NCBI GenBank assembly: GCA_018675975.1
Contig: JABGXB010000003.1
Span: forward strand, 267,821-331,820
Reading direction: 5' to 3'
Origin: Candidatus Woesearchaeota archaeon
Lineage (GTDB): Archaea; Nanobdellota; Nanobdellia; Woesearchaeales; JABGXB01
Length of the DNA: 64,000 bases
In this document: one piece after another, positions 1 through 64,000 of the stretch
How the letters are laid out: each line of letters starts with the position of its first letter
How positions within the stretch are numbered: position 1 is the stretch's first letter
Position numbers and translations under genes: made by a program
The notes under the pieces: generated by a model
What the model was told of the DNA's origin: nothing
Seen by the model: the letters and a program-made list of their open reading frames with translations, nothing else
Database searches by the model: none

Positions 1-117
1 AATTAAAAAAGAAATATTGACTTTAAAAATAATTATATTCTTAAAACTAAATTAATAGAATTATTTGATTTTTAAAATATAAAAAAAACTTATAAATTCC
101 ACACTAAATCAACAAAT

Positions 118-345
118 ATGATTACAATAGAAGAAATTAAAAATAAATTAGAAAACAGTATGCCTAATGCAATAATTGAAATAAGTAACCCACAAGAAGA
201 TGGAAGACATTTTTTTGCAAAAATAATATGGGATGAATTTGAAAACAAAACATTAGTTGAGCAACATCAATTTGTTTATGAAATTTTAAAAGAAGAAATG
301 AAAGAACAAATACACGCATTAGGATTGGACACTAAATCAAAATAA
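118..345 (+). CDS. BolA-like protein
   Basis: 75 aa with BolA-like size and composition. It lies immediately upstream of a CGFS monothiol glutaredoxin, which is the classic BolA-Grx pairing. Confidence 0.55.
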   Translation: MITIEEIKNKLENSMPNAIIEISNPQEDGRHFFAKIIWDEFENKTLVEQHQFVYEILKEEMKEQIHALGLDTKSK

Positions 346-357
346 AAGGTTAAAAAA

Positions 358-666
358 ATGGATGAACAAGTTAAAACAAAAATTGAAGAATTAATTAAAT
401 CTAAAAAAGTATTTTTATTTATGAAAGGAACACCTGAAGAACCAGACTGTGGATTTTCAGCAAGAGTAATAGAAGTATTAAATCATTTTAATATAGAGTA
501 TTTAAGTTTTGATATATTAGAAAATGAAGAAATTAGACAAGGAATAAAAGAATATTCAAATTGGCCAACAATCCCACAATTATACATTGATGGAAAGTTT
601 GTAGGCGGTTGTGATATTATTGAAGAAATGGCAAGAAGTGGAGAATTATCTAAACTATTAAATTAA
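358..666 (+). CDS. monothiol glutaredoxin (CGFS type, Grx4/GrxD family)
   Basis: Active-site motif PDCGFSARV; glutaredoxin fold signature WPTIPQLYIDGKFVGGCDI. Confidence 0.8.
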   Translation: MDEQVKTKIEELIKSKKVFLFMKGTPEEPDCGFSARVIEVLNHFNIEYLSFDILENEEIRQGIKEYSNWPTIPQLYIDGKFVGGCDIIEEMARSGELSKLLN

Positions 667-715
667 TATTTTAAAGTCAATAAATCTTTATAATTAAATT
701 ATGTCTTAATTTCAT

Positions 716-1189
716 ATGGATATTCTTTGGAAAAACTTATTTAAAAAAAGAAACAATAATTCAATTAGTACAATTATAAAAAATGTCGATTTATTTAATG
801 AATTATCAAAAAAACAAATAAAAGAAATAATTAATTTAGGTCATGTTAGAAACTATAAAGAAAATGAAATCATATTTAATAAAAATGAACAAAGTTTTGG
901 AATGTTTATCATATTAAAAGGTCAAGTTGAGATTTATATAAATAAAAATAATAAAAAACAAATAATTGACAATTATAAACAATCAGAATATTTTGGAGAA
1001 ATCTCATTAATTGATAAAAATATAAGAAAAGTAAATGCAATAGCAAAAAAAGAAACAAAATTGTTTTATGTTTTTGGAGAAGATTTTAAAGAACTATTAA
1101 ACAAAAATAAAGATATTTCAATATTATTCTATAAAAATCTTACAAAAAATTTAATTGAAAAATTAAATTATCTGGAAAAATTATTATGA
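716..1189 (+). CDS. cyclic-nucleotide-binding domain protein
   Basis: cNMP-binding pattern GMFIILKGQVEIY...YFGEISLID...IAKKETKLF. No HTH domain is attached. Confidence 0.55.
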   Translation: MDILWKNLFKKRNNNSISTIIKNVDLFNELSKKQIKEIINLGHVRNYKENEIIFNKNEQSFGMFIILKGQVEIYINKNNKKQIIDNYKQSEYFGEISLIDKNIRKVNAIAKKETKLFYVFGEDFKELLNKNKDISILFYKNLTKNLIEKLNYLEKLL

Positions 1190-2244
1190 ATCCTATAAAT
1201 TTAAATAAAAAAATATGGTTAAATTTATTTTTAATTTTAGTCTTTATAACAATATTAGGATATATTTTTTTTCAATTTATTTCAATATTTGGATATGTAT
1301 TAATAGGGGTAATATTAAGTTATATATTAAATCCAATTGTAAAAAAAGTTGAAGCATTAGGATTTTCTAAAAAACATGCATTTAGTATAATAATTACAAT
1401 AAGTTTAATATTCATAATTACTGCAATGACAATTGCAATTCCTTTAATAAATCAAGAAGTTAATTCTCTCTCTAATAAATGGCCAGAAATAAAATCCAAA
1501 ATTAATAATCAAATTCTAACTGAAAAAATAAATAATAAAAATGAATCTACATATTATTTTCCACTATTAAATATTGAAATTGCTAAAAGTAATATAGATG
1601 GATTTTTATTAGATTATTCTTCACAAATAAATATATTTGCAAAAAATTTAATTTCAGTAATATTTAAATTAATTTTAATAGTACCAATTGTAACATATTT
1701 TTTAATCATAAAAAGAAGAAAAATCAAAAAGAAAATATTTCAATTAATTCCAAATAAATATTTTGAAATTATTTTTGCAATGGTAAAAGAAATAAATAAA
1801 TCCATTGAAAATTATATTTCAGCAAAAATAATTCAAGCAGTTATAATTTCAGTTTCAGCTAGTATTGGTTTTATAATAATAAATTTAAATTTTCCAATAT
1901 TTTTAGGAATATTTGTAGGTCTTGCAAATATCATACCTTATATTGGACCATTAATTGGAGCTATACCAGCAATACTTATTGCATATTTATTTTTTGATAC
2001 AAAAATAATTATATTTGTCTTAATTTTATTATTAATCGTACAATTAATTGACAATTTTATAATTCAACCAATAATATTACCAAAATTAGTTAATGAACAT
2101 CCAATTGTAGTTATAGTTATTACATTAATTGGAGCAGAATTATTTGGCCCATTAGGGATGATTATGGCATTGCCAATTTTTATAATAATTAAAATAATAT
2201 TATTAAAAAGTTATATTGCTCTAGACTTCTTATATTCTAAATAA
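1186..2244 (+). CDS. AI-2E family transporter (UPF0118/PerM-like)
   Basis: Multi-TM protein with the characteristic IPYIGPLIGAIPAILIA segment. The start overlaps the upstream stop. Confidence 0.65.
   Translation: MNPINLNKKIWLNLFLILVFITILGYIFFQFISIFGYVLIGVILSYILNPIVKKVEALGFSKKHAFSIIITISLIFIITAMTIAIPLINQEVNSLSNKWPEIKSKINNQILTEKINNKNESTYYFPLLNIEIAKSNIDGFLLDYSSQINIFAKNLISVIFKLILIVPIVTYFLIIKRRKIKKKIFQLIPNKYFEIIFAMVKEINKSIENYISAKIIQAVIISVSASIGFIIINLNFPIFLGIFVGLANIIPYIGPLIGAIPAILIAYLFFDTKIIIFVLILLLIVQLIDNFIIQPIILPKLVNEHPIVVIVITLIGAELFGPLGMIMALPIFIIIKIILLKSYIALDFLYSK
2171..2244. repeat. copy 1 of ~74 bp direct repeat (3' end of AI-2E gene)
   Basis: Matches 2598-2671 with 5 substitutions, all synonymous in the AI-2E reading frame. 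Confidence 0.8.
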
Positions 2245-2303
2245 TAAATTAAAAGTACTTGATTAAATAAAAACTTATAAATAATTTAACAATTAATTTT
2301 TAT

Positions 2304-2582
2304 ATGGGAGATAAATGGTATAATTCAGGCATTTCAAATTATATAAGTCAAGGCGTAGCATATTCTTTAATATTTGGAACTCTAATATTAGGAGGCGGTT
2401 CTTGTTACAGACAAAATGTAATTGCAGAAGCCGAGGCTGAAAGAATTAAAAGTGGAAGTTATATTATCCGTCAGGGTGACTTTAATAAAAACGGTAAAAG
2501 AGAAGAATTTATTGAAATAAGAAATAAAAAGTTTTTCTCAATGATTGATGGAATAGATTTAGAATCAAAATTAAAAGAATAA
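2304..2582 (+). CDS. hypothetical small membrane protein
   Basis: 92 aa ORF with one N-terminal hydrophobic segment. It is flanked by the 74 bp direct repeats. Confidence 0.3.
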   Translation: MGDKWYNSGISNYISQGVAYSLIFGTLILGGGSCYRQNVIAEAEAERIKSGSYIIRQGDFNKNGKREEFIEIRNKKFFSMIDGIDLESKLKE

Positions 2583-2597
2583 AACTTTTAATTTTAC

Positions 2598-2671
2598 TGC
2601 CAATTTTTATAATAATTAAAATCATACTATTAAAAAGTTATATCGCCCTAGACTTCTTATATTCTAAATAA
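2598..2671. repeat. copy 2 of ~74 bp direct repeat
   Basis: Translates to LPIFIIIKIILLKSYIALDFLYSK*, identical to the C-terminus of the AI-2E protein. Confidence 0.8.
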
Positions 2672-2744
2672 AAAAATATTATTTTTTAATTGCTTCAAAA
2701 CTAATATCACATGGTTGTTCAAATCTATTAATTAAATAGGGATA

Positions 2745-3734
2745 CTATTCATCTAATGATTCAACATCAGAAATACGTTCAGTTTCTAAAAAAATACTAT
2801 GCTTATCTTTACCATATTTACCATAAAAACCTTTAGTATTTTTTATGAGTTCAAATGACATTGGGTCTGCATCATTTACTTTATTTTCCTTAAAAAACAC
2901 ATTTTTTTTATCTTTAGCAAAAAAACCACCCACAACTTGAAATGTTTCACTATCTGCTTCCGAAATTAAATTCGAATAACTATAAACATGATTTTTATCT
3001 TTTGCATACCCATATTCTAAAACTTCAAAAGTTTTTATATCTGCATTTGACAATATGTTATCATAATGATAAATTCCAAAATATTTTTTATTAAACCCTT
3101 CTGAAAGTTCAATACCAAAACTAAAATTTATATTTAAAAAATATATCACTATAAATAAAATAGTTAATCCAAAAATTATTTTTTTAATATTTTTTTCTTT
3201 AATTAAGATTTCACCTAGATTTTTGATAAAAAAAGATGATATTGCATTTGCAATTATAAATATAAGTAAAATAAAAATAGGTCCAAGAACAAGTATTATA
3301 GGTCCAAGAACAAACATTAAAGCACCAAGATTAATTAATGAAAGTTTAATTAATCTTTCAATTATCGTATTTTGAAAATAAATAGATAATATCATGGCCA
3401 TAATCATTATAAATAAAAAAAATATCATTACCCTAGAAAAAAATAATTTCAAAGATGTTTTGATTTTTTTTTTTTCATCAAAAGGAACATCTTGTAATCT
3501 ATATGCTTGGTATATACTAACAAAGATAATAATAAAAAATGCAATTCCAACAACTAAATTATGTAAACCCGCTTCATAAGGAGTTCCAAAAAAAGTCCCA
3601 TATAATAAATCAAAAAAAACAATAATAACTACAATTATTAATCCAACAATTAATCCTTGTGAAAAAATATTTAAATTTTTAAAATATATCAAATTAGAAT
3701 TTTTTTGTAATTTAGAATTATTAACTTGATCCAT
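2745..3734 (-). CDS. membrane protein with C-terminal DKNYY-type repeats
   Basis: N-terminal half is polytopic membrane. The C-terminus has three repeats (AKDKNHVYSYS...SEADSETFQVV, AKDKKNVFFKE...NDADPMSFELI, YGKDKHSIFLE) resembling DKNYY-family repeats. Confidence 0.45.
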   Translation of the reverse strand: MDQVNNSKLQKNSNLIYFKNLNIFSQGLIVGLIIVVIIVFFDLLYGTFFGTPYEAGLHNLVVGIAFFIIIFVSIYQAYRLQDVPFDEKKKIKTSLKLFFSRVMIFFLFIMIMAMILSIYFQNTIIERLIKLSLINLGALMFVLGPIILVLGPIFILLIFIIANAISSFFIKNLGEILIKEKNIKKIIFGLTILFIVIYFLNINFSFGIELSEGFNKKYFGIYHYDNILSNADIKTFEVLEYGYAKDKNHVYSYSNLISEADSETFQVVGGFFAKDKKNVFFKENKVNDADPMSFELIKNTKGFYGKYGKDKHSIFLETERISDVESLDE

Positions 3735-3923
3735 AATATTAAAAACTAAATTAGATTATATAAAGCTAATCAAAAAAAATAGAGTATCACCCACAATAAT
3801 TAATAAATGGTTATTTTTTTTATGAATTCTTTTTAATTTTTTATTATTAAATAAATTACTATAAAAAGAAATATTGTTGATAAAATAAACCCACAATTAA
3901 ATAATCTGTTTTACAAATATTAA

Positions 3924-4442
3924 TTATAAATTATTAATTGGAACCTCTAATATGATGAGTTCTAATTTTTTATTCTCCGGTTGAGAATTTTTTCTATTAA
4001 AATGTACTAGAGTTTTCTTATTCGTAGTTTCTCGAAATCCCATTTTTTTAAAATAATTTAATGAAACTTCATTCCTAGAAGAAATTTGCTCATATATAGC
4101 CTTTAAATTTGAATATTTATTTTTTAAGTCATTAACAATTAAATCAATTACTTTTTTAGAAATACCTTTGTTTTGGTGTTCTGGTAATAAGCCATGAAAT
4201 CTAATCCCTGCGTTTTCAGTATCATCGATTTTAAACAAATAGTAACCCGTTATACCTATTACCTCGTGATTGTCTCTAATAAAATAATTCATACCATTTT
4301 TTTCTTTTATCCAAGTATCAAAAGATGCCTCAATATCTACATAATATTCTGGCTCAAAAATTTGTTTTGCTACATCCATATATTTATGTCTATTGCCAGA
4401 ATTAATCTCCTCGATATTAATTTTCATAATCTTATAATTCAA
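3924..4442 (-). CDS. GNAT-family N-acetyltransferase
   Basis: GNAT-like core (HGLLPEHQNKGISKKVIDLIVN...NEVSLNYFKKMGFRE). Confidence 0.5.
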   Translation of the reverse strand: MNYKIMKINIEEINSGNRHKYMDVAKQIFEPEYYVDIEASFDTWIKEKNGMNYFIRDNHEVIGITGYYLFKIDDTENAGIRFHGLLPEHQNKGISKKVIDLIVNDLKNKYSNLKAIYEQISSRNEVSLNYFKKMGFRETTNKKTLVHFNRKNSQPENKKLELIILEVPINNL

Positions 4443-4588
4443 TATATTCTTATAAACATTAGCATAAATAAATAGACCTTCATTTATTGCTTTTTCTCCT
4501 TTTTAGAATTTAAATTTATCTATTATCTAAAACGAAAAATAAATAATTCTTGAAAAGCCTTATAAATAATAAGTAAACTATAGTTAAC

Positions 4589-4969
4589 ATGGAGCTATTA
4601 TTACCACAAGAAGTAGAAGTACATTATATTATTCCAACTATTAGAAAATATTTTGCACATTATTTAAATCAAAATGGAATGAACCAAACTGAAATTTCTA
4701 AAATTTTTGGAATTACAAAATCTGCAGTATCACAATATTTTAGTAAAAAACGTGGAAATAAAATTACATTTCAAAAAGATTTTGTAAAAGAAATAGAAAT
4801 TGCAACAAAACAAATCACAGATAAATATACTTTTATGTATCAAATGCAAAAATTATTATTAAAATTGAAAAATGATTATTCAATTTGTACAATTCATGAA
4901 CAAATTAATCCAAATTTAAATAATTGTAATCCAGAATTGGTTGGATGCCACTTTAGAAAAACAAAATGA
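4589..4969 (+). CDS. HTH-domain transcriptional regulator (possible suf regulator)
   Basis: Helix-turn-helix segment TEISKIFGITKSAVSQYFSKKRG. It overlaps the sufB start, so it is co-transcribed. Confidence 0.4.
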   Translation: MELLLPQEVEVHYIIPTIRKYFAHYLNQNGMNQTEISKIFGITKSAVSQYFSKKRGNKITFQKDFVKEIEIATKQITDKYTFMYQMQKLLLKLKNDYSICTIHEQINPNLNNCNPELVGCHFRKTK

Positions 4970-6360
4970 GTAAATTAGATTTTGAACCGAATAGAGAAGT
5001 TTATGATAAAAAAGTAAATTTCAAAAAGAATATTGAAACTTCACCTGGACTAAGTGAAGATATTGTTAGATTAATCTCTAAACAAAAAGAAGAACCTGAA
5101 TGGATGTTAAAAAAAAGATTAGAAGCATTAGAATTATTTGAAAAAACAGAATTACCAAAATGGGGACCGAGTTTAGATATTCTAGATTTTGATCAAATTA
5201 AATTTTATGTTGATCCTAATACAAAAGAAACAAATTCTTGGGATGAAGTACCAGATGAAATAAAAGAAACATTTGAAAGATTAGGAATACCAGAAGCAGA
5301 AAGAAAAGGTTTAGCTGGAGTTGGTGCACAATTTGATAGTTCAATGGTTTATCATAATTTAGAAAAAGCATTAAAAGATAAAGGTGTGATTTTTGAAAAT
5401 ATGGATGTTGCAGTAAAAAAATATCCTGAATTAGTAAAAAAATATTTTATGAAACAATGTATTCCAATAAATGATCATAAGTTTATTATGTTACATGCAG
5501 CAGTATGGTCTGGTGGAACTTTTATTTATGTTCCAGAAAATACAAAAGTGGAATTACCATTACAAGCATATTTTAGAATGAATGAAATTATGGGTGGACA
5601 ATTTGAACATACTTTAATTATTTTAGAAAAAAATGCAGAATTACATTATATTGAAGGATGTAGTTCACCAAAATATTCAAAACAATCATTACATGCAGGT
5701 TGTGTTGAAATAATTGTAAATGAAGGAGCAAAGATGCGTTATTCATCAATAGAGAATTGGTCAAAAAATGTATACAACCTAAACACAAAAAGAGCAATTG
5801 TACATAAAAATGCAAAAATTAATTGGGTTAATGGAAATATGGGAAGTTGTAAAACAATGTTATACCCATGTAGTATATTAATTGGAGAAGGGGCAAGTTC
5901 AGATAATTTAGGAATTGCTTTCGCTGGTAAAAATCAAGATCAAGATACGGGAAGCAAAGTTATTCATGCTGCTAAAAATACAAGTTCTACAATAAAAGCA
6001 AAAAGTATTAGTAATTTTGGAGGAATTTCAAGTTATAGAGGACTAGTTGAAGTTAATAAAAATGCAATTAATACTAAAAGTAGTGTAGAGTGTGATGCGT
6101 TAATTATAGATGATAAATCAAGTTCAAACACATACCCGTTTATGAAAATTAATAATAATAAAATAAATATTTCTCACGAAGCAAGTGTTGGTAAAATAGG
6201 CGATGAACAAATTTATTATTTAATGTCAAGAGGATTATCTAAAGAACAAGCAATTCAATTAATTGTTGGTGGATTTATTGAACCGATTAGTAAACAATTA
6301 CCATTAGAATATGCAATTGAATTAAATAAATTAATTGAATTAGAAATTGAAGGTATGTAA
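4966..6360 (+). CDS. sufB: Fe-S cluster assembly protein SufB
   Basis: 464 aa; conserved SufB blocks (HYIEGCSSP, GKIGDEQIYYLMSRGL). Confidence 0.85.
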   Translation: MSKLDFEPNREVYDKKVNFKKNIETSPGLSEDIVRLISKQKEEPEWMLKKRLEALELFEKTELPKWGPSLDILDFDQIKFYVDPNTKETNSWDEVPDEIKETFERLGIPEAERKGLAGVGAQFDSSMVYHNLEKALKDKGVIFENMDVAVKKYPELVKKYFMKQCIPINDHKFIMLHAAVWSGGTFIYVPENTKVELPLQAYFRMNEIMGGQFEHTLIILEKNAELHYIEGCSSPKYSKQSLHAGCVEIIVNEGAKMRYSSIENWSKNVYNLNTKRAIVHKNAKINWVNGNMGSCKTMLYPCSILIGEGASSDNLGIAFAGKNQDQDTGSKVIHAAKNTSSTIKAKSISNFGGISSYRGLVEVNKNAINTKSSVECDALIIDDKSSSNTYPFMKINNNKINISHEASVGKIGDEQIYYLMSRGLSKEQAIQLIVGGFIEPISKQLPLEYAIELNKLIELEIEGM

Positions 6361-7473
6361 ATGAAAGTAGATCAAATTAAATTAAATGCAGAAAATTATT
6401 ATAATAGCACTAAATTTGAAACTATAAAATATGGAATAGGAATTAATGTAAATTTAAATAAATTAAATATTGATAAATTAAAATTCAATAATAGTAAAAA
6501 TAAAATAGATATAATTGCAAATAAAAGTGTTAAAATAATAGATTTTTCTAAATTAAAAACAGAAATAAATTATATTAATAAATTAATAAAAGAAGATGAA
6601 AATAAAATAATCTCATTACATTTTTCTAGGTTTAATAGTGGAAAATTAATAATCATACCAAAAGACACAATCATAACTGAACCAATTATAATAAATTCTG
6701 ATTCACAAGATGAAACTGATTTATATAATATAATAATTATAGCCGAAGAATCTTCAAAAGCAAATATAATTGAAATATCAAAATCTAATAATAAAACTAA
6801 ATTAAAAAGTAATATAATACAAATATTTGCAAATAAAAATAGTAATATCAAATATAATTATATTAATTTAAATGATAAAAAAACTAATTGTTTTAATATA
6901 AAAAGATCAGAAATAAAAAAAGATGCAAATATTGATTTCTTAGACGTTAATTTAGGATCAAATTTTAATCAAAATAGTAATAAAACATATTTAAAAGAAA
7001 GTGGAGCAAATACAAATAATTATGCAATTTATTTTACAAATGAAAAACAAAATTATGATATTGATATAGAAAATATACATGATGGTTCAAATACTAATAG
7101 TAATATAATATCAAAAGCAATATTAGATGACGAATCCAAAATAATTTATAGAAGTAATATTAATGTAAATAAAAATTGTAAAAGATGTAATGGACATCAA
7201 AAAGAAAATACATTATTGATAAGTAAAGATTCAAAAATTGATGCAGTTCCTATGTTAGAAATAAATAATGAAGATGTTAATATTAGTCACGGTGTAACAA
7301 TTTCTGATATTGAAGAAGAAAAATTATATTATTTAAAATCTAGAGGATTAGATGAAGAACAATCTAAAGAAATAATTATTAGAGGATTTATTAATGAATT
7401 AATTGACAAAATTGAAGATAAAAACATTTTACAATTAGTTGAAAAAGAAATAAATAAAAAATTAAAAAAATGA
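6361..7473 (+). CDS. sufD: Fe-S cluster assembly protein SufD (highly divergent, N/K-rich)
   Basis: SufB/D-type C-terminus (DAVPMLEINNEDVNISHGVTISDIEEEKLYYLKSRGL). Sits between sufB and sufS. Confidence 0.6.
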   Translation: MKVDQIKLNAENYYNSTKFETIKYGIGINVNLNKLNIDKLKFNNSKNKIDIIANKSVKIIDFSKLKTEINYINKLIKEDENKIISLHFSRFNSGKLIIIPKDTIITEPIIINSDSQDETDLYNIIIIAEESSKANIIEISKSNNKTKLKSNIIQIFANKNSNIKYNYINLNDKKTNCFNIKRSEIKKDANIDFLDVNLGSNFNQNSNKTYLKESGANTNNYAIYFTNEKQNYDIDIENIHDGSNTNSNIISKAILDDESKIIYRSNINVNKNCKRCNGHQKENTLLISKDSKIDAVPMLEINNEDVNISHGVTISDIEEEKLYYLKSRGLDEEQSKEIIIRGFINELIDKIEDKNILQLVEKEINKKLKK

Positions 7474-8663
7474 ATGAAAAAGATTTTCCAATATTAAAAA
7501 GAAAAATAAATGGACATAATTTGGTTTATTTAGATAATGCTGCAACTACACAAAAACCAAATCAAGTAATCGATAGTCAAATTGATTATTATAAAAATTA
7601 TAATTCAAATGTACATAGAGGAATACATCAGTTAAGTGAAGAATCAAGTAAAATGTATCATGATGCAAGACAGACAACGGCAGATTTTATTAATGCTAAA
7701 TTTAATGAAGTAGTTTTTACTGCTGGAACAACTGATGGAATAAATATGATTGCTAATAGTTTAAAATCACAATTAAAAAAAGGTGATGAAATCATTTTGA
7801 GCGAAATGGAACATCATTCCAATATTGCTCCTTGGATTAAAATTGCAAAAAAAAAAAAATTAATATTAAAATATATTCCATTAAAAGATTTTGAACTAGA
7901 TTATAAAAAAGCTAAAGATCTAATAAGCGAAAAAACAAAAATAATTGCAATTTCACATATATCAAATGTATTAGGTACTATAAACGATATATCAAAAATA
8001 AAAACAATGATAAAAAATAAAAATATTATTTTTATTTTAGATGCAGCACAAAGTGTTCCACATATAAAAATTGATGTGAAAAAATTAGATATAGATTTTT
8101 TGGTATTTTCTTCACATAAAATGTGCGGACCTACAGGTATTGGAGTTCTTTATGGAAAAGAAGAATTATTAGATAAATTAGAACCAAATCAATATGGTGG
8201 TGGTGCAGTTGAAATAGTAAATAAAGATAATTTTACTTTAACAGAATCACCATTTAAATTTGAAGCTGGAACTCCAAAAATTGCACAAGCCATTGGATTT
8301 GCAAGTGCTATTAAATATTTAAATCACATTGGAATGGATAAAATTGAAAAATATGAACATGAATTATATGAATATGCACATAAGAAAATAAAAGAAATTA
8401 AAAATATTACATTATATGCACCTAAAAAAAATAGAAGTTGTTTAATTTCATTCTCAATTAAAAACATTCACCCTCATGATATTAGTGAAATATTAAATCA
8501 AAAAGGTATTGCAGTTAGAAGTGGTAATCATTGTGCACAGCCATTAACACAAGCAATCAATGTTAATAATACAACAAGAGCATCATTTTATTTTTATAAT
8601 AATAAAAATGATGTAGACAAATTAATTGAAGGAATTAATTATGCAATAAAAATATTGAGTTAA
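7470..8663 (+). CDS. sufS: cysteine desulfurase SufS (class V aminotransferase)
   Basis: PLP-lysine region SSHKMCGPTGIGVLYG; C-terminal RSGNHCAQ. Confidence 0.8.
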   Translation: MNEKDFPILKRKINGHNLVYLDNAATTQKPNQVIDSQIDYYKNYNSNVHRGIHQLSEESSKMYHDARQTTADFINAKFNEVVFTAGTTDGINMIANSLKSQLKKGDEIILSEMEHHSNIAPWIKIAKKKKLILKYIPLKDFELDYKKAKDLISEKTKIIAISHISNVLGTINDISKIKTMIKNKNIIFILDAAQSVPHIKIDVKKLDIDFLVFSSHKMCGPTGIGVLYGKEELLDKLEPNQYGGGAVEIVNKDNFTLTESPFKFEAGTPKIAQAIGFASAIKYLNHIGMDKIEKYEHELYEYAHKKIKEIKNITLYAPKKNRSCLISFSIKNIHPHDISEILNQKGIAVRSGNHCAQPLTQAINVNNTTRASFYFYNNKNDVDKLIEGINYAIKILS

Positions 8664-8664
8664 A

Positions 8665-9414
8665 ATGGATTTAGAAATTAAAAATTTATGTGTAGAAGTA
8701 GAAGGAAAAGAAGTATTAAAAAATATTAATATGAAGTTTGAAAAAGGTAAAACTTATGCTATCATGGGACCTAATGGAAGTGGTAAAAGTAGTTTAGCAA
8801 ATACTATTTGTGCAAACCCAAAATACAAAATTACTAAAGGGAAAATTATTTTAAATGGAAAAGACATTACAAAAACAACCCCGGATAAAAGAGCAAGATT
8901 AGGTTTATTTTTATCTTTTCAATATCCTGAAGAAATACCTGGAGCAAGCCTTACAAATTTTTTAAGAATGGCATATAATAATTTACATGAAGAAAAATTA
9001 AATCCAATGAAATTTTTAAAATTATTAAAAGAAAAAATGGCTGAATTAAAAATGGCAGATACATTTAGAAGAAGGTATTTAAATCAAGGTTTTAGTGGGG
9101 GAGAAAAAAAAAGATGTGAAATTTTACAATTAAGTATATTAGAACCAAAATTTGCAATTTTAGATGAAATTGATAGTGGATTAGATGTAGATGCTCTAAA
9201 AATAGTTTGTGATATGATAAATAAAATTAGAAATAACAAAAAAGAAATGACAACTACTCTTATTACACATTATAATAAAATATTACAATATATACATCCA
9301 GATAAAATTTATATTTTATATAATGGAAAAATAATAAAGGAAGGTCAAAAAGAATTAGCCATTGAAATTGAAAATAATGGTTTTGAAAATATAATAAAAG
9401 AAAATGATAAGTAA
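8665..9414 (+). CDS. sufC: Fe-S cluster assembly ATPase SufC
   Basis: Walker A GPNGSGKSS, ABC signature FSGGEKKR, Walker B ILDEIDSGLD. Confidence 0.85.
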   Translation: MDLEIKNLCVEVEGKEVLKNINMKFEKGKTYAIMGPNGSGKSSLANTICANPKYKITKGKIILNGKDITKTTPDKRARLGLFLSFQYPEEIPGASLTNFLRMAYNNLHEEKLNPMKFLKLLKEKMAELKMADTFRRRYLNQGFSGGEKKRCEILQLSILEPKFAILDEIDSGLDVDALKIVCDMINKIRNNKKEMTTTLITHYNKILQYIHPDKIYILYNGKIIKEGQKELAIEIENNGFENIIKENDK

Positions 9415-9694
9415 AAAAGAATTAATTGAAATTTTTGAAGATGTAATTGATCCAGAAATAAATATTGATATATGGACTATGGGATTAATTTATGATTATA
9501 AAATAGAAAAAGATAGAGTATGGATTAAAATGACCTTTACTACACCAACGTGTCCATTTGGTCCAGAATTAATTGAAGAAATTAAATCTAAAGTATTAAA
9601 CAAAGGATTAGAATTTTGTGATATTGATATAACTTTTGAACCACCTTGGAAACCAAGTGAAGATTTAAAAGAAATGTTAGGTATTGTAGATTAG
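9404..9694 (+). CDS. sufT: DUF59/MIP18-family Fe-S assembly protein (SufT-like)
   Basis: 96 aa; DUF59 pattern VIDPEINIDIWTMGLIY...TTPTCPFGP. Confidence 0.6.
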   Translation: MISKKELIEIFEDVIDPEINIDIWTMGLIYDYKIEKDRVWIKMTFTTPTCPFGPELIEEIKSKVLNKGLEFCDIDITFEPPWKPSEDLKEMLGIVD

Positions 9695-9696
9695 AC

Positions 9697-9712
9697 AAAT
9701 GTAGTGGTTAAA
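9697..9712. repeat. 16 bp direct repeat copy 1 (aaatgtagtggttaaa)
   Basis: Exact second copy at 9760-9775. A related gttggttaaatc motif lies between them. Confidence 0.6.
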
Positions 9713-9759
9713 TTTCAAATTTATGTTTAATTATTTAAACTGTCGTTGGTTAAATCAAT

Positions 9760-9775
9760 AAATGTAGTGGTTAAA
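9760..9775. repeat. 16 bp direct repeat copy 2
   Basis: Identical to 9697-9712. Confidence 0.6.
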
Positions 9776-9873
9776 AATAAAATATATTTTTTATTAATGT
9801 AATTATCGTTAAATAAAGAAGTAAATATAGAAATTAAAAGAATATTTGAATCATCATAAATTTATATAATAAA

Positions 9874-9948
9874 TAGCGGAGGAAGGATTTGAACCTTCGA
9901 CCTTCGGGTTATGAGCCCGATGAGCACTCCAGACTGCTCCACCCCGCT
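9874..9948 (-). tRNA. initiator tRNA-Met (CAT), archaeal type
   Basis: Cloverleaf read by hand: acceptor AGCGGGG/CTCCGCT gives A1:U72; anticodon stem TCGGG/CCCGA has three G:C pairs next to loop CTCATAA. No CCA is encoded. Confidence 0.85.
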
Positions 9949-10148
9949 ATAATTCTCAGACTTATTAACTATTTATAAAGATTTCTTTGATATTATTTTT
10001 TTTCTATTAAATAATATTCATTCATATTAAAAGATTAAACTCCACACATAAAAAGATTTCAATAAAACAAAATAGAATTGAAAAGTTTTCAATTACATTG
10101 AAATGTTTTTTAACAAGTTTATTTTAAACTAAATGTGTATATGAATTT

Positions 10149-11102
10149 ATGAAAACAAAAAAAACTTTAACTAATTTAGTTTTATCAAGTTTAATTTCAC
10201 TAACGGCTTTTTCTTATAACCCAATGGATACTGGCTATATAGATAATTATAATTTTTATACAAAAAGTGATGCCAGAGAATATATTGTAAAAGAAGAAGC
10301 TGCACTATTAAAACATAGAGCTAAAACAACTAAGAATGAAAATTATAATTTAATTGCAGAAAAATTATTAGACAATATTGAATTAATGAGTAAACAAGCA
10401 TTTCGAGATTTTGAAAAAATACAATTACCTGGGGTACAAATAATTTTAAGTAGTAAAAATTTTGAATCTAGAGTTCAAAATGCATATTTAAAACTAAATG
10501 AAAATTTCCAATTAGATCCGGAATTAAATCAAGCAATAAATAATTTTAATACTTATGAAATAAAAAAATATATTGAAAATCAAAATTTATCAAAAAGAAA
10601 AGATTTAAATTCAGCACAATTAGAATTATTAAATAAATATTCAAAAACAATTAATTCATTTTTATCAGAAAATTATGAAACATTTTCACAAAAATCTTTA
10701 AGTTTACTTTCAAATTATGATTTTAATACACTTGAATTTAAACAATTTAATGATATTCAATATAATACAGTTGATTTAATGTATAAAAAATCAATTGGTG
10801 CATATAATGATACAATAGATAAATTATCTCAAAGCCCATTTGAATCAAAAATATTTAATCAAGTAATTGGTTTAAGTAATAGCATGTTCGGTTTTTTTAA
10901 TAAATTAGATAAAAAATATGGAGTAACAGATAATTTTAAATTTATAATAAATAAAATTGAAACTTATGTAAATGATCAAAATAAAAAAAGAAAAGAAAAA
11001 ATCCAATTAGAATTTATAGATGAAAAAGCACAGTATAATGGAGGAGATTTAAAATATAAATTTCATATCGATAGAGACTCTATATTTCAAAAAATGTTTT
11101 AG
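10149..11102 (+). CDS. hypothetical secreted protein
   Basis: N-terminal signal-like segment MKTKKTLTNLVLSSLISLTAFS. No recognisable domain. Confidence 0.4.
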   Translation: MKTKKTLTNLVLSSLISLTAFSYNPMDTGYIDNYNFYTKSDAREYIVKEEAALLKHRAKTTKNENYNLIAEKLLDNIELMSKQAFRDFEKIQLPGVQIILSSKNFESRVQNAYLKLNENFQLDPELNQAINNFNTYEIKKYIENQNLSKRKDLNSAQLELLNKYSKTINSFLSENYETFSQKSLSLLSNYDFNTLEFKQFNDIQYNTVDLMYKKSIGAYNDTIDKLSQSPFESKIFNQVIGLSNSMFGFFNKLDKKYGVTDNFKFIINKIETYVNDQNKKRKEKIQLEFIDEKAQYNGGDLKYKFHIDRDSIFQKMF

Positions 11103-11149
11103 CCATTAAATTTATAAAAGATTTGCCTACCTTAGTTGTATAAGTCTAA

Positions 11150-11232
11150 GCTGAGGTCGCATAGTCTGGTATTGCGCCGGATTGCTAATCCGGTTCCTTC
11201 GGGAAGCGTGGGTTCAAATCCCGCTCTCAGCG
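11150..11232 (+). tRNA. tRNA-Ser (GCT)
   Basis: Acceptor GCTGAGG/TCTCAGC with discriminator G; anticodon loop TTGCTAA; long variable arm TTCC-TTCG-GGAA; T-loop TTCAAAT. Confidence 0.8.
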
Positions 11233-11356
11233 TTTTTTATTTATTTTATTATAGTCATCTATACTAAAAAAATCCAAATATATATTATGGATTTGAACTA
11301 AAAGTTCACTTTCAAATGCTCTGCATTTGAAAGGTCGAAAATAAATATTTTCAGAC

Positions 11357-11374
11357 AATCCCGCTCTCAGCGTT
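11357..11374 (+). repeat. 18 bp exact duplicate of tRNA-Ser(GCT) 3' end (aatcccgctctcagcgtt)
   Basis: Identical to 11217-11234. It is preceded by a degenerate T-loop-like ttcagacaatcc. Confidence 0.7.
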
Positions 11375-11422
11375 CTTTTTTTAATAATAATATTTTATAA
11401 ATTAACAAATCATAAAAATAAT

Positions 11423-11695
11423 ATGAGAACTTCTTTATATAAAAATGCAATTGAATGTTCAAATGCTCTTGATGAAAAATTAAAAGAATTTGAATTAAAA
11501 TTAATAAATCCTAAAGATCATTTTGGAAGAGATTTAACTTCTTTTGAAAAAGGAAAATTAGCATATATAAGTCACCTTCCTAATCAAGAATTAAATATAT
11601 TAAATATGGGTCCTCCAAAAAAATTTTATGAAAGATTCAAATATAATTTAGGACAATTATTTGCATCTTTTGTAGATTCATATAATATAGATTAA
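11423..11695 (+). CDS. hypothetical protein
   Basis: 90 aa ORF, no recognisable motif. Confidence 0.3.
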   Translation: MRTSLYKNAIECSNALDEKLKEFELKLINPKDHFGRDLTSFEKGKLAYISHLPNQELNILNMGPPKKFYERFKYNLGQLFASFVDSYNID

Positions 11696-11711
11696 AATTC
11701 TACAATATTTT

Positions 11712-13850
11712 TTAAAGATTTTTTTTATTATTATATTCTTTAATTTTACGAGACTGTTCTAAAAGAGTTTCTTCTTTTTCTTTTAATTTAAAATCAACAA
11801 AAGCAGATTTAAAATCCCTAACTAAATATTTATCATCTTTTGAATCAATATTATATTTAGAAATAATCATTTGTGATTGAGGCAAACCAATTTTATATGC
11901 TCTAGATAATTGTTGTTGAGTTAAATATGTTTCTTGAGAATTTATTTCTTTTATTCTTTCAATAATTTTATCTCTTTGTTCCCAATATTTATCTATAAAT
12001 TTTGCAGGATTAAAAAGAGGATCTGACATACCATTTAAAGGAATTAATGCACCCTCATAAGTAACTGCTTTTTTTGCTTTTTCTTCCTTTTTTTTACCAT
12101 GAACATCAATTACGGAATAAAATTCCTTTTCAGTTAAAATTGTATTTAATTCATCTTGATTATCTAAAATAAATTGTCCATATTCAGTAAGTGCATTTTT
12201 AATAGATTCTTGAGTTCCACCAGTAAATTTTGTTAATACAAGACCCGTATATCTTTGACCTTGTCTATATTTTTTTTGTCCTTCTAAAACCGTAAAAAAA
12301 CTAGACCAATTTAATGTTCCAAAATAAGTTTGAAGTACTAATAAATGTGTTTTCGAATGTGGCTCTTTTAAAAAATCCAAATAATCTTTATCAGTCAATA
12401 CATATTCATTACTATTAATTTCTTTATTTTCAGATTCAATTTCTTTTTGAGTAGCACCATCAAGAACAATTGCAGCTAAATCTTTGATTCCATTTTCAAT
12501 ATTATTATCTACAACTTCATCTGAAATAATAGAAACTAAACCTTTCTTTTTATTTTCTGATTCTACTTTATCTTTTAAAAATTGTTTTTGTCCATCTAAA
12601 ATTTTATCTCTATCATACCAAAAATAATCCATAAAATCTTTCAATACGTATTGTTCATTTTCATCAGGTTTAATATCAATACTTTCAAATATTCTATGAA
12701 ATTCTTTTCTTGTAATAGTGCTTTTCATCAGTAATATTGTTTTTAAATCTTCTTTTAAATAAGAATTATTTAATTGATCGTTATTTGTTTCATAAAAATT
12801 ATCTCTATTTTCTATGGAACTTAAAATTGCTTTTTCCTTTCCAACTAAATCAAAACATTCTCGTAAAGAAACACCAAAGTAATTTCCATCTTTTTTAAAT
12901 AAATTATCTAAATCAAAAGATTTAGTAAATTGTAATCTATCTTTATCTAAAATTTGATTATAAATTGCAAATAAAGTATACTTATTATGAGTTTGCTTAT
13001 AAAATTCATCTAATTTTTCAGATTCAAAAGTATTCTTTTCTAATGATTCAATAATAGCATGTCTTTTATCCCAATGATAATCAATAAAACCATGTAATGT
13101 AAAAACTCTTTGTTCGTATTCATCTTTAAAAATTTCTGACGAAATACTTTGAAAATGACTTTTAAAATTTCTTTCTGTAATATTAATTGCATCCATTACT
13201 ATTTTTCGAACATATCTTCGAGTTAATTTTTTACTTAAAACAGTTTCATATTCTTTTAAAAAAGTGTCTCTTCTTTCAATTGCTGCTTCAACATCTTTTT
13301 TCTTACCAGTTAAATCTCTATGTTTAAACAATAAACTTCCTAAATAATCACCCTCTTTATTTTTTTTCCCAAATCTAATTAATGGAGTAAAACTTGAAAT
13401 AGGTTTATCTGTAACTTCATTAAAAATTGCATATAATTCGTGTTTTGGATGATAAGTATTAAAAAATGTTTTTTCTTCTTCTTTTGGACTCTCTTTAACA
13501 ACTTCAGATTTTACATCCTTACTTTCGACTAAAGTCTCTAAAGCAATAGGAGCTTCAACAATAGGAATTTGAACAACAGGCTTAGATTTAATTTTTCTTT
13601 TCTCTTTTTTAACTTTGTCTTCAGTTTCAATATCTTTTTTTACATCATCTATATTTCTACTACTTGCCCTTAATAAAAAAGTCTCTAATGAAATTTTTGA
13701 TTGAGTTTCAACACTATCTTTTTCAACTGGTGTTTCTTTTCCCATTGTTTTATTTACAAAAAGAGTAAACGGACTGATTTCATTAGACTCGATCATTACT
13801 ATTGAGTTAAAAATAACAATTATAAACATTATACCAAATAAAAGATACAT
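11712..13850 (-). CDS. hypothetical membrane-anchored protein with three internal repeats
   Basis: N-terminal TM. Three copies of a ~14-residue motif h-D-Y-x-W-x-x-R-D-K-I-h-E (IDYHWDKRHAIIE, MDYFWYDRDKILD, IDKYWEQRDKIIE), about 150-200 aa apart. Confidence 0.4.
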   Translation of the reverse strand: MYLLFGIMFIIVIFNSIVMIESNEISPFTLFVNKTMGKETPVEKDSVETQSKISLETFLLRASSRNIDDVKKDIETEDKVKKEKRKIKSKPVVQIPIVEAPIALETLVESKDVKSEVVKESPKEEEKTFFNTYHPKHELYAIFNEVTDKPISSFTPLIRFGKKNKEGDYLGSLLFKHRDLTGKKKDVEAAIERRDTFLKEYETVLSKKLTRRYVRKIVMDAINITERNFKSHFQSISSEIFKDEYEQRVFTLHGFIDYHWDKRHAIIESLEKNTFESEKLDEFYKQTHNKYTLFAIYNQILDKDRLQFTKSFDLDNLFKKDGNYFGVSLRECFDLVGKEKAILSSIENRDNFYETNNDQLNNSYLKEDLKTILLMKSTITRKEFHRIFESIDIKPDENEQYVLKDFMDYFWYDRDKILDGQKQFLKDKVESENKKKGLVSIISDEVVDNNIENGIKDLAAIVLDGATQKEIESENKEINSNEYVLTDKDYLDFLKEPHSKTHLLVLQTYFGTLNWSSFFTVLEGQKKYRQGQRYTGLVLTKFTGGTQESIKNALTEYGQFILDNQDELNTILTEKEFYSVIDVHGKKKEEKAKKAVTYEGALIPLNGMSDPLFNPAKFIDKYWEQRDKIIERIKEINSQETYLTQQQLSRAYKIGLPQSQMIISKYNIDSKDDKYLVRDFKSAFVDFKLKEKEETLLEQSRKIKEYNNKKNL

Positions 13851-13873
13851 ATTAAAAAATACACATTAAAAAA

Positions 13874-15754
13874 TTAATTAAATATTTTAGAAACTTCTTT
13901 TGAAACAATAGTTGGATTAACTTTACCTTTTAATTTGCCCATTAAAATACCCATTAATTTTCCACGATTAATATTAGAATCAGATTTCATTTCAAAATCA
14001 ATAATTTCTTTTATTTTTTTAATTGCTTCACCATCATCTAATAATTTATATTTTTTAGAAATAATTTCAATAGTAGAATTAGTATTTAAAAATTCTAAAA
14101 TAATATCATAAATACAAGCGTGATCAATTTTATTTTCATTCCACAACTCAAAAATAAATCTAGCCATATCTAAATCCCAATTAAACTCTAAATTATCTTT
14201 ACGTCTTAATTCTTTTGGAATGGATAAAAACTTTTCTGCAATACTTGATGATTTTAAATTTTTATTATCTTTAATTAATTCTTCAAAAATATTATTAGAA
14301 TAATCTTTAGAAATATCACGCGCAAGATCTTCACCTAAACCTAAAGATTTATATCGGTTAATTTTATCATCAATTAATTCAGGTAATTCTATATTACTAA
14401 TATCAGGAATAATACTTTTAACATCAGTTTCAGGATACATTCGAGAAGATCCTGGAATCGGTCTCATATAAACACTTGTAAACGTTTTCACTACAGCTCT
14501 AACTTCATCAATTACCCCAATTTTAATTGCCATTCTTGCACGTCTATATGCAGCAAATAAAGCTAAAATAACTTTTTCTTTTTTATCTGCACAAATTATG
14601 AATGCATCTTTTTCTTTACAATTTAATTCATCAATAATATGATTAACTTGAAAATTTTCAATTCCGTATTTTGGCAATTCATCACTATGAAAAATACCAC
14701 CAACACCAGATTCAACTTTTGCATAATCAGATAATTCAGAACCCAATCTACGATTATCTTGAATTTCACATCCTAAAAAACCTTTAAAACAATTTAATTT
14801 AATACCATAAACAACTCCATTATTATCTAAAGCAGAATTAATTACCTTGCTATCAGAGTTCTTAAAAATATCAGATAAATCAAAAATTTCTACATCTTCA
14901 AAATCATTTATATTATCATATTCAACTAATTCTTGATGACCATTAAACATTTTACTTAATTCATGTTTAATTTTATTAAGATTTATTTGTCTTAGAATTT
15001 CACTATCTATAATAATTTGTAAATTTTTTAAATCTTGAGCACCCTTTAACTCAACACGATTTCCACCATGAATTGAAATATTTAAATCTTGTCTAATTGT
15101 ACCAAGACCTCTTTTAACTTTATTCGTACTTCTAAGTAGCATTCCAATTTGGCTTGCAATTTGTTTTGCATGTTCAGGTGTTTTAATAGAAGCATCAGTT
15201 GAAATTTCAATTAAAGGAATACCTTGTCTATCTAATCTATAATCAATAGAATTATTATTTTTTGCTATATCCTTACAAGCATCTTCTTCTAATAAAATTG
15301 AATCAATATTTACATTTCCTATTTCATTTTTTAAAATACCATCACTTGCAATTAAACTAGTTCTTTGAAAACCACTAGTAACTGAACCATTAGCAATTAT
15401 TTTTCTCATTACTTCAATTCGTTTTACAATTTTTGCATTAACAAGTTTTGAAAAAACTAAAACAACATTTAATGCATCTTTATTTAAATCATGAGGAGGC
15501 TCCTCATCTAATTCCACAGAACAAGTTGTATCATAATAACCCTGATAATTATAAATTAAATTTTTTTGCATTTCAACTTTAGCTGCCACATCCATATCCC
15601 CTGACTCACCAGAACTAGCATGCATTTTTCTAGTTATTATAAAATCAGGCTCATCATCTCGCAATATAGAAGGACAATTACAAAACAATTTATTAGTATT
15701 TAATTGCTGATGAATTTCAATACCAATTTTTAAATTTAATTTATTATAATCCAT
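13874..15754 (-). CDS. gatE: Glu-tRNA(Gln) amidotransferase subunit E
   Basis: N-terminus MDYNKLNLKIGIEIHQQL and GatE-length ORF. It is adjacent to gatD. Confidence 0.9.
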   Translation of the reverse strand: MDYNKLNLKIGIEIHQQLNTNKLFCNCPSILRDDEPDFIITRKMHASSGESGDMDVAAKVEMQKNLIYNYQGYYDTTCSVELDEEPPHDLNKDALNVVLVFSKLVNAKIVKRIEVMRKIIANGSVTSGFQRTSLIASDGILKNEIGNVNIDSILLEEDACKDIAKNNNSIDYRLDRQGIPLIEISTDASIKTPEHAKQIASQIGMLLRSTNKVKRGLGTIRQDLNISIHGGNRVELKGAQDLKNLQIIIDSEILRQINLNKIKHELSKMFNGHQELVEYDNINDFEDVEIFDLSDIFKNSDSKVINSALDNNGVVYGIKLNCFKGFLGCEIQDNRRLGSELSDYAKVESGVGGIFHSDELPKYGIENFQVNHIIDELNCKEKDAFIICADKKEKVILALFAAYRRARMAIKIGVIDEVRAVVKTFTSVYMRPIPGSSRMYPETDVKSIIPDISNIELPELIDDKINRYKSLGLGEDLARDISKDYSNNIFEELIKDNKNLKSSSIAEKFLSIPKELRRKDNLEFNWDLDMARFIFELWNENKIDHACIYDIILEFLNTNSTIEIISKKYKLLDDGEAIKKIKEIIDFEMKSDSNINRGKLMGILMGKLKGKVNPTIVSKEVSKIFN

Positions 15755-15759
15755 TTTAA

Positions 15760-17058
15760 TTATCTTAAAAAAGAATCCTTATTTATATGATTATCAATTT
15801 CACCCTTTAAATTTTTATTATATAATTCAAGAATTTGACTCAAATCTATATTTTTACTCAATAAATAAGCAATTTTACAAAAAGCAGTTTCTATAGTTGT
15901 ATCCATTAAATGTCCAGCAATATTTAATTCGCTTAATTTTCTACCAGTAGAATAAACATTTTGATTAATTCTTCCATAAATAGTTTGTGCTGTAAAAATA
16001 ATTGGAATTTTTTGACTCATATTTTTTATCCAATCATAAAATTTATTATGATTTATTGTAAAGTTATCAATTTCATTAATTGGCATATTCCCAATACCAA
16101 CAGAACATATAATTAATGCATCAAAATTATTATACATTTCAAATTCATCTATATGCATATTGGGATGAATATATAAGATTCCAATTTTTAAATTAGAATT
16201 TAATTTAATTAATTTATTTTCAATTTTCTTATAATAATTATATTTTTCAAATTCATATGTTTTTGAAATTTTATCTTCAATCACATTTACACTTGCAAGT
16301 TCAATAGAATTAATTTGTCGAAACGCACCTCTAAAAGTTGTATGCATTTTTCTTACATTAACACCTTTTAAAATGTGACAAATATTATCTGATTCATTTT
16401 TATGCATACAAATAAAGATTCCTGATTTATCATATGTAGATAAAAATTTACTTGCTGCAGCCATATTAATATAAGCATCACTACTTCCCCTATCACTACT
16501 TCTTTGAGCACCAACAATTACAACTGGAATAGTTAAATCCTCAAACATAAAAGAAAGTGCCGCACTAGTATAATGTAAAGTATCCGTACCATGAGTAATT
16601 ATAACACCATCATAATGATTTTCAACTGCTAACTTTATTTCTTCTGCAATTAAATTATAATGATCAAATCTCATATCTTCAGACCACATTGCAGCTAATA
16701 ATTTAGTATCAAAATTACAATATTTATGCATTAAGCTAAACATATTTAATAATTCTTCAGGAGTTATTTTACTAATTACACCACCTGTTGCATAATCAAC
16801 CTTTGAAGCAATCGTTCCACCAGTATGTAATATTAAAATATTTTTCTTATCAGACGAATGAGAAAATAAATTTTCAATTTCTTTTGAATTATTTTGACTA
16901 TTTTTTTTTATAATTTCAAGTTTAGAACTTGCAGGTAAAGAAATATTATAACCTGAAGATAATTTTAAAACAATAAAATCTCCATCTTGTTTAATAAAAA
17001 TACCTTCATATAATTTACCATCATTTTCAATTTGTATAAAATCTTTAAATTCTGCCAT
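15760..17058 (-). CDS. gatD: Glu-tRNA(Gln) amidotransferase subunit D (asparaginase-like)
   Basis: Asparaginase motif ILILHTGGTIAS and HGTDT. Confidence 0.9.
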   Translation of the reverse strand: MAEFKDFIQIENDGKLYEGIFIKQDGDFIVLKLSSGYNISLPASSKLEIIKKNSQNNSKEIENLFSHSSDKKNILILHTGGTIASKVDYATGGVISKITPEELLNMFSLMHKYCNFDTKLLAAMWSEDMRFDHYNLIAEEIKLAVENHYDGVIITHGTDTLHYTSAALSFMFEDLTIPVVIVGAQRSSDRGSSDAYINMAAASKFLSTYDKSGIFICMHKNESDNICHILKGVNVRKMHTTFRGAFRQINSIELASVNVIEDKISKTYEFEKYNYYKKIENKLIKLNSNLKIGILYIHPNMHIDEFEMYNNFDALIICSVGIGNMPINEIDNFTINHNKFYDWIKNMSQKIPIIFTAQTIYGRINQNVYSTGRKLSELNIAGHLMDTTIETAFCKIAYLLSKNIDLSQILELYNKNLKGEIDNHINKDSFLR

Positions 17059-17105
17059 AGAAATAGTTTTATTTAATGATTTTTAAATATTGTGACTATT
17101 AATAT

Positions 17106-18089
17106 TTAATTAAGCAATAAAGAAGTATCATATCCTGATAATTTATCCAAATCTAATAAATAATTATAAAAATCTTCAAAAGCAAGTCTTTGTGTAATAT
17201 CATCAGATTCAGCATATTTCTTACACCTATCAATCATATTTTTTAATCTATGATCTAAAAAATCCGTATTGGCACCAAAATCATTTTTATATAATACAGA
17301 ATGAATATCATACTTGGTATTCATCATACTGTAAAAACAACCAACAGCAAAATAAAATGTTCCATGTTCACTTAAATTATTATCTTCATAAAAATCCATT
17401 ATTAAATCAAATGTATCAGCATTAATCAATTCCATATTTGAATGACCAATCATTAAAGATCTAAAAGTGTGTTCCATTTTTGAAACAAGACAAGTGCCAT
17501 AATTTTCAGAATTATTATCTTGAATAAAATCATCAATATAATTTTTATCTGAAAATAAACCACCTTCAAATTTTTTTGTTAACTCAAATATAAATTTAGC
17601 ATGTTCAAAATTAATCCTAGAATCCTCTTTGTAAATCTGAGAGGCTTTTTCATAAAAATCATTACTTTCTCTTAAATGATTTGGAAACATATTTCCATCC
17701 AATTCCAAATAAGCCTTTCCTAAAGATAATAAAATATTTTTTTCTAATTCAGAATTTTTTTGGCCATGAAATATATAAGAAAGATGTAAATGTTTAATTT
17801 CACTCAATGGATCTTCATCATTAGAACATGATTTTGACCGTCTGTATAAATATAAAGCTTGTTCACCTCTTTGAAAAATAGGATATGTATATATTAAATC
17901 ATTAATTTCATTTTCTATATTAAATTTTAAATTCGTATGATAATCTTCACCATTAATTAATTCATGTTCAAGTACTTTGTAAAATGCACGAGAATAACAT
18001 TTTAATGAATCCTCAAAGTAACATTCAATCATAAATTCTCTGGCATGATTTAAAGTTGTAATTATTTGCTGTTTAATTCCTACTTCCAC
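17106..18089 (-). CDS. hypothetical protein
   Basis: 327 aa, no recognisable domain. Confidence 0.35.
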   Translation of the reverse strand: MEVGIKQQIITTLNHAREFMIECYFEDSLKCYSRAFYKVLEHELINGEDYHTNLKFNIENEINDLIYTYPIFQRGEQALYLYRRSKSCSNDEDPLSEIKHLHLSYIFHGQKNSELEKNILLSLGKAYLELDGNMFPNHLRESNDFYEKASQIYKEDSRINFEHAKFIFELTKKFEGGLFSDKNYIDDFIQDNNSENYGTCLVSKMEHTFRSLMIGHSNMELINADTFDLIMDFYEDNNLSEHGTFYFAVGCFYSMMNTKYDIHSVLYKNDFGANTDFLDHRLKNMIDRCKKYAESDDITQRLAFEDFYNYLLDLDKLSGYDTSLLLN

Positions 18090-18111
18090 AACTCATACCA
18101 AAATCATGTAT

Positions 18112-18678
18112 TTATAAAGGTTTAGAAAATAATTTATTTTTAAATTCAGTCAATTTTTTATCATAATGTAATTTTAAAATATATTGTGATAAGTAATGAA
18201 ATCTAAATTTAAAATCAGTAACATATTTTAAAAATTCATTCCAATTACACTCAATTACTTTTATTTTTTCTCCATTATCTAATGATTGATCATATTTTTT
18301 AATACAATTTTTTGCAATATAAAAATGACAATTCCATTTAATTTTCCCATCTTTATTAAACACTTTAAACAATTTCCAATCATTTGAAACAAAACCACTC
18401 TCTTCTTTTAATTCTCTTTTTGCTGCTTGTAATGGAGTTTCTCCATTATCAATTCTACCACCAAAACAACCATGAACCCAATTATTCATACTAGGTTGAG
18501 TTTCATAAGGAATACATATTTTATTATCTTTTATTGCCAAAATTTGAACACCATCTGCTGTAACTGCAGTTTCAAAATATCCAACTTTACCATCATACAT
18601 TTTTTCTTTCCAAGAATAAATATCAATAAATTTACCAGAATATTTTTTTTTCAAATTATTTTTTTTATTAAAACTCAT
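18112..18678 (-). CDS. NUDIX hydrolase
   Basis: NUDIX box GGRIDNGETPLQAAKRELKEESG. Confidence 0.7.
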   Translation of the reverse strand: MSFNKKNNLKKKYSGKFIDIYSWKEKMYDGKVGYFETAVTADGVQILAIKDNKICIPYETQPSMNNWVHGCFGGRIDNGETPLQAAKRELKEESGFVSNDWKLFKVFNKDGKIKWNCHFYIAKNCIKKYDQSLDNGEKIKVIECNWNEFLKYVTDFKFRFHYLSQYILKLHYDKKLTEFKNKLFSKPL

Positions 18679-18711
18679 AAAATAAATTAGACTTTTGCAA
18701 TTATAAAATTA

Positions 18712-19335
18712 TTATTTTTTAAAATCTTTTAAAACCATTTCTAATAAATCAGAATTACAATTAAATTTTTTTATTAATTCATGCTCAATATGTCTATTCC
18801 ATTTATAATTTTTCAAATAAACAGGTATTCCTTCATTTGCACATTCTAATGCATACCTTTCTGAATCTTCAACTATAAAAAGTCCATTATTTATTTTAAT
18901 TAATTCTGGTTTAGTAGGTCCATATCCATGATAATATTTTGTTGCAAAAAGTACTTTTTCAACTGAAGGAAAATGTAAACGGATATAATTTTCAGTATCT
19001 CCATATGTATCCATTAATCGACTAGTTAAACATTGAATTCTAAAATATTCAGACAAATCATTAATACAATTTTGTGCATGTGCAATTGGTATTAAATTTG
19101 TATAAGCACCATTTTTGATATATTTCTGAAAAATACTTATTACATATTTAGAATCATGATTAGTGTGAGTAGTAATATCAGCAGATTTTAAATTTTCAAA
19201 TAAAAGTCTATCATTACCAACTAAACCATGATATTCATTCCAAAAATTACAAAAATCAGGTAATAAATGCACTAAAACTTCATCAATATCAAAAAAAATT
19301 AATTTTTTAGAATTATCATTTAAATCAAATTTCAT
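18712..19335 (-). CDS. HAD-superfamily hydrolase, 5'(3')-deoxyribonucleotidase-like
   Basis: HAD motif I FFDIDEVLVHLLPDF resembles the NT5C family (DMDGVLADF). Confidence 0.4.
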   Translation of the reverse strand: MKFDLNDNSKKLIFFDIDEVLVHLLPDFCNFWNEYHGLVGNDRLLFENLKSADITTHTNHDSKYVISIFQKYIKNGAYTNLIPIAHAQNCINDLSEYFRIQCLTSRLMDTYGDTENYIRLHFPSVEKVLFATKYYHGYGPTKPELIKINNGLFIVEDSERYALECANEGIPVYLKNYKWNRHIEHELIKKFNCNSDLLEMVLKDFKK

Positions 19336-19402
19336 ATTTCAAAATAAAATAAGTTTTTTATAAAATTATGTTATTACTAATTAAATAATTAATATAAATT
19401 GA

Positions 19403-21691
19403 TTATCCAAAATAACTTTTAATATTATTTTTTATTTCTCTTGCATTAGAAAATTTAAATTTATCTTTAATTTCCTCATATGCTTTTTCAATTTCATCAT
19501 TACTACTAGGTCCAACCCTTTTTAATGCATCATTAAAATCATCCATTGTTACAGATTCCGAATCCATATTTTTTCTCAATGCACTAATTCCAGACTCCCT
19601 ACATAAACTTTGTAAATCTGCACCAACATAATATTCTGTTTCTGTTGCTATAAATTCTAAATCTACATCTTCAGATAATTTCATATTTTTTGTATGAACT
19701 TTTAAAATATTTAATCTTGCTTCATAATCAGGCGTCCCAACTAAAATAATTCTATCAAATCTTCCTGGACGTAATAAACCATTATCAATTATATCTGGTC
19801 TATTAGTTGCAGCAATAATCACAACATCATGTAATTCTTCTAAACCATCCATTTCAGTAAGTAAAGTATTTACAATTCTTTCTGTAACTTTTGAATCTGT
19901 TGTATTTGTTCTTTTTGGTGCAATTGCATCAATTTCATCAAAAAATAAAATACTCGGACTTGTTTCACGTGCCTTATTAAATAATTTTTTAATAGTTTTT
20001 TCAGACTCACCAACCCATTTACTAATTACATCACTACCTTTAACTAAAATAAAATTAGCTTTTGATTCATTAGCAACTGCTTTAGCAAGTAATGTTTTTC
20101 CAGTACCTGGAGATCCATAAAGTAAAATACCTCTTGGTGGATTAATTCCAATTCGTGAAAAACTTTTTGGATGTTTTAATGGCCATTCAACTGCTTCTTT
20201 CAAATCGTTTTTAACATCATTTAAACCACCAATATTTTCCCAACTAACTTTTGGAACTTCAATAAATATTTCTCTAAGTGCACTAGGTCTAACAACTTTT
20301 AATGCATCTTTTAAATCATCTTCACTAACAACTAATTTTTTTAATACACTTTCAGAAATTGGTTCATCTTCATTTAATTTAATTTCAGGAAGTAAACGCC
20401 TCAAAACAATCATTGCTGATTCTTTTACTAAACTACTCAAATCAGCACCAGTAAAACCATAAGTTTGATCTGCAATTGTTTTTAATATATCAGGATTTGT
20501 AAGTGGCATATTTCTTGTATGAATTTTTAAAATATGTAATCTACTATTTGCATTTGGTGCACCTATATGAATTTCACGATCAAATCTTCCAGGCCGTCTC
20601 AATGCAGGATCTAAAGAATTAACTAAATTACTTGCAGCAACTACAATAACTTTGCCTCTTTTATTTAATCCATCCATTAATGTTAATAATTGAGCTACTA
20701 CTCTTCTTTCAACTTCACCTTTACTTTCTTCTCTTTTAGTTGCAATTGCATCAATTTCATCAATAAAAATAATACTTGGGGCATTTTTTTCTGCTTCTTC
20801 AAAAATCCCTCTTAGATTTTTTTCACTTTCCCCATAAAACTTTGACATTATTTCTGGACCATTAATTAAATAAAAACTAGCATTTGTTTCAGCTGCAACA
20901 GCTCTTGCAAGTAATGTTTTACCAGTTCCAGGAGGACCATGTAATAAAACTGCTTTTGGTGCTTCAATACCTAAATGATCAAATAATTCAGGATGTTTTA
21001 GAGGAACTTCAACCATTTCTCTAATTTTTTTAACTTCATCTTCTAAGCCACCAATATCTTCATAACTAATATCATGAATATGTGAACTATCTTCAACTTC
21101 ATCAACACCTTGTGATTGAAATTCTATTATAGTATCATTTGTAATTATAACTGGCTTATTATTAGGTTTTGTAGATATAATAAAATATTTCATATCTGAA
21201 TGAAATAAAAATTTATTTTGCATATCATCAATCAATCTATAAATTTCATTATAATGTGGACTACCTGATAATGTTTTTCTTCTTCTTTTACTCCCACCAA
21301 TACTTACAACATCACCTTTGTAAATTGGTCTACCCAAAAGACCTTGTTTAAATAAATTTGCGGGAGCATCAATAATAATATTTTTTCTTGCAGGGGCAAT
21401 TACAACTTTTTCAGCAGATTTAACATCAGCCTTTCTAACTTTTACACTTTCACCTAAACTAGTTCTTGCATTACGCCTTACAATACCATCAATTCTAATT
21501 ACAGGCCTACCTATGTCCCCAGGATATGCCCTATCAACAATAGCAACTGTTTTTCTCGTACCCTCAATTTCAACAATATCGCCAACTTCAATATCAATTT
21601 GTTTCATTAAATTATAATCTATTCTAACTATACCCTTATTAACATCATCTTCAATTGATGCAATTACATCCAACTGTATTTCTTTTGACAT
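19403..21691 (-). CDS. cdc48: Cdc48/VAT AAA+ ATPase
   Basis: Two AAA modules (GPPGTGKT and GSPGTGKT, each with a DEID Walker B) plus a VAT-N-like N-domain. Confidence 0.9.
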
Positions 21692-21848
21692 TTTATTATT
21701 TTTTTAATTTATTTTGTTTCACTTCTTATTTATTTTAATAAATTATATATTAATATTAATTATTATACTATTAAAAAAAGAAATTAAATTATAATATATA
21801 TTAAATTGAAATGTGTATATTTCAAAACACACATTTAATTACCTAATA

Positions 21849-22304
21849 TTATTTTTTTGTTGATTTTGGACTCTCACTTGCCTTATCATCACTTTCTTCT
21901 GGTTTATTAAATTTTAACTTCGGCATATTGATAGGCGATGGTAATCCAACTTGTTCACTTAAAAAAATTGATTTAACTAAACTTTTACTATTAATTAAAT
22001 TATAATATTGTTCTCTTAATTCAAGAGGCATTTCTTTATTTTTTTTATATTCATCCGCAACTTCTTTTGAATTATCTATAATATCAATAAAATTTCCTTC
22101 TAATCTTATTTTCCCAATGGAAGGCTTATAAGAAATTGTATAAGAAAATTCCACTAATAAACCATTATTAGTTTGACCATGACCTTGAACATTTGCATAT
22201 TTTAAATCTTCAATTTTAATATCATGATTAATTGTAATTTTTCCTTTCGGACTACTAAGTCTTGTTGCATCAAATTTTGTAAAAGCGAATCCCATAAGTG
22301 CCAT
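21849..22304 (-). CDS. hypothetical protein
   Basis: 151 aa with an acidic/lysine-rich C-terminal tail. Confidence 0.35.
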   Translation of the reverse strand: MALMGFAFTKFDATRLSSPKGKITINHDIKIEDLKYANVQGHGQTNNGLLVEFSYTISYKPSIGKIRLEGNFIDIIDNSKEVADEYKKNKEMPLELREQYYNLINSKSLVKSIFLSEQVGLPSPINMPKLKFNKPEESDDKASESPKSTKK

Positions 22305-22531
22305 TTTTATTACCTATTTTTATTTTTTTGTTTTTTTAATATATATTTTTATAATTTTTTATTATAATTTTTTTCTATATATCATTTATTTTTAATTATA
22401 TATCATTATAATTATTTAATTCAATTTGGAAAGATTTAACCGACTTTAAAAATATTATGTATAATAAAAAATATAGATAATTTTCCTTAAAACTTATAAA
22501 AGATTCATTTTCACTCAAATTAGGTGTAAAA

Positions 22532-23188
22532 GTGAAATTAAATGAAGGAGATTTTGTAAAATTAAATTATACGGGTTATTTAAAATCTAATAATTTTTGT
22601 ATTGATACAACTATAGAAGAAATTGCAAAAAAGCAAAATATTTTTTCAAAGGAATTTAAATATGGACCAGTTACAGTATGTATTGGAAAAAATAATATTC
22701 TGAATGGAATTGATAAAAATTTAAGTGATAAAGATGAAAAAGAATCTTTTGAATTAGAATTGGAACCAAAAGAGGCTTTTGGAGAAAAAAATAATAATTT
22801 GGCATCAGTTCCATTTAATCAATTTAAGGCAAATAAAGTTAATGTACAAATTGGAGATCAAATTATGTATAATGAAAAACCTGCATTTGTTAAATTTGTA
22901 AATAATAGAATTGTTATGTTAGATTTTAACCATCCTTATGCTGGTGAAATTATAAATTATAAAATAGAATTATTAGGAAAAGTGGAAGATAAAAAAAATC
23001 AATTTATTGCCTTGGTTATTAATAGATTAAATTTTAATGAAGAAATGTTTAGTGTGGAATTAAATGATAATATTATTAATTTTACAATAAATGAAAAAGA
23101 ACTTCCAAAACAATTTCAAGATGAATTTGAAAAATACGTAAAAGAATCCATTGAAATTGAAAAAATAAATTATAGTTTTAAAAAATAA
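22532..23188 (+). CDS. FKBP-type peptidyl-prolyl cis-trans isomerase (long archaeal type)
   Basis: FKBP signature DFNHPYAGE with a flap insert and a C-terminal extension. Confidence 0.65.
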   Translation: MKLNEGDFVKLNYTGYLKSNNFCIDTTIEEIAKKQNIFSKEFKYGPVTVCIGKNNILNGIDKNLSDKDEKESFELELEPKEAFGEKNNNLASVPFNQFKANKVNVQIGDQIMYNEKPAFVKFVNNRIVMLDFNHPYAGEIINYKIELLGKVEDKKNQFIALVINRLNFNEEMFSVELNDNIINFTINEKELPKQFQDEFEKYVKESIEIEKINYSFKK

Positions 23189-23277
23189 TTATTTTTTAAC
23201 TATTTTTATTTTATTTATATTGTACACTTACAAAATATTTATTAATATGATAAAAACAAAATCTGTATTAAAAGAGG

Positions 23278-24441
23278 ATGGTAATGGATAGTTTTATTTC
23301 GTCGGCAAAAGCCCAGATTGAACAACAAGTAGAAGAAGATCAAAATCAGACTGAATTATTAAATAAATCAATTCAGACTGAACCTAAATATGATACTTCA
23401 ATTGATGATGAATTAGCTACAATTCTAAAAAGACAACAAGCTAAAATTAAAGTTGTTGGAATAGGTGGTGGTGGAAATAATACTATTAATAGAATTAGTG
23501 AAGTTGGTATTTATGGAATTCAAACTATTGCAATAAATACTGATGCTCAAGATTTATTATATACTACTGCAGAAAAAAAGATTTTAATTGGTAAAGAAAT
23601 TGCACGTGGTCTTGGTGCGGGTTCAGTTCCAAAAGTTGGTGAAGAAGCTGCACGTGAATCTGAAAACGAATTAAAAGAAATTACATCCGGATCAGATATG
23701 ATTTTTATTACATGTGGTATGGGTGGTGGTACTGGTACTGGTGCGGCACCTGTTATTGCAGAATTTGCTAAAAAAGCAGGAGCATTAACTGTTGGTGTTG
23801 TAACTGTTCCTTTTTTAATGGAAGGTTCAAGACGTCATGAAAATGCTATAATGGGCCTTGAAAAAATGGAACATTATGTTGATACTTTAATTGTTATTCC
23901 AAATAATAAATTATTAGAATTAGCTCCTGATTTACCTTTACAAACAGCATTTAAAGTTGCTGATGAAATTCTAACAAACTCAGTTAAAGGAATTGCTGAA
24001 TTAGTAACAAAAGCTGGTTTAGTTAATTTAGATTTTGCAGATATTCGAACAGTTATGGGTAATGGTGGTATTGCACTTATTGGTGTTGGAGAAAGTGATA
24101 ATGAAAACAGAGCTCAAGAAGCAGTAGATAAAGCAATAAATAATCCACTTTTAGATGTTGATATTAGTGGAGCAAGTGGTGCTTTAATTAATGTTAGCGG
24201 CGGTCCAGATATGACTTTAGATGAAGCTAGAAAAGTTGTTGAAACAATTTCACAAAAACTAGATGAAGATGCAAGAATTATTTGGGGAGCACAAATTAGT
24301 AAAGATTTAGAAAGTACATTAAGAGTAATGTTAATTGTAGTTGGTGTAAATAGTAGTCAAATATTTGGAAATAAAGTAAGAAAGTCAACAACTAAAAAAC
24401 ACGATATGGAAAAAGAATTAGGTATTGACTTTATTGAATAA
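23278..24441 (+). CDS. ftsZ: cell division GTPase FtsZ
   Basis: GGGGNN, NTDAQ and [11 protein letters not shown] tubulin/FtsZ motifs. An AGGAT-like RBS precedes the start. Confidence 0.9.
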
Positions 24442-24455
24442 AATTTATTTTTTTA

Positions 24456-25112
24456 TTAAATATTATTTTTAGAATTATTATAAATATATTTTGCAGCATC
24501 CAAAAAATCTTTTGCAATAAAAATATCTCCTTTTAATTGTTCAACTTTTTGTCTATCTCCTAGTTCTCTTGTTTTATAACTTTCAACTAAAATTCCAGTT
24601 CCTCCAATATTTAAACCCATTTGAACGTCAGAAAAACGATCCCCAATCATATAAATTTTACAATCTTCTTTTTTTACATTTAAATCAGTTAATGCTTTTT
24701 CAATCATACCAATATTTGGTTTTAAATCAAGACAGTTTTCTCTAATATATTTTTGATCTACTCTTCTTCCTTTTTCTAGTGCTTTTTTTACATAATTAGA
24801 ATCAACAAATGGACATGCATAATAATGATCAACTAAAGCTTCTTCATCTCTTAATTTATCTAAAATATATCTATTTACTTCATGCATTCTCTCAAAGGTT
24901 AAATTATCAAAATTTCCTCCTTCAAGTGCAACTCCAGATTGATTAGTTAAAATAAAAAACCGTGAATTTGGAATCTGATTAATTAATTTAATTCCATCCA
25001 CAACACCATCTAAAAAACTAACTTGTTCACGCCAATTAGAACTACTACCTAAATAAAAATTTTTATCTAAATTTATAGTCCCATCCCTATCAGAAAAAAC
25101 TAAAGTATACAT
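24456..25112 (-). CDS. HAD-IIIA phosphatase (GmhB/HisB-N-like)
   Basis: DRDGTIN, TNQSG, KPNIGM and GDRFSD motifs. Confidence 0.5.
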   Translation of the reverse strand: MYTLVFSDRDGTINLDKNFYLGSSSNWREQVSFLDGVVDGIKLINQIPNSRFFILTNQSGVALEGGNFDNLTFERMHEVNRYILDKLRDEEALVDHYYACPFVDSNYVKKALEKGRRVDQKYIRENCLDLKPNIGMIEKALTDLNVKKEDCKIYMIGDRFSDVQMGLNIGGTGILVESYKTRELGDRQKVEQLKGDIFIAKDFLDAAKYIYNNSKNNI

Positions 25113-25181
25113 AATTTCAAAAAAATTATTATATTTATAAAATTAATTAGAAAATAAAAATTTAAATAAAAAAAATAAAAA

Positions 25182-25856
25182 TTAATCTCGTCTTATTACA
25201 TTAATATCTTCTATTCTACGAGTCATTGGAATTGGAACTGCTGCATCCAGCAATTCAATTACAACTTCTTCTTTAAATAAATCTACTCTTGTAATTTTTG
25301 CTCTTTCCTTTTTGAAAGGACCAGCTATAATTTCTACTATATCTCCTTTTCTAATGTCAACTTCTTTTTTCTCAGTAGATATTAAATGTAAAACTTCTTT
25401 TTCAGAAATTGGTGTTGGCAATACATTTCTTGCATATGGTATTCTAAATGCAGCCTTATCAACTTCATATTTGTCAGAAGCTTCAATAAAAATAAAACTT
25501 TTAATTCCGTGTGGAATAATAATTGAAAAAATATTTAATTCTTTTCTCTTTGCATTTGCTGTTAAAAAATCAGCCACAGTTTCTTCTCTATTGGCAGTAC
25601 ATTTTAATGCAAAAATAGGATTATTAATTACATTTTCAACTTCTTTTGAATTGTTTTCATTATTTTGATTATTTGAATTATCTTTAGGTTCTTGATATAC
25701 TTCTTTACCTGCAAGTGGACCTTGAGGTTCACTTTTTTTTTCATTATTATTTTTAATTACTATAGTAGAAGACTTACCGTCACTATCTGCTTTATCTAAT
25801 TCATTAGATAAATCATCTACACTGAAATTTTCAAACTCATCATCATATCCTGACAT
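25182..25856 (-). CDS. spt5: transcription elongation factor Spt5 (NusG-like) with acidic N-terminal extension
   Basis: NGN-like middle region and KOW motif GDIVEIIAGPFKKERAKITRVD. About 80 acidic or N-rich residues precede the NGN domain. Confidence 0.6.
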   Translation of the reverse strand: MSGYDDEFENFSVDDLSNELDKADSDGKSSTIVIKNNNEKKSEPQGPLAGKEVYQEPKDNSNNQNNENNSKEVENVINNPIFALKCTANREETVADFLTANAKRKELNIFSIIIPHGIKSFIFIEASDKYEVDKAAFRIPYARNVLPTPISEKEVLHLISTEKKEVDIRKGDIVEIIAGPFKKERAKITRVDLFKEEVVIELLDAAVPIPMTRRIEDINVIRRD

Positions 25857-25933
25857 TTTAAATCCTCTTAAGTCTAGTTTAAAGATTACCTAACTAGAAA
25901 TATAATAATAGGTATAGCTCATTCTTTATAAAT

Positions 25934-26161
25934 TTAATTCTTACTTACTTTTATTATATTAACTGGACATGATAATTCAGCATTTTTTGCTGATTCATAT
26001 TCATCTTCAGTTTCAACCTTATTAAAAAAATCTTTATTTTGTTTAGAATCAATTAAATTGCTTTTCCCATCCTTTTCATCAATAATAAACAAATTAGGAG
26101 CTTCTTCAACACATGCATTACAACCTATGCATTTTCGTCTTAAATGATTTATATTAATCAA
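25934..26161 (-). CDS. small ferredoxin-like protein
   Basis: CIGCNAC...CP cysteine pattern in a 75 aa ORF. Confidence 0.45.
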   Translation of the reverse strand: MININHLRRKCIGCNACVEEAPNLFIIDEKDGKSNLIDSKQNKDFFNKVETEDEYESAKNAELSCPVNIIKVSKN

Positions 26162-27395
26162 TATTTATCACCTTGAATAATTTATCATTTGGTCTAATTA
26201 TTTCATTTATATGTGTAGTAAAAACATCTCCTTTATTTACAATATCAACAAATTTTTCATTTAACATTAATTCATTAACTTTATTTTCAATAACGCCAGT
26301 GGTCTGACCAGTTATCATAATATTATCATCTTTACTAATTGAATCAGAATGAATTTTAAATTCAGCTATATTGGTTTTTTTAAAATAATTTGTACAGATA
26401 CCGATTAATATTTTTTTTTTTGTCGCAATACTGCCTCTTTGATTATGCCATTGACCTAAATGACGTCCAAGATAATAACCATCCCAAAATCCTCTATTAT
26501 AAACACCAGATAATCTTTTTTTCCAATTATCTATTTTTTCTATATTAAATGTCCCATCCAATATAGAATTTAAAGCTTCTTTATAACATTCAGTTGTAAC
26601 TTTTACATAGTCTGCTGATTTTCCCCTGCCCTCTATTTTTAAAACAGTTACACCAGCATTAATTATTTTATCTAAAAAATCAATTGTACACAAATCTTTT
26701 GGAGACATTATATATTCATTATCAATTTTTAATTCATTTCCTTCTTCATCTTTAACAGTATATGTACGACGACAATTTTGTTTACAAGCACCACGATTAG
26801 CAGAAGAATTTGCAGTATGTAGACTTAAATAACATTTACCACTAACTGCCATACATAATGCACCATGAACAAAAATTTCAATTCCAACTAAATTTCCATT
26901 TGGCCCACATATATTTTCTTTTTTTATTAAATCACATATTTCTTTTACTTGTTTTATAGTACATTCTCTTGAAAGTACAATTACATCAGCAAATTTTGAA
27001 AAAAATTTAACTGTTTCAAAATTAGTAACATTTGCTTGAGTAGAAATATGTACAGATAATCCAATTTCATTTGCATAATTGATTACAGCTAAATCTGAAG
27101 CAATAACAGAATCAATCCCACTATTTTTTGCACAACTTACAATTTCTTTCATTAAAACTATATCGTGACTATATACTATTGTATTTAGAGTTAAATAGGT
27201 TTTTACATTTTTTATTTTACATTGTTGAGCAATTTTTTTTAAATCTTCAATAGTAAAATTAATTGAACTTCTAGCTCTCATATTTAACTGTTCAATTCCA
27301 AAATAAATTGAATCAGCACCTGCATTTAATGCAGCATTTAAATTCTCCCAACTCCCAACTGGAGCCATAATTTCATATTTCATATTATATTGCAA
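26154..27395 (-). CDS. peptidase U32 family protein
   Basis: U32 N-terminal signature EIMAPVGSWENLNAALNAGADSIYFG. Confidence 0.7.
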   Translation of the reverse strand: MQYNMKYEIMAPVGSWENLNAALNAGADSIYFGIEQLNMRARSSINFTIEDLKKIAQQCKIKNVKTYLTLNTIVYSHDIVLMKEIVSCAKNSGIDSVIASDLAVINYANEIGLSVHISTQANVTNFETVKFFSKFADVIVLSRECTIKQVKEICDLIKKENICGPNGNLVGIEIFVHGALCMAVSGKCYLSLHTANSSANRGACKQNCRRTYTVKDEEGNELKIDNEYIMSPKDLCTIDFLDKIINAGVTVLKIEGRGKSADYVKVTTECYKEALNSILDGTFNIEKIDNWKKRLSGVYNRGFWDGYYLGRHLGQWHNQRGSIATKKKILIGICTNYFKKTNIAEFKIHSDSISKDDNIMITGQTTGVIENKVNELMLNEKFVDIVNKGDVFTTHINEIIRPNDKLFKVINID

Positions 27396-27425
27396 AAATA
27401 GTTTATTATAAAATTAGTGTTTTAA

Positions 27426-27707
27426 TTAATTTTGTCCAAGACCAAAATTCTCTAAAAAACTTAAAACAACTTTATATTCAGTTAAATATTTATATCCCTT
27501 ATCTGTTAAAATATAGTTTTTACCACGTTTTTGAAATTCTTCTGATATAAATCCCTTAGACATTAATTCATTCAAATATTCTTTCATCATCGTATGACTT
27601 AAATTACTTTTATACATTAAATGAGTAGGCTTAATTTTTCCACCCTTATCCATGATGGATTTTAATATATCAAAGATTACTTGTAACTTTTCTCTCTTCT
27701 TACTCAT
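27426..27707 (-). CDS. small winged-helix DNA-binding protein
   Basis: 93 aa; wHTH-like (PTHLMYKSNLSHTMMKEYLNELMSKGFIS). Confidence 0.4.
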   Translation of the reverse strand: MSKKREKLQVIFDILKSIMDKGGKIKPTHLMYKSNLSHTMMKEYLNELMSKGFISEEFQKRGKNYILTDKGYKYLTEYKVVLSFLENFGLGQN

Positions 27708-28001
27708 ATTTTAACACGTTTTTCTTTCTTTTTAAATATTTATATTATAATTTTATACAATAGTGGCAAAATATTAAATATAATCTCTGATATTACCCAA
27801 ATTCTTAATCATTTCTAATAAAAAATAAAAGAAAAAAAAAGAAAGAGAGAAAAGGGTTTTTTTTGGAGGCTTAAGATATTTAAAATCTTAATATTAAGTA
27901 ATATATTATAATTTATAAAAGCTATAAAGAAAACATAGTTAATAAAAAACTAGACAAATATTGCATAAAGCTTAAAAATAAAAATCGAAAAATCAGTATA
28001 A

Positions 28002-28658
28002 ATGGTATATACTAGTTTAGGTCCTGCTTGGTTTGAAACATATGGAATTATATTTGAAATCATATTTATTCTAATTACAGGTTTAATTGCTTTAAGATCA
28101 TATCGAGCATATAAATTAATTAAAAAGAAAGAATTATTAACATTTACATTATCATTTGGACTTTTTTGTTTAGCATTTTTTACACAATTTATAATTAATT
28201 TATTAATTGTATTAAATAAACAATCAAAAGATCATTTACTTTCTCCATTAAATACTTTAAATACAGTAATTACATCGAATTTTCAATTAAGTAGCATGTG
28301 TTATTTTTTCTTTTCATTATTTACAATATGTGGTTTATTATTATTCATATATTTAACATTTGAAATTAGAAATAGAAGATTATTATTACTATTATTTGTA
28401 TTAGTAGTATTAGCACAAATAACTGCAATAAATAAAATTGTTTTATTTTATGTATTCTCCACAATTTTTTATGGATTTATAGTTGAATTTTATTATAGAA
28501 AAAAAATAAAAGTTGCATTTTTAGGTTTTGTATTTTTATTAATTAGCAATATATCATTTTTATTTATACCACTTAGTGAATTTGCATTTGTAATTGGAAA
28601 TTTTTTAACACTAGTTGGTTATTTAATTCTAGCAAAATTATTGAAAAAAAATAATTAA
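28002..28658 (+). CDS. hypothetical polytopic membrane protein
   Basis: About six hydrophobic helices, no motif. Confidence 0.4.
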   Translation: MVYTSLGPAWFETYGIIFEIIFILITGLIALRSYRAYKLIKKKELLTFTLSFGLFCLAFFTQFIINLLIVLNKQSKDHLLSPLNTLNTVITSNFQLSSMCYFFFSLFTICGLLLFIYLTFEIRNRRLLLLLFVLVVLAQITAINKIVLFYVFSTIFYGFIVEFYYRKKIKVAFLGFVFLLISNISFLFIPLSEFAFVIGNFLTLVGYLILAKLLKKNN

Positions 28659-28736
28659 TAATTATAGTATATGATTTTATCTATATAATTTATTACATAA
28701 AATAACTTTATATAATAATTAACCAAAATAAATAGT

Positions 28737-29189
28737 ATGGATGAAAATATAATTAAACAAAGAATAATTCAACATACCTTATCACACGCTGATGAATATA
28801 GAGGTTATTTAACTCATTCAGGATTATTTCATTTAACAAATAATTTAGAATTAATTGGAAAATATCCTAGTGGAAGATTATTTCAAGGATTTTTAGTTGA
28901 TATTCTTGCTAATGAAATTAAACCTATATCTAATACAAACAAATCTCCTTTTTTGTCTTATCAAGTTAAAAAATTAAAACCAAATAATTTTGAATCTTTA
29001 ATTCTATCAGGAAAATATACTTTATCATATGACCCTGAAAAAAAAATGGTTTATTTAAAATCTAGAGAAATTGAAAAAGTAGAAAATATGAATGCATTAA
29101 GAAATGAAGAATTTTATAGATTATCTGCAGGAATGATGGGTTATAAAAATGACATTAATCCAATGATTAAAATATTATTTGAAGAATAA
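28737..29189 (+). CDS. hypothetical protein
   Basis: 150 aa, no motif. Confidence 0.35.
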   Translation: MDENIIKQRIIQHTLSHADEYRGYLTHSGLFHLTNNLELIGKYPSGRLFQGFLVDILANEIKPISNTNKSPFLSYQVKKLKPNNFESLILSGKYTLSYDPEKKMVYLKSREIEKVENMNALRNEEFYRLSAGMMGYKNDINPMIKILFEE

Positions 29190-29273
29190 AAAATTAAATT
29201 TAAAATATAGATTTTAAAATTACAAAATACTTATAATAAATTTGAACTCATTTAAAATAAAAAAGGTGTATAT

Positions 29274-31034
29274 ATGAATTATCAAATGAAGAATTTTTCC
29301 ACTGAGCAAACTGAATTATTAAGATCATTTCTTTTTACAGCTCCACATAGTAATGTAAGTTTAATTTATCCACAACAATTAGTTGCAGGTGAAGAACTAG
29401 CCCCATTAATTTCAGCATATTCAAGAAGCAATCAACCACTTCAAGAAAGAGTATTAGAATTTGTTGATAAACAAAAAAATACAGAAGCTAAAGCACTATT
29501 ACCACATTTACCAGAATTAATGAAAACATTTAGAAATGAAGATGGTTCATTAAAAATTAGTAAAAAAACAAGAAACTTTTCTAAAAAATGGGTTCTTGCG
29601 CACGGTCACAGTTCAATAAAAGAAATGAATTCTATTTTTGGATGTGTTGAAGGAATTTCAGACATTTGTGGAAAATTAATTACTGGACATCCTTTAGCCC
29701 ACCCTCAAGTTAAGTCATCAAGATATATTTCTTTTGAAGATACATTAGATATGGCATTAGTAGATCCAGACATTCAAAACTTATCTTGTTCAAATGAAAT
29801 TATAGAACATTTAAAAGAATTAAATACAGAATATCTTAATGCAACTAAATATTTAGCAAATGCAGTATTTAAATCTGAAGAAACTGATCAAATAAGAGAA
29901 TTTTTAACTCGAGACTCAGTATTAGATATGCATGGTGAAAAATTATTTAATCGTGCTAAAAAAAAAGATCCAGAATTAGTAAAAACTGACACATTAATAG
30001 AAGAATTAAAATCACAGGCTTATGAAAATATAAATAGTGATGAGTATGTAATGGGACAACTTGAAAAATTTGTTCTTGATAGAAGTAGAGTATATTTACC
30101 TGGTTCAACTAGAACAAGTTTAGGTTTTATGATTGATGGTAGAACATGTGAAGAAATCATTACAACATTATTAACTAGTCCTTTAATAGAAGCCCAAAGT
30201 TTTGGTAATCAAATTTGGACTGAAACAAAAAAAATCTCACCTGTTTTATTAGGAGATCAATCCCATATTAAAAAAGATGAATGGAAATATGAGTTAGATA
30301 CGGACTTTAGAAAAGAATTAGCTACACGATTAGATTATATTGTCATGCACTCTGAACAAAAATTTGGAAGAGTTTATTCACCAAGCTTTGTACATTCAAG
30401 AGGAGAAGATACAAGATCTGCAGTTATGGCTGCATATAAATATAGTGATTTTTCTTTTGATGATTTAATAGAACAATTAAAAGAAAAAGATGTTAAATGG
30501 ATTTTAGATAGAACTCACGAACATAGAAATAAATTTGATCAATTACATGAAAGTGGTGGTCATGGTGGTATGCTTACTGAAATGACTATGCCATATCATG
30601 GTTATAGAGATATGTTTAGACATAGAAAAGGAGCAAGATCTAATCAATTATATACAACAGTTCACGGTTTTGAAAATGTTGAAATTTTTAATCATTTTGA
30701 TATAAATTCAAGATATGAATTATTAATGAATAAAAATAATGAATTATTTAGAAAAGCAGCAAAAGAAAATCCCCATGCTGCACAAAAAGTTGTTGCCTTT
30801 GGTCAATTATGTAGAGCAGCACACAGTTGGTCATTAGAACAAATTGGATATATTGCAAGAATAAGAGCGAATATTGAAACCGGAAATATTAGTTATGTAA
30901 AAACTGTTCATCAAATTGTAGATGGTGTAAAAAGATTATCACCACAATTAGCATCAAAAATAAATTATAATCAAGAAATGTTTCCAGAACATATTTGGAA
31001 AGAAGGTTATGATTTATTTAGAAGTAAAAAATAA
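29274..31034 (+). CDS. tandem ThyX-like (flavin-dependent thymidylate synthase family) protein, N-terminal copy degenerate
   Basis: Residues ~115-160, HGHSSIKEMNSIFGCVEGISDICGKLITGHPLAHPQVKSSRY, align to the ThyX core HGHETPFEH...WFRHRIASYNELSGRY with RHR replaced by TGH. A C-terminal segment, GHGGMLTEMTMPYHGYRDMFRHRKGARSNQLY, retains RHR. Confidence 0.45.
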   Translation: MNYQMKNFSTEQTELLRSFLFTAPHSNVSLIYPQQLVAGEELAPLISAYSRSNQPLQERVLEFVDKQKNTEAKALLPHLPELMKTFRNEDGSLKISKKTRNFSKKWVLAHGHSSIKEMNSIFGCVEGISDICGKLITGHPLAHPQVKSSRYISFEDTLDMALVDPDIQNLSCSNEIIEHLKELNTEYLNATKYLANAVFKSEETDQIREFLTRDSVLDMHGEKLFNRAKKKDPELVKTDTLIEELKSQAYENINSDEYVMGQLEKFVLDRSRVYLPGSTRTSLGFMIDGRTCEEIITTLLTSPLIEAQSFGNQIWTETKKISPVLLGDQSHIKKDEWKYELDTDFRKELATRLDYIVMHSEQKFGRVYSPSFVHSRGEDTRSAVMAAYKYSDFSFDDLIEQLKEKDVKWILDRTHEHRNKFDQLHESGGHGGMLTEMTMPYHGYRDMFRHRKGARSNQLYTTVHGFENVEIFNHFDINSRYELLMNKNNELFRKAAKENPHAAQKVVAFGQLCRAAHSWSLEQIGYIARIRANIETGNISYVKTVHQIVDGVKRLSPQLASKINYNQEMFPEHIWKEGYDLFRSKK

Positions 31035-31066
31035 AAAAAAAAGAATAATAAAAAAGAGGTTAGTAA

Positions 31067-31696
31067 ATGAATTTAAGTATATATAGTGAGATTCCAATGC
31101 ATCAAGTTATTGAAGAAGTTAGAAAATCCCCTATGTTAAAATCTGATACTCAATTTCCTTACAAAAATGCAAATATTAGTTTACGTAATGTCGGTATGGG
31201 TGAAATTAATCCAACAAGTTTATATGCATTAAAAGCTAATTTGGATTTTCAAAAAAACTTAAGAGAATATATATTAAATAGATTTGGTTTTGATACATTA
31301 AGATTAAGTTCTGGTCTTATATTAGAAAATAAAGATGGGGAGCGTCAAACATTAATACCTCCTATAGTTGAAGTATCAGAAAGAGAAGTTAAGTTCATTC
31401 CACAAAAAGATGAATTATCATATGAAAATTCATATAAAATAAAAATACCGTGTTTACTTGATGGTATTCATCGCGCACTATGTGCAAAAGAATTAGGTAT
31501 AGATTTAAATGTAATTTTTATTTATGATTCAGATACCAATTATCCTGTTTATGCACATCCAAATGAATGGGATTTAGTTAAAATTTGTGATAGTATACCA
31601 AAAGAAAAAAGTCAAAAAAAAATGTATTTAAGAGATGATCATTCTAGTTTGTATAAATCATTTGCACACTTAGGTTCAAGTGGTCTTAGAAAATGA
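31067..31696 (+). CDS. hypothetical protein, ParB/Srx-like domain
   Basis: Segment IPCLLDGIHRALCAKELGID fits the ParB/sulfiredoxin DGxHRxxAxxxLG signature. Otherwise no matches. Confidence 0.3.
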   Translation: MNLSIYSEIPMHQVIEEVRKSPMLKSDTQFPYKNANISLRNVGMGEINPTSLYALKANLDFQKNLREYILNRFGFDTLRLSSGLILENKDGERQTLIPPIVEVSEREVKFIPQKDELSYENSYKIKIPCLLDGIHRALCAKELGIDLNVIFIYDSDTNYPVYAHPNEWDLVKICDSIPKEKSQKKMYLRDDHSSLYKSFAHLGSSGLRK

Positions 31697-32850
31697 GTAA
31701 TTTAGTTTTAGTTGAAGGAATAAGTGGAGCTGGTAAAAGTACAGCAATTAATTTTATTCAATCTTATCTTTCAACATTCAATATTCAAAGTCACACATTT
31801 AATGAACCCGGTCATATGCGAGATGAAATTAAAAAATATCATAATAGAGAAGACAGAGATCTTCAATTAGAATTTGATCATTATGTTTTATCCAGAAAAG
31901 TTGATTTACATCATAAAGTAATGCCAACTATAAAAAATCACCCAAAGGATACTATCCTCATTGATCGAAGTTGGATTTCTACAATGGTTTATCAACAAAC
32001 AGAACAATGTCCAATGATAAATATTCGTGATTATCATTCCTTTTATCCCAAACACAATTTAGCATTACTCTTAATTTGTGATCCTGAAACTGCATATCAA
32101 AGAATTTTAAAAAGAAAAGAAACTCAAGGAATAGAATTAAGTACATCTGAAAATCCAAAAAGAATTGCTGAACTTAGAAAAAGTTATATTGAAGCATTTG
32201 ATTTAGTAGATTATTCTGTAATTATTAATACTGATGGAAGTGAAAATGCAGTTAATTGTATTTTAAAATCTTATATGAATAAATTATTAGGAATTAAAGA
32301 AAAAAAAATTGTTTTTTTAGATAAAGATGGTACTTTAGTTGACAATTCTAAATATCCAGAAGTAATTCCAACGGATGAAATTCTTTTTGCAGATACATTA
32401 GAAGGATTATATAAATTAAAAAGTGCAGGATATGAATTTCATATGATTTCTTCTCAACCATGGGTTGCTAAAGGTCAATTAAGTTTAGATCAAACAAATG
32501 AAATTTTTGAAAGTGTTATAGAACAATATAAAAAATATGGAATTGAATTTACTGGATATGGTTTTTGTGAACATCATAGAAGTGATAATTGTCCAGATAA
32601 AAAACCAAATACAGGTTTATTAGAACAAATAGCAACTCAACAAAATATTGATATTTCTCAAAGCTTTTTTATAGGAGATATGGAATCGGATATTGAATGC
32701 GGTTATAATTTTGGATTACAAACTGGATTAGTAACTAAATATTCAAATGCAAAAACAATAGATAATTTATCTCAACAAAGATTTAAAAGAACTCCAAATT
32801 ATACTGCAATTAATTTGAATGAAATTGCAAATCAAATAATTGAAAATTAA
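31693..32850 (+). CDS. tmk: thymidylate kinase fused to HAD-IIIA phosphatase domain
   Basis: Tmk motifs: P-loop VLVEGISGAGKST, NEPGH, and the DRY-like IDRSWISTMVYQ. HAD motifs: FLDKDGTLV, ISSQ, DKKPNTGLL, IGDMESD. Confidence 0.6.
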   Translation: MSNLVLVEGISGAGKSTAINFIQSYLSTFNIQSHTFNEPGHMRDEIKKYHNREDRDLQLEFDHYVLSRKVDLHHKVMPTIKNHPKDTILIDRSWISTMVYQQTEQCPMINIRDYHSFYPKHNLALLLICDPETAYQRILKRKETQGIELSTSENPKRIAELRKSYIEAFDLVDYSVIINTDGSENAVNCILKSYMNKLLGIKEKKIVFLDKDGTLVDNSKYPEVIPTDEILFADTLEGLYKLKSAGYEFHMISSQPWVAKGQLSLDQTNEIFESVIEQYKKYGIEFTGYGFCEHHRSDNCPDKKPNTGLLEQIATQQNIDISQSFFIGDMESDIECGYNFGLQTGLVTKYSNAKTIDNLSQQRFKRTPNYTAINLNEIANQIIEN

Positions 32851-33025
32851 TATTTGTTAATTATATTAATTAAAAAAACTAAATTGTTTTTTTTTTGTAA
32901 AAAGAGTTCGAACGTTAATTCCTTACATTTGAATTTAATGAATATATAAAAACAAAAAAACAATATAATTCACTAAGCAGATAAAACAAAACATTATAAA
33001 GCAAATGTATCTATAAAAATAATAC

Positions 33026-33041
33026 ACACTAGGAATAGTGT
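33026..33041. promoter_or_regulatory. candidate NrdR-box-like palindrome (ACACTAGGAATAGTGT)
   Basis: ACAC-N8-GTGT imperfect palindrome about 115 bp upstream of nrdR. A half-site-like ACACAATATAC lies at 33060. Confidence 0.25.
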
Positions 33042-33154
33042 CACAGCAAATATTAATAACACAATATACGGGGAGTTAATAAATTTTTAAACCAGAAAAA
33101 AATACTAAATTAGCTTTAGCTCTGTAAAATAAAAAACAAATAAAAAATAAAAAA

Positions 33155-33604
33155 ATGAAATGCCCACATTGTAATTCAGATGATTTGAAAGTAAATGAAA
33201 CAAGAGAAACAGAATCAAATAGTTTTAGAAGAAGAAGAGAATGCAATAATTGTGAAGAAAGATTTACTACATATGAAAAAATTCAAGAATTATTAATTAG
33301 TGTAAAAAAAGAAAGTGGAAAATTAGAAAATTATACTAAAGAAAAATTAGAAAAAAGTTTTTTGATTGCTTGTAATAAAAGACCAATAACAAGAATTCAA
33401 ATATTAAAAATTATTGAAAACATTGAAAATAAAATAAGAAATAATTTTAAAAATGAAATTTCATCTAAGACATTAGGTGAATATGTAATGGAAGAATTAA
33501 AAATTTTAGATCCAATATCATATATTAGATATGCTTCAGTATACAAAGATTTTGATGATTTAGATAAATTTAATCAAGAATTAATATTATTAAAGGTGAA
33601 TTGA
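33155..33604 (+). CDS. nrdR: transcriptional repressor NrdR
   Basis: Zinc ribbon CPHCNSDD...CNNCEERFTTYE followed by an ATP-cone. Its stop abuts the nrdJ start. Confidence 0.8.
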   Translation: MKCPHCNSDDLKVNETRETESNSFRRRRECNNCEERFTTYEKIQELLISVKKESGKLENYTKEKLEKSFLIACNKRPITRIQILKIIENIENKIRNNFKNEISSKTLGEYVMEELKILDPISYIRYASVYKDFDDLDKFNQELILLKVN

Positions 33605-36600
33605 ATGGAACAAAGTATTGAAACAAAACGAACTGGTATAAAAGTTAAAAAAGTTTTTTGTAGTGATAATATAAGCCCATTTGAAACTGTTGAATTTGAA
33701 AACAGATCAAGTGTGATAAAAAATAGAGATGGTTCTATATTATTTGAAATAAATAATATTCATGCTCCAAAAAAATGGTCGCAAGTTGCCGTAGATATAA
33801 TGGCACAAAAATATTTTAGAAAAAGTGGAGTTCCACAATATGATGAAAATCAAAATGAAATTAAAGATGAATTTTCAAATATAATTACAGGTTCAGAAAC
33901 AGATATTACTCAACCAATAAAAAGATTAACTGGATGTTGGAGACATTGGGGAGAAAAATATAATTATTTTGATACGCAACAAGATGCAATTAATTTTGAA
34001 CAAGAAATACAATATATGTTATTACATCAAATCGCTGCACCAAATAGTCCACAATGGTTTAATACGGGACTTAAATGGGCATATAATATTTCTGGAAGTG
34101 CACAAGGACATTATTATGCTGAACATGAAACAGGTGAAATTAAATTATCTGAGGATGCATATTCAAGACCTCAACCGCATGCATGTGCGGATTATTATAC
34201 ACAAGTGTATACTGATAAGGGTACAATGTATATTGGAGATATAGTTGAAAATAATTTAACTAATATAAAAGTATTTGATGGAGAAAAATATGTAAAAGTT
34301 CTTGCAATCAAAAACAATGGAAAAAAAGAAGTGTTTAAAATTCAATTAAAAAATGGAAATTATATTAAATTAACTCAAGATCATTTAGTGCTATCATCAC
34401 AAAAAAGAAAAAAAAATGGTGGAAATTATAACTGGAATTATGTAAAAGATGTAAAATTAGGTCACAAATTACAACAACCATTAATTCTAGATATTAAAGA
34501 AAAAAATGTATTTAGTGATGATTTAGCAAAAGCAAGATTAGCCGGTTGGATAGTTGGAGACGGATCAGTTGGAATTTATGAAAATGTAATGAGATTGGAA
34601 ATTATTTCTATTAAAGAAGAAGAATTTGAATCAATAATAAATGATATTCAAGAAGTATTTGGACAAGAAGTTAATTTTTGGATTAGTAAATTTAAAACAA
34701 AAAACGAAAATTTAGATGGTAAAAGAATTCATTTAGCAGGTAAAAAAATACATAAATTAATTGAAGACTATGATTTACTAAAATCTTCATTTAATGCAGA
34801 AGTACCTCAAAAAATAATTAATGGGTCACCACAAGAAAAAAGAGAATTTTTAAAAGCCTTATTTCAAGCAGATGGTTGTGTCAGAATTAGAAAAGATGAA
34901 AATAGAAATTCAGGAGATGTGTGTTTAACTACAATTTCAGAAAATCTTTCATTTGGAGTTTTACAATTATTAAATTCATTAGGTATTTATTGTAGAATTA
35001 ATAAATATAGTGATAAAAGAGAAAATCGAAAAGATGTTAATCAAGTTATAGTATCTTATGGTAGTGCAAGAGAACAATTTCAAGAACAAATTTCTTTTAT
35101 ATGTTCTCAAAAAACCGAAAAATTAGAATTATTAAATAAAATTATAACAAAATCAAAAACACTTCCATTAATAAGAGAAGAAACAATTATTTCAATTGAA
35201 TCTGAAGGCATTAAAGATGTTTATGATATTCAAACAGAATCTTCAAAATTTCTTGGAAATGGAATTGTAATACATAATTGTTTTATTCAATCAGTTAAAG
35301 ATGATTTAGTTAATCAAGGTGGAATATTTGACCTTTGTACAAGAGAGGCAAGAATATTTAAATATGGTTCTGGAACTGGTTCAAATTTTTCACAATTAAG
35401 AGGTCAGTCTGAAAAATTATCAGGTGGTGGAAGATCTTCAGGTATGATGTCATTTTTAAAAATATTTGATGTGGCAGCTGGAGCAATTAAATCAGGTGGT
35501 ACAACAAGACGTGCAGCAAAAATGGTTTGTCTTGATTTGGATCATCCAGAAATTATTGAATTTATTGATTGGAAAGCAAATGAAGAAAAAAAAGTTGCTA
35601 ATTTAATTACTGGTTCAAAAAATTCAAAATATCATTTACAAAAAATATTAAAAGAAGCAAGTTCAAATTCAAATATAGAAAAAAATCCAAAATTAAAATC
35701 AGCAATTAAAGAAGCTATTGAACAAAATATTTCTTTAAATTATATTGATAGAGTTTTAAAACTTGCAAATCAAGGAATAACTGAATTTGAAACTCCCGAG
35801 TTTGATAATCATTTTGAAGGTGAAGCATATTCTACAGTTAGTGGACAAAATTCAAATAATTCAATAAGAATACCAAATTCATTTTATGAAGCTGTTCATA
35901 AAGACTTAGATTGGAATTTAAAAAATAGAACTGATGGAAAAATTTCAAAAACTGTAAGAGCAAAATGGCTTTATGATAAAATTGGACAAGCTGCTTGGGC
36001 TTGTGCAGATCCTGGTGTTCAATTTGATACGACAATTAATGAATGGCATACATGTCCAAAAGATGGAAGAATTAATGCAAGTAATCCTTGTTCTGAATAT
36101 ATGTTTTTAGATGATACTGCATGTAATTTAGCTAGTATTAATTTAATTCATTTTATTAATGATAGTGGACATTTTAATGAAGAAAAATTTGCTCATGCAT
36201 GTGAACTTATGACAATTGTTTTGGAAATTTCAGTTACTATGGCTCAATTTCCAAGTGATGAAATTGCAAAAAGAAGTTGGGAATATAGAACATTAGGTTT
36301 AGGTTTTGCAAATTTAGGGACATTACTCATGGTTAAAGGAATTTCTTATGATAGTGATGAAGCTAGAAGTATAGCTGGAGGAATTAGTGCCATAATGTGT
36401 GGAACTGCTTATGAAACATCTGCTAAACTCGCAAAACATCTAGGACCTTTTAACAGATATGAACATAATAAAGATGACATGTTAAGAGTTATTAGAAATC
36501 ATAGACGTGCTGCATATAATGTTTCAAATGAAGAGTATGAAAAATTAGAAATTACTCCAGTTGGCATTGATGAAAATTTATGTCCAAATAATATTTTACA

Positions 36601-38146
36601 AAAAGCTAGAAATTCATGGGATAATGCACTTGAACTTGGACAAGAATATGGATTTAGAAATGCACAAGTAACTGTTATTGCACCAACCGGAACTATTGGA
36701 CTTTTAATGGATTGTGATACTACAGGAGTTGAGCCAGACTTTGCAATTGTTAAATATAAAAAACTTGCAGGCGGTGGTTATTTTAAAATTGTAAATCATT
36801 CAGTTATTAAAGCATTGAGAACTTTAGGTTATGAAAAAGATCAAATTATTGATATTAAAAAATATTGTATAGGTCATCAAACATTAGTGGGTTGTCCAAC
36901 CATAAATCATAAAATTTTAAAAGATAAAGGATTTGATGAAGAAAAATTAGAACTTATTGAAAAACAATTAGAAACTGCATTTGATTTGAGTTTTGTTATG
37001 AATAAAAATATTTTAAGTGAAGAATTTTTAAAAAAATTAGGATTTAGTGATGAACAATTAAATTCTGAAATGTTTGATTTACTAGAAGAATTAAAATTTA
37101 CAAAAGAACAAGTTGATATTGCAAATGAATATGTTTTTGGAACAATGACAGTTGAAGATGCTCCATACTTATTAGAAGAACATTATTCAGTTTTTGATTG
37201 TGCAAATAAATGTGGAAAAAAAGGTAATAGATATATTGACACTTATGGACATATTAATATGATGGCAGCAGTTCAACCTTTTATTTCTGGTGCAATTAGT
37301 AAAACAATTAATATGGATTCAGAAGTTAGTGTTAAAGATATTTTAGATGCTTATGAAGCTAGTTGGAAATTAATGCTTAAAGCAAATGCATTATATAGAG
37401 ATGGATGTAAATTAAGTCAACCATTAAATACTGCTGTTTTTGAAAGTGAATACAATTTAAATTTATCTGAAGAAGATATTGATGAAACAGTTGATTCAGC
37501 AGCAATTCAACAACAAATTCAAACAATGAAAGCAAATCAGTTGCCGAGAAAAAGAGGTGGTTTTGTTCAAGAAGCAACTGTTGCAGGTCACAAAATATAT
37601 TTAAGAACTGGTGAATATAATGACGGAAAATTAGGTGAAATTTTTATTGACATGTATAAGGAAGGTGCTGCCTTTAAAGCACTAATAAATTGTTTTGCAG
37701 TTGCAATAAGTAAATCTCTACAATTTGGTGTTCCTTTAGAAGAATTTGTTGAACAGTTTACATTTACTAGATTTGAACCGGCAGGTTTAGTAACTGGACA
37801 TGAATATATTAAAAATTCTACGTCAATATTAGATTATGTATTTCGTGTTCTAGGCTATGAATATTTAGGTAGAGATGATTTAATTCATGTAAAACCTAAA
37901 AGAAAACCACTAGACATTATAGAACATGAAGATGATCCAAGAGATAAACATAAAACACTAGATAGTTTTTCTAATAGAAAAAATGTAGAAGAGACTAGAA
38001 ACGAAATGCTTTTTAAAAAAATTAATACTGCCAAATCAAGAGGATATACTGGAGAAGCATGTGGTTCTTGTGGTAGTATGAGAGTAAAAAGAAATGGAAG
38101 TTGTACACTTTGTGAAGATTGTGGTTCTACTAGTGGTTGCAGTTAG
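33605..38146 (+). CDS. nrdJ: ribonucleotide reductase, class II-like large monomeric type, with one intein
   Basis: N-terminal [17 protein letters not shown]; thiyl-radical loop NASNPCSEY; C-terminal CxxC...CxxC zinc ribbon. No glycyl-radical motif. Extein is 1148 aa. Confidence 0.8.
34184..35278 (+). mobile_element. intein with LAGLIDADG homing-endonuclease domain inside nrdJ
   Basis: Begins at Cys (PQPHA|CADYY) and ends VIHN|CFIQ (His-Asn, then the +1 Cys). Two LAGLIDADG blocks: [11 protein letters not shown] and [11 protein letters not shown]. 365 aa. Confidence 0.8.
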
Positions 38147-38248
38147 AAATTAATTTTTTTATTAAAATTTTATATTTAATTAATTATTAATTTTTTTATA
38201 TATTTTATAATATAAAAATTTATAAAAAAAAAATGATACGATAAATAT

Positions 38249-38572
38249 ATGTCAAAATACTTATCTATAGAAATGATATTTGATTCAATAAATAAAACAT
38301 ATAAAATGCGTTCTGAAGTAAAAGATGAAATGATAGAAGAATTCATTTCAGATTTCATGAGATCTGGTATAGTTGAATCTACACCTAACGGAGATGTAAT
38401 TGAAAGAAACGAATACAAAGTAATTTTACAATTACATTTTGGACCTGTTGACGACTATAGAATTCAAACAAATACAAATAATAGAGATTTAACTATGGGA
38501 ATAATATGTGGTGCATTAGGATACTTAAAGAGTAACCCAAAAATTGATACTAAATTATATAAGTTAAATTAA
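38249..38572 (+). CDS. hypothetical protein
   Basis: 107 aa, no motif. Confidence 0.3.
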   Translation: MSKYLSIEMIFDSINKTYKMRSEVKDEMIEEFISDFMRSGIVESTPNGDVIERNEYKVILQLHFGPVDDYRIQTNTNNRDLTMGIICGALGYLKSNPKIDTKLYKLN

Positions 38573-38590
38573 TAAAATAATATCAAAAAA

Positions 38591-39103
38591 TTAATTCAAT
38601 TTATTACATAAATAATTAAATTCAGTACAGAAAAGTTCCAATCTTTCAATTATTTGATCATTAATAATTTCACTACCACTAATATCATTATATGTTGAAT
38701 AAACAAATCTTGGTAAAATAATACATCTAAAATCTAACATTAAGCTATTTACAAATGATAATGGTGCCATATAAGAACTTGAACCACCTGCAGAACATAA
38801 AATGCCAATTAATTTTTCACTTAAAGATTTTCCTGCAAGTTCAATTACATTTTTTGCTGAGCTATTAATATTATAATTATAAATTGGAAGTGCAAAAATC
38901 ACCCCATCTGCATTTTCAATTTGTTTTTTTAATTCAATTACATTAGTAAATTCATAACATTTCCCTGCATCACACATTGGCAAATCAAAATGAAATAAAT
39001 CGATAAATTCAATATCACAATCTAATCGAGATTTAACATATTTTGCAAGAATTCTACTTTTACTATCTTTATTTAAGCTTGTAGATATAATTAAAACTTT
39101 CAT
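38591..39103 (-). CDS. NADPH-dependent FMN reductase-like flavoprotein
   Basis: Flavodoxin-like pattern MKVLIISTS...IDLFHFDLPMCD...ADGVIFALPIYNYNI. Confidence 0.45.
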   Translation of the reverse strand: MKVLIISTSLNKDSKSRILAKYVKSRLDCDIEFIDLFHFDLPMCDAGKCYEFTNVIELKKQIENADGVIFALPIYNYNINSSAKNVIELAGKSLSEKLIGILCSAGGSSSYMAPLSFVNSLMLDFRCIILPRFVYSTYNDISGSEIINDQIIERLELFCTEFNYLCNKLN

Positions 39104-39132
39104 AAAATTAGGATATAAATGAAATTTAAAAA

Positions 39133-39915
39133 TTATTTGTTTTTGTAAATTAATTCTTTCATTACTTTTTGAAATTCAATAGCATTTGCTTTGATATTTT
39201 CATAATCATGCCCTGAAATATTATCAATTTCGCCTTTTTCTAATTTCTTTGTAATATCATATAAATGAGAAAAAAAATGTACATGTTTTCCATCAAGTTT
39301 ATTCAAATTTACAAATCTGACTTGTAATAAATCAGGAATTAATTGTGGAAGTCCTGGCATTTCACCAATTTTCATTAAAGCTGCCTGAGATGAATCATAA
39401 CAAGCCCAATATAAATCTACAACTGCATTTATAATTTTTATTGAACTATTATGCATTGCTGCACAACTTTTTTTATAAAATTCGTTTATCATTTCTTCAG
39501 TTCCTTTTATTTTACCATCTTCTAAAAGATATTGTAAAGTCTCAAACATACCTAAATCATAAACTGGATAACCTGTTCTTAATATATTTACTAAAATTGG
39601 ATGACCTTTTTTTGCATAATCCCAAAAATTTGATAATTTTAAGGTTTGTAAATGAATTTTAAAATTAAGTTTTCTCAATATATTTGCAACTACAACCCTA
39701 TATGTTTGTATAAATTCCGCAGTTAATGCATATTTAACATCATCAACAACAATTAAAATATCTATATCACTTTGAGAATCATGATTAATACTCCAATTAT
39801 TTTCAGATATTTTTTTAACATCATATTTTGAATAAGATCCAAAAACTACAATTGTTTTAATAAAATTCTCAAGTTCAGGCAATATTTCTTTAGAAAACGA
39901 AATAGCATAATCCAC
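39133..39915 (-). CDS. nucleotidyltransferase-domain protein (MNT-like, possible HEPN-like C-terminus)
   Basis: hGS...DhD motif VVFGSYSKYD...SDIDILIVVDD. Confidence 0.4.
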   Translation of the reverse strand: MDYAISFSKEILPELENFIKTIVVFGSYSKYDVKKISENNWSINHDSQSDIDILIVVDDVKYALTAEFIQTYRVVVANILRKLNFKIHLQTLKLSNFWDYAKKGHPILVNILRTGYPVYDLGMFETLQYLLEDGKIKGTEEMINEFYKKSCAAMHNSSIKIINAVVDLYWACYDSSQAALMKIGEMPGLPQLIPDLLQVRFVNLNKLDGKHVHFFSHLYDITKKLEKGEIDNISGHDYENIKANAIEFQKVMKELIYKNK

Positions 39916-40023
39916 TTGCTTATCCGCATAAAATTTTTTATTAGGATGAGAATTTATATCGTATTTGAACTTAATTGGTACACCTCTGATTAAAAAATAG
40001 AATTGTGATTTATAAAATTAAGC

Positions 40024-41961
40024 TTAATTGTTATATTTATTAAAAATAAAAATACCAGAACCTAAAATAAATATACTAAAAAAGATAAAAATATACCAAA
40101 TTATATTAACCATTTTACTATTTGTACTATTTTGAATTTCATTTACAATAATATTGCTATTTAATGAATCTTCATTTGAATTGATATTAATATTATTTAA
40201 TTCTAAATTTAAATTTAATAATTTTTTTTCCATTTCATTTCTTTTTGATTCCATTTCTAAATTAATTTTATCAATCTTATTTTTTAATTCATTATTCATA
40301 TTATTAACATCCTTTGAATTATCAACAATATTTGAATTATCATTTAAGCATTTAATTACATTAATTGAAATTGATTTTTTCAATAATTCATTATTATTTT
40401 TATTAAATGCTTGTAAAATAATATCACGTTCCCCTAATTTATTATTAATATTATAATTAAAACTAAAAGATTGATCATCTCCTTCATCTAAACTAAATTC
40501 TTTATTTAATTCAATATCATCATCAGTTAATTGTAAAGTTAAGTCTTCAATATCTCTACTACCAACATTTACTAAATCTCCATTTATTTTTATACCATTA
40601 AATGAACATAAATCTATTTCTTTTGTATAAAATAAATTATCAATAATTAATTCTTCTCTATCTTTTTTTATTTTTACTCTGATAGTAAAATTTGCTTCAT
40701 GAAAATAACTCTCATTATCCAATACACTAGCATATAAATTGAAATTTGATCTTTCTTCTTTATTATCAAATGGTATTATTGATTCATCAAAATCAATATC
40801 AATAGTTTCACAATCATTTTTTACAATATCTAATTCTTCTTCATCAATATCAATTCTAAACATTTCACCATATAATCTTATATTTTCTAAATCTGTATTT
40901 TTTACATTACAAATTTTAACTTCAGCTGATATTTGATCCCCTACTTTAAAATCATCATCATAGGCTCTACCTGAATTATCAAAACGTTCTTTTTTATCAT
41001 TTCTATGTAATTTTACAAATTCAAATTCAAGTGGATTTTTAGGATTTACATTAATTTTTCCATCAATTGTAATTACTTCATTTAAAACATTTGTTAATTC
41101 TAATTGAAAACTATTTTCACCATAATTTAATTGAGGATTAAAAATAATATCATTAACTTCCAGTCCATTAAATTTCCATTTATAATTTACAATAAAATTA
41201 CTATTTGTTAAATCTAAAAATTGTTCATATAAGTTAAATGAACTTAAATCCTCTTCATTTAAATTAATAGTAATATTATTATTTAATGATAAAAAATCAC
41301 TATGTGTTTTATTTGTTACAATAGTATATATTTTCCCATTAGGAATATTATTACTATCATTTTTTTGAAATAAAACATGCAAATAAAGATTCTTATTTTG
41401 ATAATTAATTAAATCACCATCATTTAAAATAATTGTAAGTTTTTTATCACCGCCTTGATAAAAAGGATAAACATTCCAATCATCTTTATTTAAACCAAAT
41501 TTTTCATAAGTAAAATCATCATTTGAATTTAAAATTAAAGCATTCCATAAAAAATTCATTCCACTATTAATATATCTACTAATCAATTCTGAATATATTA
41601 TTTCATTTGAATCATTAGGTCTATCAATTACATTTATAGTTTCTTGTTTAATTTTATATTGACCTAAACTATTTTTTAAAATAAATGTAATATTATGAAT
41701 TCCACTATTATGATATACATGATTTATATTATTTAAATTATAATGTTTTAATTCATTTGTACCAAAATCAACTATTGAATAATCTAAATTAAAACCGCTT
41801 TGAGTTAAAGTATTTAATGTAAAATTAAAAGGCTCATTTACATAAATAGTTGTAGGTAATTCCACAGTATAATCCATACCATTTTCAAATACACCATTTA
41901 CAGAAATTAAACTAATTGATATAAAAAATATTAAAACTAATAATTTATTTATTATTTTCAT
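40024..41961 (-). CDS. large cell-surface protein (signal peptide, C-terminal TM anchor), paralogue A
   Basis: Signal-like N-terminus and C-terminal coiled coil plus TM. Shares the blocks DNSGRAYDDDFKVGDQISAEVKICN and FDESIIPFDNKEERSNFNLY with the neighbouring 688-aa protein. Confidence 0.5.
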   Translation of the reverse strand: MKIINKLLVLIFFISISLISVNGVFENGMDYTVELPTTIYVNEPFNFTLNTLTQSGFNLDYSIVDFGTNELKHYNLNNINHVYHNSGIHNITFILKNSLGQYKIKQETINVIDRPNDSNEIIYSELISRYINSGMNFLWNALILNSNDDFTYEKFGLNKDDWNVYPFYQGGDKKLTIILNDGDLINYQNKNLYLHVLFQKNDSNNIPNGKIYTIVTNKTHSDFLSLNNNITINLNEEDLSSFNLYEQFLDLTNSNFIVNYKWKFNGLEVNDIIFNPQLNYGENSFQLELTNVLNEVITIDGKINVNPKNPLEFEFVKLHRNDKKERFDNSGRAYDDDFKVGDQISAEVKICNVKNTDLENIRLYGEMFRIDIDEEELDIVKNDCETIDIDFDESIIPFDNKEERSNFNLYASVLDNESYFHEANFTIRVKIKKDREELIIDNLFYTKEIDLCSFNGIKINGDLVNVGSRDIEDLTLQLTDDDIELNKEFSLDEGDDQSFSFNYNINNKLGERDIILQAFNKNNNELLKKSISINVIKCLNDNSNIVDNSKDVNNMNNELKNKIDKINLEMESKRNEMEKKLLNLNLELNNININSNEDSLNSNIIVNEIQNSTNSKMVNIIWYIFIFFSIFILGSGIFIFNKYNN

Positions 41962-41972
41962 TGTACCTCAAT

Positions 41973-44039
41973 TTAAATATAAACTAATAAAATAAGTCCA
42001 AATATTAACATCAATACAACACCAATTGCTATAATTAATAATATTGTTTGTTTTTTTTGTTCTGATTTATTTAAATTATCTTGTAAATCATTATCTAAAT
42101 TTATGTTTTGATTTTCTAATAATAATTTTTTATATTCACTAATAAAATCATCATTATTATTTTCAACACCATTTAATTCATTTAATAATTTTAAATTCTT
42201 TTCATATAAATCTTGATCAGTTTGAATATTATTTGAACAATCATTTAATGAAATATCTAATTCTTTATAGTCAACTATATAATTATCCCTATATACTTCT
42301 GCAAAAAATTTATACTGTCCAATGGATGCAGAATTTGGAAAATTAAAATTTGTGAAAGCACTAAATTCATTATCATTTTTATAATCAATATCGAAATCTT
42401 TTATTGATTCAAAATTGAATTGCTCTGAATAAAATCTAACATGCCCATTTTCATCATTATCACCAATATTAAATATTAATGCAGATAATGAAATTGCTTT
42501 ATTATCAAAACAATTTTGTACTACAGTTGGAGTTACTAAAAATTTTTTGAATAATAAATCATGATTTTTTCTATCTACTTTTAATTTAACTGTAAAATTA
42601 TCTTCTTGAAAATAATCTAAATCATCTCTACCTTCAATATTAATAAACATATTAAATGTTTTATCTTCAGCATCATAAGGAATGTGATCTTTATCAAATT
42701 TAACTGAACGTACTTCACACTCATCTTCTGATAATGTAAAATCTGATTTCTCATCATCATCTAAATCACTACCATCATCAATATCTTTTATTATAGCACT
42801 AATTGCAATATCTTCAATATTAATATCTGAATTACTATCATAATCATTACATACTTTAATTTCTACACTAAAATCTTGACCTGGCTTAATATCTTTTGAA
42901 TATCTTTCTCCACTATTTCTAATTCTATCTGATTTGTCATTAACAATTACTTTTACTCTATCAATTCTTAACATTTTTCTTTGAATCGGTTTAATATCTG
43001 CTTCAATCACTTTACCATTAAAAGATAATTTAATTTCACCCAATAAATCAATATCTATTGGACGACTTGAACTTGCATGAATATTAAATGTTTTATTTTC
43101 TAATTCATTTAATGCAAAATTAGTTTCAAAATTACTATATTCAATAAATGAATCAAAAGAACTAATATCTAAACCAATATTTTCTAAATTTGATTCACCA
43201 GTATTTTTAACAGTGAAATTAAAATCAAATTCAGATTCTAATCCACTAATATTAATTTGAATTTCATTAGGTATAATTGTTAATTCCTGTATTTTTTCTC
43301 TTACTTCAATATTTGAAATTTGATAATTTTTATTAAAATTAAATTCTGACTGATCTACATTTAAATCGTATTTATACAAACCGCTAACTAAATCATTACT
43401 AATAAAAACTTCAAAACTTAAATTTTTCACTTCAGATTTATTTAATAAAATTATTTTCTTTTCAACATCTAAAGGAAAAAAACTTGATGTTTTTAATAAA
43501 TTATTAAAATTAATTTCAACTTGAGTATCATAATTTGATTGACTAATAAATTCAAATTCAATAGTATTTGTTTTACCCTTTACTATTTTTTTTGTTATTG
43601 CCTTTACATCAAATTGTGTATTTCTAGAAATATCTAAACTAATTGGCAATAATGTTTGTTCAGATTTACTATCTGTTGCAATTATTGTCCCATTATATTT
43701 ACCATAAGTAGGATTATTTGATAAATCAATAAAAAAATCAACTGATTTTTGTCCATTAGCATCAAAATTTCCTAATTGTGCATTTACACCATTTAATTCA
43801 ATAGCTAAAAATTCACCATTAGCATTTGATAAAACAAGTCCACTAAGTGCAATATTTACATTTGTTGAATCTAAATTTGTAATTTTAAACTGACTATTAA
43901 CTTTAGATGTTCTAAGTCCATTACTTAAATCACTTAATTCTATACTTTCTTTGTCAAAATTAGGTACTGCATTACTAAATGCTGAAACTAATGTTGCAAA
44001 TATAATCAAAAATGCAAATAAATGCGTTAATTTTTTCAT
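41973..44039 (-). CDS. large cell-surface protein, paralogue B
   Basis: Same architecture as paralogue A. Blocks RNSGERYSKDIKPGQDFSVEIKVCN and FDKDHIPYDAEDKTFNMFINIEG. Confidence 0.5.
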   Translation of the reverse strand: MKKLTHLFAFLIIFATLVSAFSNAVPNFDKESIELSDLSNGLRTSKVNSQFKITNLDSTNVNIALSGLVLSNANGEFLAIELNGVNAQLGNFDANGQKSVDFFIDLSNNPTYGKYNGTIIATDSKSEQTLLPISLDISRNTQFDVKAITKKIVKGKTNTIEFEFISQSNYDTQVEINFNNLLKTSSFFPLDVEKKIILLNKSEVKNLSFEVFISNDLVSGLYKYDLNVDQSEFNFNKNYQISNIEVREKIQELTIIPNEIQINISGLESEFDFNFTVKNTGESNLENIGLDISSFDSFIEYSNFETNFALNELENKTFNIHASSSRPIDIDLLGEIKLSFNGKVIEADIKPIQRKMLRIDRVKVIVNDKSDRIRNSGERYSKDIKPGQDFSVEIKVCNDYDSNSDINIEDIAISAIIKDIDDGSDLDDDEKSDFTLSEDECEVRSVKFDKDHIPYDAEDKTFNMFINIEGRDDLDYFQEDNFTVKLKVDRKNHDLLFKKFLVTPTVVQNCFDNKAISLSALIFNIGDNDENGHVRFYSEQFNFESIKDFDIDYKNDNEFSAFTNFNFPNSASIGQYKFFAEVYRDNYIVDYKELDISLNDCSNNIQTDQDLYEKNLKLLNELNGVENNNDDFISEYKKLLLENQNINLDNDLQDNLNKSEQKKQTILLIIAIGVVLMLIFGLILLVYI

Positions 44040-44191
44040 TCATATCCTCTTATATACATATTTTAAATAATATTACCACAAAGCGGTGACATTTTATAAA
44101 TGTTATCAATTTTAACAAACATTGTTTATAAATGTCAAAAAAGATAAAAAAAGACTAAATTGTTTATAAATAAAATTAAAATAAATTATAT

Positions 44192-44701
44192 TTATTGGGG
44201 CAATTGGTTTAGTTTTTCCATAATAGATGAAAGTTCAGGCTTTTTTTCATAAAATGTATAATTTGCCATTTTCATAAAACTTCTAAAAACATCTAAATTT
44301 TCTATATTTGGACTTCCTAAACTAAAATTATAAATATAATCACTATCCAGTTTTGCGGGTGTTATTACACTTTTGTCATCAATAGAAACTAAATCCAAAT
44401 CATAAGCTCTTGCAACCCCCTGCATATCTCCAATATATTGTTTTAAATCCTCAAAAAAACTATTAACAGAAACTACATTATCAAAAGAATCTAATCTAAC
44501 TTTCGCTGATAAATTCAATCGTAAATTCAATTGATTTCCAAAAAATAATTTATATGCTAATCCACCATTAAACCCAACAAATATCCTTTCAGAAAAATCT
44601 TTGCACTCTTCTTCATCTGCAAATGACGTTTGGTTTAATGCTTGTACAAAATAACCATTTAATATTTCACGTTTATTAAAATCTAATTTTAATTTTTTCA
44701 T
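44192..44701 (-). CDS. hypothetical protein
   Basis: 169 aa, no motif. Confidence 0.35.
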   Translation of the reverse strand: MKKLKLDFNKREILNGYFVQALNQTSFADEEECKDFSERIFVGFNGGLAYKLFFGNQLNLRLNLSAKVRLDSFDNVVSVNSFFEDLKQYIGDMQGVARAYDLDLVSIDDKSVITPAKLDSDYIYNFSLGSPNIENLDVFRSFMKMANYTFYEKKPELSSIMEKLNQLPQ

Positions 44702-44763
44702 TTTAAAAAAAGATTCAATAATTAACTTAAAAATATTGTTCTATATTTGATATACATATTTAA

Positions 44764-45111
44764 TTACATCAAACTAAGTCCTTTTATTACCCTATCAATA
44801 TTTTCTTCAGTATCTGGGCCAAGCCCCATACAAGTCACCGTTCCAGGTTCAACTACAGTTCTTCCTGCATCTGTTATAATTGCAGTTTTAATACCATATT
44901 CATCTGCTGTTGCTTTTAATCGATACAAATCTTTTTCATCATTTACTTTTACAACTACTTTTTTCATACCACTTTGTCTCCATGGTTTTACAATTTTATC
45001 ATTAGATCTCAAAACTGCTTCAACTGCACCATGAGCTACTTGGGCTGCTAATTTACCTTTAGGTAATTTCAAACTTGATATCACTATAATTGCTTGTTTA
45101 TATTCAGTCAT
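44764..45111 (-). CDS. pth2: peptidyl-tRNA hydrolase, archaeal/eukaryotic Pth2 type
   Basis: 115 aa; PTH2 core KGKLAAQVAHGAV and a C-terminal G-rich loop. Confidence 0.85.
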   Translation of the reverse strand: MTEYKQAIIVISSLKLPKGKLAAQVAHGAVEAVLRSNDKIVKPWRQSGMKKVVVKVNDEKDLYRLKATADEYGIKTAIITDAGRTVVEPGTVTCMGLGPDTEENIDRVIKGLSLM

Positions 45112-45154
45112 AATAGAAATAATAATTATCTTAATATAAATTTAACCAATTATT

Positions 45155-46825
45155 TTAATGAATTTTAACTACTTCACCAGTTAAAGATCTTAATTGATGT
45201 TTTGTAATTTTCACATCCACTTTTTTATTTAATGGAATTCTTCCTTTAATTCCAACAATTAATGGATACGTACCTAAATGTCTTGCAAAAGTTATATTTC
45301 CATCATAAATTTCAGTAATTAAATTTTTTAAAATTAAACCCTCTGGAGCAATTCGTTTTAACATAGGATTATCAATATTTTGACGAATATCATTTCTCCA
45401 TTTCCAATAATATTTTTGATTACGCTTTGTTTTTGACATTTCTTTTTTCATTTCACTTAATTTTGTCCCACCATAATCTACTACGCGTCTAATATTAATT
45501 CTTCTCAACATTAAACCATCATCATATATTTTTTTTAAACATTTCATATTAATTTCATGTGTTTTTTTAGTTTCACCAGGAAGACCAAATAAAAGATTAA
45601 GTCCAGGCAATAATTTTGGCATACCATTTGGACCTCTTTCAGACCCATATTCATTCACAATTTCAATAGCTTTCATTGTAATTTTTTGTTCACTATTTAA
45701 ATTATTTATTTCAATTATTTTTGGATCAAATGTTTCTGCACCAAATGCTGTTATATTACCCTCTGTAAAATATTTAACTGCAAGTTTTGTAATATCACGA
45801 CCCCATTTATGTTTTACAATAGTCCTTGGACTTACATTATCAATATGAAAATTTTCAATATCAGGACATGCACTCCAAATATCTTTTAATAATGATTCAA
45901 TTTCATCTTTATTTCCACCTTGATACATAAAAAAATCACTTTGTTTTCCTAAACGAAAACTTCTAATACCTAATTTATAAAATTCAACAACTTCATCATA
46001 AATATCTTTTTTTACCCTATGTTCAGTTCTATTTTTTAATGGTTCAGTACAAAAACTACATTTACCTGTTGAACAACCTTTTCCAGTTTCAATTTCAACT
46101 ATAACACGTTTAGGAAAAAGAGGATGTTGTTCTACTATTTTCGAACCTAATAAGCTAACTTCTCTATAATCATCAAAATTATATCTTTGTAAAAATTGAT
46201 CTCCATTATTTATATCTCCATTCGATTCAATTTTTTTAATTAATTCAATTAAATATGGTTCTTTATTTACATGTAAAACAAAATCAAATGAATCAATAAA
46301 ATCATATATTTTTTTATCAATTTTTTTTCCACCCTCGAGTTGAGTACCATGTTCACTTGCAGCAGGACCTGCAAAAATTTTAAAACAATTAAAATAAGAA
46401 GCTAATCTTTCAACTTCATGAATATTTCCAGGTATTGCACTTAAATATTTTCCAGGTACATGAATTCCACAAATAATAATTAATACCTTAGTATTTTTTA
46501 TTATTTTTTCAATTTCATCCAAACTTCTTGTTCTATTATAAATTGAAATATCAGTTTTATGATTTTTTTTTTCCTCACTAATTTCTTTTTTTAATTCAAT
46601 AGTTTTTTTATAATATCTTAAATCATCAACAGTTAAATAATTAGGATTAATTTTATTTTTTATAATTGCACCAGCAATATATCTAGGATAAGTGCCTAAA
46701 AAAGGAGGAACTCCTAAACCCGCCGGTTCATCGGTGTAAAAATCTAATATCGTATACATAAAAGAGTGAAAAATTAAAAGTTTATAAAAATACTCAATAC
46801 CATTTTTTAATATCTTTACATGCAA
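45155..46825 (-). CDS. radical SAM domain protein (unknown subfamily)
   Basis: Cys cluster GKGCSTGKCSFCTEP plus a glycine-rich SAM motif. The true start is likely the internal Met at 46759 (MYTILDFYTDEPAGLG). Confidence 0.5.
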   Translation of the reverse strand: MHVKILKNGIEYFYKLLIFHSFMYTILDFYTDEPAGLGVPPFLGTYPRYIAGAIIKNKINPNYLTVDDLRYYKKTIELKKEISEEKKNHKTDISIYNRTRSLDEIEKIIKNTKVLIIICGIHVPGKYLSAIPGNIHEVERLASYFNCFKIFAGPAASEHGTQLEGGKKIDKKIYDFIDSFDFVLHVNKEPYLIELIKKIESNGDINNGDQFLQRYNFDDYREVSLLGSKIVEQHPLFPKRVIVEIETGKGCSTGKCSFCTEPLKNRTEHRVKKDIYDEVVEFYKLGIRSFRLGKQSDFFMYQGGNKDEIESLLKDIWSACPDIENFHIDNVSPRTIVKHKWGRDITKLAVKYFTEGNITAFGAETFDPKIIEINNLNSEQKITMKAIEIVNEYGSERGPNGMPKLLPGLNLLFGLPGETKKTHEINMKCLKKIYDDGLMLRRINIRRVVDYGGTKLSEMKKEMSKTKRNQKYYWKWRNDIRQNIDNPMLKRIAPEGLILKNLITEIYDGNITFARHLGTYPLIVGIKGRIPLNKKVDVKITKHQLRSLTGEVVKIH

Positions 46826-47051
46826 AAGTCCTATCTGCTTGCTTATTTAAATCATATGCCAGAATACACCATTGTTCTTCTTTATGCCATTCATTAGATA
46901 TAAAAACTATTTTTTTTGGTATTATATTTCTAATCGAAGTTTCACCTCTATAATTAGTATATAATAATTTAACTTTTTTATTTAAATCTATATCTTCCAT
47001 CATAAAAAATAATCCTTTATAATTTATAAAGTTAAAATACTCAAAAAACAT
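46794..47051 (-). CDS. small hypothetical protein, WYL-like
   Basis: 85 aa; segment RNIIPKKIVFISNEWHKEEQWCILAYDLNKQADRTFACKDIK resembles the WYL ligand-binding fold pattern. Confidence 0.25.
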   Translation of the reverse strand: MFFEYFNFINYKGLFFMMEDIDLNKKVKLLYTNYRGETSIRNIIPKKIVFISNEWHKEEQWCILAYDLNKQADRTFACKDIKKWY

Positions 47052-47651
47052 ATGACATATATTGATAATATGATAAGAATTACAAATGAAATCACATTAG
47101 AATTTGAAAAAAATATAATCAAAAAAAAAATCAATTATAATAATATTAATACTGAAAAATTATTAATTTTGTCAAATGAAATGATTCATGATTCAAGTAT
47201 ATATCAAAAAAATATAATTTTAAAATTTTCTACACTAATATATTGTATTGCAAAAATGATTAAAGAACAAAAAAATAAAAAATCAAATAATTTAGAAACC
47301 ATATTTTGTAAATATTATAATAATTTAAAATTAATGTACACTTATTTAAAAAAAAATAATATCAATAAATTTGAAAATAAAATAGTTGAAATTTTTAATT
47401 TAATTTTAAAAAATAATAATAAATTTAATATTTATATTCAAGACATAATTAATTCAACGACAATAAAAAAAGGCTCTAAATTAGTTGATCATGGAATAAG
47501 TATTGAAACAGTTAGTAAAATGACTGGTTTAAATCAATGGGAATTATATAATTATTTAGGTAAAACTAATTTTGAAATAGTATTAGATGAAAAAATACAA
47601 AAAACTCAAAAAAGGCTAGATCATGCTAAAAAAATATTTAATATAAAATGA
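47052..47651 (+). CDS. hypothetical protein (possible C-terminal HTH)
   Basis: C-terminal GISIETVSKMTGLNQWELYNYLG. Overlaps the next ORF by 4 bp. Confidence 0.3.
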   Translation: MTYIDNMIRITNEITLEFEKNIIKKKINYNNINTEKLLILSNEMIHDSSIYQKNIILKFSTLIYCIAKMIKEQKNKKSNNLETIFCKYYNNLKLMYTYLKKNNINKFENKIVEIFNLILKNNNKFNIYIQDIINSTTIKKGSKLVDHGISIETVSKMTGLNQWELYNYLGKTNFEIVLDEKIQKTQKRLDHAKKIFNIK

Positions 47652-48346
47652 AACAATTAATATTTGATGCAGGTATAATTATTAATTTATCATTAAATAA
47701 TTTACTTTGGATTTTACCAAAATTAAAAAAACAATTTAATGGAGAATTTATTATACCAAATGCAGTTGAATATGAAATAATAACAAAACCATTACAAATA
47801 AAAAGATTTAAATTAGAGGCAATACAAGTTTTTAATCAAGTACAAAATAAAACTTTAACTATTTCAAATGATAAAAATATAAAACAAATTTATGATCAAA
47901 TAGATCAATTAGCAAATACATCTTTTTCTTGTAATGGACAAATAATTAAAATTATACATAGTGGTGAAATTAGTGTTATTGCCCATGCAATTAATCAAAA
48001 TGCTACTGCAGCAATTGATGAAAGAGCTATGAGAGAATTATTAGAAAATCCAAATGGTTTCTTAAAACATCTTAAAAAAAAATTAAAAAGAAATATACAA
48101 ATGGATAAAGAAAAAATTAAAAAATTAAAATCTTTAACTAAAAATATACAAATAATAAGAAGCAGTGAAATTGTTACAATTGCATATGATTTAGGATTAT
48201 TTAATTTTTATATTGAAAAAGGAATTGAAAAAATATTAAAACAACCAAAAAAACAATTATTAGACTCTTTATTATGGGGAACTAAATTAAGAGGATGTAG
48301 TATAACTGATAAAGAAATAGAATATATTGAAAAAAAAGAAGTATAA
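47648..48346 (+). CDS. hypothetical protein (weakly PIN-like)
   Basis: LIFDAGIIIN N-terminus with later acidic residues (AIDERA). Too weak to call. Confidence 0.25.
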   Translation: MKQLIFDAGIIINLSLNNLLWILPKLKKQFNGEFIIPNAVEYEIITKPLQIKRFKLEAIQVFNQVQNKTLTISNDKNIKQIYDQIDQLANTSFSCNGQIIKIIHSGEISVIAHAINQNATAAIDERAMRELLENPNGFLKHLKKKLKRNIQMDKEKIKKLKSLTKNIQIIRSSEIVTIAYDLGLFNFYIEKGIEKILKQPKKQLLDSLLWGTKLRGCSITDKEIEYIEKKEV

Positions 48347-48347
48347 A

Positions 48348-49298
48348 TTAAATATCAGGTCTATCGAATTTCTTAGTTTTTGGTTTTTTTTCATTAAATT
48401 GAAATCTCTCAATTATATTTTCACCATCATTAGTATTCTTCATAACACCCCAGCCCGGAAATTTATTATCTTGATTGGCAGTATACATTTCTTTAATTTT
48501 AGGAATACCAAAACTCGGTGAATCCCCTTCAGCATTATCATATATATTTTTTAATTTATTTGCACTATACATAAAACTATTTTCTTGGCTTGAATTGTAA
48601 AAACCTTTTTTTAAATCTATTGAACCCGAAGATTCATATTCAGATTTTGAAACAAAATTATTAACTAAATTTTTATCTATTCCAGAATCAGTTAATTTTT
48701 TTATAATATCACTACGTAAATGTATATCCTCACCCACTTCATTAACTTGAACAACTTCATCAATATTAGGTTTAAAACCATCCATATCAATTTTAATTAG
48801 TTTAATAGGAGCATCTACTTCAATATTTTTTTGTTTAATTTCCTCATGTTCTATACTTTCTTCTTTTAAAATTTCAATACTATCTATATTTTTATTTTTT
48901 TCAAAATTTTTATTTTTATTTTCAACTATTTCATTATCCTTATATTTTTTTTTGAAAATAAACCTTTTTGCCTTTTCAATTAAATTAAATTTTTTATTAT
49001 AATCAATATAATTAGATTTATGTTCATTTTCACTTTGAGTTTTAAAATCAAACTCATAGTTAGGTTGATTTTGATTATTTGAATTAGAATTACTTGAAAA
49101 TATATTTAATAAATCCATTAAATTACCTATTTTTAATAATTTTTTAGGTTTATTTTCTTTAATATTGGAATTTTCATTTACTAAATCATCATTAAATTCA
49201 TTTTTACTATTTTTAATTAATTTTTTACTTTCTTTTACATTTTTTGTATTATTTTTTAATACTTTTTTTGATTTTTTTTTAATTAACATTTTTTCCAA
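48348..49298 (-). CDS. hypothetical low-complexity K/N-rich protein
   Basis: 316 aa, lysine/asparagine-rich. Confidence 0.3.
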   Translation of the reverse strand: MEKMLIKKKSKKVLKNNTKNVKESKKLIKNSKNEFNDDLVNENSNIKENKPKKLLKIGNLMDLLNIFSSNSNSNNQNQPNYEFDFKTQSENEHKSNYIDYNKKFNLIEKAKRFIFKKKYKDNEIVENKNKNFEKNKNIDSIEILKEESIEHEEIKQKNIEVDAPIKLIKIDMDGFKPNIDEVVQVNEVGEDIHLRSDIIKKLTDSGIDKNLVNNFVSKSEYESSGSIDLKKGFYNSSQENSFMYSANKLKNIYDNAEGDSPSFGIPKIKEMYTANQDNKFPGWGVMKNTNDGENIIERFQFNEKKPKTKKFDRPDI

Positions 49299-49346
49299 AA
49301 TATAATAAAACCATTATTATTTAAATAATTAAGCATACGTTTATAA

Positions 49347-52064
49347 ATGAAAAATCTAATTTTATTAATATTGACAGGCCAAAAAAACATAATTAAAGTA
49401 GTGATAATACTAGCATTTTTGATGAGTATAGTGATTTTTTTAAATTACAGTCCATCATTAACAGGAAATTTAGTATATGACTCTAAAGCTTTGTTTAATG
49501 AATTTTTAGATGTTGAAATTTTAATTGGAGATAAAATAAATAAATTAACAGATCATATTGAAATAATTTTTGATGATGATATAGTGTTTAAAGGCAGTGT
49601 TCAAAATTTATTTGATGTTAAAGTAATTGTTGGAAGTAATAATTTATCAAGTTTTGAAGAAATAAAAGATTATACATTTAAAAATAATTTAAAAGGAAAT
49701 ATTTTAATTAAACCAGACTTAATAATTACATTAAATATCACAGGAAACAAAACTACAGCTCTTGATCAAAACAATTTAACTCTAACAAACATTACTTATT
49801 TTTTAAATTATAATGGAAGTCAATTAAATTTAGAGGAAAATGAATTTCAAATCATTGAAAATTATAAAAATCTTAATTCAAATTTAACTATTAATGAATA
49901 TTTAAATCAAACGAATAATACATTAAACGAACAAATATTAAATATAGTAAATCAAAATGAATTTAGTTTATCTAATCAAAGTAATTCTTTTAATATTATA
50001 GTACCAGCATCAATTATACAACAAAAATATAATAATATAATAAATATAAGTGAAAATAGTAATTTAAACAATTTAGTAAATGTAAGTATTGATGAATATG
50101 ATTGGAATATAACAAAATTATCGCATACAATTGAATCTAATAATGATAATATTATTTTAGGTAACTTAAAAATACAAGAAATTTATTTTGATTCAGTAAA
50201 TCCATCAATTGTATTTAATAATAATACAATCAATATAAATGAAAATAAAATTAGTGCAGAGTTTATACTAACTTTAGATGACGTTCAATTAAAATTTGCA
50301 AATTTAAAAAATATTGAAAATACAGTGAATTATTCTAATGATATAATAAGTAATTTATTAGAAAACAATTTGAACTGGTATGAAATTAGTCAAATTAATG
50401 GTGAATTTATTTCAGAGGATACAAATTTAGATTATGAAGTTCAAAAAATAAATGATTTTGATTATATAATTAATGGAACTAAAGACACATTATTTTTTGA
50501 TTTTTCAAATTTAAGTATTAATACAAGAGAATTTGACTATAAAAGTAATTCAGACACATTAGGTAAAAAGAATTTCACATTAAAAGTTACTATTGATAAA
50601 AATACTAAACAATATGATTATACAATTGACTTAGCCACATCATGTCAAGAAAATTGGGTTTGCAAACCAGGAACTTGTTTAGCTGACAATACACAAAAGA
50701 ATAATTGTATTGACGAGAATGGATGCGGTACACAATTTTTAAAACCAGTTGAAACCAAAGCCTGTGTTTATAGTTGTACTCAAAATTGGAATTGTACTGA
50801 ATTTAGTCAATGTAATGAATTAAATTTTCAATTTAGAGTTTGTACTGATAAAAATAATTGTCAAAAATATAATAATACTGCAACTAAACTAATTGAAAAA
50901 GAAAAATTAAGTGAAATTCAAAGTTGTAAAGATAATTGTAATGAAGACTGGAGATGTACATCTTGGTCTTCCTGTTCTAAAGATCAAATATATAGAAGTT
51001 GTACTGATAAAAATACATGTGGAAGTGAAATATTAAAACCCAAAGTCGAAGCAAGTTGTAATGAAATAGTCGATGATCAATATTTAAAAATTTATGAAAA
51101 ATTCTTAGAATCTGAAAATTATGTTAATTTATTAAATCCAAAAAAAAATGAAAAAACAGCAAAAAATACATTGATTGAAAAAAAAGAAGAAAAAAAAGAA
51201 ACGAAAACAGAAAATAGATTAGTTGGTTTTTCAATAAAAGAAGAAGATAATTCAACATCTAGCGGAAAAATTATTATTTTTGTATTAATTGCAATGGGAG
51301 TATTATCATTTACATTTAATGAAAGGGGAAATATAAAACAATTTGTTGGTGAAAGTAATAAAAAAGAATATTTTAAAAATTATTTGAATATTAAAAAACA
51401 AAAAGTTTTACAATTATTTAATAGAAATAATGATGAAAATAATCAAAACAATCAAGAGAATAATCAATTTAATAATTTAAGTTATAATTATTCAAACAAT
51501 ATACAAAGTTCTAATATGGATAATAATGTTAATAATAATGATACAAATAACAATTCAGACAATCAAAATAATTTTAATCAAAATATAAAAATTAATAATT
51601 ATAATCCGAATAATCAATCTCAACAATTAAATTCATACTTAAATTATTATCAAAAATTAGGATATAATGATTATCAAATTAAAAGTTTTTTAATGCAAAA
51701 AGGATACAATTTAAGTCAAATAAATGGTTCATTTAATAGTCAATTAGGTCAAAATAATAATGAGAATAATAATATAAAAAAAGAATTTCATTTTGCAACA
51801 GCCGAGAGTAATAAAAAAACTCATCAAATTACAGTTAATAAAAATATATTTAATAATGCATTAGGGCTATTAAAAAATGATTTTGGAATTGCAAAAGCAC
51901 CAACATCTTTAGTTGCAAAAAGAAATTTTTCATTTACTATATCTCTTATTGAAAAAAATGTAGATGAAAATACTATAATTGAAATATTAAAAAAAAAAGA
52001 CATTAGTGAATCAAATGCATTAGAATTAATTGATAGAGCTAAAGAAAAATTAAATAAATTCTAA
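49347..52064 (+). CDS. large surface protein with three Cys-rich repeats, TM anchor and N/Q-rich tail
   Basis: N-terminal TM or signal segment. Three ~45-aa repeats C-x2-(N/D)W-x-C-...-C-(T/I)D-x-N-x-C lie around 50638-51065. A TM helix (IIIFVLIAMGVLSF) is followed by an N/Q-rich tail. Confidence 0.5.
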   Translation: MKNLILLILTGQKNIIKVVIILAFLMSIVIFLNYSPSLTGNLVYDSKALFNEFLDVEILIGDKINKLTDHIEIIFDDDIVFKGSVQNLFDVKVIVGSNNLSSFEEIKDYTFKNNLKGNILIKPDLIITLNITGNKTTALDQNNLTLTNITYFLNYNGSQLNLEENEFQIIENYKNLNSNLTINEYLNQTNNTLNEQILNIVNQNEFSLSNQSNSFNIIVPASIIQQKYNNIINISENSNLNNLVNVSIDEYDWNITKLSHTIESNNDNIILGNLKIQEIYFDSVNPSIVFNNNTININENKISAEFILTLDDVQLKFANLKNIENTVNYSNDIISNLLENNLNWYEISQINGEFISEDTNLDYEVQKINDFDYIINGTKDTLFFDFSNLSINTREFDYKSNSDTLGKKNFTLKVTIDKNTKQYDYTIDLATSCQENWVCKPGTCLADNTQKNNCIDENGCGTQFLKPVETKACVYSCTQNWNCTEFSQCNELNFQFRVCTDKNNCQKYNNTATKLIEKEKLSEIQSCKDNCNEDWRCTSWSSCSKDQIYRSCTDKNTCGSEILKPKVEASCNEIVDDQYLKIYEKFLESENYVNLLNPKKNEKTAKNTLIEKKEEKKETKTENRLVGFSIKEEDNSTSSGKIIIFVLIAMGVLSFTFNERGNIKQFVGESNKKEYFKNYLNIKKQKVLQLFNRNNDENNQNNQENNQFNNLSYNYSNNIQSSNMDNNVNNNDTNNNSDNQNNFNQNIKINNYNPNNQSQQLNSYLNYYQKLGYNDYQIKSFLMQKGYNLSQINGSFNSQLGQNNNENNNIKKEFHFATAESNKKTHQITVNKNIFNNALGLLKNDFGIAKAPTSLVAKRNFSFTISLIEKNVDENTIIEILKKKDISESNALELIDRAKEKLNKF

Positions 52065-52777
52065 TTCCATATTGCAATCAAACAAACATTTTTATTAAGA
52101 AATATTTTTTTACTATTTTTAAATTGCTTTAAATTATTAACTTCAATTTCAAAATCAAACATTGATAATTTTTTGGAATTTAAAATATATATCAAACCTC
52201 TATATCCTGGATTTGTAACAATAGAATTTTTTAATTGATCATGTAATTCTTCACCTTCATGAATATGTCCAGAAAATGATATTTCAATATTATTATTTGA
52301 TATAAAATTTGAAAAATCTTTATTACCAACATAATTTGTAATTTTAATATCAAGTAATGTACCAAATGGAGGTCCATGTATCATTAATACTTCATATAAT
52401 TTTTTTTTATTTTTTTTTATTTCTAAATTCGCAAATTTTAAAAATTCAGCATCTTTTTGTGCAAACCCACCACCACCATAACCAATAATAAACAAATCTT
52501 TGAATATTACTGATTTTTTATGAATAAAAATTAAATTTTTAAAATCTTTAATATCATTTTTAGCAGTATTTAACATTTCATGATTACCATGAATAATATA
52601 AGTTTTAACACTATAATCATTTAAAATTTTTAATGATTCTTTGCTTCCTTGACCAAACCAAGAATAGTCCCCACAACATAAACAAACTTCAGCACCATAT
52701 TTTTTAATTAATTTCCCTGCCGTTTTCATTGCATCAATTTCTACATGCATATCAGTTATTGCATAAATAATTCTCAT
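52061..52777 (-). CDS. metallophosphoesterase (calcineurin-like)
   Basis: AITDMH...GDYSWFG...GNHE metallophosphatase motifs. Confidence 0.6.
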   Translation of the reverse strand: MRIIYAITDMHVEIDAMKTAGKLIKKYGAEVCLCCGDYSWFGQGSKESLKILNDYSVKTYIIHGNHEMLNTAKNDIKDFKNLIFIHKKSVIFKDLFIIGYGGGGFAQKDAEFLKFANLEIKKNKKKLYEVLMIHGPPFGTLLDIKITNYVGNKDFSNFISNNNIEISFSGHIHEGEELHDQLKNSIVTNPGYRGLIYILNSKKLSMFDFEIEVNNLKQFKNSKKIFLNKNVCLIAIWN

Positions 52778-52795
52778 ATCACTATTATAATAAAA

Positions 52796-53125
52796 TTATT
52801 TATAAGGTTTATCCGAATAATAAGAAAAATCATTATTCGTACTATTTTTACTTTTCACATTTGAATAATGATCCAATATTTCATTTAATGATTTATTTAA
52901 ATCACTATTATTACTTTCTTGATTTAATTTTTTAGATTCAATTAAATCATTAATACTAATATCATTTTTTTTATATTCTATAATTTCTTTTATTGAGTAA
53001 ACAATAGTTTTTTCTACTAGTTTATATATAAAATCCTCAATTAAATAATTAAAAGTTAGATGAGTAAAAATAGATGCTGATATTAAACCAGTAACTATTT
53101 TTACCTTTTTACCATTTAACTTCAT
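52796..53125 (-). CDS. hypothetical protein
   Basis: 109 aa, N-terminal hydrophobic segment. Confidence 0.3.
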   Translation of the reverse strand: MKLNGKKVKIVTGLISASIFTHLTFNYLIEDFIYKLVEKTIVYSIKEIIEYKKNDISINDLIESKKLNQESNNSDLNKSLNEILDHYSNVKSKNSTNNDFSYYSDKPYK

Positions 53126-53600
53126 TTTCTATCAATAATCCAGATATTAAATCAGGATTTGAAAAAAAATCTTCCTTTTTTATATCACCCATTAAATAAA
53201 ATACTTCTTTTTTTTTTATTTTTGTATTTAATTCTAATTTTTCTATAAAATCCTCTAATGCATTCATATCCTTACAAATAATTTCTAATGTAACATCATA
53301 TCCATTATTTATTCTAGATAAAGAATTTACAAAAATGCTTTTAGTCAAATAATTCAAACCTTCATTTTTATTTTCAGGCTTAAATTTAATTAATAGCATT
53401 GCCTTAATATTAAAGCCTATATAAGAGAAATCTACTATACAGGTATGTTTTAGTATAAATTTACTAAAATTATTACGTAAAGACTCAAAAATGGTTGATA
53501 CAGGCACATGAGTCTTCCTAGATAGATTAGTTAATTTCTCTCTATTGTTTTTCCTCAATAAAGCTAATAGTTTTAGTTTTTTTTGATCCATTGTTATCAC
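53109..53600 (-). CDS. Lrp/AsnC-like transcriptional regulator
   Basis: N-terminal HTH KKLKLLALLRKNNREKLTNLSRKTHVPVSTIFESLRN, then a small RAM-like domain. Confidence 0.4.
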   Translation of the reverse strand: MITMDQKKLKLLALLRKNNREKLTNLSRKTHVPVSTIFESLRNNFSKFILKHTCIVDFSYIGFNIKAMLLIKFKPENKNEGLNYLTKSIFVNSLSRINNGYDVTLEIICKDMNALEDFIEKLELNTKIKKKEVFYLMGDIKKEDFFSNPDLISGLLIENEVKW

Positions 53601-53706
53601 AATATCCCTTAAGCAATACTTTGCTATATATTTAGGTAAATAAAGAATTCTTATAATAATTTAATCAGCTGAATTTATTTTCAGCAAAATATTTAAACTA
53701 GATTTA

Positions 53707-54375
53707 TTGACTAAAATTATGTTAGAAGAATTTAATGATCAAATACCGTTTTATAATTATTTAGATATAATAAAAGAATATTATGATAATGATTTTGAAA
53801 AAGAATTTGTAAATAAAAAATCTAAAGAATTAAATAAATTATATGGAACTAAAAAAATTGAATTACCTTTAAATTTAATTAAGCAAAATAAACTTTATAT
53901 TTTTCAAAATAGTAATTTAGAATTAATATTTTTAGAATTATTAAAAAATCATTTAAACAAAGTAAAAATTGTAGTTGAAATTAATAAACAAGAAATTGCA
54001 TATTTACAAGGATTTTTATCTAATTATTCTATTGAAAAAATATGTAAAATATTATCATTTGGAGATGAACTACAATATTCAAGAGTATTAGATTTAGCAA
54101 AATATGGACATTTCCCTCAAATTAATTTAGTTATTGATTTAGATTATTCAAAAGTAGTAGATTTTTTTAAAATAATAAATTTACTATATTTATTAGGTGC
54201 AAATACATCTTTTGGTTTTTACGAGGATAAAAAGAAAATTGCTATTATAGACTACTCTTATACATTAATATTTAATACAGATTTTTTTAATAAAAATATT
54301 TTAAATAAAGTAATTAATAATATAAAAAATAAAATACCAAAATTTCCAATAAATTTATTTGGACATGAAGAATAA
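53707..54375 (+). CDS. hypothetical protein
   Basis: 222 aa, no motif. Overlaps the next ORF. Confidence 0.3.
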   Translation: MTKIMLEEFNDQIPFYNYLDIIKEYYDNDFEKEFVNKKSKELNKLYGTKKIELPLNLIKQNKLYIFQNSNLELIFLELLKNHLNKVKIVVEINKQEIAYLQGFLSNYSIEKICKILSFGDELQYSRVLDLAKYGHFPQINLVIDLDYSKVVDFFKIINLLYLLGANTSFGFYEDKKKIAIIDYSYTLIFNTDFFNKNILNKVINNIKNKIPKFPINLFGHEE

Positions 54376-55006
54376 AATGAAAATCCATATTGGAAGTAAT
54401 AATAATAATTTAGCAAAAGATTTTATTGAAATAGATTCAACATTTGAAAGATTAAGCCCAATTAATTATTATAAAAAAATAATAAATTCCAATCCTAATA
54501 AAAAATTTATAATAAAAGCAAATAAAGAAATAACACATTTTAATTTTATAAAAAATTTATCATTTGTAGATTCTCAAGAAGAAATCATATTAGATAAAAA
54601 AGGACCAAGTTCAATATTATTACATAAATTTAAACAAATATGTGATTTATTTAATGACAAATTATTATTTATATTATTTAAATTCCCTTATGGTTTTAAA
54701 AACACATTTCAAAATAGAGAGTTTTTATTTAAATTAAATAAAATATTCAATACACCAATAGCATTTGAATTTGAAAATAAAGAATTTGAAAATTATTATA
54801 ATGAATTTAATCAACTCAATATAATAATAGTAAATAAAAATTCAAACATTTGTGGAAATTTTATTCAAAATTTAGATATCCATAATATGAATTATAAAAC
54901 TAATTTAAATAATCTATATTTGATGATAAATAGTCAAGAAGAATTAAATATTGCCACAAAAATAATTGAAAAATACAAAAATCAAAGCACTATTAGCAAT
55001 TTTTGA
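54359..55006 (+). CDS. hypothetical protein (faint DUF72-like pattern)
   Basis: KIHIGSNNNN...YYKKII...KANKEITHF resembles the DUF72 N-terminus. Weak. Confidence 0.3.
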   Translation: MDMKNKMKIHIGSNNNNLAKDFIEIDSTFERLSPINYYKKIINSNPNKKFIIKANKEITHFNFIKNLSFVDSQEEIILDKKGPSSILLHKFKQICDLFNDKLLFILFKFPYGFKNTFQNREFLFKLNKIFNTPIAFEFENKEFENYYNEFNQLNIIIVNKNSNICGNFIQNLDIHNMNYKTNLNNLYLMINSQEELNIATKIIEKYKNQSTISNF

Positions 55007-55064
55007 TTTAAAAAAATAAAAATAATCAAAACACTTAAAAACCACATAATTTTTTGTCAATTAA

Positions 55065-55137
55065 AGTCCCGTAGTGTAGTGGCCTATCATCGTGCCCTTT
55101 GGAGGCGCGGACCCCGGTTCAAATCCGGGCGGGACTA
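55065..55137 (+). tRNA. tRNA-Gln (TTG)
   Basis: Acceptor AGTCCCG/CGGGACT with discriminator A; anticodon stem GTGCC/GGCGC, loop CTTTGGA; T-arm CCCGG-TTCAAAT-CCGGG. Confidence 0.8.
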
Positions 55138-55263
55138 CTTTTTATTCTCAAATAATTTTCCAGAAACATATTGGAAATACTTATAAATAAAAAATTATTT
55201 CAAATAGTGATATCACCACTAAATGGGTACGATATGATGGAAACAATAAACTTGAATTAAAAA

Positions 55264-56763
55264 ATGAATAAATTATACTCAGCAATATTTGCAGTGTCCA
55301 GATCTACAAATTTGGATACTATTTTAGATTCTACTAGAAGATGGATTGCAAACAGTCCACACAATAATATTACAATTGATAGATTAAAAGATTTAGGAAG
55401 AGACGACTTTTTTGTAGAAGATGAAATAGATGATAGAACAATAACTATAACATCACAAAATATTATGAGCGATCAAGAATATTACACTTCATCCAAGCAA
55501 AGAGTTGCAAATAGTGTTGGTACATATACATCAGAATTAACACTTAAAGAATCTTATGGATTAGACACTATTGTTTCTTTACAAATTTATTTTGAAGGAA
55601 ATGTTATAAAACCATTTTTCAAACCAAGTCTATTGCCTTATTTTATCCTTAAGGATTCAAAAAAAGCATTTGATGGTAAAATTCTTAATATTCAAGGTGA
55701 ATATCATTTGTCTAAAAAAGGAAGTGAAAAATTTTTAGCCGAAGTATTAAATAATGAAAGTGAAAATAAATTGCCAGTGATATATGTTAGTAAAAATGAT
55801 CAAAATGAATGGGAACTAAATCCAACTTATTTAGCAAAAACTTTATCTGGTTTAGCACATGTAATTTGTGAAGATGATAAAGACTCAAAATTTATTTTAA
55901 AAGAATTATGTGATGGAAATAATTGTTATGATGGTGCTGTTGGAGTTTATAATCCAAACGGTATGCGTTTATTTTTTTTAAAAGATAATGATTACAGTCA
56001 CATTCTTGGAGACGTAACAAAAGAATTAAATTTTGAAGATAAAATTATTCACTATATTAATTCATTATCCAAATATAAAACAACACCAACTAATTTAACA
56101 TATTCAGCAGTTAATAGAATACAACAAGCAGAAAGAATAAATTTTTTAAAAAATGAACTCGCCAATAGAAAAGGTAATGAAAAAAATGAAAATATATTTG
56201 AAGAATTGTGTGTTTTATTAGAAAAAGATAAAGAAGTTTTAATCAGAGATAATGATGCAACATTAGATGAACTTCAAGAAAGATTAGATGAATGTCAATC
56301 TTTAAGATCTAAAATTGAATTTCTATCACAACAACAAAATCAAAATGGAACTCCATCTGAATTTTTTGGTAATATGAGTGATATTCAAAGACTTCACCCT
56401 GAAGAATTTAATGACTATATAATTAGTTTAGTAAAAAAAGATTATGAAAGTATTAAAACTCAAGATGACACAAGAAAAATACAATTTACTAAAAGATTTT
56501 TAGAAGAAAACCCAAGATCTGGTAATACCCCATTAGAAGAAATAAGAAAAAGTTTATCTCAAATTAATGGTAAAACTATTGCTAAAAGTGATTTAAATTT
56601 TTTAAATCAATTTGGATTTATTGTTGGTCAAGGATCAAATCATTATAAAATAACCATCCCAGGTTATAGTGGTTTTTGGACAATGCCAAGTACTCCAAGT
56701 GATAAAAGATCATTAAAAAATAATTTATCTGGTTTTATTAATAAATTCTTTTTATCTAAATAA
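55264..56763 (+). CDS. hypothetical protein
   Basis: 499 aa, no recognisable domain. Lies directly downstream of tRNA-Gln. Confidence 0.35.
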   Translation: MNKLYSAIFAVSRSTNLDTILDSTRRWIANSPHNNITIDRLKDLGRDDFFVEDEIDDRTITITSQNIMSDQEYYTSSKQRVANSVGTYTSELTLKESYGLDTIVSLQIYFEGNVIKPFFKPSLLPYFILKDSKKAFDGKILNIQGEYHLSKKGSEKFLAEVLNNESENKLPVIYVSKNDQNEWELNPTYLAKTLSGLAHVICEDDKDSKFILKELCDGNNCYDGAVGVYNPNGMRLFFLKDNDYSHILGDVTKELNFEDKIIHYINSLSKYKTTPTNLTYSAVNRIQQAERINFLKNELANRKGNEKNENIFEELCVLLEKDKEVLIRDNDATLDELQERLDECQSLRSKIEFLSQQQNQNGTPSEFFGNMSDIQRLHPEEFNDYIISLVKKDYESIKTQDDTRKIQFTKRFLEENPRSGNTPLEEIRKSLSQINGKTIAKSDLNFLNQFGFIVGQGSNHYKITIPGYSGFWTMPSTPSDKRSLKNNLSGFINKFFLSK

Positions 56764-56783
56764 ACAAAAAAATAAATAAAAAA

Positions 56784-57479
56784 TTAATCATTGTTTTTTA
56801 TAATTTCAAAATCTCTCAAATTCTTATCATAAAAAATTGAAGATCCTTTAGCAAGTGCATGATAAGGAAAACTACACCCTCCTAAAAATGAAACCTCTAA
56901 ATCTCCTTCAGTTCCTTTTTCCATTATTTCGTTTAAACCAGAATTATTGCAAACACCAGTAAAAACAGGATTAACATCTTTACGCATATTTGATCTATAA
57001 GTATTTAATATTTCAATTGCAGCAGTACTTTTTTTAACACTTTTTGCTAAACTAAATAATAATTGACCACCTTCTGTAGAAACTAAATAAATATCACCCG
57101 GAGTGGATCTATATTTTAATGATCCTAATACAAAATGTTCATTTAAAATAGCAGAAGAATCCAAACCTGGAAAATTCATCATAAAAGAATCAATTTCTTG
57201 TTCTCCTAACAAGTCATCAAAATCTTTAACATTTTTAGTCTTCCCAACTAAAGAGTAAGAATTCAATCCATTATGTGAACTTAATAATTGTAAATTATTT
57301 CTTTCTAAAGTTTCATCAGTAATTCCTTTTATTACTAAATCTTTAGCTATTCTTGCACAAGGAGTTATGTATTTTTCAACACTTCCATCTAGTTTTGGCA
57401 CCATAACCAAGGAATCAACCATCATTCCTACTGTCTCATCCTCAAACCTATGACTATATAATATTAAATCTCTTTTCAT
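56784..57479 (-). CDS. hypothetical protein
   Basis: 231 aa, no motif. Confidence 0.35.
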   Translation of the reverse strand: MKRDLILYSHRFEDETVGMMVDSLVMVPKLDGSVEKYITPCARIAKDLVIKGITDETLERNNLQLLSSHNGLNSYSLVGKTKNVKDFDDLLGEQEIDSFMMNFPGLDSSAILNEHFVLGSLKYRSTPGDIYLVSTEGGQLLFSLAKSVKKSTAAIEILNTYRSNMRKDVNPVFTGVCNNSGLNEIMEKGTEGDLEVSFLGGCSFPYHALAKGSSIFYDKNLRDFEIIKNND

Positions 57480-57618
57480 TGTAAAAAAAATAAAGATATC
57501 TCATTGATAAAATAAATCGATTTTTTAATATAAATTAATTCAAAAATACCAATTAAAACTATAGTTTACAAAATATATTCATTTATAAAACAAAAAAATC
57601 ACTAAAAAGTGGTTACAA

Positions 57619-59049
57619 ATGATAAAAACTAATATTGGAATAAGCACATTTAATGATATGGATATTAGTCTTGAATCTAAAGAAACAAGAGAAAATAGTA
57701 ATTTAGAAGCAACCTTAGAACAAGTAGAAGTTAATGAACTTGATTCTCAAAAAGAAATTGAAGAATATAAACAAGAAATTACTAATTTTTTACCACAATT
57801 ATATGAAATTTTATTTGAAAATGGTAGAATTAAAGATAGTATGAAATCATTTAATGAAATAGAATTAAGTGATTTAGAAAATGAATTAAATTCACGTGAA
57901 ATTGATCCACAAAAAGAATCAAGAAGATCATTGACATTGAAACAATTAGTTAATTACACTAGGTCAAATTTAAAAGTTGATTATAAAGATGAATATAATC
58001 AAAAAAATGTTATTATTATTGACTATTTCGGAACTAAAATTGCATTAGATGATTCATTTTTAAAAATATTTCAAAAAAATAAAAGCAAATTAAAAATTAA
58101 AGATCTTAATCAAAAGAATATAGAAGACTTAAAAAAACAAATTAGTGAAATAGAAAAAAAATATGAACATCTTAAACCAGAAAGTAAAAAAAAAGAAAGT
58201 AAAATAAATTTTAAAAAATTGGCAACTATTGCAGCTACAACAGCAACAATATGTATGGGATCATATTTAACATTATATGGAATAATACATTATAATAGTA
58301 TAAATGAAGAACAAAGAATTATTAGTCAAAATGAATTATTCTTAAGCCCACGTAAAAACTTTCAAAGAAGTATAAAAAATAAAAAAACTAAAATTGATAA
58401 TTTTTTATTATATGAAACTACCGATTTTGGACAATTATCAAATTCTAAATTGCGTGAGTTAGATAATATAGATTTTAATCAAATGTTTTCAATTGATAAA
58501 AATAAATATCAAAATATACCTGAAAGATTATTAGAAAAAAAAATCAAAGAATTTTCACAATATGAAAATGAATTTGTTTTAGCTATAAAAAATATTTGTA
58601 AAAAAATTGCAAAGTCTATTGATGAATTTAATAATCAATATAAAAATAATACATTTAAAATAGAAAAACAATTAGCTCAAAAAATATCAGAAGATGTTAA
58701 ACAAAATAATAGATCATTACCAAGTATAATGTACACATTTTTAACAGAAAAAAATGTTTCTTTGTATATTAAAAATAGAGTTAAGAACAAAAATTCCGAA
58801 ATATTAAATTATAAAAGAGTAACCAACCCAAATAAATTACAAATTAATTATCTAATGGAAATGACTTTAAATTCTTATTTTACTAATGGAATTGAAACTG
58901 CAATAAAAACACAACTTGGAGTGGATTCATATTTGGATTATTTAGATAGTAAAAATCAAGATGAAATAAAATTAAAGGCACCAAAAACATTAACTCATTT
59001 AATTCAAAAAATAAATCAATTTATAATACATAAAAACAAAAATTTTTAA
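57619..59049 (+). CDS. hypothetical coiled-coil protein with a central TM helix
   Basis: TM helix LATIAATTATICMGSYLTLYGII within charged coiled-coil-like sequence. Confidence 0.35.
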   Translation: MIKTNIGISTFNDMDISLESKETRENSNLEATLEQVEVNELDSQKEIEEYKQEITNFLPQLYEILFENGRIKDSMKSFNEIELSDLENELNSREIDPQKESRRSLTLKQLVNYTRSNLKVDYKDEYNQKNVIIIDYFGTKIALDDSFLKIFQKNKSKLKIKDLNQKNIEDLKKQISEIEKKYEHLKPESKKKESKINFKKLATIAATTATICMGSYLTLYGIIHYNSINEEQRIISQNELFLSPRKNFQRSIKNKKTKIDNFLLYETTDFGQLSNSKLRELDNIDFNQMFSIDKNKYQNIPERLLEKKIKEFSQYENEFVLAIKNICKKIAKSIDEFNNQYKNNTFKIEKQLAQKISEDVKQNNRSLPSIMYTFLTEKNVSLYIKNRVKNKNSEILNYKRVTNPNKLQINYLMEMTLNSYFTNGIETAIKTQLGVDSYLDYLDSKNQDEIKLKAPKTLTHLIQKINQFIIHKNKNF

Positions 59050-59071
59050 AAAAACTTAATTTTAAAATAAT

Positions 59072-60133
59072 ATGAAAATTTGTCCAAAATGTCAAAAAAA
59101 TGAAACAAATAATAAATTTTGTAATTTTTGTTATTCGAATCTATTAAATATAATATTAAAAGAAAAATATGATTTAGAAAAATGTAATGATTGTAAATCT
59201 ATTTTTATTACAAATAAACAATATAAACAAATAAATGAAAAAACTTTTATTGAATTATTATTGGGCCAAATTAGATTTAATAATCAATATAATTTAGATG
59301 TTGAAAATGTAGATGCGGCATATTATAATTATGATAGAAAAGATATTGAATTTGAAATAGAAAATATAAAATTTGTAATCTTAGATATTGATTTAATCAT
59401 AGACATAAAAGAATTTGAAAATATAGAACAAAAAATTAATTTGAAAAAGAAAATTGAATATAAAATAGTTAATAATAAATGTAAAGAATGTCAGAAATTT
59501 GATTCAGAATATTTTGAAGGAATATTACAAGTTAGATTTGATAAAAAAGAATTTAATAATGATTATCAAAATATTAAAGAAAAAATTAAAGAAATTATAA
59601 TTGACTATAGAGCTCAAATTAATAAAATGGTGGAATTAGAAAATGGAATCGATTTTTATGTCCTTAATAAAAAATTATTGCCAAATATGGGTAATTTAAT
59701 ATTAAATAAAATTGTTGGTGAAGAAAAAATTTCAGCAACTTTGTTTTCAAGAAATAATCAAACAAGTAAAGATATATATAGATTAAAATATTTGACAAAA
59801 TTAAAAAATTTATTTTTATTTGATTATATTGAATATAATGGTGAAGTTTATCAAATAATTAAAATTAAGAAAAAGAATTTAATTGCAAAAAATATTATTA
59901 ATAATCAAAATACAAATTTATATAATAATATAGCAGATATAAATAAAATAAATGAATTTTTAGAAGCAGAAGTAATTAGAATACAACCTAATATTCAAAT
60001 ACTCGATCCAATAGATTTTTCTGTTAAAAATATTATTAATGAATCTGAACAAATAAAACAAAAATTAAATTATGATAGTAAAGTAAATATCATTAGATTA
60101 GAAGATAAAATATATATAGTTGACCAAAATTAA
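59072..60133 (+). CDS. NMD3-like zinc-ribbon protein
   Basis: Four CxxC pairs (CPKC, CNFC, CNDC, CKEC) in the Nmd3-like arrangement; about 350 aa, as in archaeal Nmd3 homologues. Confidence 0.4.
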   Translation: MKICPKCQKNETNNKFCNFCYSNLLNIILKEKYDLEKCNDCKSIFITNKQYKQINEKTFIELLLGQIRFNNQYNLDVENVDAAYYNYDRKDIEFEIENIKFVILDIDLIIDIKEFENIEQKINLKKKIEYKIVNNKCKECQKFDSEYFEGILQVRFDKKEFNNDYQNIKEKIKEIIIDYRAQINKMVELENGIDFYVLNKKLLPNMGNLILNKIVGEEKISATLFSRNNQTSKDIYRLKYLTKLKNLFLFDYIEYNGEVYQIIKIKKKNLIAKNIINNQNTNLYNNIADINKINEFLEAEVIRIQPNIQILDPIDFSVKNIINESEQIKQKLNYDSKVNIIRLEDKIYIVDQN

Positions 60134-60375
60134 CCAAAGTCAAAAGAGATAATTTTACAATCAATAGGAATTATATATATTGAATTGGAACAAAGTTTTA
60201 TATACATATTTAAAAAAATAAAAATATGGAAAAATATGGTATTTTTTATGATCAAATTAAAATTGATAGAATAAAAAATATGAAACAAGAAGAAAATCAT
60301 AATTTTAAAATTCCATTAAGTAAATATTTTATTTATATTTTAATATATATTATCCTAATAATATTAATAAATATT

Positions 60376-61878
60376 TTATTTAAATGAATAAGGATCAGCT
60401 AATTTTAAAAAATTATTAATTTGATTTAATTTAATGTTTGTATATGAATATACTCTAAATAGAATTTCATTTTTTTTAACTTTATCATTTTGTTTTTTTA
60501 ATAAATAAACACCACATCCTTTATGACTTGGAGCTCCAGCCATTTTTGCAATTTTACTTATAATTTTATTATCAATTTGTTTTACAATACCAGATTTATT
60601 TGATTTAACTTCATATATACATTTTGATAATTTATTTTTTAAATTATTAGTGCCATTTATTTTTTTCCCACCTTGTGCCACAATTATTTCATTAAATTTA
60701 TCAAATGCTTTATTAGAATATAAAATGTCACGAGCTACAATTTCACCTTGACCTTTTTTATATAAACCACCAAGCTCTAACATATTACCAGCTAATTTAA
60801 TACTTTTATCAATTAAATCTTTTAAATGATCATGTTGATTTTTTAATACATCATAAACATCGATTGCCTCTAAAACGGGACCCAAACCACAACCAATTGG
60901 ATTTTTTCCATCAGTTAAAACAGCATGAACATTTAGTCCAATTGAATGTCCTACTTTTTCAAAATCAGATTTTAATGAAAGTGCGTCTTTTTTTGAGCTT
61001 ATTTTAGAACCCATCCCATAAGGAATATCAATTAATACTTTATTACTACTAACACTTCTTTTTTTGGATAAAACTGAAGCTATTAATTGACCTCTTGGAT
61101 CTAAAGAAAGAGGATGTTCAACATTAATTATTATATCATCTGCAGGAGCTAAATCTAAAGCCCCACCCCATGTAATACATGCACCAGTTTTTTTTACAAC
61201 TTTTTTCATTTTAGAAATATCTAAATCTACATTAGTAAAAACTTCAAATGTATCTGCAGTACCAGCAGGAGATGTAATTGAACGTGAAGAAGTTTTAGGA
61301 ACTACATAACCTGCAACTGCTAATATTGGAACAACAATCATTGTAGTTCTATTTCCAGCAACACCACCTATACAATGCTTATCAATCACATTTTTAGAAC
61401 CAAATTTAATTATTTTACCAGTTTCAACCATGGATTTAGTTAATGCAATTGTTTCATCTAAATTTAAAGGATTACAATAACAAGCACTAACAAAATATGT
61501 AATTTCAACTTCAGTTAATATATTGTCTTTTATATCATTAATAATTTTTGTAAATTGATCTTTATTTAATCTTTCACCTTGTAATTTCTTTTTAATATAA
61601 TTTAATGTAATAGGTTCATTAATGTGAAATAATCTAACAATATCATTATGTTTTAAATTTAATTTTTCTCTTACTTCATCTAATACACCAACTTGGCCAT
61701 TTTTTAAAAAATCCGAATCAATTATATCAACCATAGCAATAAGTTCTTTTTTATTAAATCTAATACCCATTCTACTTTTTGGAGGAATATTTAATTTTGC
61801 ACAATCATATTTAGTTAAATATACTACTAAAGGACCACCAGTTTTAATTTTAATTTTTTTTATTTTAAAGTACATCAT
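60376..61878 (-). CDS. AMP phosphorylase / thymidine phosphorylase-family protein
   Basis: Glycosyltransferase-family-3 core DKHCIGGVAGNRTTMIVVPI with an N-terminal extension and the ~500 aa length typical of archaeal AMP phosphorylase. Confidence 0.65.
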   Translation of the reverse strand: MMYFKIKKIKIKTGGPLVVYLTKYDCAKLNIPPKSRMGIRFNKKELIAMVDIIDSDFLKNGQVGVLDEVREKLNLKHNDIVRLFHINEPITLNYIKKKLQGERLNKDQFTKIINDIKDNILTEVEITYFVSACYCNPLNLDETIALTKSMVETGKIIKFGSKNVIDKHCIGGVAGNRTTMIVVPILAVAGYVVPKTSSRSITSPAGTADTFEVFTNVDLDISKMKKVVKKTGACITWGGALDLAPADDIIINVEHPLSLDPRGQLIASVLSKKRSVSSNKVLIDIPYGMGSKISSKKDALSLKSDFEKVGHSIGLNVHAVLTDGKNPIGCGLGPVLEAIDVYDVLKNQHDHLKDLIDKSIKLAGNMLELGGLYKKGQGEIVARDILYSNKAFDKFNEIIVAQGGKKINGTNNLKNKLSKCIYEVKSNKSGIVKQIDNKIISKIAKMAGAPSHKGCGVYLLKKQNDKVKKNEILFRVYSYTNIKLNQINNFLKLADPYSFK

Positions 61879-62942
61879 TTTCCATTTGCTTTATTCATTT
61901 TAAAATAAATTTTCATTAAGTTATAGGTAATAATTACAATAAACGGACCTATTATCAAACCACTTAGTCCAAAAATTGAAAGACCACCTAATACACCTAA
62001 AATAATAAAGTATACATCAATTAAAACTAAGTTTGCCATTACTTTTGGTTTTATTATATTATCAATAGAACCAACAATAACACCACCTATGAAAATAATG
62101 ATTGCATCTGAAAAATATGGAATTCCTGTTGACATACCAAATAAAACTTTAAAAATTAAAAGTGGCATCCAAATAAGACCCGTACCCAAAAAAGGAATTG
62201 ATCCTAAAAGACCAGTTAAAATACCAAACACTATGGGGTATTCTATATTTGCTAAATAATAAGCAAAACCTGCAATAATTGCCTGTATAAATGCAGTTAA
62301 TAAAAATCCAAATGTAAAACCTTTTAATAAATTATGAAATTCCTTAAACAAGTTTTTAGTATCTTTTGAATTTAATGGACTCAATTTACATATTGCCTTA
62401 TAAATTTCTAATTTTTTTGATAAAAAATACCACATTGATAAAAATGTTAAAAATAAAAATAACATTAAATCTGGAAGTAATAATATAAATTTTGAAAATA
62501 TATTAAATGAATTTTCTAAAAATCCTGAACCACTTTTATTTTTTGAATTAAATATATCAGACAAATACCTTTGTGCAGTAATATCATCTCTTAAAGCATC
62601 AAATTTAATAACAATATCACATAAAAAATCTCCTTCACAAGTTGTTATTTCCCCTCTAGCATATTTTTGAATTGTATTAATTGAATTATCAATTTTAAAA
62701 AAAAATGATTGTGTAATAAAATAAATTATTAATAATATAATAAAAATTGTTAAAAATGTAATAAATGCAGATCTATAATCTTTATCTTTAATGAAAGTAA
62801 ATCTATCTTGAAGTGGACTAAAAATAAAAGTTAAAAATGCACCAAAAACTATAGCAGCTAAAAAACTTGAAAATAGCCAAATTGAAAGAACTAAAAATAC
62901 AATCAAAAGTAAATTTACAGATTTTTTTCTATCGATATTCAC
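61875..62942 (-). CDS. AI-2E family transporter (second copy)
   Basis: Multi-TM, UPF0118-like. Overlaps the upstream gene by 4 bp. Confidence 0.6.
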   Translation of the reverse strand: MNIDRKKSVNLLLIVFLVLSIWLFSSFLAAIVFGAFLTFIFSPLQDRFTFIKDKDYRSAFITFLTIFIILLIIYFITQSFFFKIDNSINTIQKYARGEITTCEGDFLCDIVIKFDALRDDITAQRYLSDIFNSKNKSGSGFLENSFNIFSKFILLLPDLMLFLFLTFLSMWYFLSKKLEIYKAICKLSPLNSKDTKNLFKEFHNLLKGFTFGFLLTAFIQAIIAGFAYYLANIEYPIVFGILTGLLGSIPFLGTGLIWMPLLIFKVLFGMSTGIPYFSDAIIIFIGGVIVGSIDNIIKPKVMANLVLIDVYFIILGVLGGLSIFGLSGLIIGPFIVIITYNLMKIYFKMNKANGK

Positions 62943-62956
62943 ACCTCTTTCAACAT

Positions 62957-63028
62957 GGACCTAGCCGGGATCGAACCGGCGATCTTTACTAAGTCAAAGT
63001 AACGTCATACCACTAGACCATAGGTCCT
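62957..63028 (-). tRNA. tRNA-Val (GAC)
   Basis: Acceptor GGACCTA/TAGGTCC with discriminator A; anticodon stem TTACT/AGTAA, loop TTGACTT; T-arm GCCGG-TTCGATC-CCGGC. Confidence 0.8.
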
Positions 63029-63078
63029 TAATTATATTCTAATATATTTGTTTATAAGAATATCGAATAAAATAAAAA

Positions 63079-63161
63079 CGCCGAGACTGAGATTCGAACT
63101 CAGAATCCCTTACGGGACAAGCTTTCAAGGCTTGCGCAATACCAGATTATGCGATCTCGGC
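63079..63161 (-). tRNA. tRNA-Ser (TGA)
   Basis: Acceptor GCCGAGA/TCTCGGC with discriminator G; anticodon stem CAAGC/GCTTG, loop CTTGAAA; long variable arm; T-arm CTGAG-TTCGAAT-CTCAG. Confidence 0.8.
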
Positions 63162-63202
63162 AACGTTTTTGACGAATCGCGACCATTAATGAAATTAATG
63201 AC

Positions 63203-63217
63203 ATGCGATCTCGGCAA
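63203..63217. repeat. 15 bp exact duplicate of tRNA-Ser(TGA) 5' end (atgcgatctcggcaa)
   Basis: Identical to 63149-63163, which covers tRNA nucleotides 1-13 plus 2 nt. It lies 54 bp upstream of the tRNA in tRNA orientation. Confidence 0.7.
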
Positions 63218-63255
63218 TCTTAAATACATTCTCAAAAATTATTGTTTTTATAAAA

Positions 63256-64000
63256 TTAATGACTTTTTGCAATATAAACCACATGTTTTGCAGGTTTACC
63301 ACAAACAATACAATTACAAAATACTTCCTCATTTTTATTAAACCAAACACCTCTTACTTCAGCTTTTGTTTCTTTTTCAATTACTCCAGCACATTCCGCA
63401 CCATCCATATCAATTGAACAAAATGAAGTTCTTATCATTTTACCATCATCAATATTTTTTTTAATATCATTTTTATTTTGAACATCTATTACAGTTTTAT
63501 CAAATACTTCATCTGCTTGAGAAATCATATTTTGAGTAAAAGTTTCTTTAATTGAATTAATATGAGGAATTAAATCATTCATTGAAACAGTATTTTTTTC
63601 AGATATGTCTCTTCTAAAAATAATAATTTGATTATTTTCAACATCACGCGGACCAACTTCAATTCTTATAGGAACACCTTTTAATTCCCAATGATTATAT
63701 TTGTAACCCGGGCTAAATTCTTTTCTATCATCAATTTTAACAGAATAATTTAATTTTTCTAATTGATTTTTTATTAACTCCACTCTAGAATCTACAATAT
63801 CAAATTTATTTTTAAAATAAATTGGAATAATTATTATTTGTAATGGAGCTATATCCCAAGGTAATTTTAAACCAGTATCATCACCATGAAATGTTATTAA
63901 AGCACCATAATTTCTAGAATGACATGGACCATAACAAGTAATCCAACCTAATTTTTCACTTTCATCCTTATCTTTAAATTTAACATTAAATGCCTCACTA
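63256..64000 (-). CDS. proS: prolyl-tRNA synthetase, archaeal/eukaryotic type (3' part; gene continues beyond window)
   Basis: The upstream same-frame translation continues ...GWITCYGPCHSRNYGALITFHGDDTGLKLPWDIAPLQIIIIPI (class II motif 3 region). A C-terminal zinc-binding domain ends in Y. The ORF-track start at 63783 is an internal GTG. Confidence 0.75.
   Translation of the reverse strand, partial: SEAFNVKFKDKDESEKLGWITCYGPCHSRNYGALITFHGDDTGLKLPWDIAPLQIIIIPIYFKNKFDIVDSRVELIKNQLEKLNYSVKIDDRKEFSPGYKYNHWELKGVPIRIEVGPRDVENNQIIIFRRDISEKNTVSMNDLIPHINSIKETFTQNMISQADEVFDKTVIDVQNKNDIKKNIDDGKMIRTSFCSIDMDGAECAGVIEKETKAEVRGVWFNKNEEVFCNCIVCGKPAKHVVYIAKSH

Follow-up and report, generated by a model that had tools for sequence, protein, structure and literature searches.

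The window analysed here is a 64-kb stretch of a Candidatus Woesearchaeota archaeon (DPANN) genome of 23% GC and 1.03 Mb. It holds an intact gene for a 352-aa transporter of the AI-2E/PerM family on the forward strand at 1186-2244 (Pfam PF01594, E 1e-57, residues 16-339), with a cNMP-binding gene (716-1189) upstream, and this pair was conserved in all relatives examined. The tail motif KSYxALDxxYS of the transporter is kept in the relatives P0003-P0010. The last 24 sense codons of the gene plus its TAA stop (copy 1, 2170-2244) recur on the same strand at 2597-2671 (copy 2), each copy being 75 nt long, ending at the stop codon and encoding LPIFIIIKIILLKSYIALDFLYSK*. The copies are identical at 70 of 75 positions (93%) with a spacing of 427 nt, without indels and with a longest identical run of 25 nt. 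Copy 1 is the gene end in use, while copy 2 is untranslated, lacking a start codon and standing in a frame that is open only from 2549. A 74-bp repeat enclosing an insert at 2245-2597 had been claimed in the preliminary description; both the repeat and the insert exist, but the repeat shifts by one base to 75 nt when read in codon register, and the true span of the insert is 2245-2596 (352 nt). The pair is the sole strong direct repeat within the window, and a third, decayed copy, as in a tandem element array, was found neither at the DNA nor at the peptide level. To the right of copy 2 follow genes for a DKNYY-domain membrane protein (2745-3734) and a GNAT acetyltransferase (3924-4442), both on the reverse strand and assigned by Pfam, and then an HTH gene (4589-4969).

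The two copies and the same five differences between them were base-identical in at least eight independent assemblies, drawn from JGI, NCBI (GCA_018673795.1), ENA (with SPAdes and MEGAHIT contig names) and Logan, and identity among them was 99.99-100% over up to 12.6 kb; the population that was sampled is clonal. Since different assemblers returned the same structure, the repeat is not an assembly artefact, a concern that had accompanied the preliminary description. One low-coverage contig (L001) carries an AGT to ACT change (S to T) at 2637, in copy 2.

The five mismatches lie at 2170, 2196, 2200, 2217 and 2220 of copy 1, and the corresponding codon pairs (copy 1/copy 2) are TTG/CTG, ATA/ATC, TTA/CTA, ATT/ATC and GCT/GCC. 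All five are synonymous, as had been noticed at the outset, and all point in one direction, with T or A in copy 1 and C in copy 2, leaving no mosaic of the two alleles. Nei-Gojobori counting (S = 15.3, N = 56.7) gave pS = 0.33, dS = 0.43 and dN = 0, and the comparison of synonymous with non-synonymous differences gave a Fisher P of 2e-4. Five of five synonymous changes would be expected with a probability of 4e-4 under uniform substitutions and of 2-3e-3 when conditioned on four transitions and one transversion. With dN = 0 at a dS of about 0.43, the copies diverged as ends of working genes, which bears out the earlier suggestion that both were recently such ends; neutral drift after a local duplication is therefore rejected, and a horizontal or recombinational origin is required. 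The close spacing and high identity of the copies would suit a local duplication, arising as a long target-site duplication or by slippage. However, at 0.33 changes per synonymous site a dead copy is expected to have accumulated about 20 further changes, against the observed absence of non-synonymous differences and indels, and every difference runs toward rare C-ending codons, against AT mutation pressure. Present data thus reject local duplication, together with the artefact excluded above, and we give this class of explanation a practically negligible chance.

Codon usage was used to compare the two ends, with host codon frequencies taken from 26 long ORFs. The codons found in copy 2 are rare in the host (CTG 0.2%, ATC 3.4%, occurring twice, CTA 4% and GCC 4.7%) and scarce in the body of the AI-2E gene itself (CTG 0/39, CTA 2/39, ATC 4/78, GCC 0/16). 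By contrast, the copy-1 variants ATA, TTA, ATT and GCT are common in the host genome, the exception being TTG, which accounts for 7% of host Leu codons and is absent from the AI-2E gene body. GC3 is 0.24 in copy 2 (P = 0.005-0.015 versus host) and 0.12 in copy 1, compared with 0.067 in the AI-2E body and a genome mean of 0.084, and codon frequencies give a likelihood ratio of about 1e5-1e6 against the copy-2 end being native. By sequence composition, then, the in-use end (copy 1) looks native and the downstream copy 2 looks foreign. The ORF inside the insert (ORF92, described below) has a GC3 of 0.161, which is marginally atypical (P = 0.01 versus the host mean, 0.18 versus the upper host range). 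Taken with copy 2 and set against the AI-2E body and the DKNYY gene (GC3 = 0.10, host-like), it suggests a foreign segment at about 2245-2647. The codon-usage argument is indirect and draws on only five sites and one 92-codon ORF.

This polarity of foreign and native ends is opposite to the replacement-end geometry known from e14/icd. In E. coli, integration of e14 or phage 21 doubles the 3' end of icd around the insert, with mainly synonymous or conservative differences, and recombination between the copies restores a working gene (PMC13626634). Applied to the present locus, such an event would make copy 1 and 2245-2596 the element, possibly a deleted-down prophage or integrative element, and copy 2 the displaced native end. 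The geometry agrees, in that direct repeats of a gene 3' end differ solely by synonymous changes as in icd/icdC (PMC13626634); the T6 tract after copy 2 resembles the original terminator of the gene, and the non-synonymous change of contig L001 lies in copy 2. However, the native end would then consist of codons used at 0.2-4.7% in the host and nearly absent from the gene body, with a GC3 P of 0.005, and no integrase was found in the insert or in the scanned window ORFs. We therefore regard an e14-like integration as improbable. The earlier idea of an element carrying a replacement gene end is, as stated, not supported: it predicts an in-use copy derived from the element and a native downstream copy, whereas codon usage says the opposite and no integrase was found.

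The insert forms one complete small transcription unit on the forward strand, and none of the relatives examined has it downstream of AI-2E. A TATA-like box, TTATAAAT, recognised by inspection at 2275-2282 and centred about 26 nt upstream of the ATG of ORF92, may serve as the promoter of this gene and yield a leaderless mRNA, although the surrounding DNA is AT-rich. ORF92 (2304-2582) encodes a small membrane-anchored protein of 92 aa with a single FG-GAP-like DxNxNGxxE loop. A word-indexed search matched ORF92 alone, while a full HMMER search gave a family of homologs of 84-112 aa that align end to end at 33-48% identity, and the 92-aa membrane ORF of the preliminary description is thus a real gene, neither spurious nor an orphan. 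Other members of this conserved family, to which ORF92 belongs over its full length, sit in unrelated gene contexts, and ORF92 was absent downstream of AI-2E in the relatives examined; these contexts indicate that it is cargo and not a fixture of the AI-2E locus. The loop matches the FG-GAP repeats of giant proteins. ORF92 had no match in Pfam or PHROG families, and its AF2 model (pLDDT 69) had no PDB fold match with E < 0.9.

A hairpin with an 11-bp stem and a 7-nt loop spans the ORF92 stop codon (2567-2595, forward strand; MFE -6.4 kcal/mol, z = -3.1), and one of 200 shuffles folds as well. Its descending arm, 2584-2594, is perfectly complementary to AAATTAAAAGT at 2246-2256, 1 nt after the copy-1 stop, and the two thus form perfect 11-bp terminal inverted repeats lying 1-2 nt inside the boundaries of the direct repeat. 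Inverted repeats of at least 11 nt, lying no more than 3 nt from either end, occurred in 1.1e-4 of random 352-nt placements in the window; nevertheless, a chance recurrence of the ORF92 hairpin arm behind the AI-2E stop might account for those seen here. These ends raise the possibility of a MITE-like non-autonomous transposon (2246-2594) that landed after the stop codon, with the 75-nt repeat being unrelated. Such perfect termini (P about 1e-4) are what this reading has in its favour. However, the insert has no short target-site duplication (its flanks are T and TA), no second copy bounded by the inverted repeats exists in the 64 kb, where other occurrences of the 11-mer are unpaired and inside ORFs, the 75-nt repeat is left unexplained, and MITEs normally do not carry a complete conserved gene, making a MITE-like origin highly improbable. 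As for an integron, the GTTRRRY core is absent by sequence at both insert boundaries and the 75-nt repeat, unlike attC, is not an imperfect palindrome. Rfam families in positions 1-12000 were limited to tRNAs. Downstream, the T6 tract (2682-2687, forward strand) lies 11 nt after the copy-2 stop, and the first T-run after copy 1 comes only at 2294-2298. The T6 tract is probably the original oligo-T terminator of the AI-2E gene, which would now serve an AI-2E-ORF92 unit.

In the closest relative, the AI-2E gene adjoins HTH-suf genes without the insert, and at 48% aa identity this genome is too distant for base-level comparison. In L008-L010, 78 nt separate AI-2E from a directly downstream homolog of the HTH gene 4589-4969. 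The insert, the DKNYY gene and the GNAT gene thus make up a 2.3-kb block (2245-4588) missing from the closest relative. What follows AI-2E differs in each of the relatives examined, none of which was found to have a duplicated gene end. A single-protein scan of GTDB genomes for further relatives gave no matches, and a scan with a degenerate C-terminal motif matched nothing but this same clone in metagenomes, plus two chance matches in genomes. GNAT has an atypical GC3 of 0.21 (P = 3e-7), which together with the absence of the block in the closest relative suggests that this flank took up foreign DNA more than once.

Such a variable flank leaves room for copy 2 as a stub left by an orthologous AI-2E gene of foreign origin, an outcome that could have come about by either of two routes. 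A donor fragment starting within AI-2E may have been joined illegitimately downstream of a resident ORF92 while anchored rightward, by homology-facilitated illegitimate recombination. Alternatively, a complete xenologous second AI-2E gene may have been taken up and subsequently lost by deletion except for its last 24 codons. Both routes accommodate a copy 2 that is foreign by codon usage and diverged under purifying selection, and they agree with the missing 2245-4588 block, the atypical GNAT gene, the variation downstream of AI-2E in every relative and the absence of a detected recombinase or free element. By contrast, the DKNYY gene to the right of copy 2 has a host-like GC3, and there is no obvious sign of a GC-richer tract from the donor extending further on that side. 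Explaining copy 2 as a stub would also call for two events or for a junction at an arbitrary point, the perfect 11-bp inverted repeats at the insert ends are not predicted, and ORF92 itself is mildly atypical in GC3. We consider a foreign stub somewhat unlikely, though deserving of serious weight.

We favour, tentatively and at somewhat below an even chance, a Campbell-type event, in which one recent crossover at the very 3' end of the AI-2E gene produced an insertion-duplication. The incoming foreign DNA, small in size, would have been either a circle of about 427 bp or what survived of a larger integrative element. Its cargo would have been one complete small gene (TATA-like box, ORF92 and 3' hairpin), accompanied by a 75-bp AI-2E ortholog end of 24 codons and stop from a somewhat GC-richer relative. 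A crossover with the chromosome inside the last 24 or so identical bases, overlapping the stop codon, would leave the host gene with its native end (copy 1); behind it would come the cargo gene and then the foreign end (copy 2), the latter now being joined to the original oligo-T terminator region of the host. This step could have relied on the homologous recombination machinery of the host or on an integrase supplied in trans. The crossover interval would be 2221-2244 in copy 1, with 2648-2671 as its counterpart in copy 2 (forward strand), namely the 24 nt that follow the last difference; its position, the circular intermediate and the enzyme are all inferred from the sequence arrangement. 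The absence of an allele mosaic and the identity of the last 24 nt fit one crossover at the 3' edge, the latter not being significant alone (P = 0.19 for zero differences, from synonymous-site counts). Under the single-crossover model the differences would be solely synonymous because the foreign copy evolved in a working gene elsewhere, and there has been too little time for decay. The model comes close to the earlier proposal that recombination with a diverged allele brought in a small cassette.

Metagenome and viral collections yielded neither an empty site nor a circular junction nor a free element, and a circle of 427 bp is very small for an autonomous entity. ORF92 is the sole gene of the insert, which thus holds no integrase or recombinase. 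Recombinase domains were absent from 33 of the 39 window ORFs of at least 200 aa and from five shorter ORFs flanking the repeat, with the ORFs at 6361-7473, 7470-8663, 8665-9414, 54359-55006, 56784-57479 and 61875-62942 and other short ORFs lying outside the scan. The scanned ORFs also contained no Cas1 domain, and 352 nt is small for a casposon. The model predicts that an empty site would read …GGCA, a single 75-nt copy and AAAAATATT…, and that a circle would be joined as …ACTTTTAATTTTA, 75 nt and TAAATTAAAAGT…. An exact empty-site pattern had 0 matches in metagenome contigs, where the population sampled is clonal. In the IMG/VR, phage and plasmid collections, no match was found for the gene-end motif, the predicted circle junction, ORF92 or the locus DNA, nor was an autonomous parent element using the same site; as these collections hold few DPANN elements, the negative carries little weight. 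A bolder and rather improbable extension is that these 427 bp make up a minimal mobile cassette of DPANN archaea that lacks an integrase and consists of a small promoter-bearing gene and a 75-bp gene-end mimic with 11-bp inverted repeats bracketing the circle, which would insert and excise harmlessly at the AI-2E 3' end via host recombination or a recombinase in trans. The mimic would then be protein-neutral because crossovers within it become part of the host gene.

The locus is a real recombination scar, and a variant of known integration types rather than a new system. Campbell-type insertion-duplication and homology-facilitated illegitimate recombination are mainly familiar from laboratory genetics and bacterial transformation; as in these processes, the present locus has a single homologous segment duplicated on either side of heterologous DNA, for which no dedicated integrase is needed. 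We know of no described natural case with 75 bp of diverged homology in a DPANN archaeon. To our knowledge, almost no mobile elements have been recorded for Woesearchaeota, and gene flow in DPANN archaea is poorly understood. CIMEs are integrase-less remnants of decayed ICEs flanked by attL and attR, for example at the fda 3' end of Streptococcus thermophilus. The locus resembles them in its att-like gene-3'-end repeats and its short cargo without a recombination module, which could in principle be mobilised in trans, but no autonomous parent using this site is known for the lineage, and the locus is archaeal, whereas CIMEs are bacterial and much larger. With e14/icd and its icdC pseudogene it shares direct repeats of a protein-gene 3' end flanking inserted DNA. 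However, e14 is a 15-kb prophage with its own integrase that supplies the in-use end, while the present insert of 352 nt holds a single cargo gene without an integrase, and codon usage points to a native in-use end and a foreign downstream copy. Integration at the 3'-distal part of protein-coding genes, with att repeats, is also on record for archaeal elements (PMC6563490), and the archaeal host, the repeats overlapping the stop-codon region and a possible re-use of the site are points in common. By contrast, those elements are kilobases long, with integrases or casposases and short att sites (e.g., 13 bp), while our locus has a 75-nt repeat with five mismatches and no recombinase was found. 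The locus offers a clean case, dated by sequence, of foreign DNA entering a Woesearchaeota genome while a conserved transporter gene stays intact, and suggests that about 75 bp of coding homology is enough to deliver a single cargo gene, possibly without a dedicated integrase. Were the unit mobile, it would rank with the smallest known integrative cassettes that carry a gene; on present evidence, the locus is useful, if modest, as a case study of a recombination scar.

We also considered whether a −1 frameshift might join ORF92 and copy 2 into one product. The copy-2 frame is open from 2549, but there is no slippery heptamer and the open stretch is within chance, and the fusion was set aside. 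The ORF92 homolog in L022 had no relevant direct repeats around it. An 11-mer shared with the present locus, ATTCTAAATAA, lies directly after the stop of that homolog; it could be a chance match given all pairs and was not used. The 9-mer ACTTATAAA is found at an equal distance upstream of the L022 homolog and of ORF92.

The AI-2E/PerM-family gene at 1186-2244 (PF01594 match, E 1e-57) has its last 24 codons plus the stop present twice, in the 75 nucleotides of copy 1 (2170-2244) and, offset by 427 nucleotides, in those of copy 2 (2597-2671), with an insert of 352 nucleotides between them (2245-2596). The preliminary description had recognized this repeat with coordinates off by one base, and those given here follow the codon register. 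It is the sole strong direct repeat within the 64-kb window, and no third copy was found at the DNA or peptide level. The two copies differ at five codons (TTG/CTG, ATA/ATC, TTA/CTA, ATT/ATC and GCT/GCC), and all five differences are synonymous. Nei-Gojobori counting gave S = 15.3, N = 56.7, pS = 0.33, dS = 0.43 and dN = 0, with a synonymous bias of P = 2e-4 (Fisher), while the probability of five random substitutions all being silent is 4e-4, or 2-3e-3 given four transitions and one transversion. Conservation of the C-terminal motif KSYxALDxxYS in AI-2E relatives accounts for the purifying selection on the repeated segment. The five silent differences and the dN of zero thus uphold the central proposal of the preliminary description, that both copies were formerly ends of functional genes.

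The repeat is not a product of assembly, a concern raised at the outset. The exact protein of ORF92, the 92-aa membrane protein gene of the insert (2304-2582), was found on contigs from JGI (one of 1.03 Mb), NCBI (GCA_018673795.1), ENA (with names in SPAdes and MEGAHIT style) and Logan, and every readable locus with it carried both copies and the identical five differences; a further JGI contig had the same two-copy structure. In addition, the longest identical run between the copies is 25 nucleotides, and thus too short to mislead an assembler. An assembly artefact was therefore rejected as hardly credible, and so, given a dN of zero and differences that all run towards C, was a local duplication followed by drift. 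The ORF92-bearing loci matched the window at 99.99-100% identity across up to 12.6 kb, so the sampled population is essentially clonal and therefore offers no usable presence/absence polymorphism at the locus. An AGT to ACT change (Ser to Thr) in copy 2 of a 2.5x-coverage contig (L001) is the sole sign of free drift in copy 2, and may itself be a sequencing error.

We used codon usage to distinguish the native copy. At all five differences, copy 1 has T or A where copy 2 has C. Among 26 long window ORFs, the copy 2 codons are rare (CTG 0.2% of Leu, CTA 4%, GCC 4.7% of Ala, and ATC, which is used twice, 3.4% of Ile), four of the five copy 1 codons are common (TTA 78%, ATT 65%, ATA 32%, GCT 31%), and the fifth, TTG, makes up 7% of Leu. 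The AI-2E gene body contains CTG in 0/39, CTA in 2/39, ATC in 4/78, GCC in 0/16 and TTG in 0/39 cases. GC3 is 0.24 in copy 2 (P = 0.005-0.015 for the excess), compared with 0.067 in the AI-2E body and 0.084 in the long ORFs (range 0.05-0.125). Drift in a dead native copy would be expected to run towards A/T and away from C, and the C-rich rare codons of copy 2 argue for copy 1 being native. From codon composition we conclude that copy 1 is probably the host's own gene end, and that copy 2 probably derives from the ortholog of a lineage somewhat richer in GC, in which it would have evolved under protein-level selection, and arrived recently enough for decay to be absent. The earlier suggestion of a replacement gene end is not supported by this comparison, since codon usage marks the in-use copy as native. 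For the same reason, the geometry of prophage e14 at E. coli icd, where the replacement end is in use and the native end is displaced (PMC13626634), is improbable here. Given a GC3 of 0.16 for ORF92 (P = 0.01 versus the mean) and a host-like 0.10 for the adjacent DKNYY gene (2745-3734), the foreign tract is placed at roughly 2245-2647.

The insert contains exactly one gene unit, consisting of a TATA-like box, ORF92 and a hairpin. The box TTATAAAT (2275-2282) lies about 26 nucleotides before the ORF92 ATG and is a putative promoter element; a 9-mer, ACTTATAAA, lies at equal distance before the ORF92 homolog of contig locus L022. The hairpin (2567-2595; 11-bp stem, 7-nucleotide loop, z = -3.1) spans the ORF92 stop codon. 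The first 11 nucleotides past the copy 1 stop, AAATTAAAAGT (2246-2256), are the perfect reverse complement of 2584-2594, the right arm ending 2 nucleotides before copy 2, and terminal inverted repeats of at least 11 nucleotides within 3 nucleotides of both ends occurred at a frequency of 1.1e-4 in random 352-nucleotide placements in this window. A MITE-like transposon would account for these inverted repeats but leaves the 75-nucleotide repeat unexplained, and with neither a target-site duplication nor a second copy in the 64-kb window we consider it very improbable; tested for membership, the locus fell outside MITEs, integron cassettes and casposons. Copy 2 is followed by a T6 tract (2682-2687) that could plausibly act as an archaeal terminator, and no comparable tract follows copy 1. 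The copy 2 frame is open for 16 codons upstream (2549-2671), overlapping the ORF92 end in the -1 frame. A frameshift fusion of the two was not favoured, since no slippery heptamer occurs and the open length is within chance. The 11-mer ATTCTAAATAA ends both repeat copies and has no other occurrence in the window; the L022 locus (12.3 kb) has it once (within 6280-6302), directly past the stop of the ORF92 homolog and followed by an A-run and TAT, as after copy 2, which may be chance or a shared 3' element.

A single crossover with a circular molecule is our best model for the locus, held at somewhat less than even confidence, and is the simplest single event giving a native end, a foreign gene, and a foreign end with native flank in this order. 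The incoming circle would have carried the cargo gene and a copy of the AI-2E gene end, and a single crossover with the chromosome would have duplicated the gene end around the cargo. A crossover right of the last difference, within the identical 24 nucleotides overlapping the stop (2221-2244 and 2648-2671), would place all foreign alleles in copy 2, leave the host AI-2E gene undamaged and put the original terminator past copy 2. The agent might be host homologous recombination, for which identical runs of 24-25 nucleotides are short, or a site-specific recombinase acting in trans, and the 427-bp unit (insert plus one copy) was possibly left by later trimming of a larger element. No recombinase was found among the window ORFs scanned (33 of the 39 of at least 200 aa, plus five shorter ORFs flanking the repeat), and searches of the available collections for a free element, a circle junction or an empty site found none. 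Copy 2 could instead be all that is left of a foreign AI-2E ortholog, a stub illegitimately joined or later deleted down. Such a stub explains the codon usage as well as the crossover model does and suits a flank that is mosaic and has been modified repeatedly, but it leaves the terminal inverted repeats unpredicted and is not favoured by the host-like DKNYY gene beside copy 2, making it a serious but unlikely candidate.

The locus resembles integrations into 3'-distal gene regions that leave attL/attR repeats. Integrations of this kind at gene 3' regions are known for tRNA genes generally. Protein-coding examples include icd in E. coli (PMC13626634), and insertions of the 3'-distal gene type account for 14 of 68 thaumarchaeal integrated elements (PMC6563490). 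Unlike a bona fide integrative element, the locus has no integrase found and no empty site demonstrated, and the polarity of its native and foreign ends, judged by codon usage, is the reverse. It is a variant of a known recombination-scar type. The nearest concepts are a CIME-like, integrase-less att-flanked remnant and a natural Campbell-type insertion-duplication. To our knowledge, almost nothing is known of gene flow in this lineage. The finding would gain weight if activity as an integrase-less cassette were demonstrated for the 427-bp unit, which we find doubtful, and is otherwise modest.

ORF92 is without a Pfam or PHROG family, and a word-indexed protein search matched only ORF92 itself; an exhaustive HMMER search recovered a family of 84-112-aa proteins with 33-48% identity. 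Their alignment consists of an N-terminal (D/E)KWYNS motif, one transmembrane helix and a C-terminal DLNxNGxxEEF...F..IDGxxLE module, and the single DxNxNGxxE loop of ORF92 also matches FG-GAP repeats of giant surface proteins. An AF2 model (pLDDT 69; 80-91 within a small beta domain) had no fold match in the PDB. ORF92 and the homologs P0069-P0088 define an unannotated family of archaeal membrane-anchored proteins with a KWYNS N-terminus and an FG-GAP-like loop. The homologs sit on archaeal contigs of about 32% GC in unrelated contexts (glycosyltransferases and Fic on one contig, HD and S6e genes on another), so ORF92 is cargo and has no fixed association with AI-2E.

Identity to the nearest AI-2E homologs is only 48-49%, and no intermediate lineage was found among 5.8 billion proteins. 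Relatives conserve the order BolA-Grx-(X)-cNMP-binding-AI-2E. In the closest relative a homolog of the HTH gene (4589-4969) lies 78 nucleotides beyond the AI-2E stop, and the block 2245-4588 (ORF92, copy 2, DKNYY and GNAT), which here separates AI-2E from the HTH-suf operon, is absent; its components would thus have been gained in this lineage or lost in the other. The GNAT gene (3924-4442, minus strand) has a GC3 of 0.21, whereas the genome averages 0.084 (P = 3e-7), and together with the absence of the block this suggests that the flank is a small hot spot where genes have been acquired. Downstream of AI-2E, each of the more distant relatives has other neighbours, and none of those examined had a duplicated AI-2E gene end. 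Four contigs of the closest relatives (L008, L009, L010 and L018, from three runs) all stop exactly 123 nucleotides into the HTH gene, likely because two co-occurring strains (P0003, P0004) have common sequence there. An ENA scaffold (L013) matches window 1-3042 at 99.6% and then continues inside the DKNYY gene with unrelated GC-richer sequence (3697-3941, corresponding to the window from about 3042 onward), a pattern that reflects either contig chimerism or structural variation. It also has one T fewer in a poly-T near the AI-2E start (about 1261-1272), altering the N-terminus in gene calls P0002 and P0094, through either homopolymer error or real length variation.

The window has a GC content of 23.4% and encodes GatD/GatE, CDC48, Spt5, NMD3, FtsZ and an AMP-phosphorylase-like protein, a set that marks it as archaeal. 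Identical proteins carry the name Candidatus Woesearchaeota archaeon at NCBI, and the host is thus a DPANN archaeon, whose genome measures about 1 Mb. An intein bearing a LAGLIDADG homing-endonuclease domain interrupts the class II ribonucleotide reductase gene of the window (33605-38146, 1513 aa). A 317-aa ORF without a Pfam family lies between tRNA-Met (9873-9949, minus strand) and tRNA-Ser. Just downstream of tRNA-Met is a tandem pair of 63-nucleotide units (9697-9822, 73% identical), with a weak, sub-threshold CRISPR-DR6 match nearby (10056-10084).

What the first reader, a model, noticed from the sequence alone, without database searches (positions are those of the whole stretch)
29274..32850. 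Atypical three-gene thymidylate-type cluster (tandem ThyX-like, ParB/Srx-like, Tmk::HAD fusion) next to nrdR-nrdJ
Three co-directional, tightly spaced genes each carry an unusual architecture. (1) A 586-aa protein has two ThyX-like half-sites; the N-terminal one has RHR replaced by TGH and the C-terminal one keeps RHR. (2) A 209-aa protein shows only a ParB/sulfiredoxin-like DGxHR...G segment. (3) A thymidylate-kinase domain is fused to a GmhB/PNKP-type HAD-IIIA phosphatase. The last two genes overlap by 4 bp, and the nrdR-nrdJ operon starts 300 bp downstream. The conservative reading is dUMP to dTMP to dTDP synthesis in a fused or pseudo-dimerised form. The alternative is synthesis of a modified pyrimidine nucleotide. 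ThyA/ThyX homologues, P-loop nucleotide kinases and ParB/Srx domains repeatedly co-occur in DNA base-hypermodification pathways. A kinase fused to a phosphatase is hard to rationalise in a plain dTDP pathway. This is inference.
Basis: partly seen in the sequence, partly recalled or inferred. Interest (0 to 1): 0.8.

Follow-up and report, generated by a model that had tools for sequence, protein, structure and literature searches.

The report
Four-part thymidylate module with ParB-like enzyme
Three neighbouring genes in this DPANN archaeon form a widely conserved four-activity unit for making the DNA building block thymidylate: a doubled ThyX synthase, a thymidylate kinase, and an uncharacterised ParB-like enzyme always paired with a phosphatase, whose role is testable.

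Summary
ORF 29274-31034 is a ThyX-fold protein made of two diverged ThyX repeats. The N repeat has TGH in place of RHR but keeps the S-x-R-Y loop. The C repeat keeps RHR and the Arg174 equivalent but lacks that loop. ORF 31067-31696 belongs to Pfam ParB-CE (ParB/Srx fold). ORF 31693-32850 is Tmk fused to an intact HAD-IIIA phosphatase.

The genes are conserved as a unit in DPANN archaea and some CPR bacteria, and the unit has four activities, not three. A HAD phosphatase is always present. It is fused to Tmk as here, or encoded as a separate HAD-IA or HAD-IIIA gene. Elsewhere ParB-CE is fused to HAD or HD phosphohydrolases, or paired with the NT5C deoxynucleotidase.

Best reading: a housekeeping pyrimidine deoxynucleotide module. 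ParB-CE plus HAD probably hydrolyse dUTP/dUDP or dCTP/dCDP to the monophosphate. ThyX makes dTMP and Tmk makes dTDP. The hydrolase step is inference by analogy with the Calcineurin-CE/HAD cascade.

Nothing supports base hypermodification, though it is not excluded. Tandem ThyX and ParB-CE are known families. I found no description of the module.

The parts
29274..31034 (+). Tandem-duplicated ThyX-like flavin-dependent thymidylate synthase, 586 aa (identical to NCBI HOK68_05080, Candidatus Woesearchaeota)
29559..30278 (+). N-terminal ThyX repeat (about aa 96-335). Keeps G-H112-x-S114-x-x-E117, S148-x-R150-Y151, R272 (Arg147 equivalent) and R290. RHR is replaced by T137-G138-H139, and there is no Arg174 equivalent.
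   Evidence: Pfam stretch 96-324. Family invariants. hhalign against T. maritima ThyX. Motif coordinates.
30411..31031 (+). C-terminal ThyX repeat (about aa 380-586). Keeps E436, R445, R449-H450-R451, K505 (in place of Arg147) and R531 (Arg174 equivalent). The Ser88-Gly-Arg90-Tyr91 loop is deleted.
   Evidence: hhalign against T. maritima ThyX over 184-194 columns. tblastn hit of aa 388-563 to a phage thymidylate synthase, E 1e-8. Invariants.
31067..31696 (+). ParB-CE protein, 209 aa (ParB/Srx fold). Phosphate-binding motif D132-G-x-H135-R136 at nt 31460-31474. No HTH or dimerisation domain.
31693..32292 (+). Thymidylate-kinase domain of the fusion protein (aa 1-200). P-loop G9-ISGAGKST, D91-R92...YQ, LID arginines 137-142.
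   Evidence: Pfam Thymidylate_kin 63 bits. TIGR00041 72 bits, below the 83.25 cut-off. Motifs.
32299..32850 (+). HAD-IIIA phosphatase domain of the fusion protein (aa 203-385). Motif I D210-K-D212-G-T, motif II S253, motif III K303/K304 after a Cys-His loop, motif IV G328-D-M-E-S-D333.
   Evidence: TIGR01662 82.4 bits vs 44.6; TIGR01656 86.7 vs 84.15. Motifs conserved in 9 fused homologues.
32887..32896 (+). Run of ten T, 37 nt after the ORF3 stop. Possible archaeal oligo-T terminator marking the end of the three-gene transcription unit (inference).
   Evidence: Read directly from the sequence.
33026..33041 (.). Context: NrdR-box-like palindrome ACACTAGGAATAGTGT upstream of nrdR (33155-33604) and nrdJ (33605-38146). 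No such box lies upstream of the ThyX gene.
   Evidence: Pattern search: the only perfect match in the window. nrdR follows the module also in L022.

Best explanation
The three genes encode a four-activity housekeeping module for pyrimidine deoxynucleotides. It is conserved across DPANN archaea and occurs in some CPR bacteria.

(1) Shown by sequence and fold. ORF1 is a tandem-duplicated ThyX. Its two repeats have lost complementary halves of the catalytic motif set. A dimer of this protein would therefore mimic the ThyX tetramer with about two intact composite active sites. It most likely still makes dTMP from dUMP using FAD, NAD(P)H and a methylene donor.

(2) Shown by sequence. The N-terminal domain of ORF3 is a Tmk-family kinase that would convert dTMP to dTDP.

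(3) Inferred. ParB-CE (ORF2) and the HAD phosphatase form a two-enzyme phosphohydrolase pair. They would strip phosphates from a pyrimidine deoxynucleoside tri- or diphosphate (dUTP/dUDP, or dCTP/dCDP ahead of deamination). The product is the monophosphate that feeds ThyX. This is the job done by dUTPase, or by T4 gp56 dCTPase/dUTPase, elsewhere.

The fusions Tmk::HAD, Tmk::ThyX and ParB-CE::HAD suggest that the four activities act together, possibly as a complex.

My confidence is about 0.8 for (1), (2) and the four-part module, and about 0.3 for the specific reaction in (3).
For: Module conservation. 35 non-redundant loci plus the window carry ThyX-like, ParB-CE, Tmk and HAD, co-directional and mostly overlapping.

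The phosphatase is always there but not always the same one.
- A separate HAD-IA gene in 21 of the 35 non-redundant loci.
- HAD-IIIA fused to Tmk in 12 plus the window.
- A separate HAD-IIIA gene in L032.
Replacement of one HAD subfamily by another in the same slot argues that the activity itself is required.

Fusions: Tmk::ThyX-like in L062; ParB-CE::HAD in P0163; HD::ParB-CE in P0292, P0298 and P0299. ParB-CE is followed by the NT5C deoxynucleotidase in a CPR bacterium.

The closest named relative of the HAD-IA partner is pyrimidine 5'-nucleotidase TIGR01993 (E 2e-13, below cut-off).

Precedent. In the PUA-Calcineurin-CE-HAD system the HAD converts dNTP to dNDP and the CE enzyme converts dNDP to dNMP (PMC12871103). 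Pfam places ParB-CE (PF24392) next to HD-CE (PF24391).

ThyX. Fold matches, complementary motifs and matching order of secondary-structure elements in the two halves. A full-length homologue in a jumbo phage is annotated thymidylate synthase and lies beside a dCMP deaminase and a dUTPase, the canonical dUMP suppliers.

The catalytic motifs of both HAD types and of Tmk are conserved.
Against: No biochemistry exists for any member of this module.

ParB-CE activity is unknown. Its best structural matches include kinases (SbnI, SerK, sulfiredoxin), so a phosphotransferase is equally compatible with the fold.

A Dut-like ORF lies directly upstream of the module in L008, and a dCMP-deaminase-like ORF lies 1 kb downstream in L017. 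ParB-CE/HAD is therefore not simply a replacement for those enzymes.

L014 keeps ThyX-like, HAD and Tmk without ParB-CE.

The ThyX-like protein and the Tmk domain score below the NCBIfam equivalog cut-offs: 26.9 vs 87.9 and about 70 vs 83.25. L008 has a second, more canonical Tmk 5 kb away.

Its numbering agrees with the mutant names H53D, S88A, R90A, E144R and R174A in the PDB titles. The hhalign statistics are weak (E 0.003-0.07).

I could not check whether the genome has another thyA, thyX, tmk or dut.
Confidence: 0.4

Rival explanations
1. Pool-balancing valve or substrate cycle. ParB-CE and HAD are catabolic. They degrade surplus pyrimidine dNTPs through dNMPs to nucleosides, and are co-expressed with ThyX and Tmk to set the dTTP/dUTP level. 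This would resemble the mammalian TK/dNT substrate cycles.
For: The HAD-IA partner is closest to pyrimidine 5'-nucleotidase. NT5C is the partner in a CPR bacterium. NUDIX genes lie next to the module in 6 distinct loci. The ParB-CE family name marks it as a predicted nucleotide degrader. A Dut-like ORF next to the module in L008 does not conflict with this reading.
Against: Translational coupling, and even fusion, of a dTMP kinase with a nucleotidase acting on dTMP or dUMP would create a futile cycle. The module sits with anabolic genes such as nrdJ and pyrB.
Confidence: 0.2
2. ParB-CE is a new small-molecule kinase, for example a deoxyuridine/thymidine or other nucleoside kinase used in salvage by these auxotrophic symbionts. 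The HAD would be the opposing or preparatory phosphatase, for example a 3'-phosphatase as in T4 PNK.
Confidence: 0.12
3. Modified-pyrimidine pathway. The diverged ThyX makes a non-methyl C5 product or acts on another nucleotide. The diverged Tmk paralogue phosphorylates that product. ParB-CE/HAD remove the canonical competitor, as in phages that replace a base.
Against: Every canonical ThyX catalytic residue is kept at least once. The module's Tmk is fully canonical in L014 and L062 (128-135 bits). ParB-CE has no relatives in IMG/VR or GenBank phages, and the tandem ThyX has none in IMG/VR. The one phage homologue lies with a dCMP deaminase and a dUTPase. No second thymidylate synthase appears in any locus.
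Confidence: 0.06
4. Anti-virus conflict system. ParB-CE/HAD is a nucleotide-depleting immune effector pair, controlled by a CARF-type sensor, that happens to be linked to thymidylate genes.
For: CE stands for conflict effector, and the related Calcineurin-CE/HAD pair is a proven defence system (PMC12871103). A CARF/Csa3-like wHTH gene lies next to ParB-CE in 5 distinct loci.
Against: No PADLOC model matches ParB-CE, ThyX-like or the HAD-IA. The window has no sensor domain. The position between ThyX and Tmk is fixed across dozens of divergent genomes with translational coupling, unlike mobile defence islands. The CARF protein carries a wHTH, which suggests a transcription regulator.
Confidence: 0.04

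Closest known systems
Flavin-dependent thymidylate synthase ThyX (Pfam Thy1; T. maritima TM0449, M. tuberculosis ThyX), including the domain-duplicated ThyX reported in Chloroflexi and a few other species
   Different: One polypeptide carries two repeats with complementary motif loss, so at most half of the canonical sites can be intact. It scores far below the ThyX equivalog cut-off (26.9 vs 87.9). A profile of the family finds no PDB ThyX by sequence. It has large helical insertions (aa about 160-260 and 330-420).
ParB-CE (Pfam PF24392), the ParB/Srx branch named with Calcineurin-CE and HD-CE as nucleotide-targeting conflict effectors (Nicastro et al. 2023, NAR gkad879; not readable here)
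   Same: A direct Pfam member (54 bits). It has the DGxHR phosphate-binding motif, lacks the DNA-binding domains of partition ParB, and is partnered with a HAD or HD phosphohydrolase.
   Different: Here it lies inside a housekeeping thymidylate operon of archaea, with no sensor or defence context and no PADLOC hit. I could not check whether that paper already mentions this context.
PUA-Calcineurin-CE-HAD defence system of E. coli ECOR28 (PMC12871103)
   Same: A CE-type phosphoesterase obligatorily paired with a HAD phosphatase. There the pair carries out dNTP to dNDP (HAD) and dNDP to dNMP (CE). I transfer that mechanism by analogy.
   Different: The CE fold differs (calcineurin vs ParB/Srx). 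There is no PUA sensor and no evidence of filaments. The output there is toxic dNTP depletion, whereas here it is presumably productive supply of dUMP or dCMP.
T4 dNTP-synthesis gene set: gp56 dCTPase/dUTPase, td or gp42, gp1 dNMP kinase, cd dCMP deaminase (general knowledge)
   Same: The same pathway logic: hydrolyse a pyrimidine dNTP to the dNMP, modify at C5, then re-phosphorylate with a dedicated kinase. The enzymes there also form a complex.
   Different: All the enzymes are unrelated in fold except the P-loop kinase. This is a cellular, not a viral, setting.
T4 polynucleotide kinase/phosphatase and GmhB/HisB-N HAD-IIIA phosphatases
   Same: An N-terminal P-loop kinase with a C-terminal HAD-IIIA phosphatase in one chain. 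The HAD domain has the Cys/His loop typical of GmhB/HisB-N.
   Different: The kinase is clearly Tmk family, not PNK. The GmhB, HisB and DNA 3'-phosphatase equivalog cut-offs are all missed.

Membership tests
ThyX / flavin-dependent thymidylate synthase | ThyX fold | tested here: met
ThyX / flavin-dependent thymidylate synthase | Pfam Thy1 gathering score | tested here: met
   40 bits vs 24.8, residues 96-324.
ThyX / flavin-dependent thymidylate synthase | NCBIfam TIGR02170 equivalog cut-off | tested here: not met
   26.9 bits vs 87.9.
ThyX / flavin-dependent thymidylate synthase | ThyX motif RHR(X)7S, with the S-x-R-Y loop in the same repeat | tested here: inconclusive
   The motif is split. 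RHR (449-451) occurs only in the C repeat. S148-x-R150-Y151 occurs only in the N repeat, where RHR is TGH. Every element is present once per chain.
ThyX / flavin-dependent thymidylate synthase | FAD-, NAD(P)H- and CH2-folate-dependent conversion of dUMP to dTMP; tetrameric active sites | not testable with these tools
   Needs an enzyme assay or thyA complementation, and a multimer model or structure.
ParB-CE (PF24392), ParB/Srx superfamily | Pfam gathering score | tested here: met
   54.4 bits vs 23. All 90 database homologues carry PF24392.
ParB-CE (PF24392), ParB/Srx superfamily | ParB/Srx fold with a phosphate-binding DGxxR/GxxR helix start | tested here: met
ParB-CE (PF24392), ParB/Srx superfamily | Nucleotide phosphohydrolase activity | not testable with these tools
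   Prediction only. No member has been assayed, as far as I could find.
Chromosome/plasmid partition ParB | HTH DNA-binding and C-terminal dimerisation domains; parS/ParA partner | tested here: not met
   A 209-aa single-domain protein with an N-terminal extension. No HTH or ParBc Pfam hit. No parA next to it.
Thymidylate kinase (Tmk) | Pfam Thymidylate_kin; P-loop, DR...YQ and LID arginines | tested here: met
   63.2 bits vs 27. Motifs at aa 9-17, 91-102 and 137-143.
Thymidylate kinase (Tmk) | NCBIfam TIGR00041 equivalog cut-off | tested here: not met
   69.6-72.1 bits vs 83.25. Module Tmk in L014 and L062 score 128-135 bits.
HAD-IIIA phosphatase | TIGR01662/TIGR01656 cut-offs and four catalytic motifs | tested here: met
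   82.4 vs 44.6 and 86.7 vs 84.15. DxDGT, S, K and GDxxxD are present and conserved.
GmhB / HisB-N / PNKP 3'-phosphatase (specific HAD-IIIA functions) | Equivalog cut-offs | tested here: not met
   NF006506 89.7 vs 178; TIGR00213 70.3 vs 149.6; TIGR01261 75.9 vs 140; TIGR01664 33.8 vs 107.65.
Anti-phage CE-effector systems (e.g. PUA-Cal-HAD) | Sensor domain plus CE effector plus HAD in a defence context | tested here: not met
   No PUA or other sensor in the window. No PADLOC hit for ParB-CE, ThyX-like or HAD-IA. The genomic position is fixed and housekeeping.
Phage DNA base-hypermodification clusters | Occurrence in viral genomes together with base-modifying transferases | tested here: not met
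   No ParB-CE or tandem ThyX relatives in IMG/VR. No ParB-CE in GenBank phages. The single phage tandem ThyX lies with a dCMP deaminase and a dUTPase.

The most novel reading that the evidence does not exclude
The module is the cellular counterpart of a phage base-replacement toolkit. The diverged tandem ThyX installs a non-methyl C5 group, or acts on a non-dUMP substrate. The diverged Tmk paralogue phosphorylates that product. ParB-CE/HAD destroy the canonical competing nucleotide. Many DPANN archaea and some CPR bacteria would then carry a modified pyrimidine in their DNA.
Probability: 0.06. Interest if true: 0.95.

Novelty: new variant of a known kind. Interest (0 to 1): 0.6.

Why it matters
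DPANN archaea and CPR bacteria have minimal genomes, and how they obtain DNA precursors is poorly understood. This module is one of the most conserved gene clusters seen around their only recognisable thymidylate synthase.

It places an uncharacterised ParB/Srx-family enzyme and a phosphatase at the core of dTTP synthesis. If the pair is a two-step dUTP/dCTP-to-monophosphate route, that would be a new enzymatic solution to a textbook step. It would also be a housekeeping counterpart to the nucleotide-depleting conflict-effector enzymes used in bacterial immunity.

The tandem ThyX with complementary half-sites is also a natural experiment on how many of the four ThyX sites are needed. All four proteins are small and soluble-looking, so the predictions can be tested directly.

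Tried and rejected
- A single-sequence database search with ORF2 found nothing. An alignment built from neighbouring loci was needed.
- Sequence searches of PDB found no ThyX or ParB. This held for the ThyX-like profile, both halves as single sequences, and the ParB-CE profile. Only fold comparison made the link.
- hhalign of the N half in global mode gave a meaningless alignment. N half against C half is not significant by sequence (E 0.086). The duplication therefore rests on motifs, the order of secondary-structure elements, and both halves aligning to ThyX.
- The afdb50 fold library was unavailable, so I could not compare with chlamydial or Chloroflexi tandem ThyX models.
- The paper that defined the CE families (NAR gkad879, PMC10681802) is not held. 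Literature searches for ParB-CE, ThyX plus ParB, CT632, and Woesearchaeota thymidylate gave nothing useful.
- I looked for NrdR control of the ThyX operon. The only perfect NrdR-box-like palindrome lies upstream of nrdR itself.
- I considered ParB-CE/HAD as a plain replacement for dUTPase. I weakened this after finding a Dut-like ORF beside the module in L008 and a dCMP-deaminase-like ORF in L017.
- The upstream 150-aa ORF (28737-29189) is not conserved next to the module, so I excluded it.
- Whole-genome presence or absence of thyA, thyX, tmk, dut and dcd could not be examined with the available tools.


Full report
**Source and setting.** The window has about 23% G+C. It carries archaeal housekeeping genes: FtsZ, Spt5/NGN-KOW, a Cdc48-type AAA ATPase, GatD, NMD3 and five tRNAs. 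ORF 29274-31034 is identical to NCBI protein HOK68_05080 of a Candidatus Woesearchaeota archaeon, seen on a contig of 1.03 Mb. This is cellular DPANN archaeal DNA.

**Checking the observation.** The three ORFs are as described: 586, 209 and 385 aa on the + strand. There is a 32-nt gap between ORF1 and ORF2 and a 4-nt ATGA overlap between ORF2 and ORF3. nrdR starts 304 nt after ORF3's last base. Shine-Dalgarno-like GGTG and GAGGT sequences precede ORF1 and ORF2, and a run of ten T follows ORF3.

**ORF1 is a tandem ThyX.**
- Pfam Thy1 is matched above its gathering score (40 bits, residues 96-324). The NCBIfam ThyX equivalog model is missed by a wide margin (26.9 vs 87.9).
- A family profile finds no PDB ThyX by sequence.
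- Motif reading was done against the T. maritima sequence. Its numbering matches the H53D, S88A, R90A, E144R and R174A mutants named.
- The N repeat keeps G-H112-x-S114-x-x-E117, S148-x-R150-Y151, R272 and R290. It has T137-G138-H139 instead of RHR and has no Arg174 equivalent.
- The C repeat keeps E436, R445, R449-H450-R451, K505 and R531 (Arg174). It has deleted the Ser88-Arg90-Tyr91 loop.
- Most of these residues are invariant or nearly so in the 19-sequence alignment of homologues 28-45% identical to the query.
- The order of strands and helices around these motifs repeats in the two halves.
- ThyX active sites are built from three subunits (title of Leduc et al. 2004, cited). This complementary pattern is therefore what one expects of a fused pseudo-heterodimer that keeps one class of site and has lost the other. 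That last step is inference.
- Domain-duplicated ThyX has been noted before as uncharacterised (Valas and Bourne 2009).
- A 518-aa full-length homologue occurs in a jumbo phage (hhalign probability 99.8%, E 7.5e-30). It is annotated thymidylate synthase and lies next to a dCMP deaminase and near a dUTPase.

**ORF2 is a ParB-CE protein.**
- It matches Pfam PF24392 (54 bits).
- A single-sequence database search failed. An alignment of neighbours from related loci recovered 90 homologues, all carrying PF24392.
- A profile search of 1.84 billion representatives found 706 clusters, mostly stand-alone proteins of about 200 aa.
- Across 140 diverse representatives, Y32, Y53, P98, P99, E102, D132, G133, H135, R136 and W168 are at least 97% conserved. 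That is an enzyme-like signature around the phosphate-binding helix start of the superfamily.
- The protein has no HTH or dimerisation domain, so it is not a partition ParB.
- CE stands for conflict effector (PMC12871103). The family was named with Calcineurin-CE and HD-CE as predicted nucleotide-targeting effectors. I could not read the defining paper.

**ORF3 is Tmk fused to HAD-IIIA.**
- The kinase domain has the P-loop, DR...YQ and LID arginines. It scores 70-72 bits on the dTMP-kinase equivalog model, against a cut-off of 83.25.
- The phosphatase domain passes the HAD-IIIA and histidinol-phosphatase-domain cut-offs. It keeps all four catalytic motifs and a GmhB/HisB-type Cys/His loop. It misses every function-specific cut-off: GmhB, HisB and DNA 3'-phosphatase.
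- The HAD domain is therefore not a dead appendage.

**The unit is conserved and has four parts.** I fetched 27 genome loci through the ThyX-like protein and 33 metagenome loci through ParB-CE. I scanned their ORFs with my own profiles. In 35 non-redundant loci plus the window, ThyX-like, ParB-CE, Tmk and a HAD phosphatase lie together, co-directional and usually overlapping.

The phosphatase takes several forms:
- A separate HAD-IA gene after Tmk in 17 loci.
- The same HAD-IA gene before Tmk in 3 loci.
- HAD-IIIA fused to Tmk in 12 loci and the window.
- A separate 175-aa HAD-IIIA gene in L032 (also in frameshifted L061).
- L062, the one remaining locus with a separate HAD-IA gene, fuses Tmk to the N terminus of the ThyX-like protein.
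- Three loci carry two ParB-CE copies flanking ThyX.

A TGA-recoded CPR bacterium (L030) has ThyX-like, ParB-CE and HAD-IIIA without Tmk. Another CPR bacterium (L028) has only ParB-CE overlapping an NT5C deoxynucleotidase gene, with a NUDIX gene divergent from it.

Exceptions with enough flanking sequence are L014 (no ParB-CE), L020 and L021 (ThyX-like alone), L025 and L041.

Rare fusion proteins join ParB-CE to HAD (P0163) and to an HD/HD-CE domain (P0292, P0298, P0299). The constant partner of ParB-CE is thus a phosphohydrolase. The phosphatase links all the other components through fusions.

**Wider context.**
- nrdR follows the module here and in L022.
- pyrB and an inorganic pyrophosphatase flank it in L014.
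- A Dut-like ORF lies upstream in L008, and a dCMP-deaminase-like ORF lies 1 kb downstream in L017.
- NUDIX genes adjoin it in 6 distinct loci. A CARF/Csa3-like wHTH gene lies directly next to ParB-CE in 5.
- ParB-CE has no relatives in IMG/VR or GenBank phages, and the tandem ThyX has none in IMG/VR. No PADLOC model matches ParB-CE.
- Everything points to housekeeping pyrimidine deoxynucleotide metabolism.

**Mechanism.**
- Shown: the folds, the families, the intact catalytic motifs, and the conserved four-part organisation with fusions.
- Inferred with good support: ThyX makes dTMP and Tmk makes dTDP.
- Inferred by analogy: ParB-CE and HAD are a two-step phosphohydrolase pair acting on a pyrimidine dNTP or dNDP to give the dNMP that enters ThyX, either directly as dUMP or as dCMP before deamination.

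The analogy rests on four points:
1. In the experimentally dissected PUA-Calcineurin-CE-HAD system, HAD removes the gamma phosphate and the CE enzyme removes the beta phosphate.
2. Canonical ParB hydrolyses CTP (general knowledge).
3. The HAD-IA partner is closest to pyrimidine 5'-nucleotidases, and NT5C is the partner in CPR.
4. The phage tandem ThyX has a dCMP deaminase and a dUTPase in the neighbouring positions.

This would make the module an analogue of the T4 gp56/td/gp1 set. It also explains why a phosphatase can be fused to a kinase without a futile cycle: the two domains act on different substrates at the two ends of a short pathway.

Points against this model:
- A Dut-like ORF beside the module in L008.
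- The absence of ParB-CE in L014.
- The kinase-like structural neighbours of ParB-CE.
- The lack of any assay.

**Rivals.** They are a catabolic pool valve, a nucleoside-kinase salvage role for ParB-CE, a modified-pyrimidine pathway, and an immune effector. Each is listed with its evidence in the rival explanations. The modified-base idea is kept alive only by three things: the sub-threshold scores of ThyX-like and Tmk, the second canonical Tmk near the module in L008, and the near-equal structural match to PolB.

**Novelty and verdict.** The tandem ThyX and the ParB-CE family are each known kinds, and Tmk and HAD are ordinary. What appears undescribed in the literature I could search is their obligatory association in DPANN and CPR. 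That association includes the interchange of HAD subfamilies and the Tmk::HAD, Tmk::ThyX and ParB-CE::HAD fusions. I rate it a new variant of a known kind with interest 0.6. It is a concrete, testable lead to a possibly new step in dTTP synthesis in minimal cells. It is not evidence for DNA hypermodification.

Noticed in passing
window 33605-38146 (intein about 34184-35278): The class II ribonucleotide reductase NrdJ (1513 aa) is interrupted by an intein. It starts at Cys194 (CADYYTQ...) and ends ...VIHN558, followed by Cys559. It carries two LAGLIDADG-type motifs (LAGWIVGDG at aa 312, LFQADGCV at aa 419). This was read from the sequence and not checked with a profile.
   Followed up: partly
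window 33026-33041 and 33155-33604: An NrdR repressor gene in an archaeon, translationally abutting nrdJ. A perfect NrdR-box-like palindrome ACACTAGGAATAGTGT lies about 115 nt upstream, with a weaker second box about 32 nt further on. NrdR is mainly bacterial, so this suggests horizontal acquisition of the nrdR-nrdJ unit.
   Followed up: partly
window 18112-19335 (- strand): An adjacent NUDIX (18112-18678) and NT5C deoxynucleotidase (18712-19335) gene pair, 10 kb from the module. The same two families flank ParB-CE in the CPR locus L028. This organism therefore has a second set of nucleotide hydrolases.
   Followed up: no
window 24456-25112 (- strand): A second, stand-alone HAD-IIIA-like phosphatase (218 aa, DRDGT motif) next to ftsZ. 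It matches my fused-HAD profile at E 7e-15.
   Followed up: no
L030 (Logan SRR24236066 contig), 4687-10425: A TGA-recoded bacterium (5-18 in-frame TGA per gene; code 25 or 4). It carries ThyX-like (550 aa), an unknown 234-aa protein, an EamA transporter, ParB-CE, a stand-alone HAD-IIIA, and a second, N-terminally truncated ThyX-like paralogue (414 aa, two Pfam Thy1 stretches).
   Followed up: partly
L010 2632-3336, L055 2879-3583, L025 2259-2984, L031 4729-5427, L039 5201-5911: A 232-241-aa CARF/Csa3_N (HFX_2341_N) protein lies directly beside ParB-CE in five distinct loci. One of them (L010) shows a faint C-terminal winged-helix hit. In two loci it is inserted between ThyX-like and ParB-CE. 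It is a candidate ligand-sensing regulator of the module. No copy occurs in the window.
   Followed up: partly
L065 (Tunturiibacter phage Tunturi_5, PP885688.1) 518-4606: A 309-kb jumbo phage encodes a full-length tandem ThyX (gp50, 518 aa) with the same split motif pattern. It is preceded by a dCMP deaminase (gp49) and lies near a dUTPase (gp47). It was the only phage hit.
   Followed up: yes
L008 7400-7837 and 15703-16356: One Woesearchaeota genome has a Dut-like ORF divergent from the module. It also has a second, more canonical Tmk (TIGR00041 86 bits, against 70 for the module's Tmk) 5 kb downstream.
   Followed up: partly
window 40024-44039 (- strand): Two large adjacent ORFs (645 and 688 aa) with no Pfam match at E <= 1e-4. 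Several further ORFs of 160-330 aa also have no match (17106-18089, 44192-44701, 47052-49298, 53109-54375, 56784-57479).
   Followed up: no
window 38591-39103 (- strand): An NADPH-dependent FMN reductase family gene lies just downstream of nrdJ. It could be a flavin-reducing partner for flavoenzymes such as ThyX, but there is no evidence of linkage in other loci.
   Followed up: no

Follow-up and report, generated by a model that had tools for sequence, protein, structure and literature searches.

The gene described here encodes a protein of 586 amino acids in which two flavin-dependent thymidylate synthase (ThyX) domains are fused in one chain, and the residues that contact FAD and dUMP in the solved ThyX structures are divided between the two halves. 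We consider it probable (about three chances in four) that this protein is a functional two-domain FAD-dependent thymidylate synthase whose residues are partitioned across the domains and which forms a pseudo-D2 dimer. To judge from the residues that are kept, the losses are complementary, neither half is a complete ThyX and the halves are mutually dependent. As a family member the gene is ordinary; the family itself is widespread, already annotated and poorly characterised, and the complementary partition of the ThyX residues between the fused domains may be undescribed so far.

Gene and protein

The gene was taken from the list of open reading frames (ORFs) of the window, i.e. the whole 64-kb stretch of DNA that was analysed, in which the G+C content is very low (~18-29%). 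Its position and those of the features discussed below are collected in Table 1. A database entry (P0001) from a Candidatus Woesearchaeota MAG has exactly the same sequence (100% identity); it is named 'hypothetical protein' at NCBI and 'thymidylate synthase' at JGI. The identical protein is found on at least 23 contigs from independent samples and is therefore no assembly accident.

Two segments carry most of the motifs: HGHSSIKEMNSIFGCVEGISDICGKLITGHPLAHPQVKSSRY (residues 110-151, nt 29601-29726) in the N-half and GHGGMLTEMTMPYHGYRDMFRHRKGARSNQLY (residues 429-460, nt 30558-30653) in the C-half. In the whole protein RHR occurs only once, at 449-451, and S-x-R-Y occurs only once, at 148-151. 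The N-half also contains an insertion that is ~65 residues longer than the matching T. maritima segment; it is modelled as helices (H154-274), and in the family alignment the segment is variable or deleted in some relatives.

Table 1. Features of the tandem ThyX gene and of its downstream neighbours in the window. Residue numbers are those of the 586-aa protein, and equivalent residues are those of T. maritima ThyX.
Feature	Position	Strand	Basis
Tandem (two-domain) flavin-dependent thymidylate synthase ThyX	29274..31034	+	ORF, 586 aa
N-terminal ThyX-like domain, residues 1-335	29274..30278	+	Pfam Thy1, hhalign against TM0449
H110-G-H112-S-S114-I-K-E117, equivalent to His51-Gly-His53-x-Thr55-x-x-Glu58; 'subunit B', FAD/folate side; retained	29601..29624	+	Profile alignment
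G138-H139-P140, degenerate RHR position of the N-half	29685..29693	+	hhalign register
S148-S-R150-Y151, equivalent to Ser88-x-Arg90-Tyr91; 'subunit C' dUMP loop; retained	29715..29726	+	Column counts; roles from PMC6514825
Helical insertion in the N-half, roughly residues 155-265	29736..30068	+	AlphaFold helices, gap opposite TM0449
R272 (Arg147) to R290 (Arg165), retained in the N-half	30087..30143	+	Alignment, column counts
C-terminal ThyX-like domain, residues 336-586, plus stop codon	30279..31034	+	AlphaFold/Foldseek, hhalign against TM0449
R445-D446-M-F-R449-H450-R451, equivalent to Arg74-Gln75-x-x-Arg78-His79-Arg80; 'subunit A' FAD/dUMP motif; C-half only	30606..30626	+	hhalign register, column counts
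N457-Q-L459-Y460-T461, site of the lost Glu86/Ser88/Arg90/Tyr91 in the C-half	30645..30659	+	Alignment, family columns
R531, equivalent to Arg174; 'subunit A' uracil-binding arginine; C-half only	30864..30866	+	Column counts
209-aa ParB/Srx-like protein (Pfam 'ParB CE'), conserved downstream partner	31067..31696	+	PF24392, E 1.8e-14
dTMP kinase fused to HAD-IIIA phosphatase	31693..32850	+	Thymidylate_kin E 3.3e-17; HAD, TIGR00041 and HAD-IIIA matches
NrdR	33155..33604	+	Deoxynucleotide context downstream of tandem ThyX
Class II ribonucleotide reductase with intein, 1513 aa	33605..38146	+	Follows NrdR

Fold of the two halves

Both halves have the ThyX fold, as supported by Pfam, by profile-profile alignment and by AlphaFold/Foldseek. 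Pfam Thy1 matches the N-half over residues 96-324 (E 4.6e-10) at 40 bits, where the cut-off lies at 24.8, and by fold and gathering score the protein belongs to the Pfam ThyX family (Thy1, PF02511). The score against the NCBIfam ThyX equivalog TIGR02170 is 26.9 bits, below the cut-off of 87.9. A Pfam search with the C-half of the window protein gave no match at E<=10; the C-halves of distant family members clear the Thy1 gathering score with 25.8-33.4 bits.

Broad-family profiles for hhalign were built from 192 family representatives and compared with T. maritima ThyX (TM0449), in a sequence identical to PDB 1kq4/1o26. The N-profile aligned to TM0449 with 96.1% probability (E 1.8e-9; residues 59-335 on 1-212) and the C-profile with 93.5% (E 3.6e-8), and the two profiles aligned to each other with 93.4% (E 2.4e-7). 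When the profiles were limited to 39 close DPANN homologues, hhalign did not detect the relation between the halves (probability 0.7%). A direct Smith-Waterman comparison of half against half was not significant either (59 versus 32.8 +/- 6.1 for shuffles, with a maximum of 69). Since the similarity is seen by the broad-family profiles and by neither the pairwise comparison nor the 39-sequence profile, the duplication of the ThyX domains is real but ancient. PDB was also searched by sequence and by profile, and no ThyX came up whether the query was the whole protein, the family profile or the C-half profile.

AlphaFold modelled the full-length protein with a pLDDT of 92.9 and a pTM of 0.91. 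In a Foldseek search of PDB the best 50 matches of this model are all of the ThyX family, at weak E-values (0.012 or higher). The C-half modelled alone (pLDDT 91.7) gave 96 matches at E<=1e-3, and the best 50 of the 96 are all ThyX or ThyX-like. It was originally predicted that the ThyX core is duplicated within one gene to give a covalently fused pair of domains, and both points are borne out by these Pfam, hhalign and AlphaFold/Foldseek results. Of the checks that were proposed at that time, three agree as well: each half can be aligned to ThyX by HMM (the N-half directly by Pfam, the C-half through profile alignment and the Pfam scores of its relatives), the best 50 PDB matches of the full-length model and of the C-half model are all ThyX or ThyX-like, and the search for orthologues with the same tandem layout gave thousands of homologues of ~460-620 aa.

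Partition of the active-site residues

Residues were counted column by column in the 192 family representatives. In the N-half, H112 (equivalent to His53) is kept in 170/192 and S114 (Thr55, as Ser) in 189/192, while the E117 column (Glu58) holds E in 147 and D in 42 of the 192. S148 (Ser88) and R150 (Arg90) are found in 192/192 each and Y151 (Tyr91) in 190/192; R272 (Arg147) is again present in all 192 and R290 (Arg165) in 185. The RHR motif is lost from this half, with D in 95, G in 67 and R in 3 representatives at family column 138 and R in 85 and P in 79 at column 140. The Arg174 equivalent is also lost, being L299 here, in a column with L in 116 and M in 64. The absence of RHR from the first copy had been predicted correctly, but the triplet TGH (T137-G138-H139) had been placed opposite it; counted back from Ser148=Ser88, the register puts G138-H139-P140 opposite Arg78-His79-Arg80.

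The C-half keeps R445 (Arg74) in 185/192 and D446 in 189/192. The predicted intact RHR of the second copy is confirmed as R449-H450-R451 (Arg78-His79-Arg80), kept in 191, 177 and 190 of the 192, and R531 (Arg174) is kept in 190/192. The equivalents of Ser88, Arg90 and Tyr91 are lost, with columns 459 (L/P/D), 460 (L/F) and 461 (T/S) mostly reading L/L/T, and that of Arg147 is replaced by Q/E. From a low-identity profile alignment, on which the equivalences around His53 in this half and around His178 are based, His53 and Thr55 are lost together with the HGH...S/T motif, and a His (130) or Asn (58) lies two residues past the aligned His178 position. The picture of one dead and one intact copy has to be given up, as the C-half has itself lost these residues; it had been overlooked that the HGH and S.RY parts of the signature are missing from the second copy.

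This partition of motifs is kept in 192/192 representatives. In these and in a motif survey, it is always the N-domain that carries S[ST]RY and the C-domain that carries R[HQ]R. The window protein has no contiguous RHRxxxxxxxSxRY within one domain, the motif being complete only across the two domains. All the FAD- and dUMP-contacting residues of the solved structures are present as a composite of the two halves: H112, S114, E117, S148, R150, Y151, R272 and R290 from the N-half, and R445, R449-H450-R451 and R531 from the C-half.

The residues of one ThyX site are assigned to three subunits in section 3.1 of a review on the structures of the M. tuberculosis and H. pylori enzymes (PMC6514825). 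Subunit A gives the RHR motif and Arg199 of the M. tuberculosis enzyme, which is Arg174 of T. maritima, subunit B gives Ser71 (Thr55) and Arg190 (Arg165), and subunit C gives Ser105, Arg107 and Tyr108 (Ser88, Arg90 and Tyr91). When the residues of the window protein are mapped on this site, the residues kept in the C-half are precisely those of the 'A' set, and those of the 'B' and 'C' sets are found in the N-half.

Proposed mechanism

We propose that an ancient duplication fused two ThyX domains and that the ligand-binding residues were afterwards split between them. The C-domain would take the 'A' role, with Arg74, with Arg78-His79-Arg80 holding the FAD phosphates and ribityl, and with Arg174 binding the uracil. 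The N-domain would take both the 'B' role (His53, Thr55/Ser, Glu58 and Arg165) and the 'C' role (Ser88, Arg90 and Tyr91), and would also supply Arg147, whose donor subunit is not placed by the role map.

From this partition we infer that a dimer of the fused chain should mimic the ThyX tetramer as a pseudo-D2 particle of four domains. In a D2 tetramer whose first site is formed by subunits A, B and C, the three dyads generate the three other sites. Complete sites can then form only where C-domains occupy A and D, the pair without a common site, and N-domains occupy B and C, so that the true dyad would relate like domains. In such a particle two sites would be complete, with both N-domains and one C-domain contributing to each, and two dead pockets would be degenerate, with none of the key residues and no FAD. 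For each 586-aa chain this predicts a single FAD and a single catalytic site. The halved number of active sites that was originally predicted is thus, when counted per ThyX domain, a likely consequence of the partition. Tandem ThyX would make dTMP from dUMP, and this product would then be phosphorylated by the dTMP kinase fusion encoded downstream.

Gene neighborhood

The ParB-CE protein encoded after the tandem ThyX has an invariant DGxHR motif, and its stop codon is overlapped by the start of the dTMP kinase-HAD fusion gene. A ParB-CE gene lies directly downstream of tandem ThyX in 20/27 DPANN loci and is adjacent on the other side in 1 more; in 18 of the 27 a dTMP kinase comes after it. Related enzymes surround the tandem gene in other lineages. 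The order in an Aenigmarchaeota genome is Tmk, tandem ThyX, DCD/dUTPase, Tmk/dNK and dCMP deaminase, and two orders were seen in Patescibacteria: one with DCD, kinase, Tmk, tandem ThyX and thymidine kinase, and another with dCMP deaminase, kinase and dUTPase, then tandem ThyX and then Tmk, with gaps on both sides of the tandem gene. In a jumbo phage a dCMP deaminase adjoins it. In the window itself, the cluster runs on into NrdR and the intein-containing class II ribonucleotide reductase. No second ThyX or ThyA was found in the 64-kb window. This gene context supports what is probably an ordinary role in dTMP synthesis.

Family size and distribution

With the family profile, 2601 representatives of 50%-identity clusters were found at E<=1e-3, of which 334 also reach E<=1e-30; the lengths mostly lie at 460-620 aa. 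A profile of the non-DPANN members gave at least 6348 clusters (90% identity) at E<=1e-10. Full-length matches to the window protein cover 98-99% of the query. By length and by homology across both domains the window protein is itself a member of the tandem ThyX family (about 460-620 aa). The DPANN members come from Woese-, Pace-, Nano-, Aenigm- and Micrarchaeota, and the bacterial members from NC10/Methylomirabilales, Nitrospirae, Dehalococcoidia, Myxococcota, Tectomicrobia, Dependentiae and Patescibacteria; two glaucophyte transcripts and phages also belong to the family. Nearly all named members are annotated 'FAD-dependent thymidylate synthase' or 'ThyX'. In lineages with small genomes (DPANN, Patescibacteria), the tandem form of ThyX seems to be common.

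The layout had been thought rare. With 192/192 representatives sharing it, with clusters in such numbers from many phyla and phages, and with the duplication in print since 2009, this view does not hold. The Chloroflexi ThyX was said to be a protein that 'contains a domain duplication' which 'has not been characterized' (Biol Direct 2009, PMC3224940). In the literature searched, which covers early ThyX work thinly, we found beyond this remark no account of the duplication and no description of a complementary residue partition. Literature searches did not find the meaning of 'ParB-CE' or CT632 together with ThyX. No chlamydial sequences surfaced in the non-DPANN profile search or with the glaucophyte tandem ThyX as query, and this query led to Patescibacteria. 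A biochemical characterisation of Chlamydia trachomatis ThyX (CT632) was reportedly published by Griffin et al. in 2005, and we take this protein to be of double length, about 529 aa. Should CT632 be a member of the tandem family, the activity of the tandem type would already have been proved by enzymology.

Comparison with known systems

The canonical homotetrameric ThyX/FDTS (T. maritima TM0449, M. tuberculosis, H. pylori; PF02511, EC 2.1.1.148) shares its fold with both halves and has the same set of FAD- and dUMP-contacting residues; the same chemistry and a three-subunit site would be expected for the tandem form. The canonical enzyme is about 220-250 aa long, with one domain per chain, a contiguous RHRxxxxxxxSxRY and four identical sites, whereas in the tandem form two domains are fused, the N-half carries SxRY, the C-half carries RHR, and two sites per four domains are predicted.

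The duplicated ThyX of Chloroflexi is of the same family and has the same two-domain layout. A Dehalococcoidia member (P0163) has 522 aa, matches the family profile with E 5.7e-46 and is annotated FAD-dependent thymidylate synthase. PMC3224940 states that the duplicated form exists but gives no account of a complementary residue loss. The window protein differs from the Chloroflexi form in its DPANN subclade, its longer N-half insertion and its ParB-CE neighbour. Phage tandem thymidylate synthases (LMM01, Tunturi_5 gp50, phrog_36506) are shorter, lack the DPANN insertion and stand in a viral context. The 491-aa protein of Microcystis phage LMM01 is a full-length structural match (E 2e-13 over 593 columns), and gp50 of Tunturiibacter phage Tunturi_5 (518 aa) matches the family profile with E 3e-139, with STRY in its N-half, RHR in its C-half and a dCMP deaminase gene adjoining. 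PolB, the ThyX-like UMP/dUMP C5-methylase of polyoxin biosynthesis (PDB 4p5a/4p5b), has the ThyX fold and is among the fold matches of the full model. However, it is a single-domain homotetramer with altered substrate loops, and nothing in the window context points to a nucleoside antibiotic pathway.

Alternative explanations

One option is that the second copy is a complete, self-sufficient ThyX and the first a dead scaffold, i.e. an asymmetric subfunctionalisation. The presence of RHR in the C-half only, together with the lack of RHR and of the Arg174 equivalent in the N-half, would fit such an arrangement. Yet the C-half has lost the Ser88/Arg90/Tyr91 equivalents, Arg147 and the His53/Thr55 motif, and no dead scaffold would keep S148, R150 and R272 at 192/192 across phyla, which makes this option quite improbable. 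That the protein is a non-catalytic pseudo-enzyme, or that two adjacent thyX genes were fused by an assembly or annotation error, is barely credible. The degenerate motifs in each half are all that speaks for it, against the invariant residues of the composite site and the pTM of 0.91 for the full-length model; the fusion artefact was rejected on the thousands of full-length homologues of the same length and on the at least 23 contigs with the identical protein.

Another explanation, which we consider unlikely, is that the ThyX-like enzyme has been neo-functionalised and uses a different substrate (for example UMP or dCMP, as with PolB) or works with ParB-CE in a pathway that does not lead to dTMP. 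The weak scores against the curated ThyX models, the long helical insertion in the N-half, the tight lineage-specific association with an uncharacterised ParB/Srx-like protein and the presence of PolB among the fold matches can all be read in this way. On the other hand, all the canonical uracil/dUMP- and FAD-contacting residues come together in one composite site, the tandem gene lies among dUMP-producing and dTMP-consuming enzymes in four independent lineages, and the window holds no second thymidylate synthase that we could find.

Significance

ThyX is an antibiotic target, and its active site is built from three subunits. In a homotetramer the contribution of each subunit is therefore hard to study. 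The tandem family fixes which domain takes which role, and it can thus serve as a naturally occurring system in which to ask from which subunit each residue acts and if the enzyme requires all four of its sites. If the partition is indeed undescribed, the family would be an obligate 'hetero-domain' ThyX with FAD in two of four pockets, and the degenerate pockets or the ParB/Srx-like neighbour may have been put to a new use, for example in regulation, in the docking of a reductant or in the supply of dUMP; we offer this as a speculative reading that is rather doubtful as a whole. The partition of residue roles and the conserved ParB-CE neighbour are the points that might repay more work. As a further observation, the ParB-CE gene takes the position that is held by dUMP-producing enzymes in other lineages.

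Gene neighborhood of the tandem ThyX

The ParB-CE gene is found immediately 3' of tandem ThyX in 20 of the 27 DPANN loci that we compared, and in one further locus it adjoins the opposite side. The protein, for which searches of PDB, NCBIfam and PHROG gave no match, has the invariant motifs DGxHR, YAHPNxW, KKxY and YRxF. In other lineages, the slot beside tandem ThyX is occupied by a DCD/dUTPase or a dCMP deaminase; ParB-CE may therefore belong to the dTTP pathway, as a nucleotide-processing enzyme not yet characterised. The ParB-CE stop has a 4-nt overlap with the start codon of the dTMP kinase fusion, and among related loci the kinase appears with the HAD-IIIA domain in some and without it in others.

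The class II ribonucleotide reductase is a 1513 aa protein and, by the recorded Pfam matches of the identical contig, contains an intein that bears a LAGLIDADG endonuclease. The flavodoxin-like gene lies a few kb 3' of the ThyX cluster, and its product could conceivably act in flavin reduction. The two ORFs upstream of thyX encode a multi-pass membrane protein of 218 aa and a protein of 150 aa, neither of which is kept beside ThyX in the related loci compared.

Features near the tandem ThyX gene and in phages
Feature	Location	Strand	Size (aa)	Assignment or source
Two small ORFs 5' of thyX	window 28002-29189	+		No family
ParB/Srx-like protein	window 31067-31696	+	209	PF24392 'ParB CE', E 1.8e-14
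dTMP kinase fused to HAD-IIIA phosphatase domain	window 31693-32850	+		GmhB/histidinol-phosphatase-like
NrdR repressor, then directly class II ribonucleotide reductase	window 33155-38146	+		Pfam, identical contig's record
Flavodoxin-like/NAD(P)H-dependent FMN reductase	window 38591-39103	-	170	PF02525, PF03358
Tunturiibacter phage Tunturi_5 gp50, tandem ThyX	phage locus L034 1550-3106		518	
Microcystis phage LMM01 tandem ThyX			491	BFVD entry

Tandem ThyX in phages and eukaryotic transcripts

Full-length tandem ThyX genes also occur in phages (Tunturi_5 and LMM01), with the same partition of motifs between the halves (STRY in the N-half, RHR in the C-half); in Tunturi_5, a dCMP deaminase adjoins gp50. 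Two eukaryotic tandem ThyX proteins (database entries P0186 and P0353) come from glaucophyte transcripts, of Gloeochaete and a second EukProt entry. Their nearest relatives are from Patescibacteria, and they could be the result of contamination or horizontal transfer.

What the first reader, a model, noticed from the sequence alone, without database searches (positions are those of the whole stretch)
31693..32850. Thymidylate kinase fused to a HAD-IIIA (GmhB/PNKP-like) phosphatase
The N-terminal 200 aa have the Tmk P-loop (EGISGAGKST), the NEPG motif and the DRY-type motif (DRSWISTMVYQ). The C-terminal 180 aa have all four HAD motifs (DKDGT, S, KPNTG, GDMESD). A kinase and a phosphatase in one polypeptide resembles bifunctional polynucleotide kinase/3'-phosphatases, but here the kinase is nucleotide-monophosphate type. 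Possible roles are proofreading or salvage, such as dephosphorylating a non-cognate or 3'-phosphorylated nucleotide, or processing a modified dNMP. A second standalone GmhB-like HAD lies at 24456-25112.
Basis: seen in the sequence. Interest (0 to 1): 0.55.

Follow-up and report, generated by a model that had tools for sequence, protein, structure and literature searches.

The report
Thymidylate kinase fused to phosphatase
A tiny symbiotic archaeon has one gene that joins the enzyme activating the DNA building block thymidylate to a phosphate-removing enzyme, and it always sits beside an unstudied nucleotide-binding protein, which points to an undescribed way minimal cells manage DNA precursors.

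Summary
Window 31693-32850(+) is one 385-aa ORF with an N-terminal thymidylate-kinase domain (Pfam 63 bits) and a C-terminal HAD-IIIA phosphatase domain. All catalytic motifs are present, plus a Zn loop of the GmhB/HisB-N type. It is not an artefact: the identical protein occurs in at least 23 independent contigs, and 35-45%-identical fusions occur in 8 Woesearchaeota-type species genomes. The fusion is rare, with about 12 clusters among 1.84 billion representatives.

The gene is the last of a conserved, translationally coupled cassette: a large divergent ThyX-like protein, then ParB-CE (PF24392, an uncharacterised ParB/sulfiredoxin-fold protein), then Tmk-HAD. The cassette lies next to nrdR and a class II ribonucleotide reductase.

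In DPANN archaea and CPR bacteria, ParB-CE is nearly always adjacent to a phosphohydrolase (35 of 44 unbiased loci). The fold varies: HAD-IIIA, NT5C-type deoxyribonucleotidase, or HD. Tmk is often adjacent too. One orthologous cassette carries an HD-Tmk fusion instead.

I therefore read the HAD domain as a deoxypyrimidine-nucleotide phosphatase working with Tmk and ParB-CE in a thymidylate node. It is not a PNKP-like or heptose enzyme. Its substrate is untested. It is a new variant of known kinds, of moderate interest.

The parts
31693..32850 (+). Single ORF of 385 aa: the Tmk-HAD-IIIA fusion protein. Its ATG overlaps the stop codon of the upstream gene (ATGA at 31693-31696).
31711..32244 (+). 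Thymidylate-kinase domain (residues 7-184). Motifs: P-loop EGISGAGKST (31714-31743), NEPG (31801-31812), YVLSR (31882-31896), DRSWISTMVYQ (31963-31995), LID RILKRKETQG (32101-32130).
   Evidence: Pfam PF02223 63.2 bits. Aligns to Aquifex Tmk 2pbr over residues 4-187. Family-invariant residues are E38, P39, R68, R92, Q101, R137, R141. Foldseek TM about 0.8 to Tmk structures.
32299..32847 (+). HAD-IIIA phosphatase domain (residues 203-385). Motifs: I FLDKDGT (32314-32334), family-specific loop YPEVIPTDEI (32353-32382), II ISSQPW (32446-32463), Zn loop CEHHRSDNCPD (32566-32598), III KKPNTG (32599-32616), IV GDMESD (32674-32691).
   Evidence: TIGR01662 82.4 bits and TIGR01656 86.7 bits. Aligns to HisB-N 2fpr and GmhB 4pnh/3l8e. 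Invariant residues are D210, D212, S253, Q255, W257, C292, H294, C300, K303, K304, P305, G328, D329, D333. Foldseek match to 3l8h with TM 0.83.
31067..31696 (+). ParB-CE protein (209 aa, PF24392). It is a ParB/sulfiredoxin-fold protein of unknown function and the constant partner of the phosphohydrolase. Invariant motifs are PPIVE and DGxHR.
   Evidence: Pfam 54.4 bits. It lies immediately upstream of every fusion. Alignments A2/A4. AF2 pLDDT 90. Weak Foldseek matches to pNOB8 ParB-N, sulfiredoxin, Noc and SbnI.
29274..31034 (+). Large divergent ThyX-family protein (586 aa), first gene of the cassette.
   Evidence: Pfam Thy1 PF02511, 40 bits against cutoff 24.8. Orthologues lie upstream of ParB-CE in L001-4, L006-9, L011-12 and L095. 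Alignment A3.
33155..33604 (+). NrdR-type regulator (Zn ribbon + ATP-cone) directly downstream. This is context for a dNTP-synthesis gene cluster.
33605..38146 (+). Class II (B12-type) ribonucleotide reductase interrupted by a LAGLIDADG intein. Context.
33026..33041 (.). Candidate NrdR box ACACTAGGAATAGTGT upstream of nrdR. It is the only exact match to ACACWANNNNTWGTGT in the window.
   Evidence: The consensus is recalled from my own knowledge of NrdR boxes.

Best explanation
The gene encodes a genuine bifunctional enzyme of a low-GC DPANN (Woesearchaeota/Nanoarchaeia-type) archaeon. It is the last gene of a translationally coupled cassette: ThyX-like, then ParB-CE, then Tmk-HAD. The cassette sits beside nrdR and ribonucleotide reductase and serves deoxypyrimidine (thymidylate) metabolism.

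Shown: both domains are intact and conserved, the cassette is conserved, and the ParB-CE-phosphohydrolase pairing is conserved.

Inferred: (1) The N-terminal domain is the cell's dTMP kinase and converts dTMP, made by the ThyX-like enzyme or salvaged, to dTDP. (2) The C-terminal HAD-IIIA domain is a deoxypyrimidine-nucleotide phosphatase. It is functionally equivalent to the NT5C-type 5'(3')-deoxyribonucleotidases and HD phosphohydrolases that occupy the same position next to ParB-CE in other DPANN and CPR genomes. Its most likely substrate is a dNMP such as dUMP or dTMP, or a closely related phosphoester. (3) ParB-CE is an NTP-binding ParB/Srx-fold partner. It is either a small-molecule kinase in the manner of SerK/SbnI (candidate substrates: deoxyuridine/thymidine, or dTDP) or a nucleotide-sensing regulator. 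With the phosphatase and Tmk it would form a kinase/phosphatase node that sets how much pyrimidine deoxynucleotide goes on to dTTP and how much is returned to the nucleoside level. That return could allow interconversion or keep uracil and other non-cognate nucleotides out of DNA. Fusion to Tmk fixes stoichiometry and proximity of two members of this node.
For: Domain identity and intact catalytic residues.

The fusion is real and inherited. The identical protein occurs on 23 contigs read. Eleven fusions were found. Eight GTDB species genomes carry it, all Woesearchaeota or 'archaeon' MAGs. About 12 full-length clusters occur among 1.84e9 representatives.

The cassette is conserved. ParB-CE lies immediately upstream of every fusion, and the ThyX-like gene lies upstream in most. 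There is an ATGA start/stop overlap. RNR is adjacent in the window and in L003.

There is an independent second fusion. L095 has dCTP deaminase, then ThyX-like (47% identical), then ParB-CE (38-45% identical), then HD-Tmk (P0042), so a different phosphohydrolase fold is fused at the other end of the same Tmk clade. The HD of P0042 and the HD genes next to ParB-CE in L092 and L094 share the same best NCBIfam model, NF007515.

An unfused form exists. L122 has Tmk, HAD-IIIA and ParB-CE as separate adjacent genes.

An unbiased survey used loci fetched only through ParB-CE. Of 44 non-redundant loci with flanks, 31 have a phosphohydrolase as direct neighbour and 35 have one within two genes (15 NT5C, 14 HAD-IIIA, 6 HD). 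The background is 1 of 164 other genes. Tmk lies within two genes in 7 loci. The local labels were validated with Pfam: NT5C was above its cutoff in 6 of 7, and L126 and L154 are true Thymidylate_kin at 126 and 95 bits.

Other neighbours are nucleotide enzymes: NUDIX, a deaminase, a nucleoside phosphorylase.

There is a precedent for a ParB-annotated protein being a small-molecule kinase: SerK (PMC5120207). ATP-binding SerK and Srx fall within the ParB-CTPase fold (PMC12704722).

A family-specific invariant Trp (W257) replaces the Gly of GmhB/HisB right after motif II. It could stack on a base; this is inference.
Against: There is no biochemical evidence for any member.

As far as I know, HAD-IIIA enzymes of the GmhB/HisB-N subgroup are not known nucleotidases.

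A dTMP/dUMP phosphatase fused to a dTMP kinase would be a futile cycle unless the substrates differ or the activities are regulated.

The window already encodes a separate NT5C-family protein at 18712-19335, so the HAD domain need not have that same activity.

The Tmk domain is below the NCBIfam equivalog cutoff (69.6 vs 83.25).

The Ser/Thr after the Walker-A Lys is not conserved across the family (GKGT, GKEG, GKDK), and the P-loop Asp of classical Tmk is Ser here. Kinase specificity could therefore differ.

I could not check whether these genomes hold another tmk, or tdk, dut or ndk.

ParB-CE matches known ParB/Srx structures only weakly (Foldseek E 0.03-0.1).
Confidence: 0.55

Rival explanations
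1. The phosphohydrolase supplies the thymidylate synthase rather than opposing the kinase. ParB-CE (as an NTPase) and/or the HAD or HD domain would convert dUTP/dUDP, or dCTP/dCDP, coming from the reductase or dCTP deaminase into the monophosphate used by the ThyX-like enzyme. This is a dUTPase-like step. The fused protein would then catalyse the steps on both sides of ThyX in one complex: dUTP to dUMP, dUMP to dTMP, dTMP to dTDP.
For: Fused enzymes usually serve the same pathway direction. In L095 a dCTP deaminase, which makes dUTP, directly precedes ThyX-like, ParB-CE and HD-Tmk, and no dUTPase is seen in the cassette. RNR is adjacent in the window and in L003. ParB-family proteins hydrolyse NTP to NDP (PMC12704722). 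HD enzymes commonly act on di- and triphosphates (own knowledge).
Against: In 15 of 44 unbiased loci the partner of ParB-CE is an NT5C-type enzyme. That family is known as a deoxyribonucleoside monophosphatase (own knowledge). GmhB/HisB-type HADs hydrolyse phosphomonoesters (own knowledge). Many ParB-CE/phosphohydrolase pairs occur without ThyX or Tmk nearby.
Confidence: 0.2
2. A pathway for a non-canonical pyrimidine. The very divergent ThyX-like enzyme would make a modified dUMP derivative, the Tmk-like domain would phosphorylate it, and the phosphatase would destroy the canonical dTMP or dUMP. Some Bacillus phages replace thymine this way, using a dUMP-modifying synthase, a dNMP kinase and a dTMP nucleotidase (own knowledge).
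For: The ThyX-like protein is 586 aa and so divergent that a family profile finds no solved ThyX. The RHR motif is lost in its N-terminal ThyX motif set. The P-loop Asp is replaced by Ser, and Walker A varies in the kinase. Kinase plus nucleotidase plus synthase homologue is the enzyme set such phages use.
Against: The thymine- and sugar-recognising residues Y100 and Q101 and the stacking aromatic residue are conserved as in ordinary Tmk. ParB-CE also pairs with ordinary Tmk (126 bits) in other lineages. The cassette is chromosomal, sits beside housekeeping genes, and is absent from viral contigs. There is no glycosyl-, amino- or methyl-transferase partner.
Confidence: 0.07
3. A PNKP-like nucleic-acid end-healing enzyme, with a 5'-kinase and a 3'-phosphatase acting on DNA or RNA ends. 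This is.
For: The domain order is the same as in T4 Pnkp, kinase N-terminal and HAD C-terminal (own knowledge). There is a weak PNK3P Pfam hit just above its cutoff (24.6 vs 22). An ATP-dependent DNA ligase lies next to one ParB-CE/HD pair (L092). AAA_33-type kinases lie near or are fused to some members.
Against: The kinase is Tmk-family with conserved nucleotide-monophosphate binding residues. Scores are far below the cutoffs for TIGR01663 (25 vs 502.8) and TIGR01664 (33.8 vs 107.65). The top 50 structural matches are Tmk or GmhB/HisB, with no PNKP. The neighbours are nucleotide-pool enzymes.
Confidence: 0.05
4. The HAD domain is an ordinary sugar-phosphate or histidinol-phosphate phosphatase (GmhB/HisB-N) that became fused to Tmk without functional coupling.
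For: The best-scoring models and structures are GmhB and HisB-N, and the Zn loop is retained.
Against: Scores are about half the equivalog cutoffs. No heptose or histidine genes were seen in any locus. The fusion, and independently an HD-Tmk fusion, are conserved in the same cassette. The stand-alone orthologues always pair with ParB-CE.
Confidence: 0.05
5. An assembly or frameshift artefact joining two genes.
For: None found. One related locus (L122) has separate Tmk and HAD genes.
Against: The identical ORF occurs in 23 independently assembled contigs. Fusions at 35-45% identity occur in 8 species genomes. The inter-domain linker is continuous and confidently modelled (pTM 0.87).
Confidence: 0.01

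Closest known systems
Thymidylate kinase (Tmk, PF02223/TIGR00041; e.g. Aquifex aeolicus 2PBR, S. aureus 2CCJ)
   Same: Same fold (Foldseek TM about 0.8). Shared features: P-loop, xEPG, (F/Y)xxxR, DRx...S..(A/V)YQ, and a LID with two Arg.
   Different: It is fused to a phosphatase. The P-loop Asp (EGIDGSGK) is Ser (EGISGAGK). The third residue of the DR(Y/H/F) motif is Ser. In the family the Walker-A Ser/Thr is often Gly, Glu or Asp. The score is below the NCBIfam equivalog cutoff.
GmhB (D,D-heptose-1,7-bisphosphate phosphatase) and the HisB N-terminal histidinol-phosphate phosphatase (HAD-IIIA with Zn loop; 3L8H, 2GMW, 2FPR)
   Same: Four HAD motifs, the Cys-x-His...Cys-x-(Cys/Asp) loop, K/R-K-P motif III, and the same fold (TM 0.83).
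   Different: Scores are half the equivalog cutoffs. It has its own signature (YPEVIPTD loop, SSQPW instead of TNQSG/TNQDG). It is never found with heptose or histidine genes, and always with ParB-CE and usually Tmk or ThyX-like.
Polynucleotide kinase/3'-phosphatase (T4 Pnkp, mammalian PNKP)
   Same: A P-loop kinase and a HAD-IIIA phosphatase in one chain. The order is the same as in T4 (own knowledge).
   Different: The kinase is a nucleotide-monophosphate kinase of the Tmk family, not a polynucleotide kinase. The HAD is of the GmhB/HisB subgroup. The genomic context is dNTP synthesis, not repair.
5'(3')-deoxyribonucleotidases NT5C/NT5M (PF06941) acting against thymidine kinase and TMP kinase in substrate cycles that set dTTP pools (own knowledge of the mammalian system)
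   Same: NT5C-family genes occupy the position of the HAD-IIIA next to ParB-CE, and sometimes next to Tmk, in 15 of 44 loci. The proposed logic is the same: a kinase and a phosphatase at the dTMP node.
   Different: The HAD subfamily differs. Here the phosphatase is covalently fused to the kinase. The third partner is a ParB/Srx-fold protein rather than a known deoxynucleoside kinase.
Plant FMN hydrolase/riboflavin kinase (AtFMN/FHy): a HAD phosphatase fused to the kinase that makes its substrate (own knowledge)
   Same: It is a precedent for opposing kinase and HAD-phosphatase activities on one small metabolite in one polypeptide.
   Different: The families, substrate and organism are unrelated.
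SerK / SbnI / sulfiredoxin (ParB/Srx-fold enzymes that transfer phosphate from ATP or ADP), as relatives of the partner ParB-CE
   Same: DGxHR-type motif. Sulfiredoxin, SbnI and ParB N-domains are the only structural matches. SerK shows that a 'ParB' can be a small-molecule kinase (PMC5120207).
   Different: The matches are weak (E 0.03-0.1). There is no sequence-level hit to any solved structure. No activity is known.

Membership tests
Thymidylate kinase (PF02223 / TIGR00041) | Score above the curated family cutoff | tested here: inconclusive
   Pfam 63.2 bits, above cutoff 27 (met). NCBIfam equivalog TIGR00041 69.6 bits, below 83.25 (not met).
Thymidylate kinase (PF02223 / TIGR00041) | P-loop GxxxxGK[ST] for ATP | tested here: met
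   The window protein has GISGAGKST. In the wider fusion family the residue after Lys is often G, E or D.
Thymidylate kinase (PF02223 / TIGR00041) | dTMP-site residues: xEP, stacking aromatic + Arg, DR motif Arg, Tyr-Gln after the DR motif, LID arginines | tested here: met
   E38, P39, R68, R92, Q101, R137 and R141 are invariant. Y100 is about 90% conserved. Y64 or F occupies the stacking position. These align with the same residues of Aquifex Tmk. The residue roles are from my own knowledge.
Thymidylate kinase (PF02223 / TIGR00041) | P-loop acidic residue (EGxDGxGK) that contacts the 3'-OH of dTMP | tested here: not met
   Ser11 is nearly invariant in the family, against Asp in Aquifex Tmk and in the unfused Tmk of L122.
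Thymidylate kinase (PF02223 / TIGR00041) | ATP:dTMP phosphotransferase activity | not testable with these tools
   Needs an enzyme assay.
HAD superfamily, subfamily IIIA (TIGR01662) | Score above cutoff and the four HAD motifs, including both Asp of DxD | tested here: met
   82.4 bits against 44.6. D210, D212, S253, K304, D329 and D333 are invariant in 10 fusion proteins.
Histidinol-phosphatase-type domain with Zn loop (TIGR01656) | Score above cutoff and Cys/His metal loop before motif III | tested here: met
   86.7 bits against 84.15, which is marginal. C292, H294 and C300 are invariant. The fourth ligand is D302 or Cys.
GmhB (NF006506 / TIGR00213) | Equivalog-level score | tested here: not met
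   89.7 vs 178 bits; 70.3 vs 149.6 bits.
GmhB (NF006506 / TIGR00213) | Association with heptose pathway genes (GmhA, HldE/HddA) | tested here: not met
   None in the window or in L001-L019 neighbourhoods.
HisB N-terminal histidinol-phosphatase (TIGR01261) | Equivalog-level score | tested here: not met
   75.9 vs 140 bits.
PNKP / DNA 3'-phosphatase (TIGR01663, TIGR01664, PF08645) | Family-level score for the phosphatase and a polynucleotide-kinase type kinase domain | tested here: not met
   25 vs 502.8 bits and 33.8 vs 107.65 bits. Only Pfam PNK3P is marginal, at 24.6 vs 22. The kinase domain is Tmk-type. No PNKP appears in the top 50 Foldseek hits.
NT5C 5'(3')-deoxyribonucleotidase (PF06941) | Sequence membership | tested here: not met
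   The fusion has no PF06941 hit. The link to NT5C is positional: NT5C holds the same place beside ParB-CE. This supports 'works like', not 'is a member'.
ParB-CE (PF24392) - the partner protein 31067-31696 | Score above cutoff; conserved PPIVE and DGxHR | tested here: met
   54.4 bits against 23. P98, E102, D132, G133, H135, R136 and W168 are invariant in 62 sequences.
Flavin-dependent thymidylate synthase ThyX (PF02511 / TIGR02170) - the first gene 29274-31034 | Score above cutoff and the RHR...S..RY signature | tested here: inconclusive
   Pfam 40 bits against 24.8 (met). TIGR02170 26.9 bits against 87.9 (not met). SxRY is kept without RHR in the N-terminal half, and RHR is kept in the C-terminal half. 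No solved ThyX is found by profile. No internal duplication is detectable.

The most novel reading that the evidence does not exclude
ParB-CE, a phosphohydrolase (HAD-IIIA, NT5C or HD, interchangeably) and Tmk form a previously unrecognised three-part thymidylate module specific to ultra-small, salvage-dependent prokaryotes (DPANN archaea and CPR bacteria). In this reading ParB-CE is a new ParB/sulfiredoxin-fold enzyme. It could be a non-orthologous deoxyuridine/thymidine kinase, a dTDP kinase, or an NTP-gated regulator of the nucleotidase. The Tmk-HAD and HD-Tmk fusions would then be two independent 'Rosetta stone' fusions revealing that module.
Probability: 0.3. Interest if true: 0.75.

Novelty: new variant of a known kind. 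Interest (0 to 1): 0.58.

Why it matters
DPANN archaea and CPR bacteria are generally reported to lack de novo nucleotide synthesis and to live on scavenged precursors. How they balance dNTP pools is largely unknown. This locus gives a concrete, testable handle. It contains a rare kinase-phosphatase fusion. An independent HD-Tmk fusion ties together three functions: Tmk, a nucleotide phosphohydrolase, and the uncharacterised family PF24392. The locus also attaches a function-level hypothesis to a protein family of about 100 clusters that is annotated only as 'hypothetical' (about 104 found).

If ParB-CE proves to be a nucleoside or nucleotide kinase, or an NTP sensor, that would extend the catalytic range of the ParB/Srx fold. 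It could also fill missing steps in metabolic reconstructions of these lineages. If instead the HAD domain is only a housekeeping nucleotidase, the finding is a tidy but ordinary example of gene fusion within a pathway.

Tried and rejected
1. Frameshift or assembly artefact: rejected.

2. Anti-phage defence system: PADLOC gave only generic Tmk-like hits for the fusion (PDC-M51B, VakA) and nothing for ParB-CE or ThyX-like. The cassette lies among housekeeping genes and is absent from viral contigs.

3. Phage origin: PHROGs gave only 'thymidylate kinase', and there is no viral locus with the fusion.

4. Single-sequence search for ParB-CE homologues found nothing. The profile of 14 locus-derived sequences was needed.

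5. Sequence and profile searches of ParB-CE and ThyX-like against PDB found nothing.

6. The roughly 725-aa conserved neighbour (L005, L014, L015, L018) is not a ThyX relative: hhalign probability 0.2%.

7. Internal duplication of the ThyX-like protein: not detectable by profile-profile comparison, so my motif-based 'pseudo-dimer' reading stays a guess.

8. NrdR box upstream of the cassette: none. There is only one candidate, upstream of nrdR itself.

9. Literature: no paper in the held library mentions a Tmk-HAD fusion, PF24392, or a ParB-like protein linked to thymidylate metabolism.

10. PPK3-type polyphosphate kinase (Tmk homologues in Crenarchaeota, seen): considered and set aside, because the dTMP-site residues are conserved and the context is dNTP metabolism. 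It was not tested directly.

11. The first metagenome scan with the broad ParB-CE alignment failed for lack of a conserved stretch and was repeated with the narrower A5.

12. One local HMM (hd2) was contaminated by the Tmk half of P0042. Its spurious labels were removed before counting.


Full report
**1. Observation**

The window is very AT-rich, about 23% G+C. It encodes archaeal markers: CDC48, Spt5-NGN/KOW, FtsZ and HTH_45. The closest relatives of the gene in question come from 'Candidatus Woesearchaeota' and 'Nanoarchaeia' MAGs. The source is therefore a DPANN archaeon.

At exactly 31693-32850(+) there is one 385-aa ORF. Pfam and NCBIfam place a thymidylate-kinase domain at residues 7-184 (PF02223, 63.2 bits). 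They place a HAD-IIIA phosphatase domain at about residues 203-359 (TIGR01662, 82.4 bits; TIGR01656, 86.7 bits).

An AlphaFold model built on ten family members is confident (pLDDT 87.8, pTM 0.87). It matches Tmk structures and GmhB/HisB-N structures domain by domain. No solved chain covers both domains.

The identical protein is called on 23 contigs read from independent assemblies, so a frameshift artefact is excluded.

**2. The family**

A word-indexed search found 11 proteins with both domains at 36-44% identity. A scan of one genome per GTDB species found eight, all DPANN MAGs. An exhaustive HMM search of 1.84 billion representatives found only about 12 full-length clusters. The fusion is therefore inherited within a narrow lineage and is globally rare.

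In the alignment of ten fusions (A1) the following Tmk residues are invariant: E38, P39, R68, R92, Q101, R137 and R141. Y100 is nearly invariant. These align with the corresponding residues of Aquifex Tmk. From my knowledge of Tmk structures, they are the dTMP-phosphate, stacking, DR-motif, base/sugar-recognition and LID residues.

The HAD nucleophile and general acid (D210, D212), S253, K304, D329 and D333 are invariant. So are C292, H294 and C300 of a Zn loop, with D302 or Cys as the fourth ligand. Both halves therefore look catalytically competent.

There are peculiarities:
- The P-loop Asp of classical Tmk is Ser.
- The residue after the Walker-A Lys is often Gly, Glu or Asp.
- Where it is Glu or Asp, the Asp of the DR motif is Asn or Ser (P0005, P0008, P0031, P0055).
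- The HAD has its own signature: a YPEVIPTD loop, and SSQPW in place of TNQSG/TNQDG.

**3. Context**

The gene's ATG overlaps the stop codon of the upstream gene (ATGA). That upstream gene (31067-31696) is a 209-aa member of Pfam PF24392, 'ParB-CE'. Upstream of it lies a 586-aa, highly divergent ThyX-family protein at 29274-31034 (PF02511, 40 bits). Downstream lie nrdR and a class II ribonucleotide reductase with an intein.

The same cassette (ThyX-like, ParB-CE, Tmk-HAD) is found around the fusions of other genomes. ParB-CE is immediately upstream of every one of them. A reductase is adjacent in L003.

**4. What ParB-CE is, and why it bears on the HAD domain**

A profile of ParB-CE sequences retrieved about 104 clusters. 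All are stand-alone proteins of about 220 aa, annotated 'hypothetical', from DPANN archaea and CPR/Patescibacteria bacteria. Its model is confident (pLDDT 90) but resembles known structures only weakly. The top matches (E 0.03-0.1) are ParB N-domains, sulfiredoxin with ATP, Noc and SbnI. PPIVE and DGxHR are invariant.

Its genomic neighbour is the informative part:
- In Nanoarchaeia genomes lacking the fusion, a stand-alone orthologue of the HAD-IIIA domain (40-47% identical) lies directly upstream of ParB-CE.
- In other genomes the neighbour is an HD phosphohydrolase with overlapping start and stop (L092, L094).
- In others it is an NT5C-family 5'(3')-deoxyribonucleotidase (L093, L086).

I then fetched 80 metagenome loci using ParB-CE alone as bait and labelled neighbours with local HMMs. 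Ten labels were checked against Pfam. Of 44 non-redundant loci with at least 600 bp on both sides:
- 31 have a phosphohydrolase as direct neighbour;
- 35 have one within two genes (15 NT5C, 14 HAD-IIIA, 6 HD);
- the background among other genes of the same loci is 1 of 164;
- 7 also have a Tmk within two genes, including canonical Tmk at 126 and 95 bits.

Other neighbours seen by eye are NUDIX hydrolases, a CDA/dCMP-type deaminase and a nucleoside phosphorylase.

**5. Two 'Rosetta stone' loci**

L122 has Tmk, HAD-IIIA and ParB-CE as three separate, tightly packed genes.

L095 has the orthologous cassette, with ThyX-like 47% identical and ParB-CE 38-45% identical. It is preceded by a dCTP deaminase. 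Its last gene is an HD-Tmk fusion (P0042), with the hydrolase at the other end of the kinase. The HD part shares its best NCBIfam model (NF007515) with the HD genes that neighbour ParB-CE elsewhere.

So a phosphohydrolase has been fused to this Tmk clade at least twice, using unrelated folds. This is strong evidence that the two activities work together, and that the fold of the hydrolase matters less than its activity.

**6. Interpretation**

Shown:
- Both domains are intact.
- The fusion is conserved.
- The cassette with ThyX-like and ParB-CE is conserved.
- The ParB-CE/phosphohydrolase pairing is statistically strong.
- Three hydrolase folds are interchangeable at that position.
- Tmk recurs as the third member.

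Inferred:
- NT5C enzymes are pyrimidine-preferring deoxyribonucleoside monophosphatases (own knowledge). The cassette is otherwise thymidylate-specific. The HAD-IIIA domain is therefore most likely a deoxypyrimidine-nucleotide phosphatase.
- The Tmk domain is the cell's dTMP kinase.
- ParB-CE is an NTP-binding partner. It could be a phosphotransferase like SerK or SbnI (precedent: PMC5120207; PMC12704722) or a nucleotide-gated regulator.

Together these would form a kinase/phosphatase node at dUMP/dTMP.

A serious alternative is that the hydrolase, with or without ParB-CE as an NTPase, makes dUMP from dUTP or dUDP for the ThyX-like enzyme. The fusion would then bracket the synthase step. The dCTP deaminase in L095 favours this alternative. 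The frequent NT5C partner argues against it.

I give lower weight to a modified-pyrimidine pathway, to a PNKP-like repair enzyme, and to an unrelated GmhB/HisB function.

**7. Weak points**

- There is no biochemistry for any member.
- The window has its own NT5C-family gene at 18712-19335.
- The Tmk domain misses the NCBIfam equivalog cutoff and has an atypical P-loop.
- I could not survey whole genomes for tmk, tdk, dut or ndk.
- The ParB/Srx assignment of ParB-CE rests on Pfam, on conserved motifs and on weak structural matches.

**8. Novelty and score**

Both domains are well known. The databases already hold these proteins, named 'HAD-IIIA family hydrolase', 'dTMP kinase' or 'heptose bisphosphate phosphatase'. 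I found no description of the architecture, of PF24392, or of their association in the literature I could search.

I class the finding as a new variant of known kinds. The fusion itself is of moderate interest. The interest is raised by the module it reveals in DPANN and CPR.

Noticed in passing
window 31067-31696 (+), and L086-L175: PF24392 'ParB-CE' is a family of about 100 clusters of hypothetical proteins of about 220 aa. In these searches it turned up only in DPANN archaea and CPR bacteria. It is nearly always next to a phosphohydrolase (HAD-IIIA, NT5C or HD) and often next to Tmk. No function is known.
   Followed up: yes
window 29274-31034 (+): This is a 586-aa ThyX-family protein so divergent that a family profile finds no solved ThyX. 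The N-terminal part keeps 'GHNSIKE' and 'QVKSSRY' but lacks RHR. The C-terminal part has 'HRHRRG' and 'ELRS..GHxSYR'. An internal duplication could not be detected.
   Followed up: partly
window 33155-33604 (+) and 33026-33041: An NrdR-type repressor (Zn ribbon + ATP-cone), usually a bacterial regulator, is present in an archaeal genome directly ahead of the reductase. A single palindrome ACACTAGGAATAGTGT, resembling an NrdR box, lies about 115 bp upstream of nrdR. It is the only exact match to that pattern in the window.
   Followed up: partly
window 33605-38146 (+): A class II ribonucleotide reductase (1513 aa) is interrupted by an intein with a LAGLIDADG homing endonuclease and carries a C-terminal TSCPD domain. 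The reductase next to the cassette in L003 also carries an intein.
   Followed up: no
window 18712-19335 (-) and 18112-18678 (-): A separate NT5C-family 5'(3')-deoxyribonucleotidase (38 bits) sits next to a NUDIX hydrolase, 12 kb from the cassette. This genome therefore has both an NT5C-type enzyme and the HAD-IIIA domain.
   Followed up: partly
window 24456-25112 (-): This is a second, stand-alone HAD-IIIA phosphatase (218 aa) between ftsZ and the Spt5 gene. It is only 33% identical over 70 aa to the fused HAD. Its function is unknown.
   Followed up: partly
L005 9103-11268, L014 4570-6753, L015 872-3061, L018 6585-8750, L113 2628-4811 (all minus strand): A conserved protein of about 725 aa with no Pfam match lies convergent to the HAD/ParB-CE pair or the fusion in several Nanoarchaeia loci. 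It is not related to the ThyX-like protein and is absent from the window.
   Followed up: partly
alignment A1; P0005, P0008, P0031, P0055: There is co-variation in the kinase. Where the residue after the Walker-A lysine is Glu or Asp (GKEG, GKDK, GKDT), the Asp of the DR motif is Asn or Ser. This looks as if the Mg-binding carboxylate had moved. The P-loop Asp of classical Tmk is Ser throughout this clade.
   Followed up: partly
P0055, P0145, P0042; L095: The same Tmk clade forms other fusions: an AAA_33-type P-loop kinase + Tmk (P0055), Tmk-Tmk (P0145) and HD-Tmk (P0042). In L095 a 421-aa three-domain dCTP deaminase precedes the cassette.
   Followed up: partly
L086/L087 3422-4222 (-), L157, L159, L164: In CPR loci a distinct P-loop kinase of about 230-240 aa (weak AAA_28 hit, 'LLDRALFD' motif, weak similarity to Tmk) sits beside ParB-CE in place of a canonical Tmk. 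In L086 an NT5C-like and a RelA/SpoT-type HD gene are also present.
   Followed up: partly
window 40024-41961 (-) and 41973-44039 (-): Two large adjacent proteins (645 and 688 aa) have no Pfam match. The first has a weak hit to a putative S-layer protein model (PACE-CTERM).
   Followed up: no
window 45155-46825 (-): A 556-aa radical-SAM protein has a weak match to the B12-binding/radical-SAM family TIGR04013. Its function is unknown.
   Followed up: no
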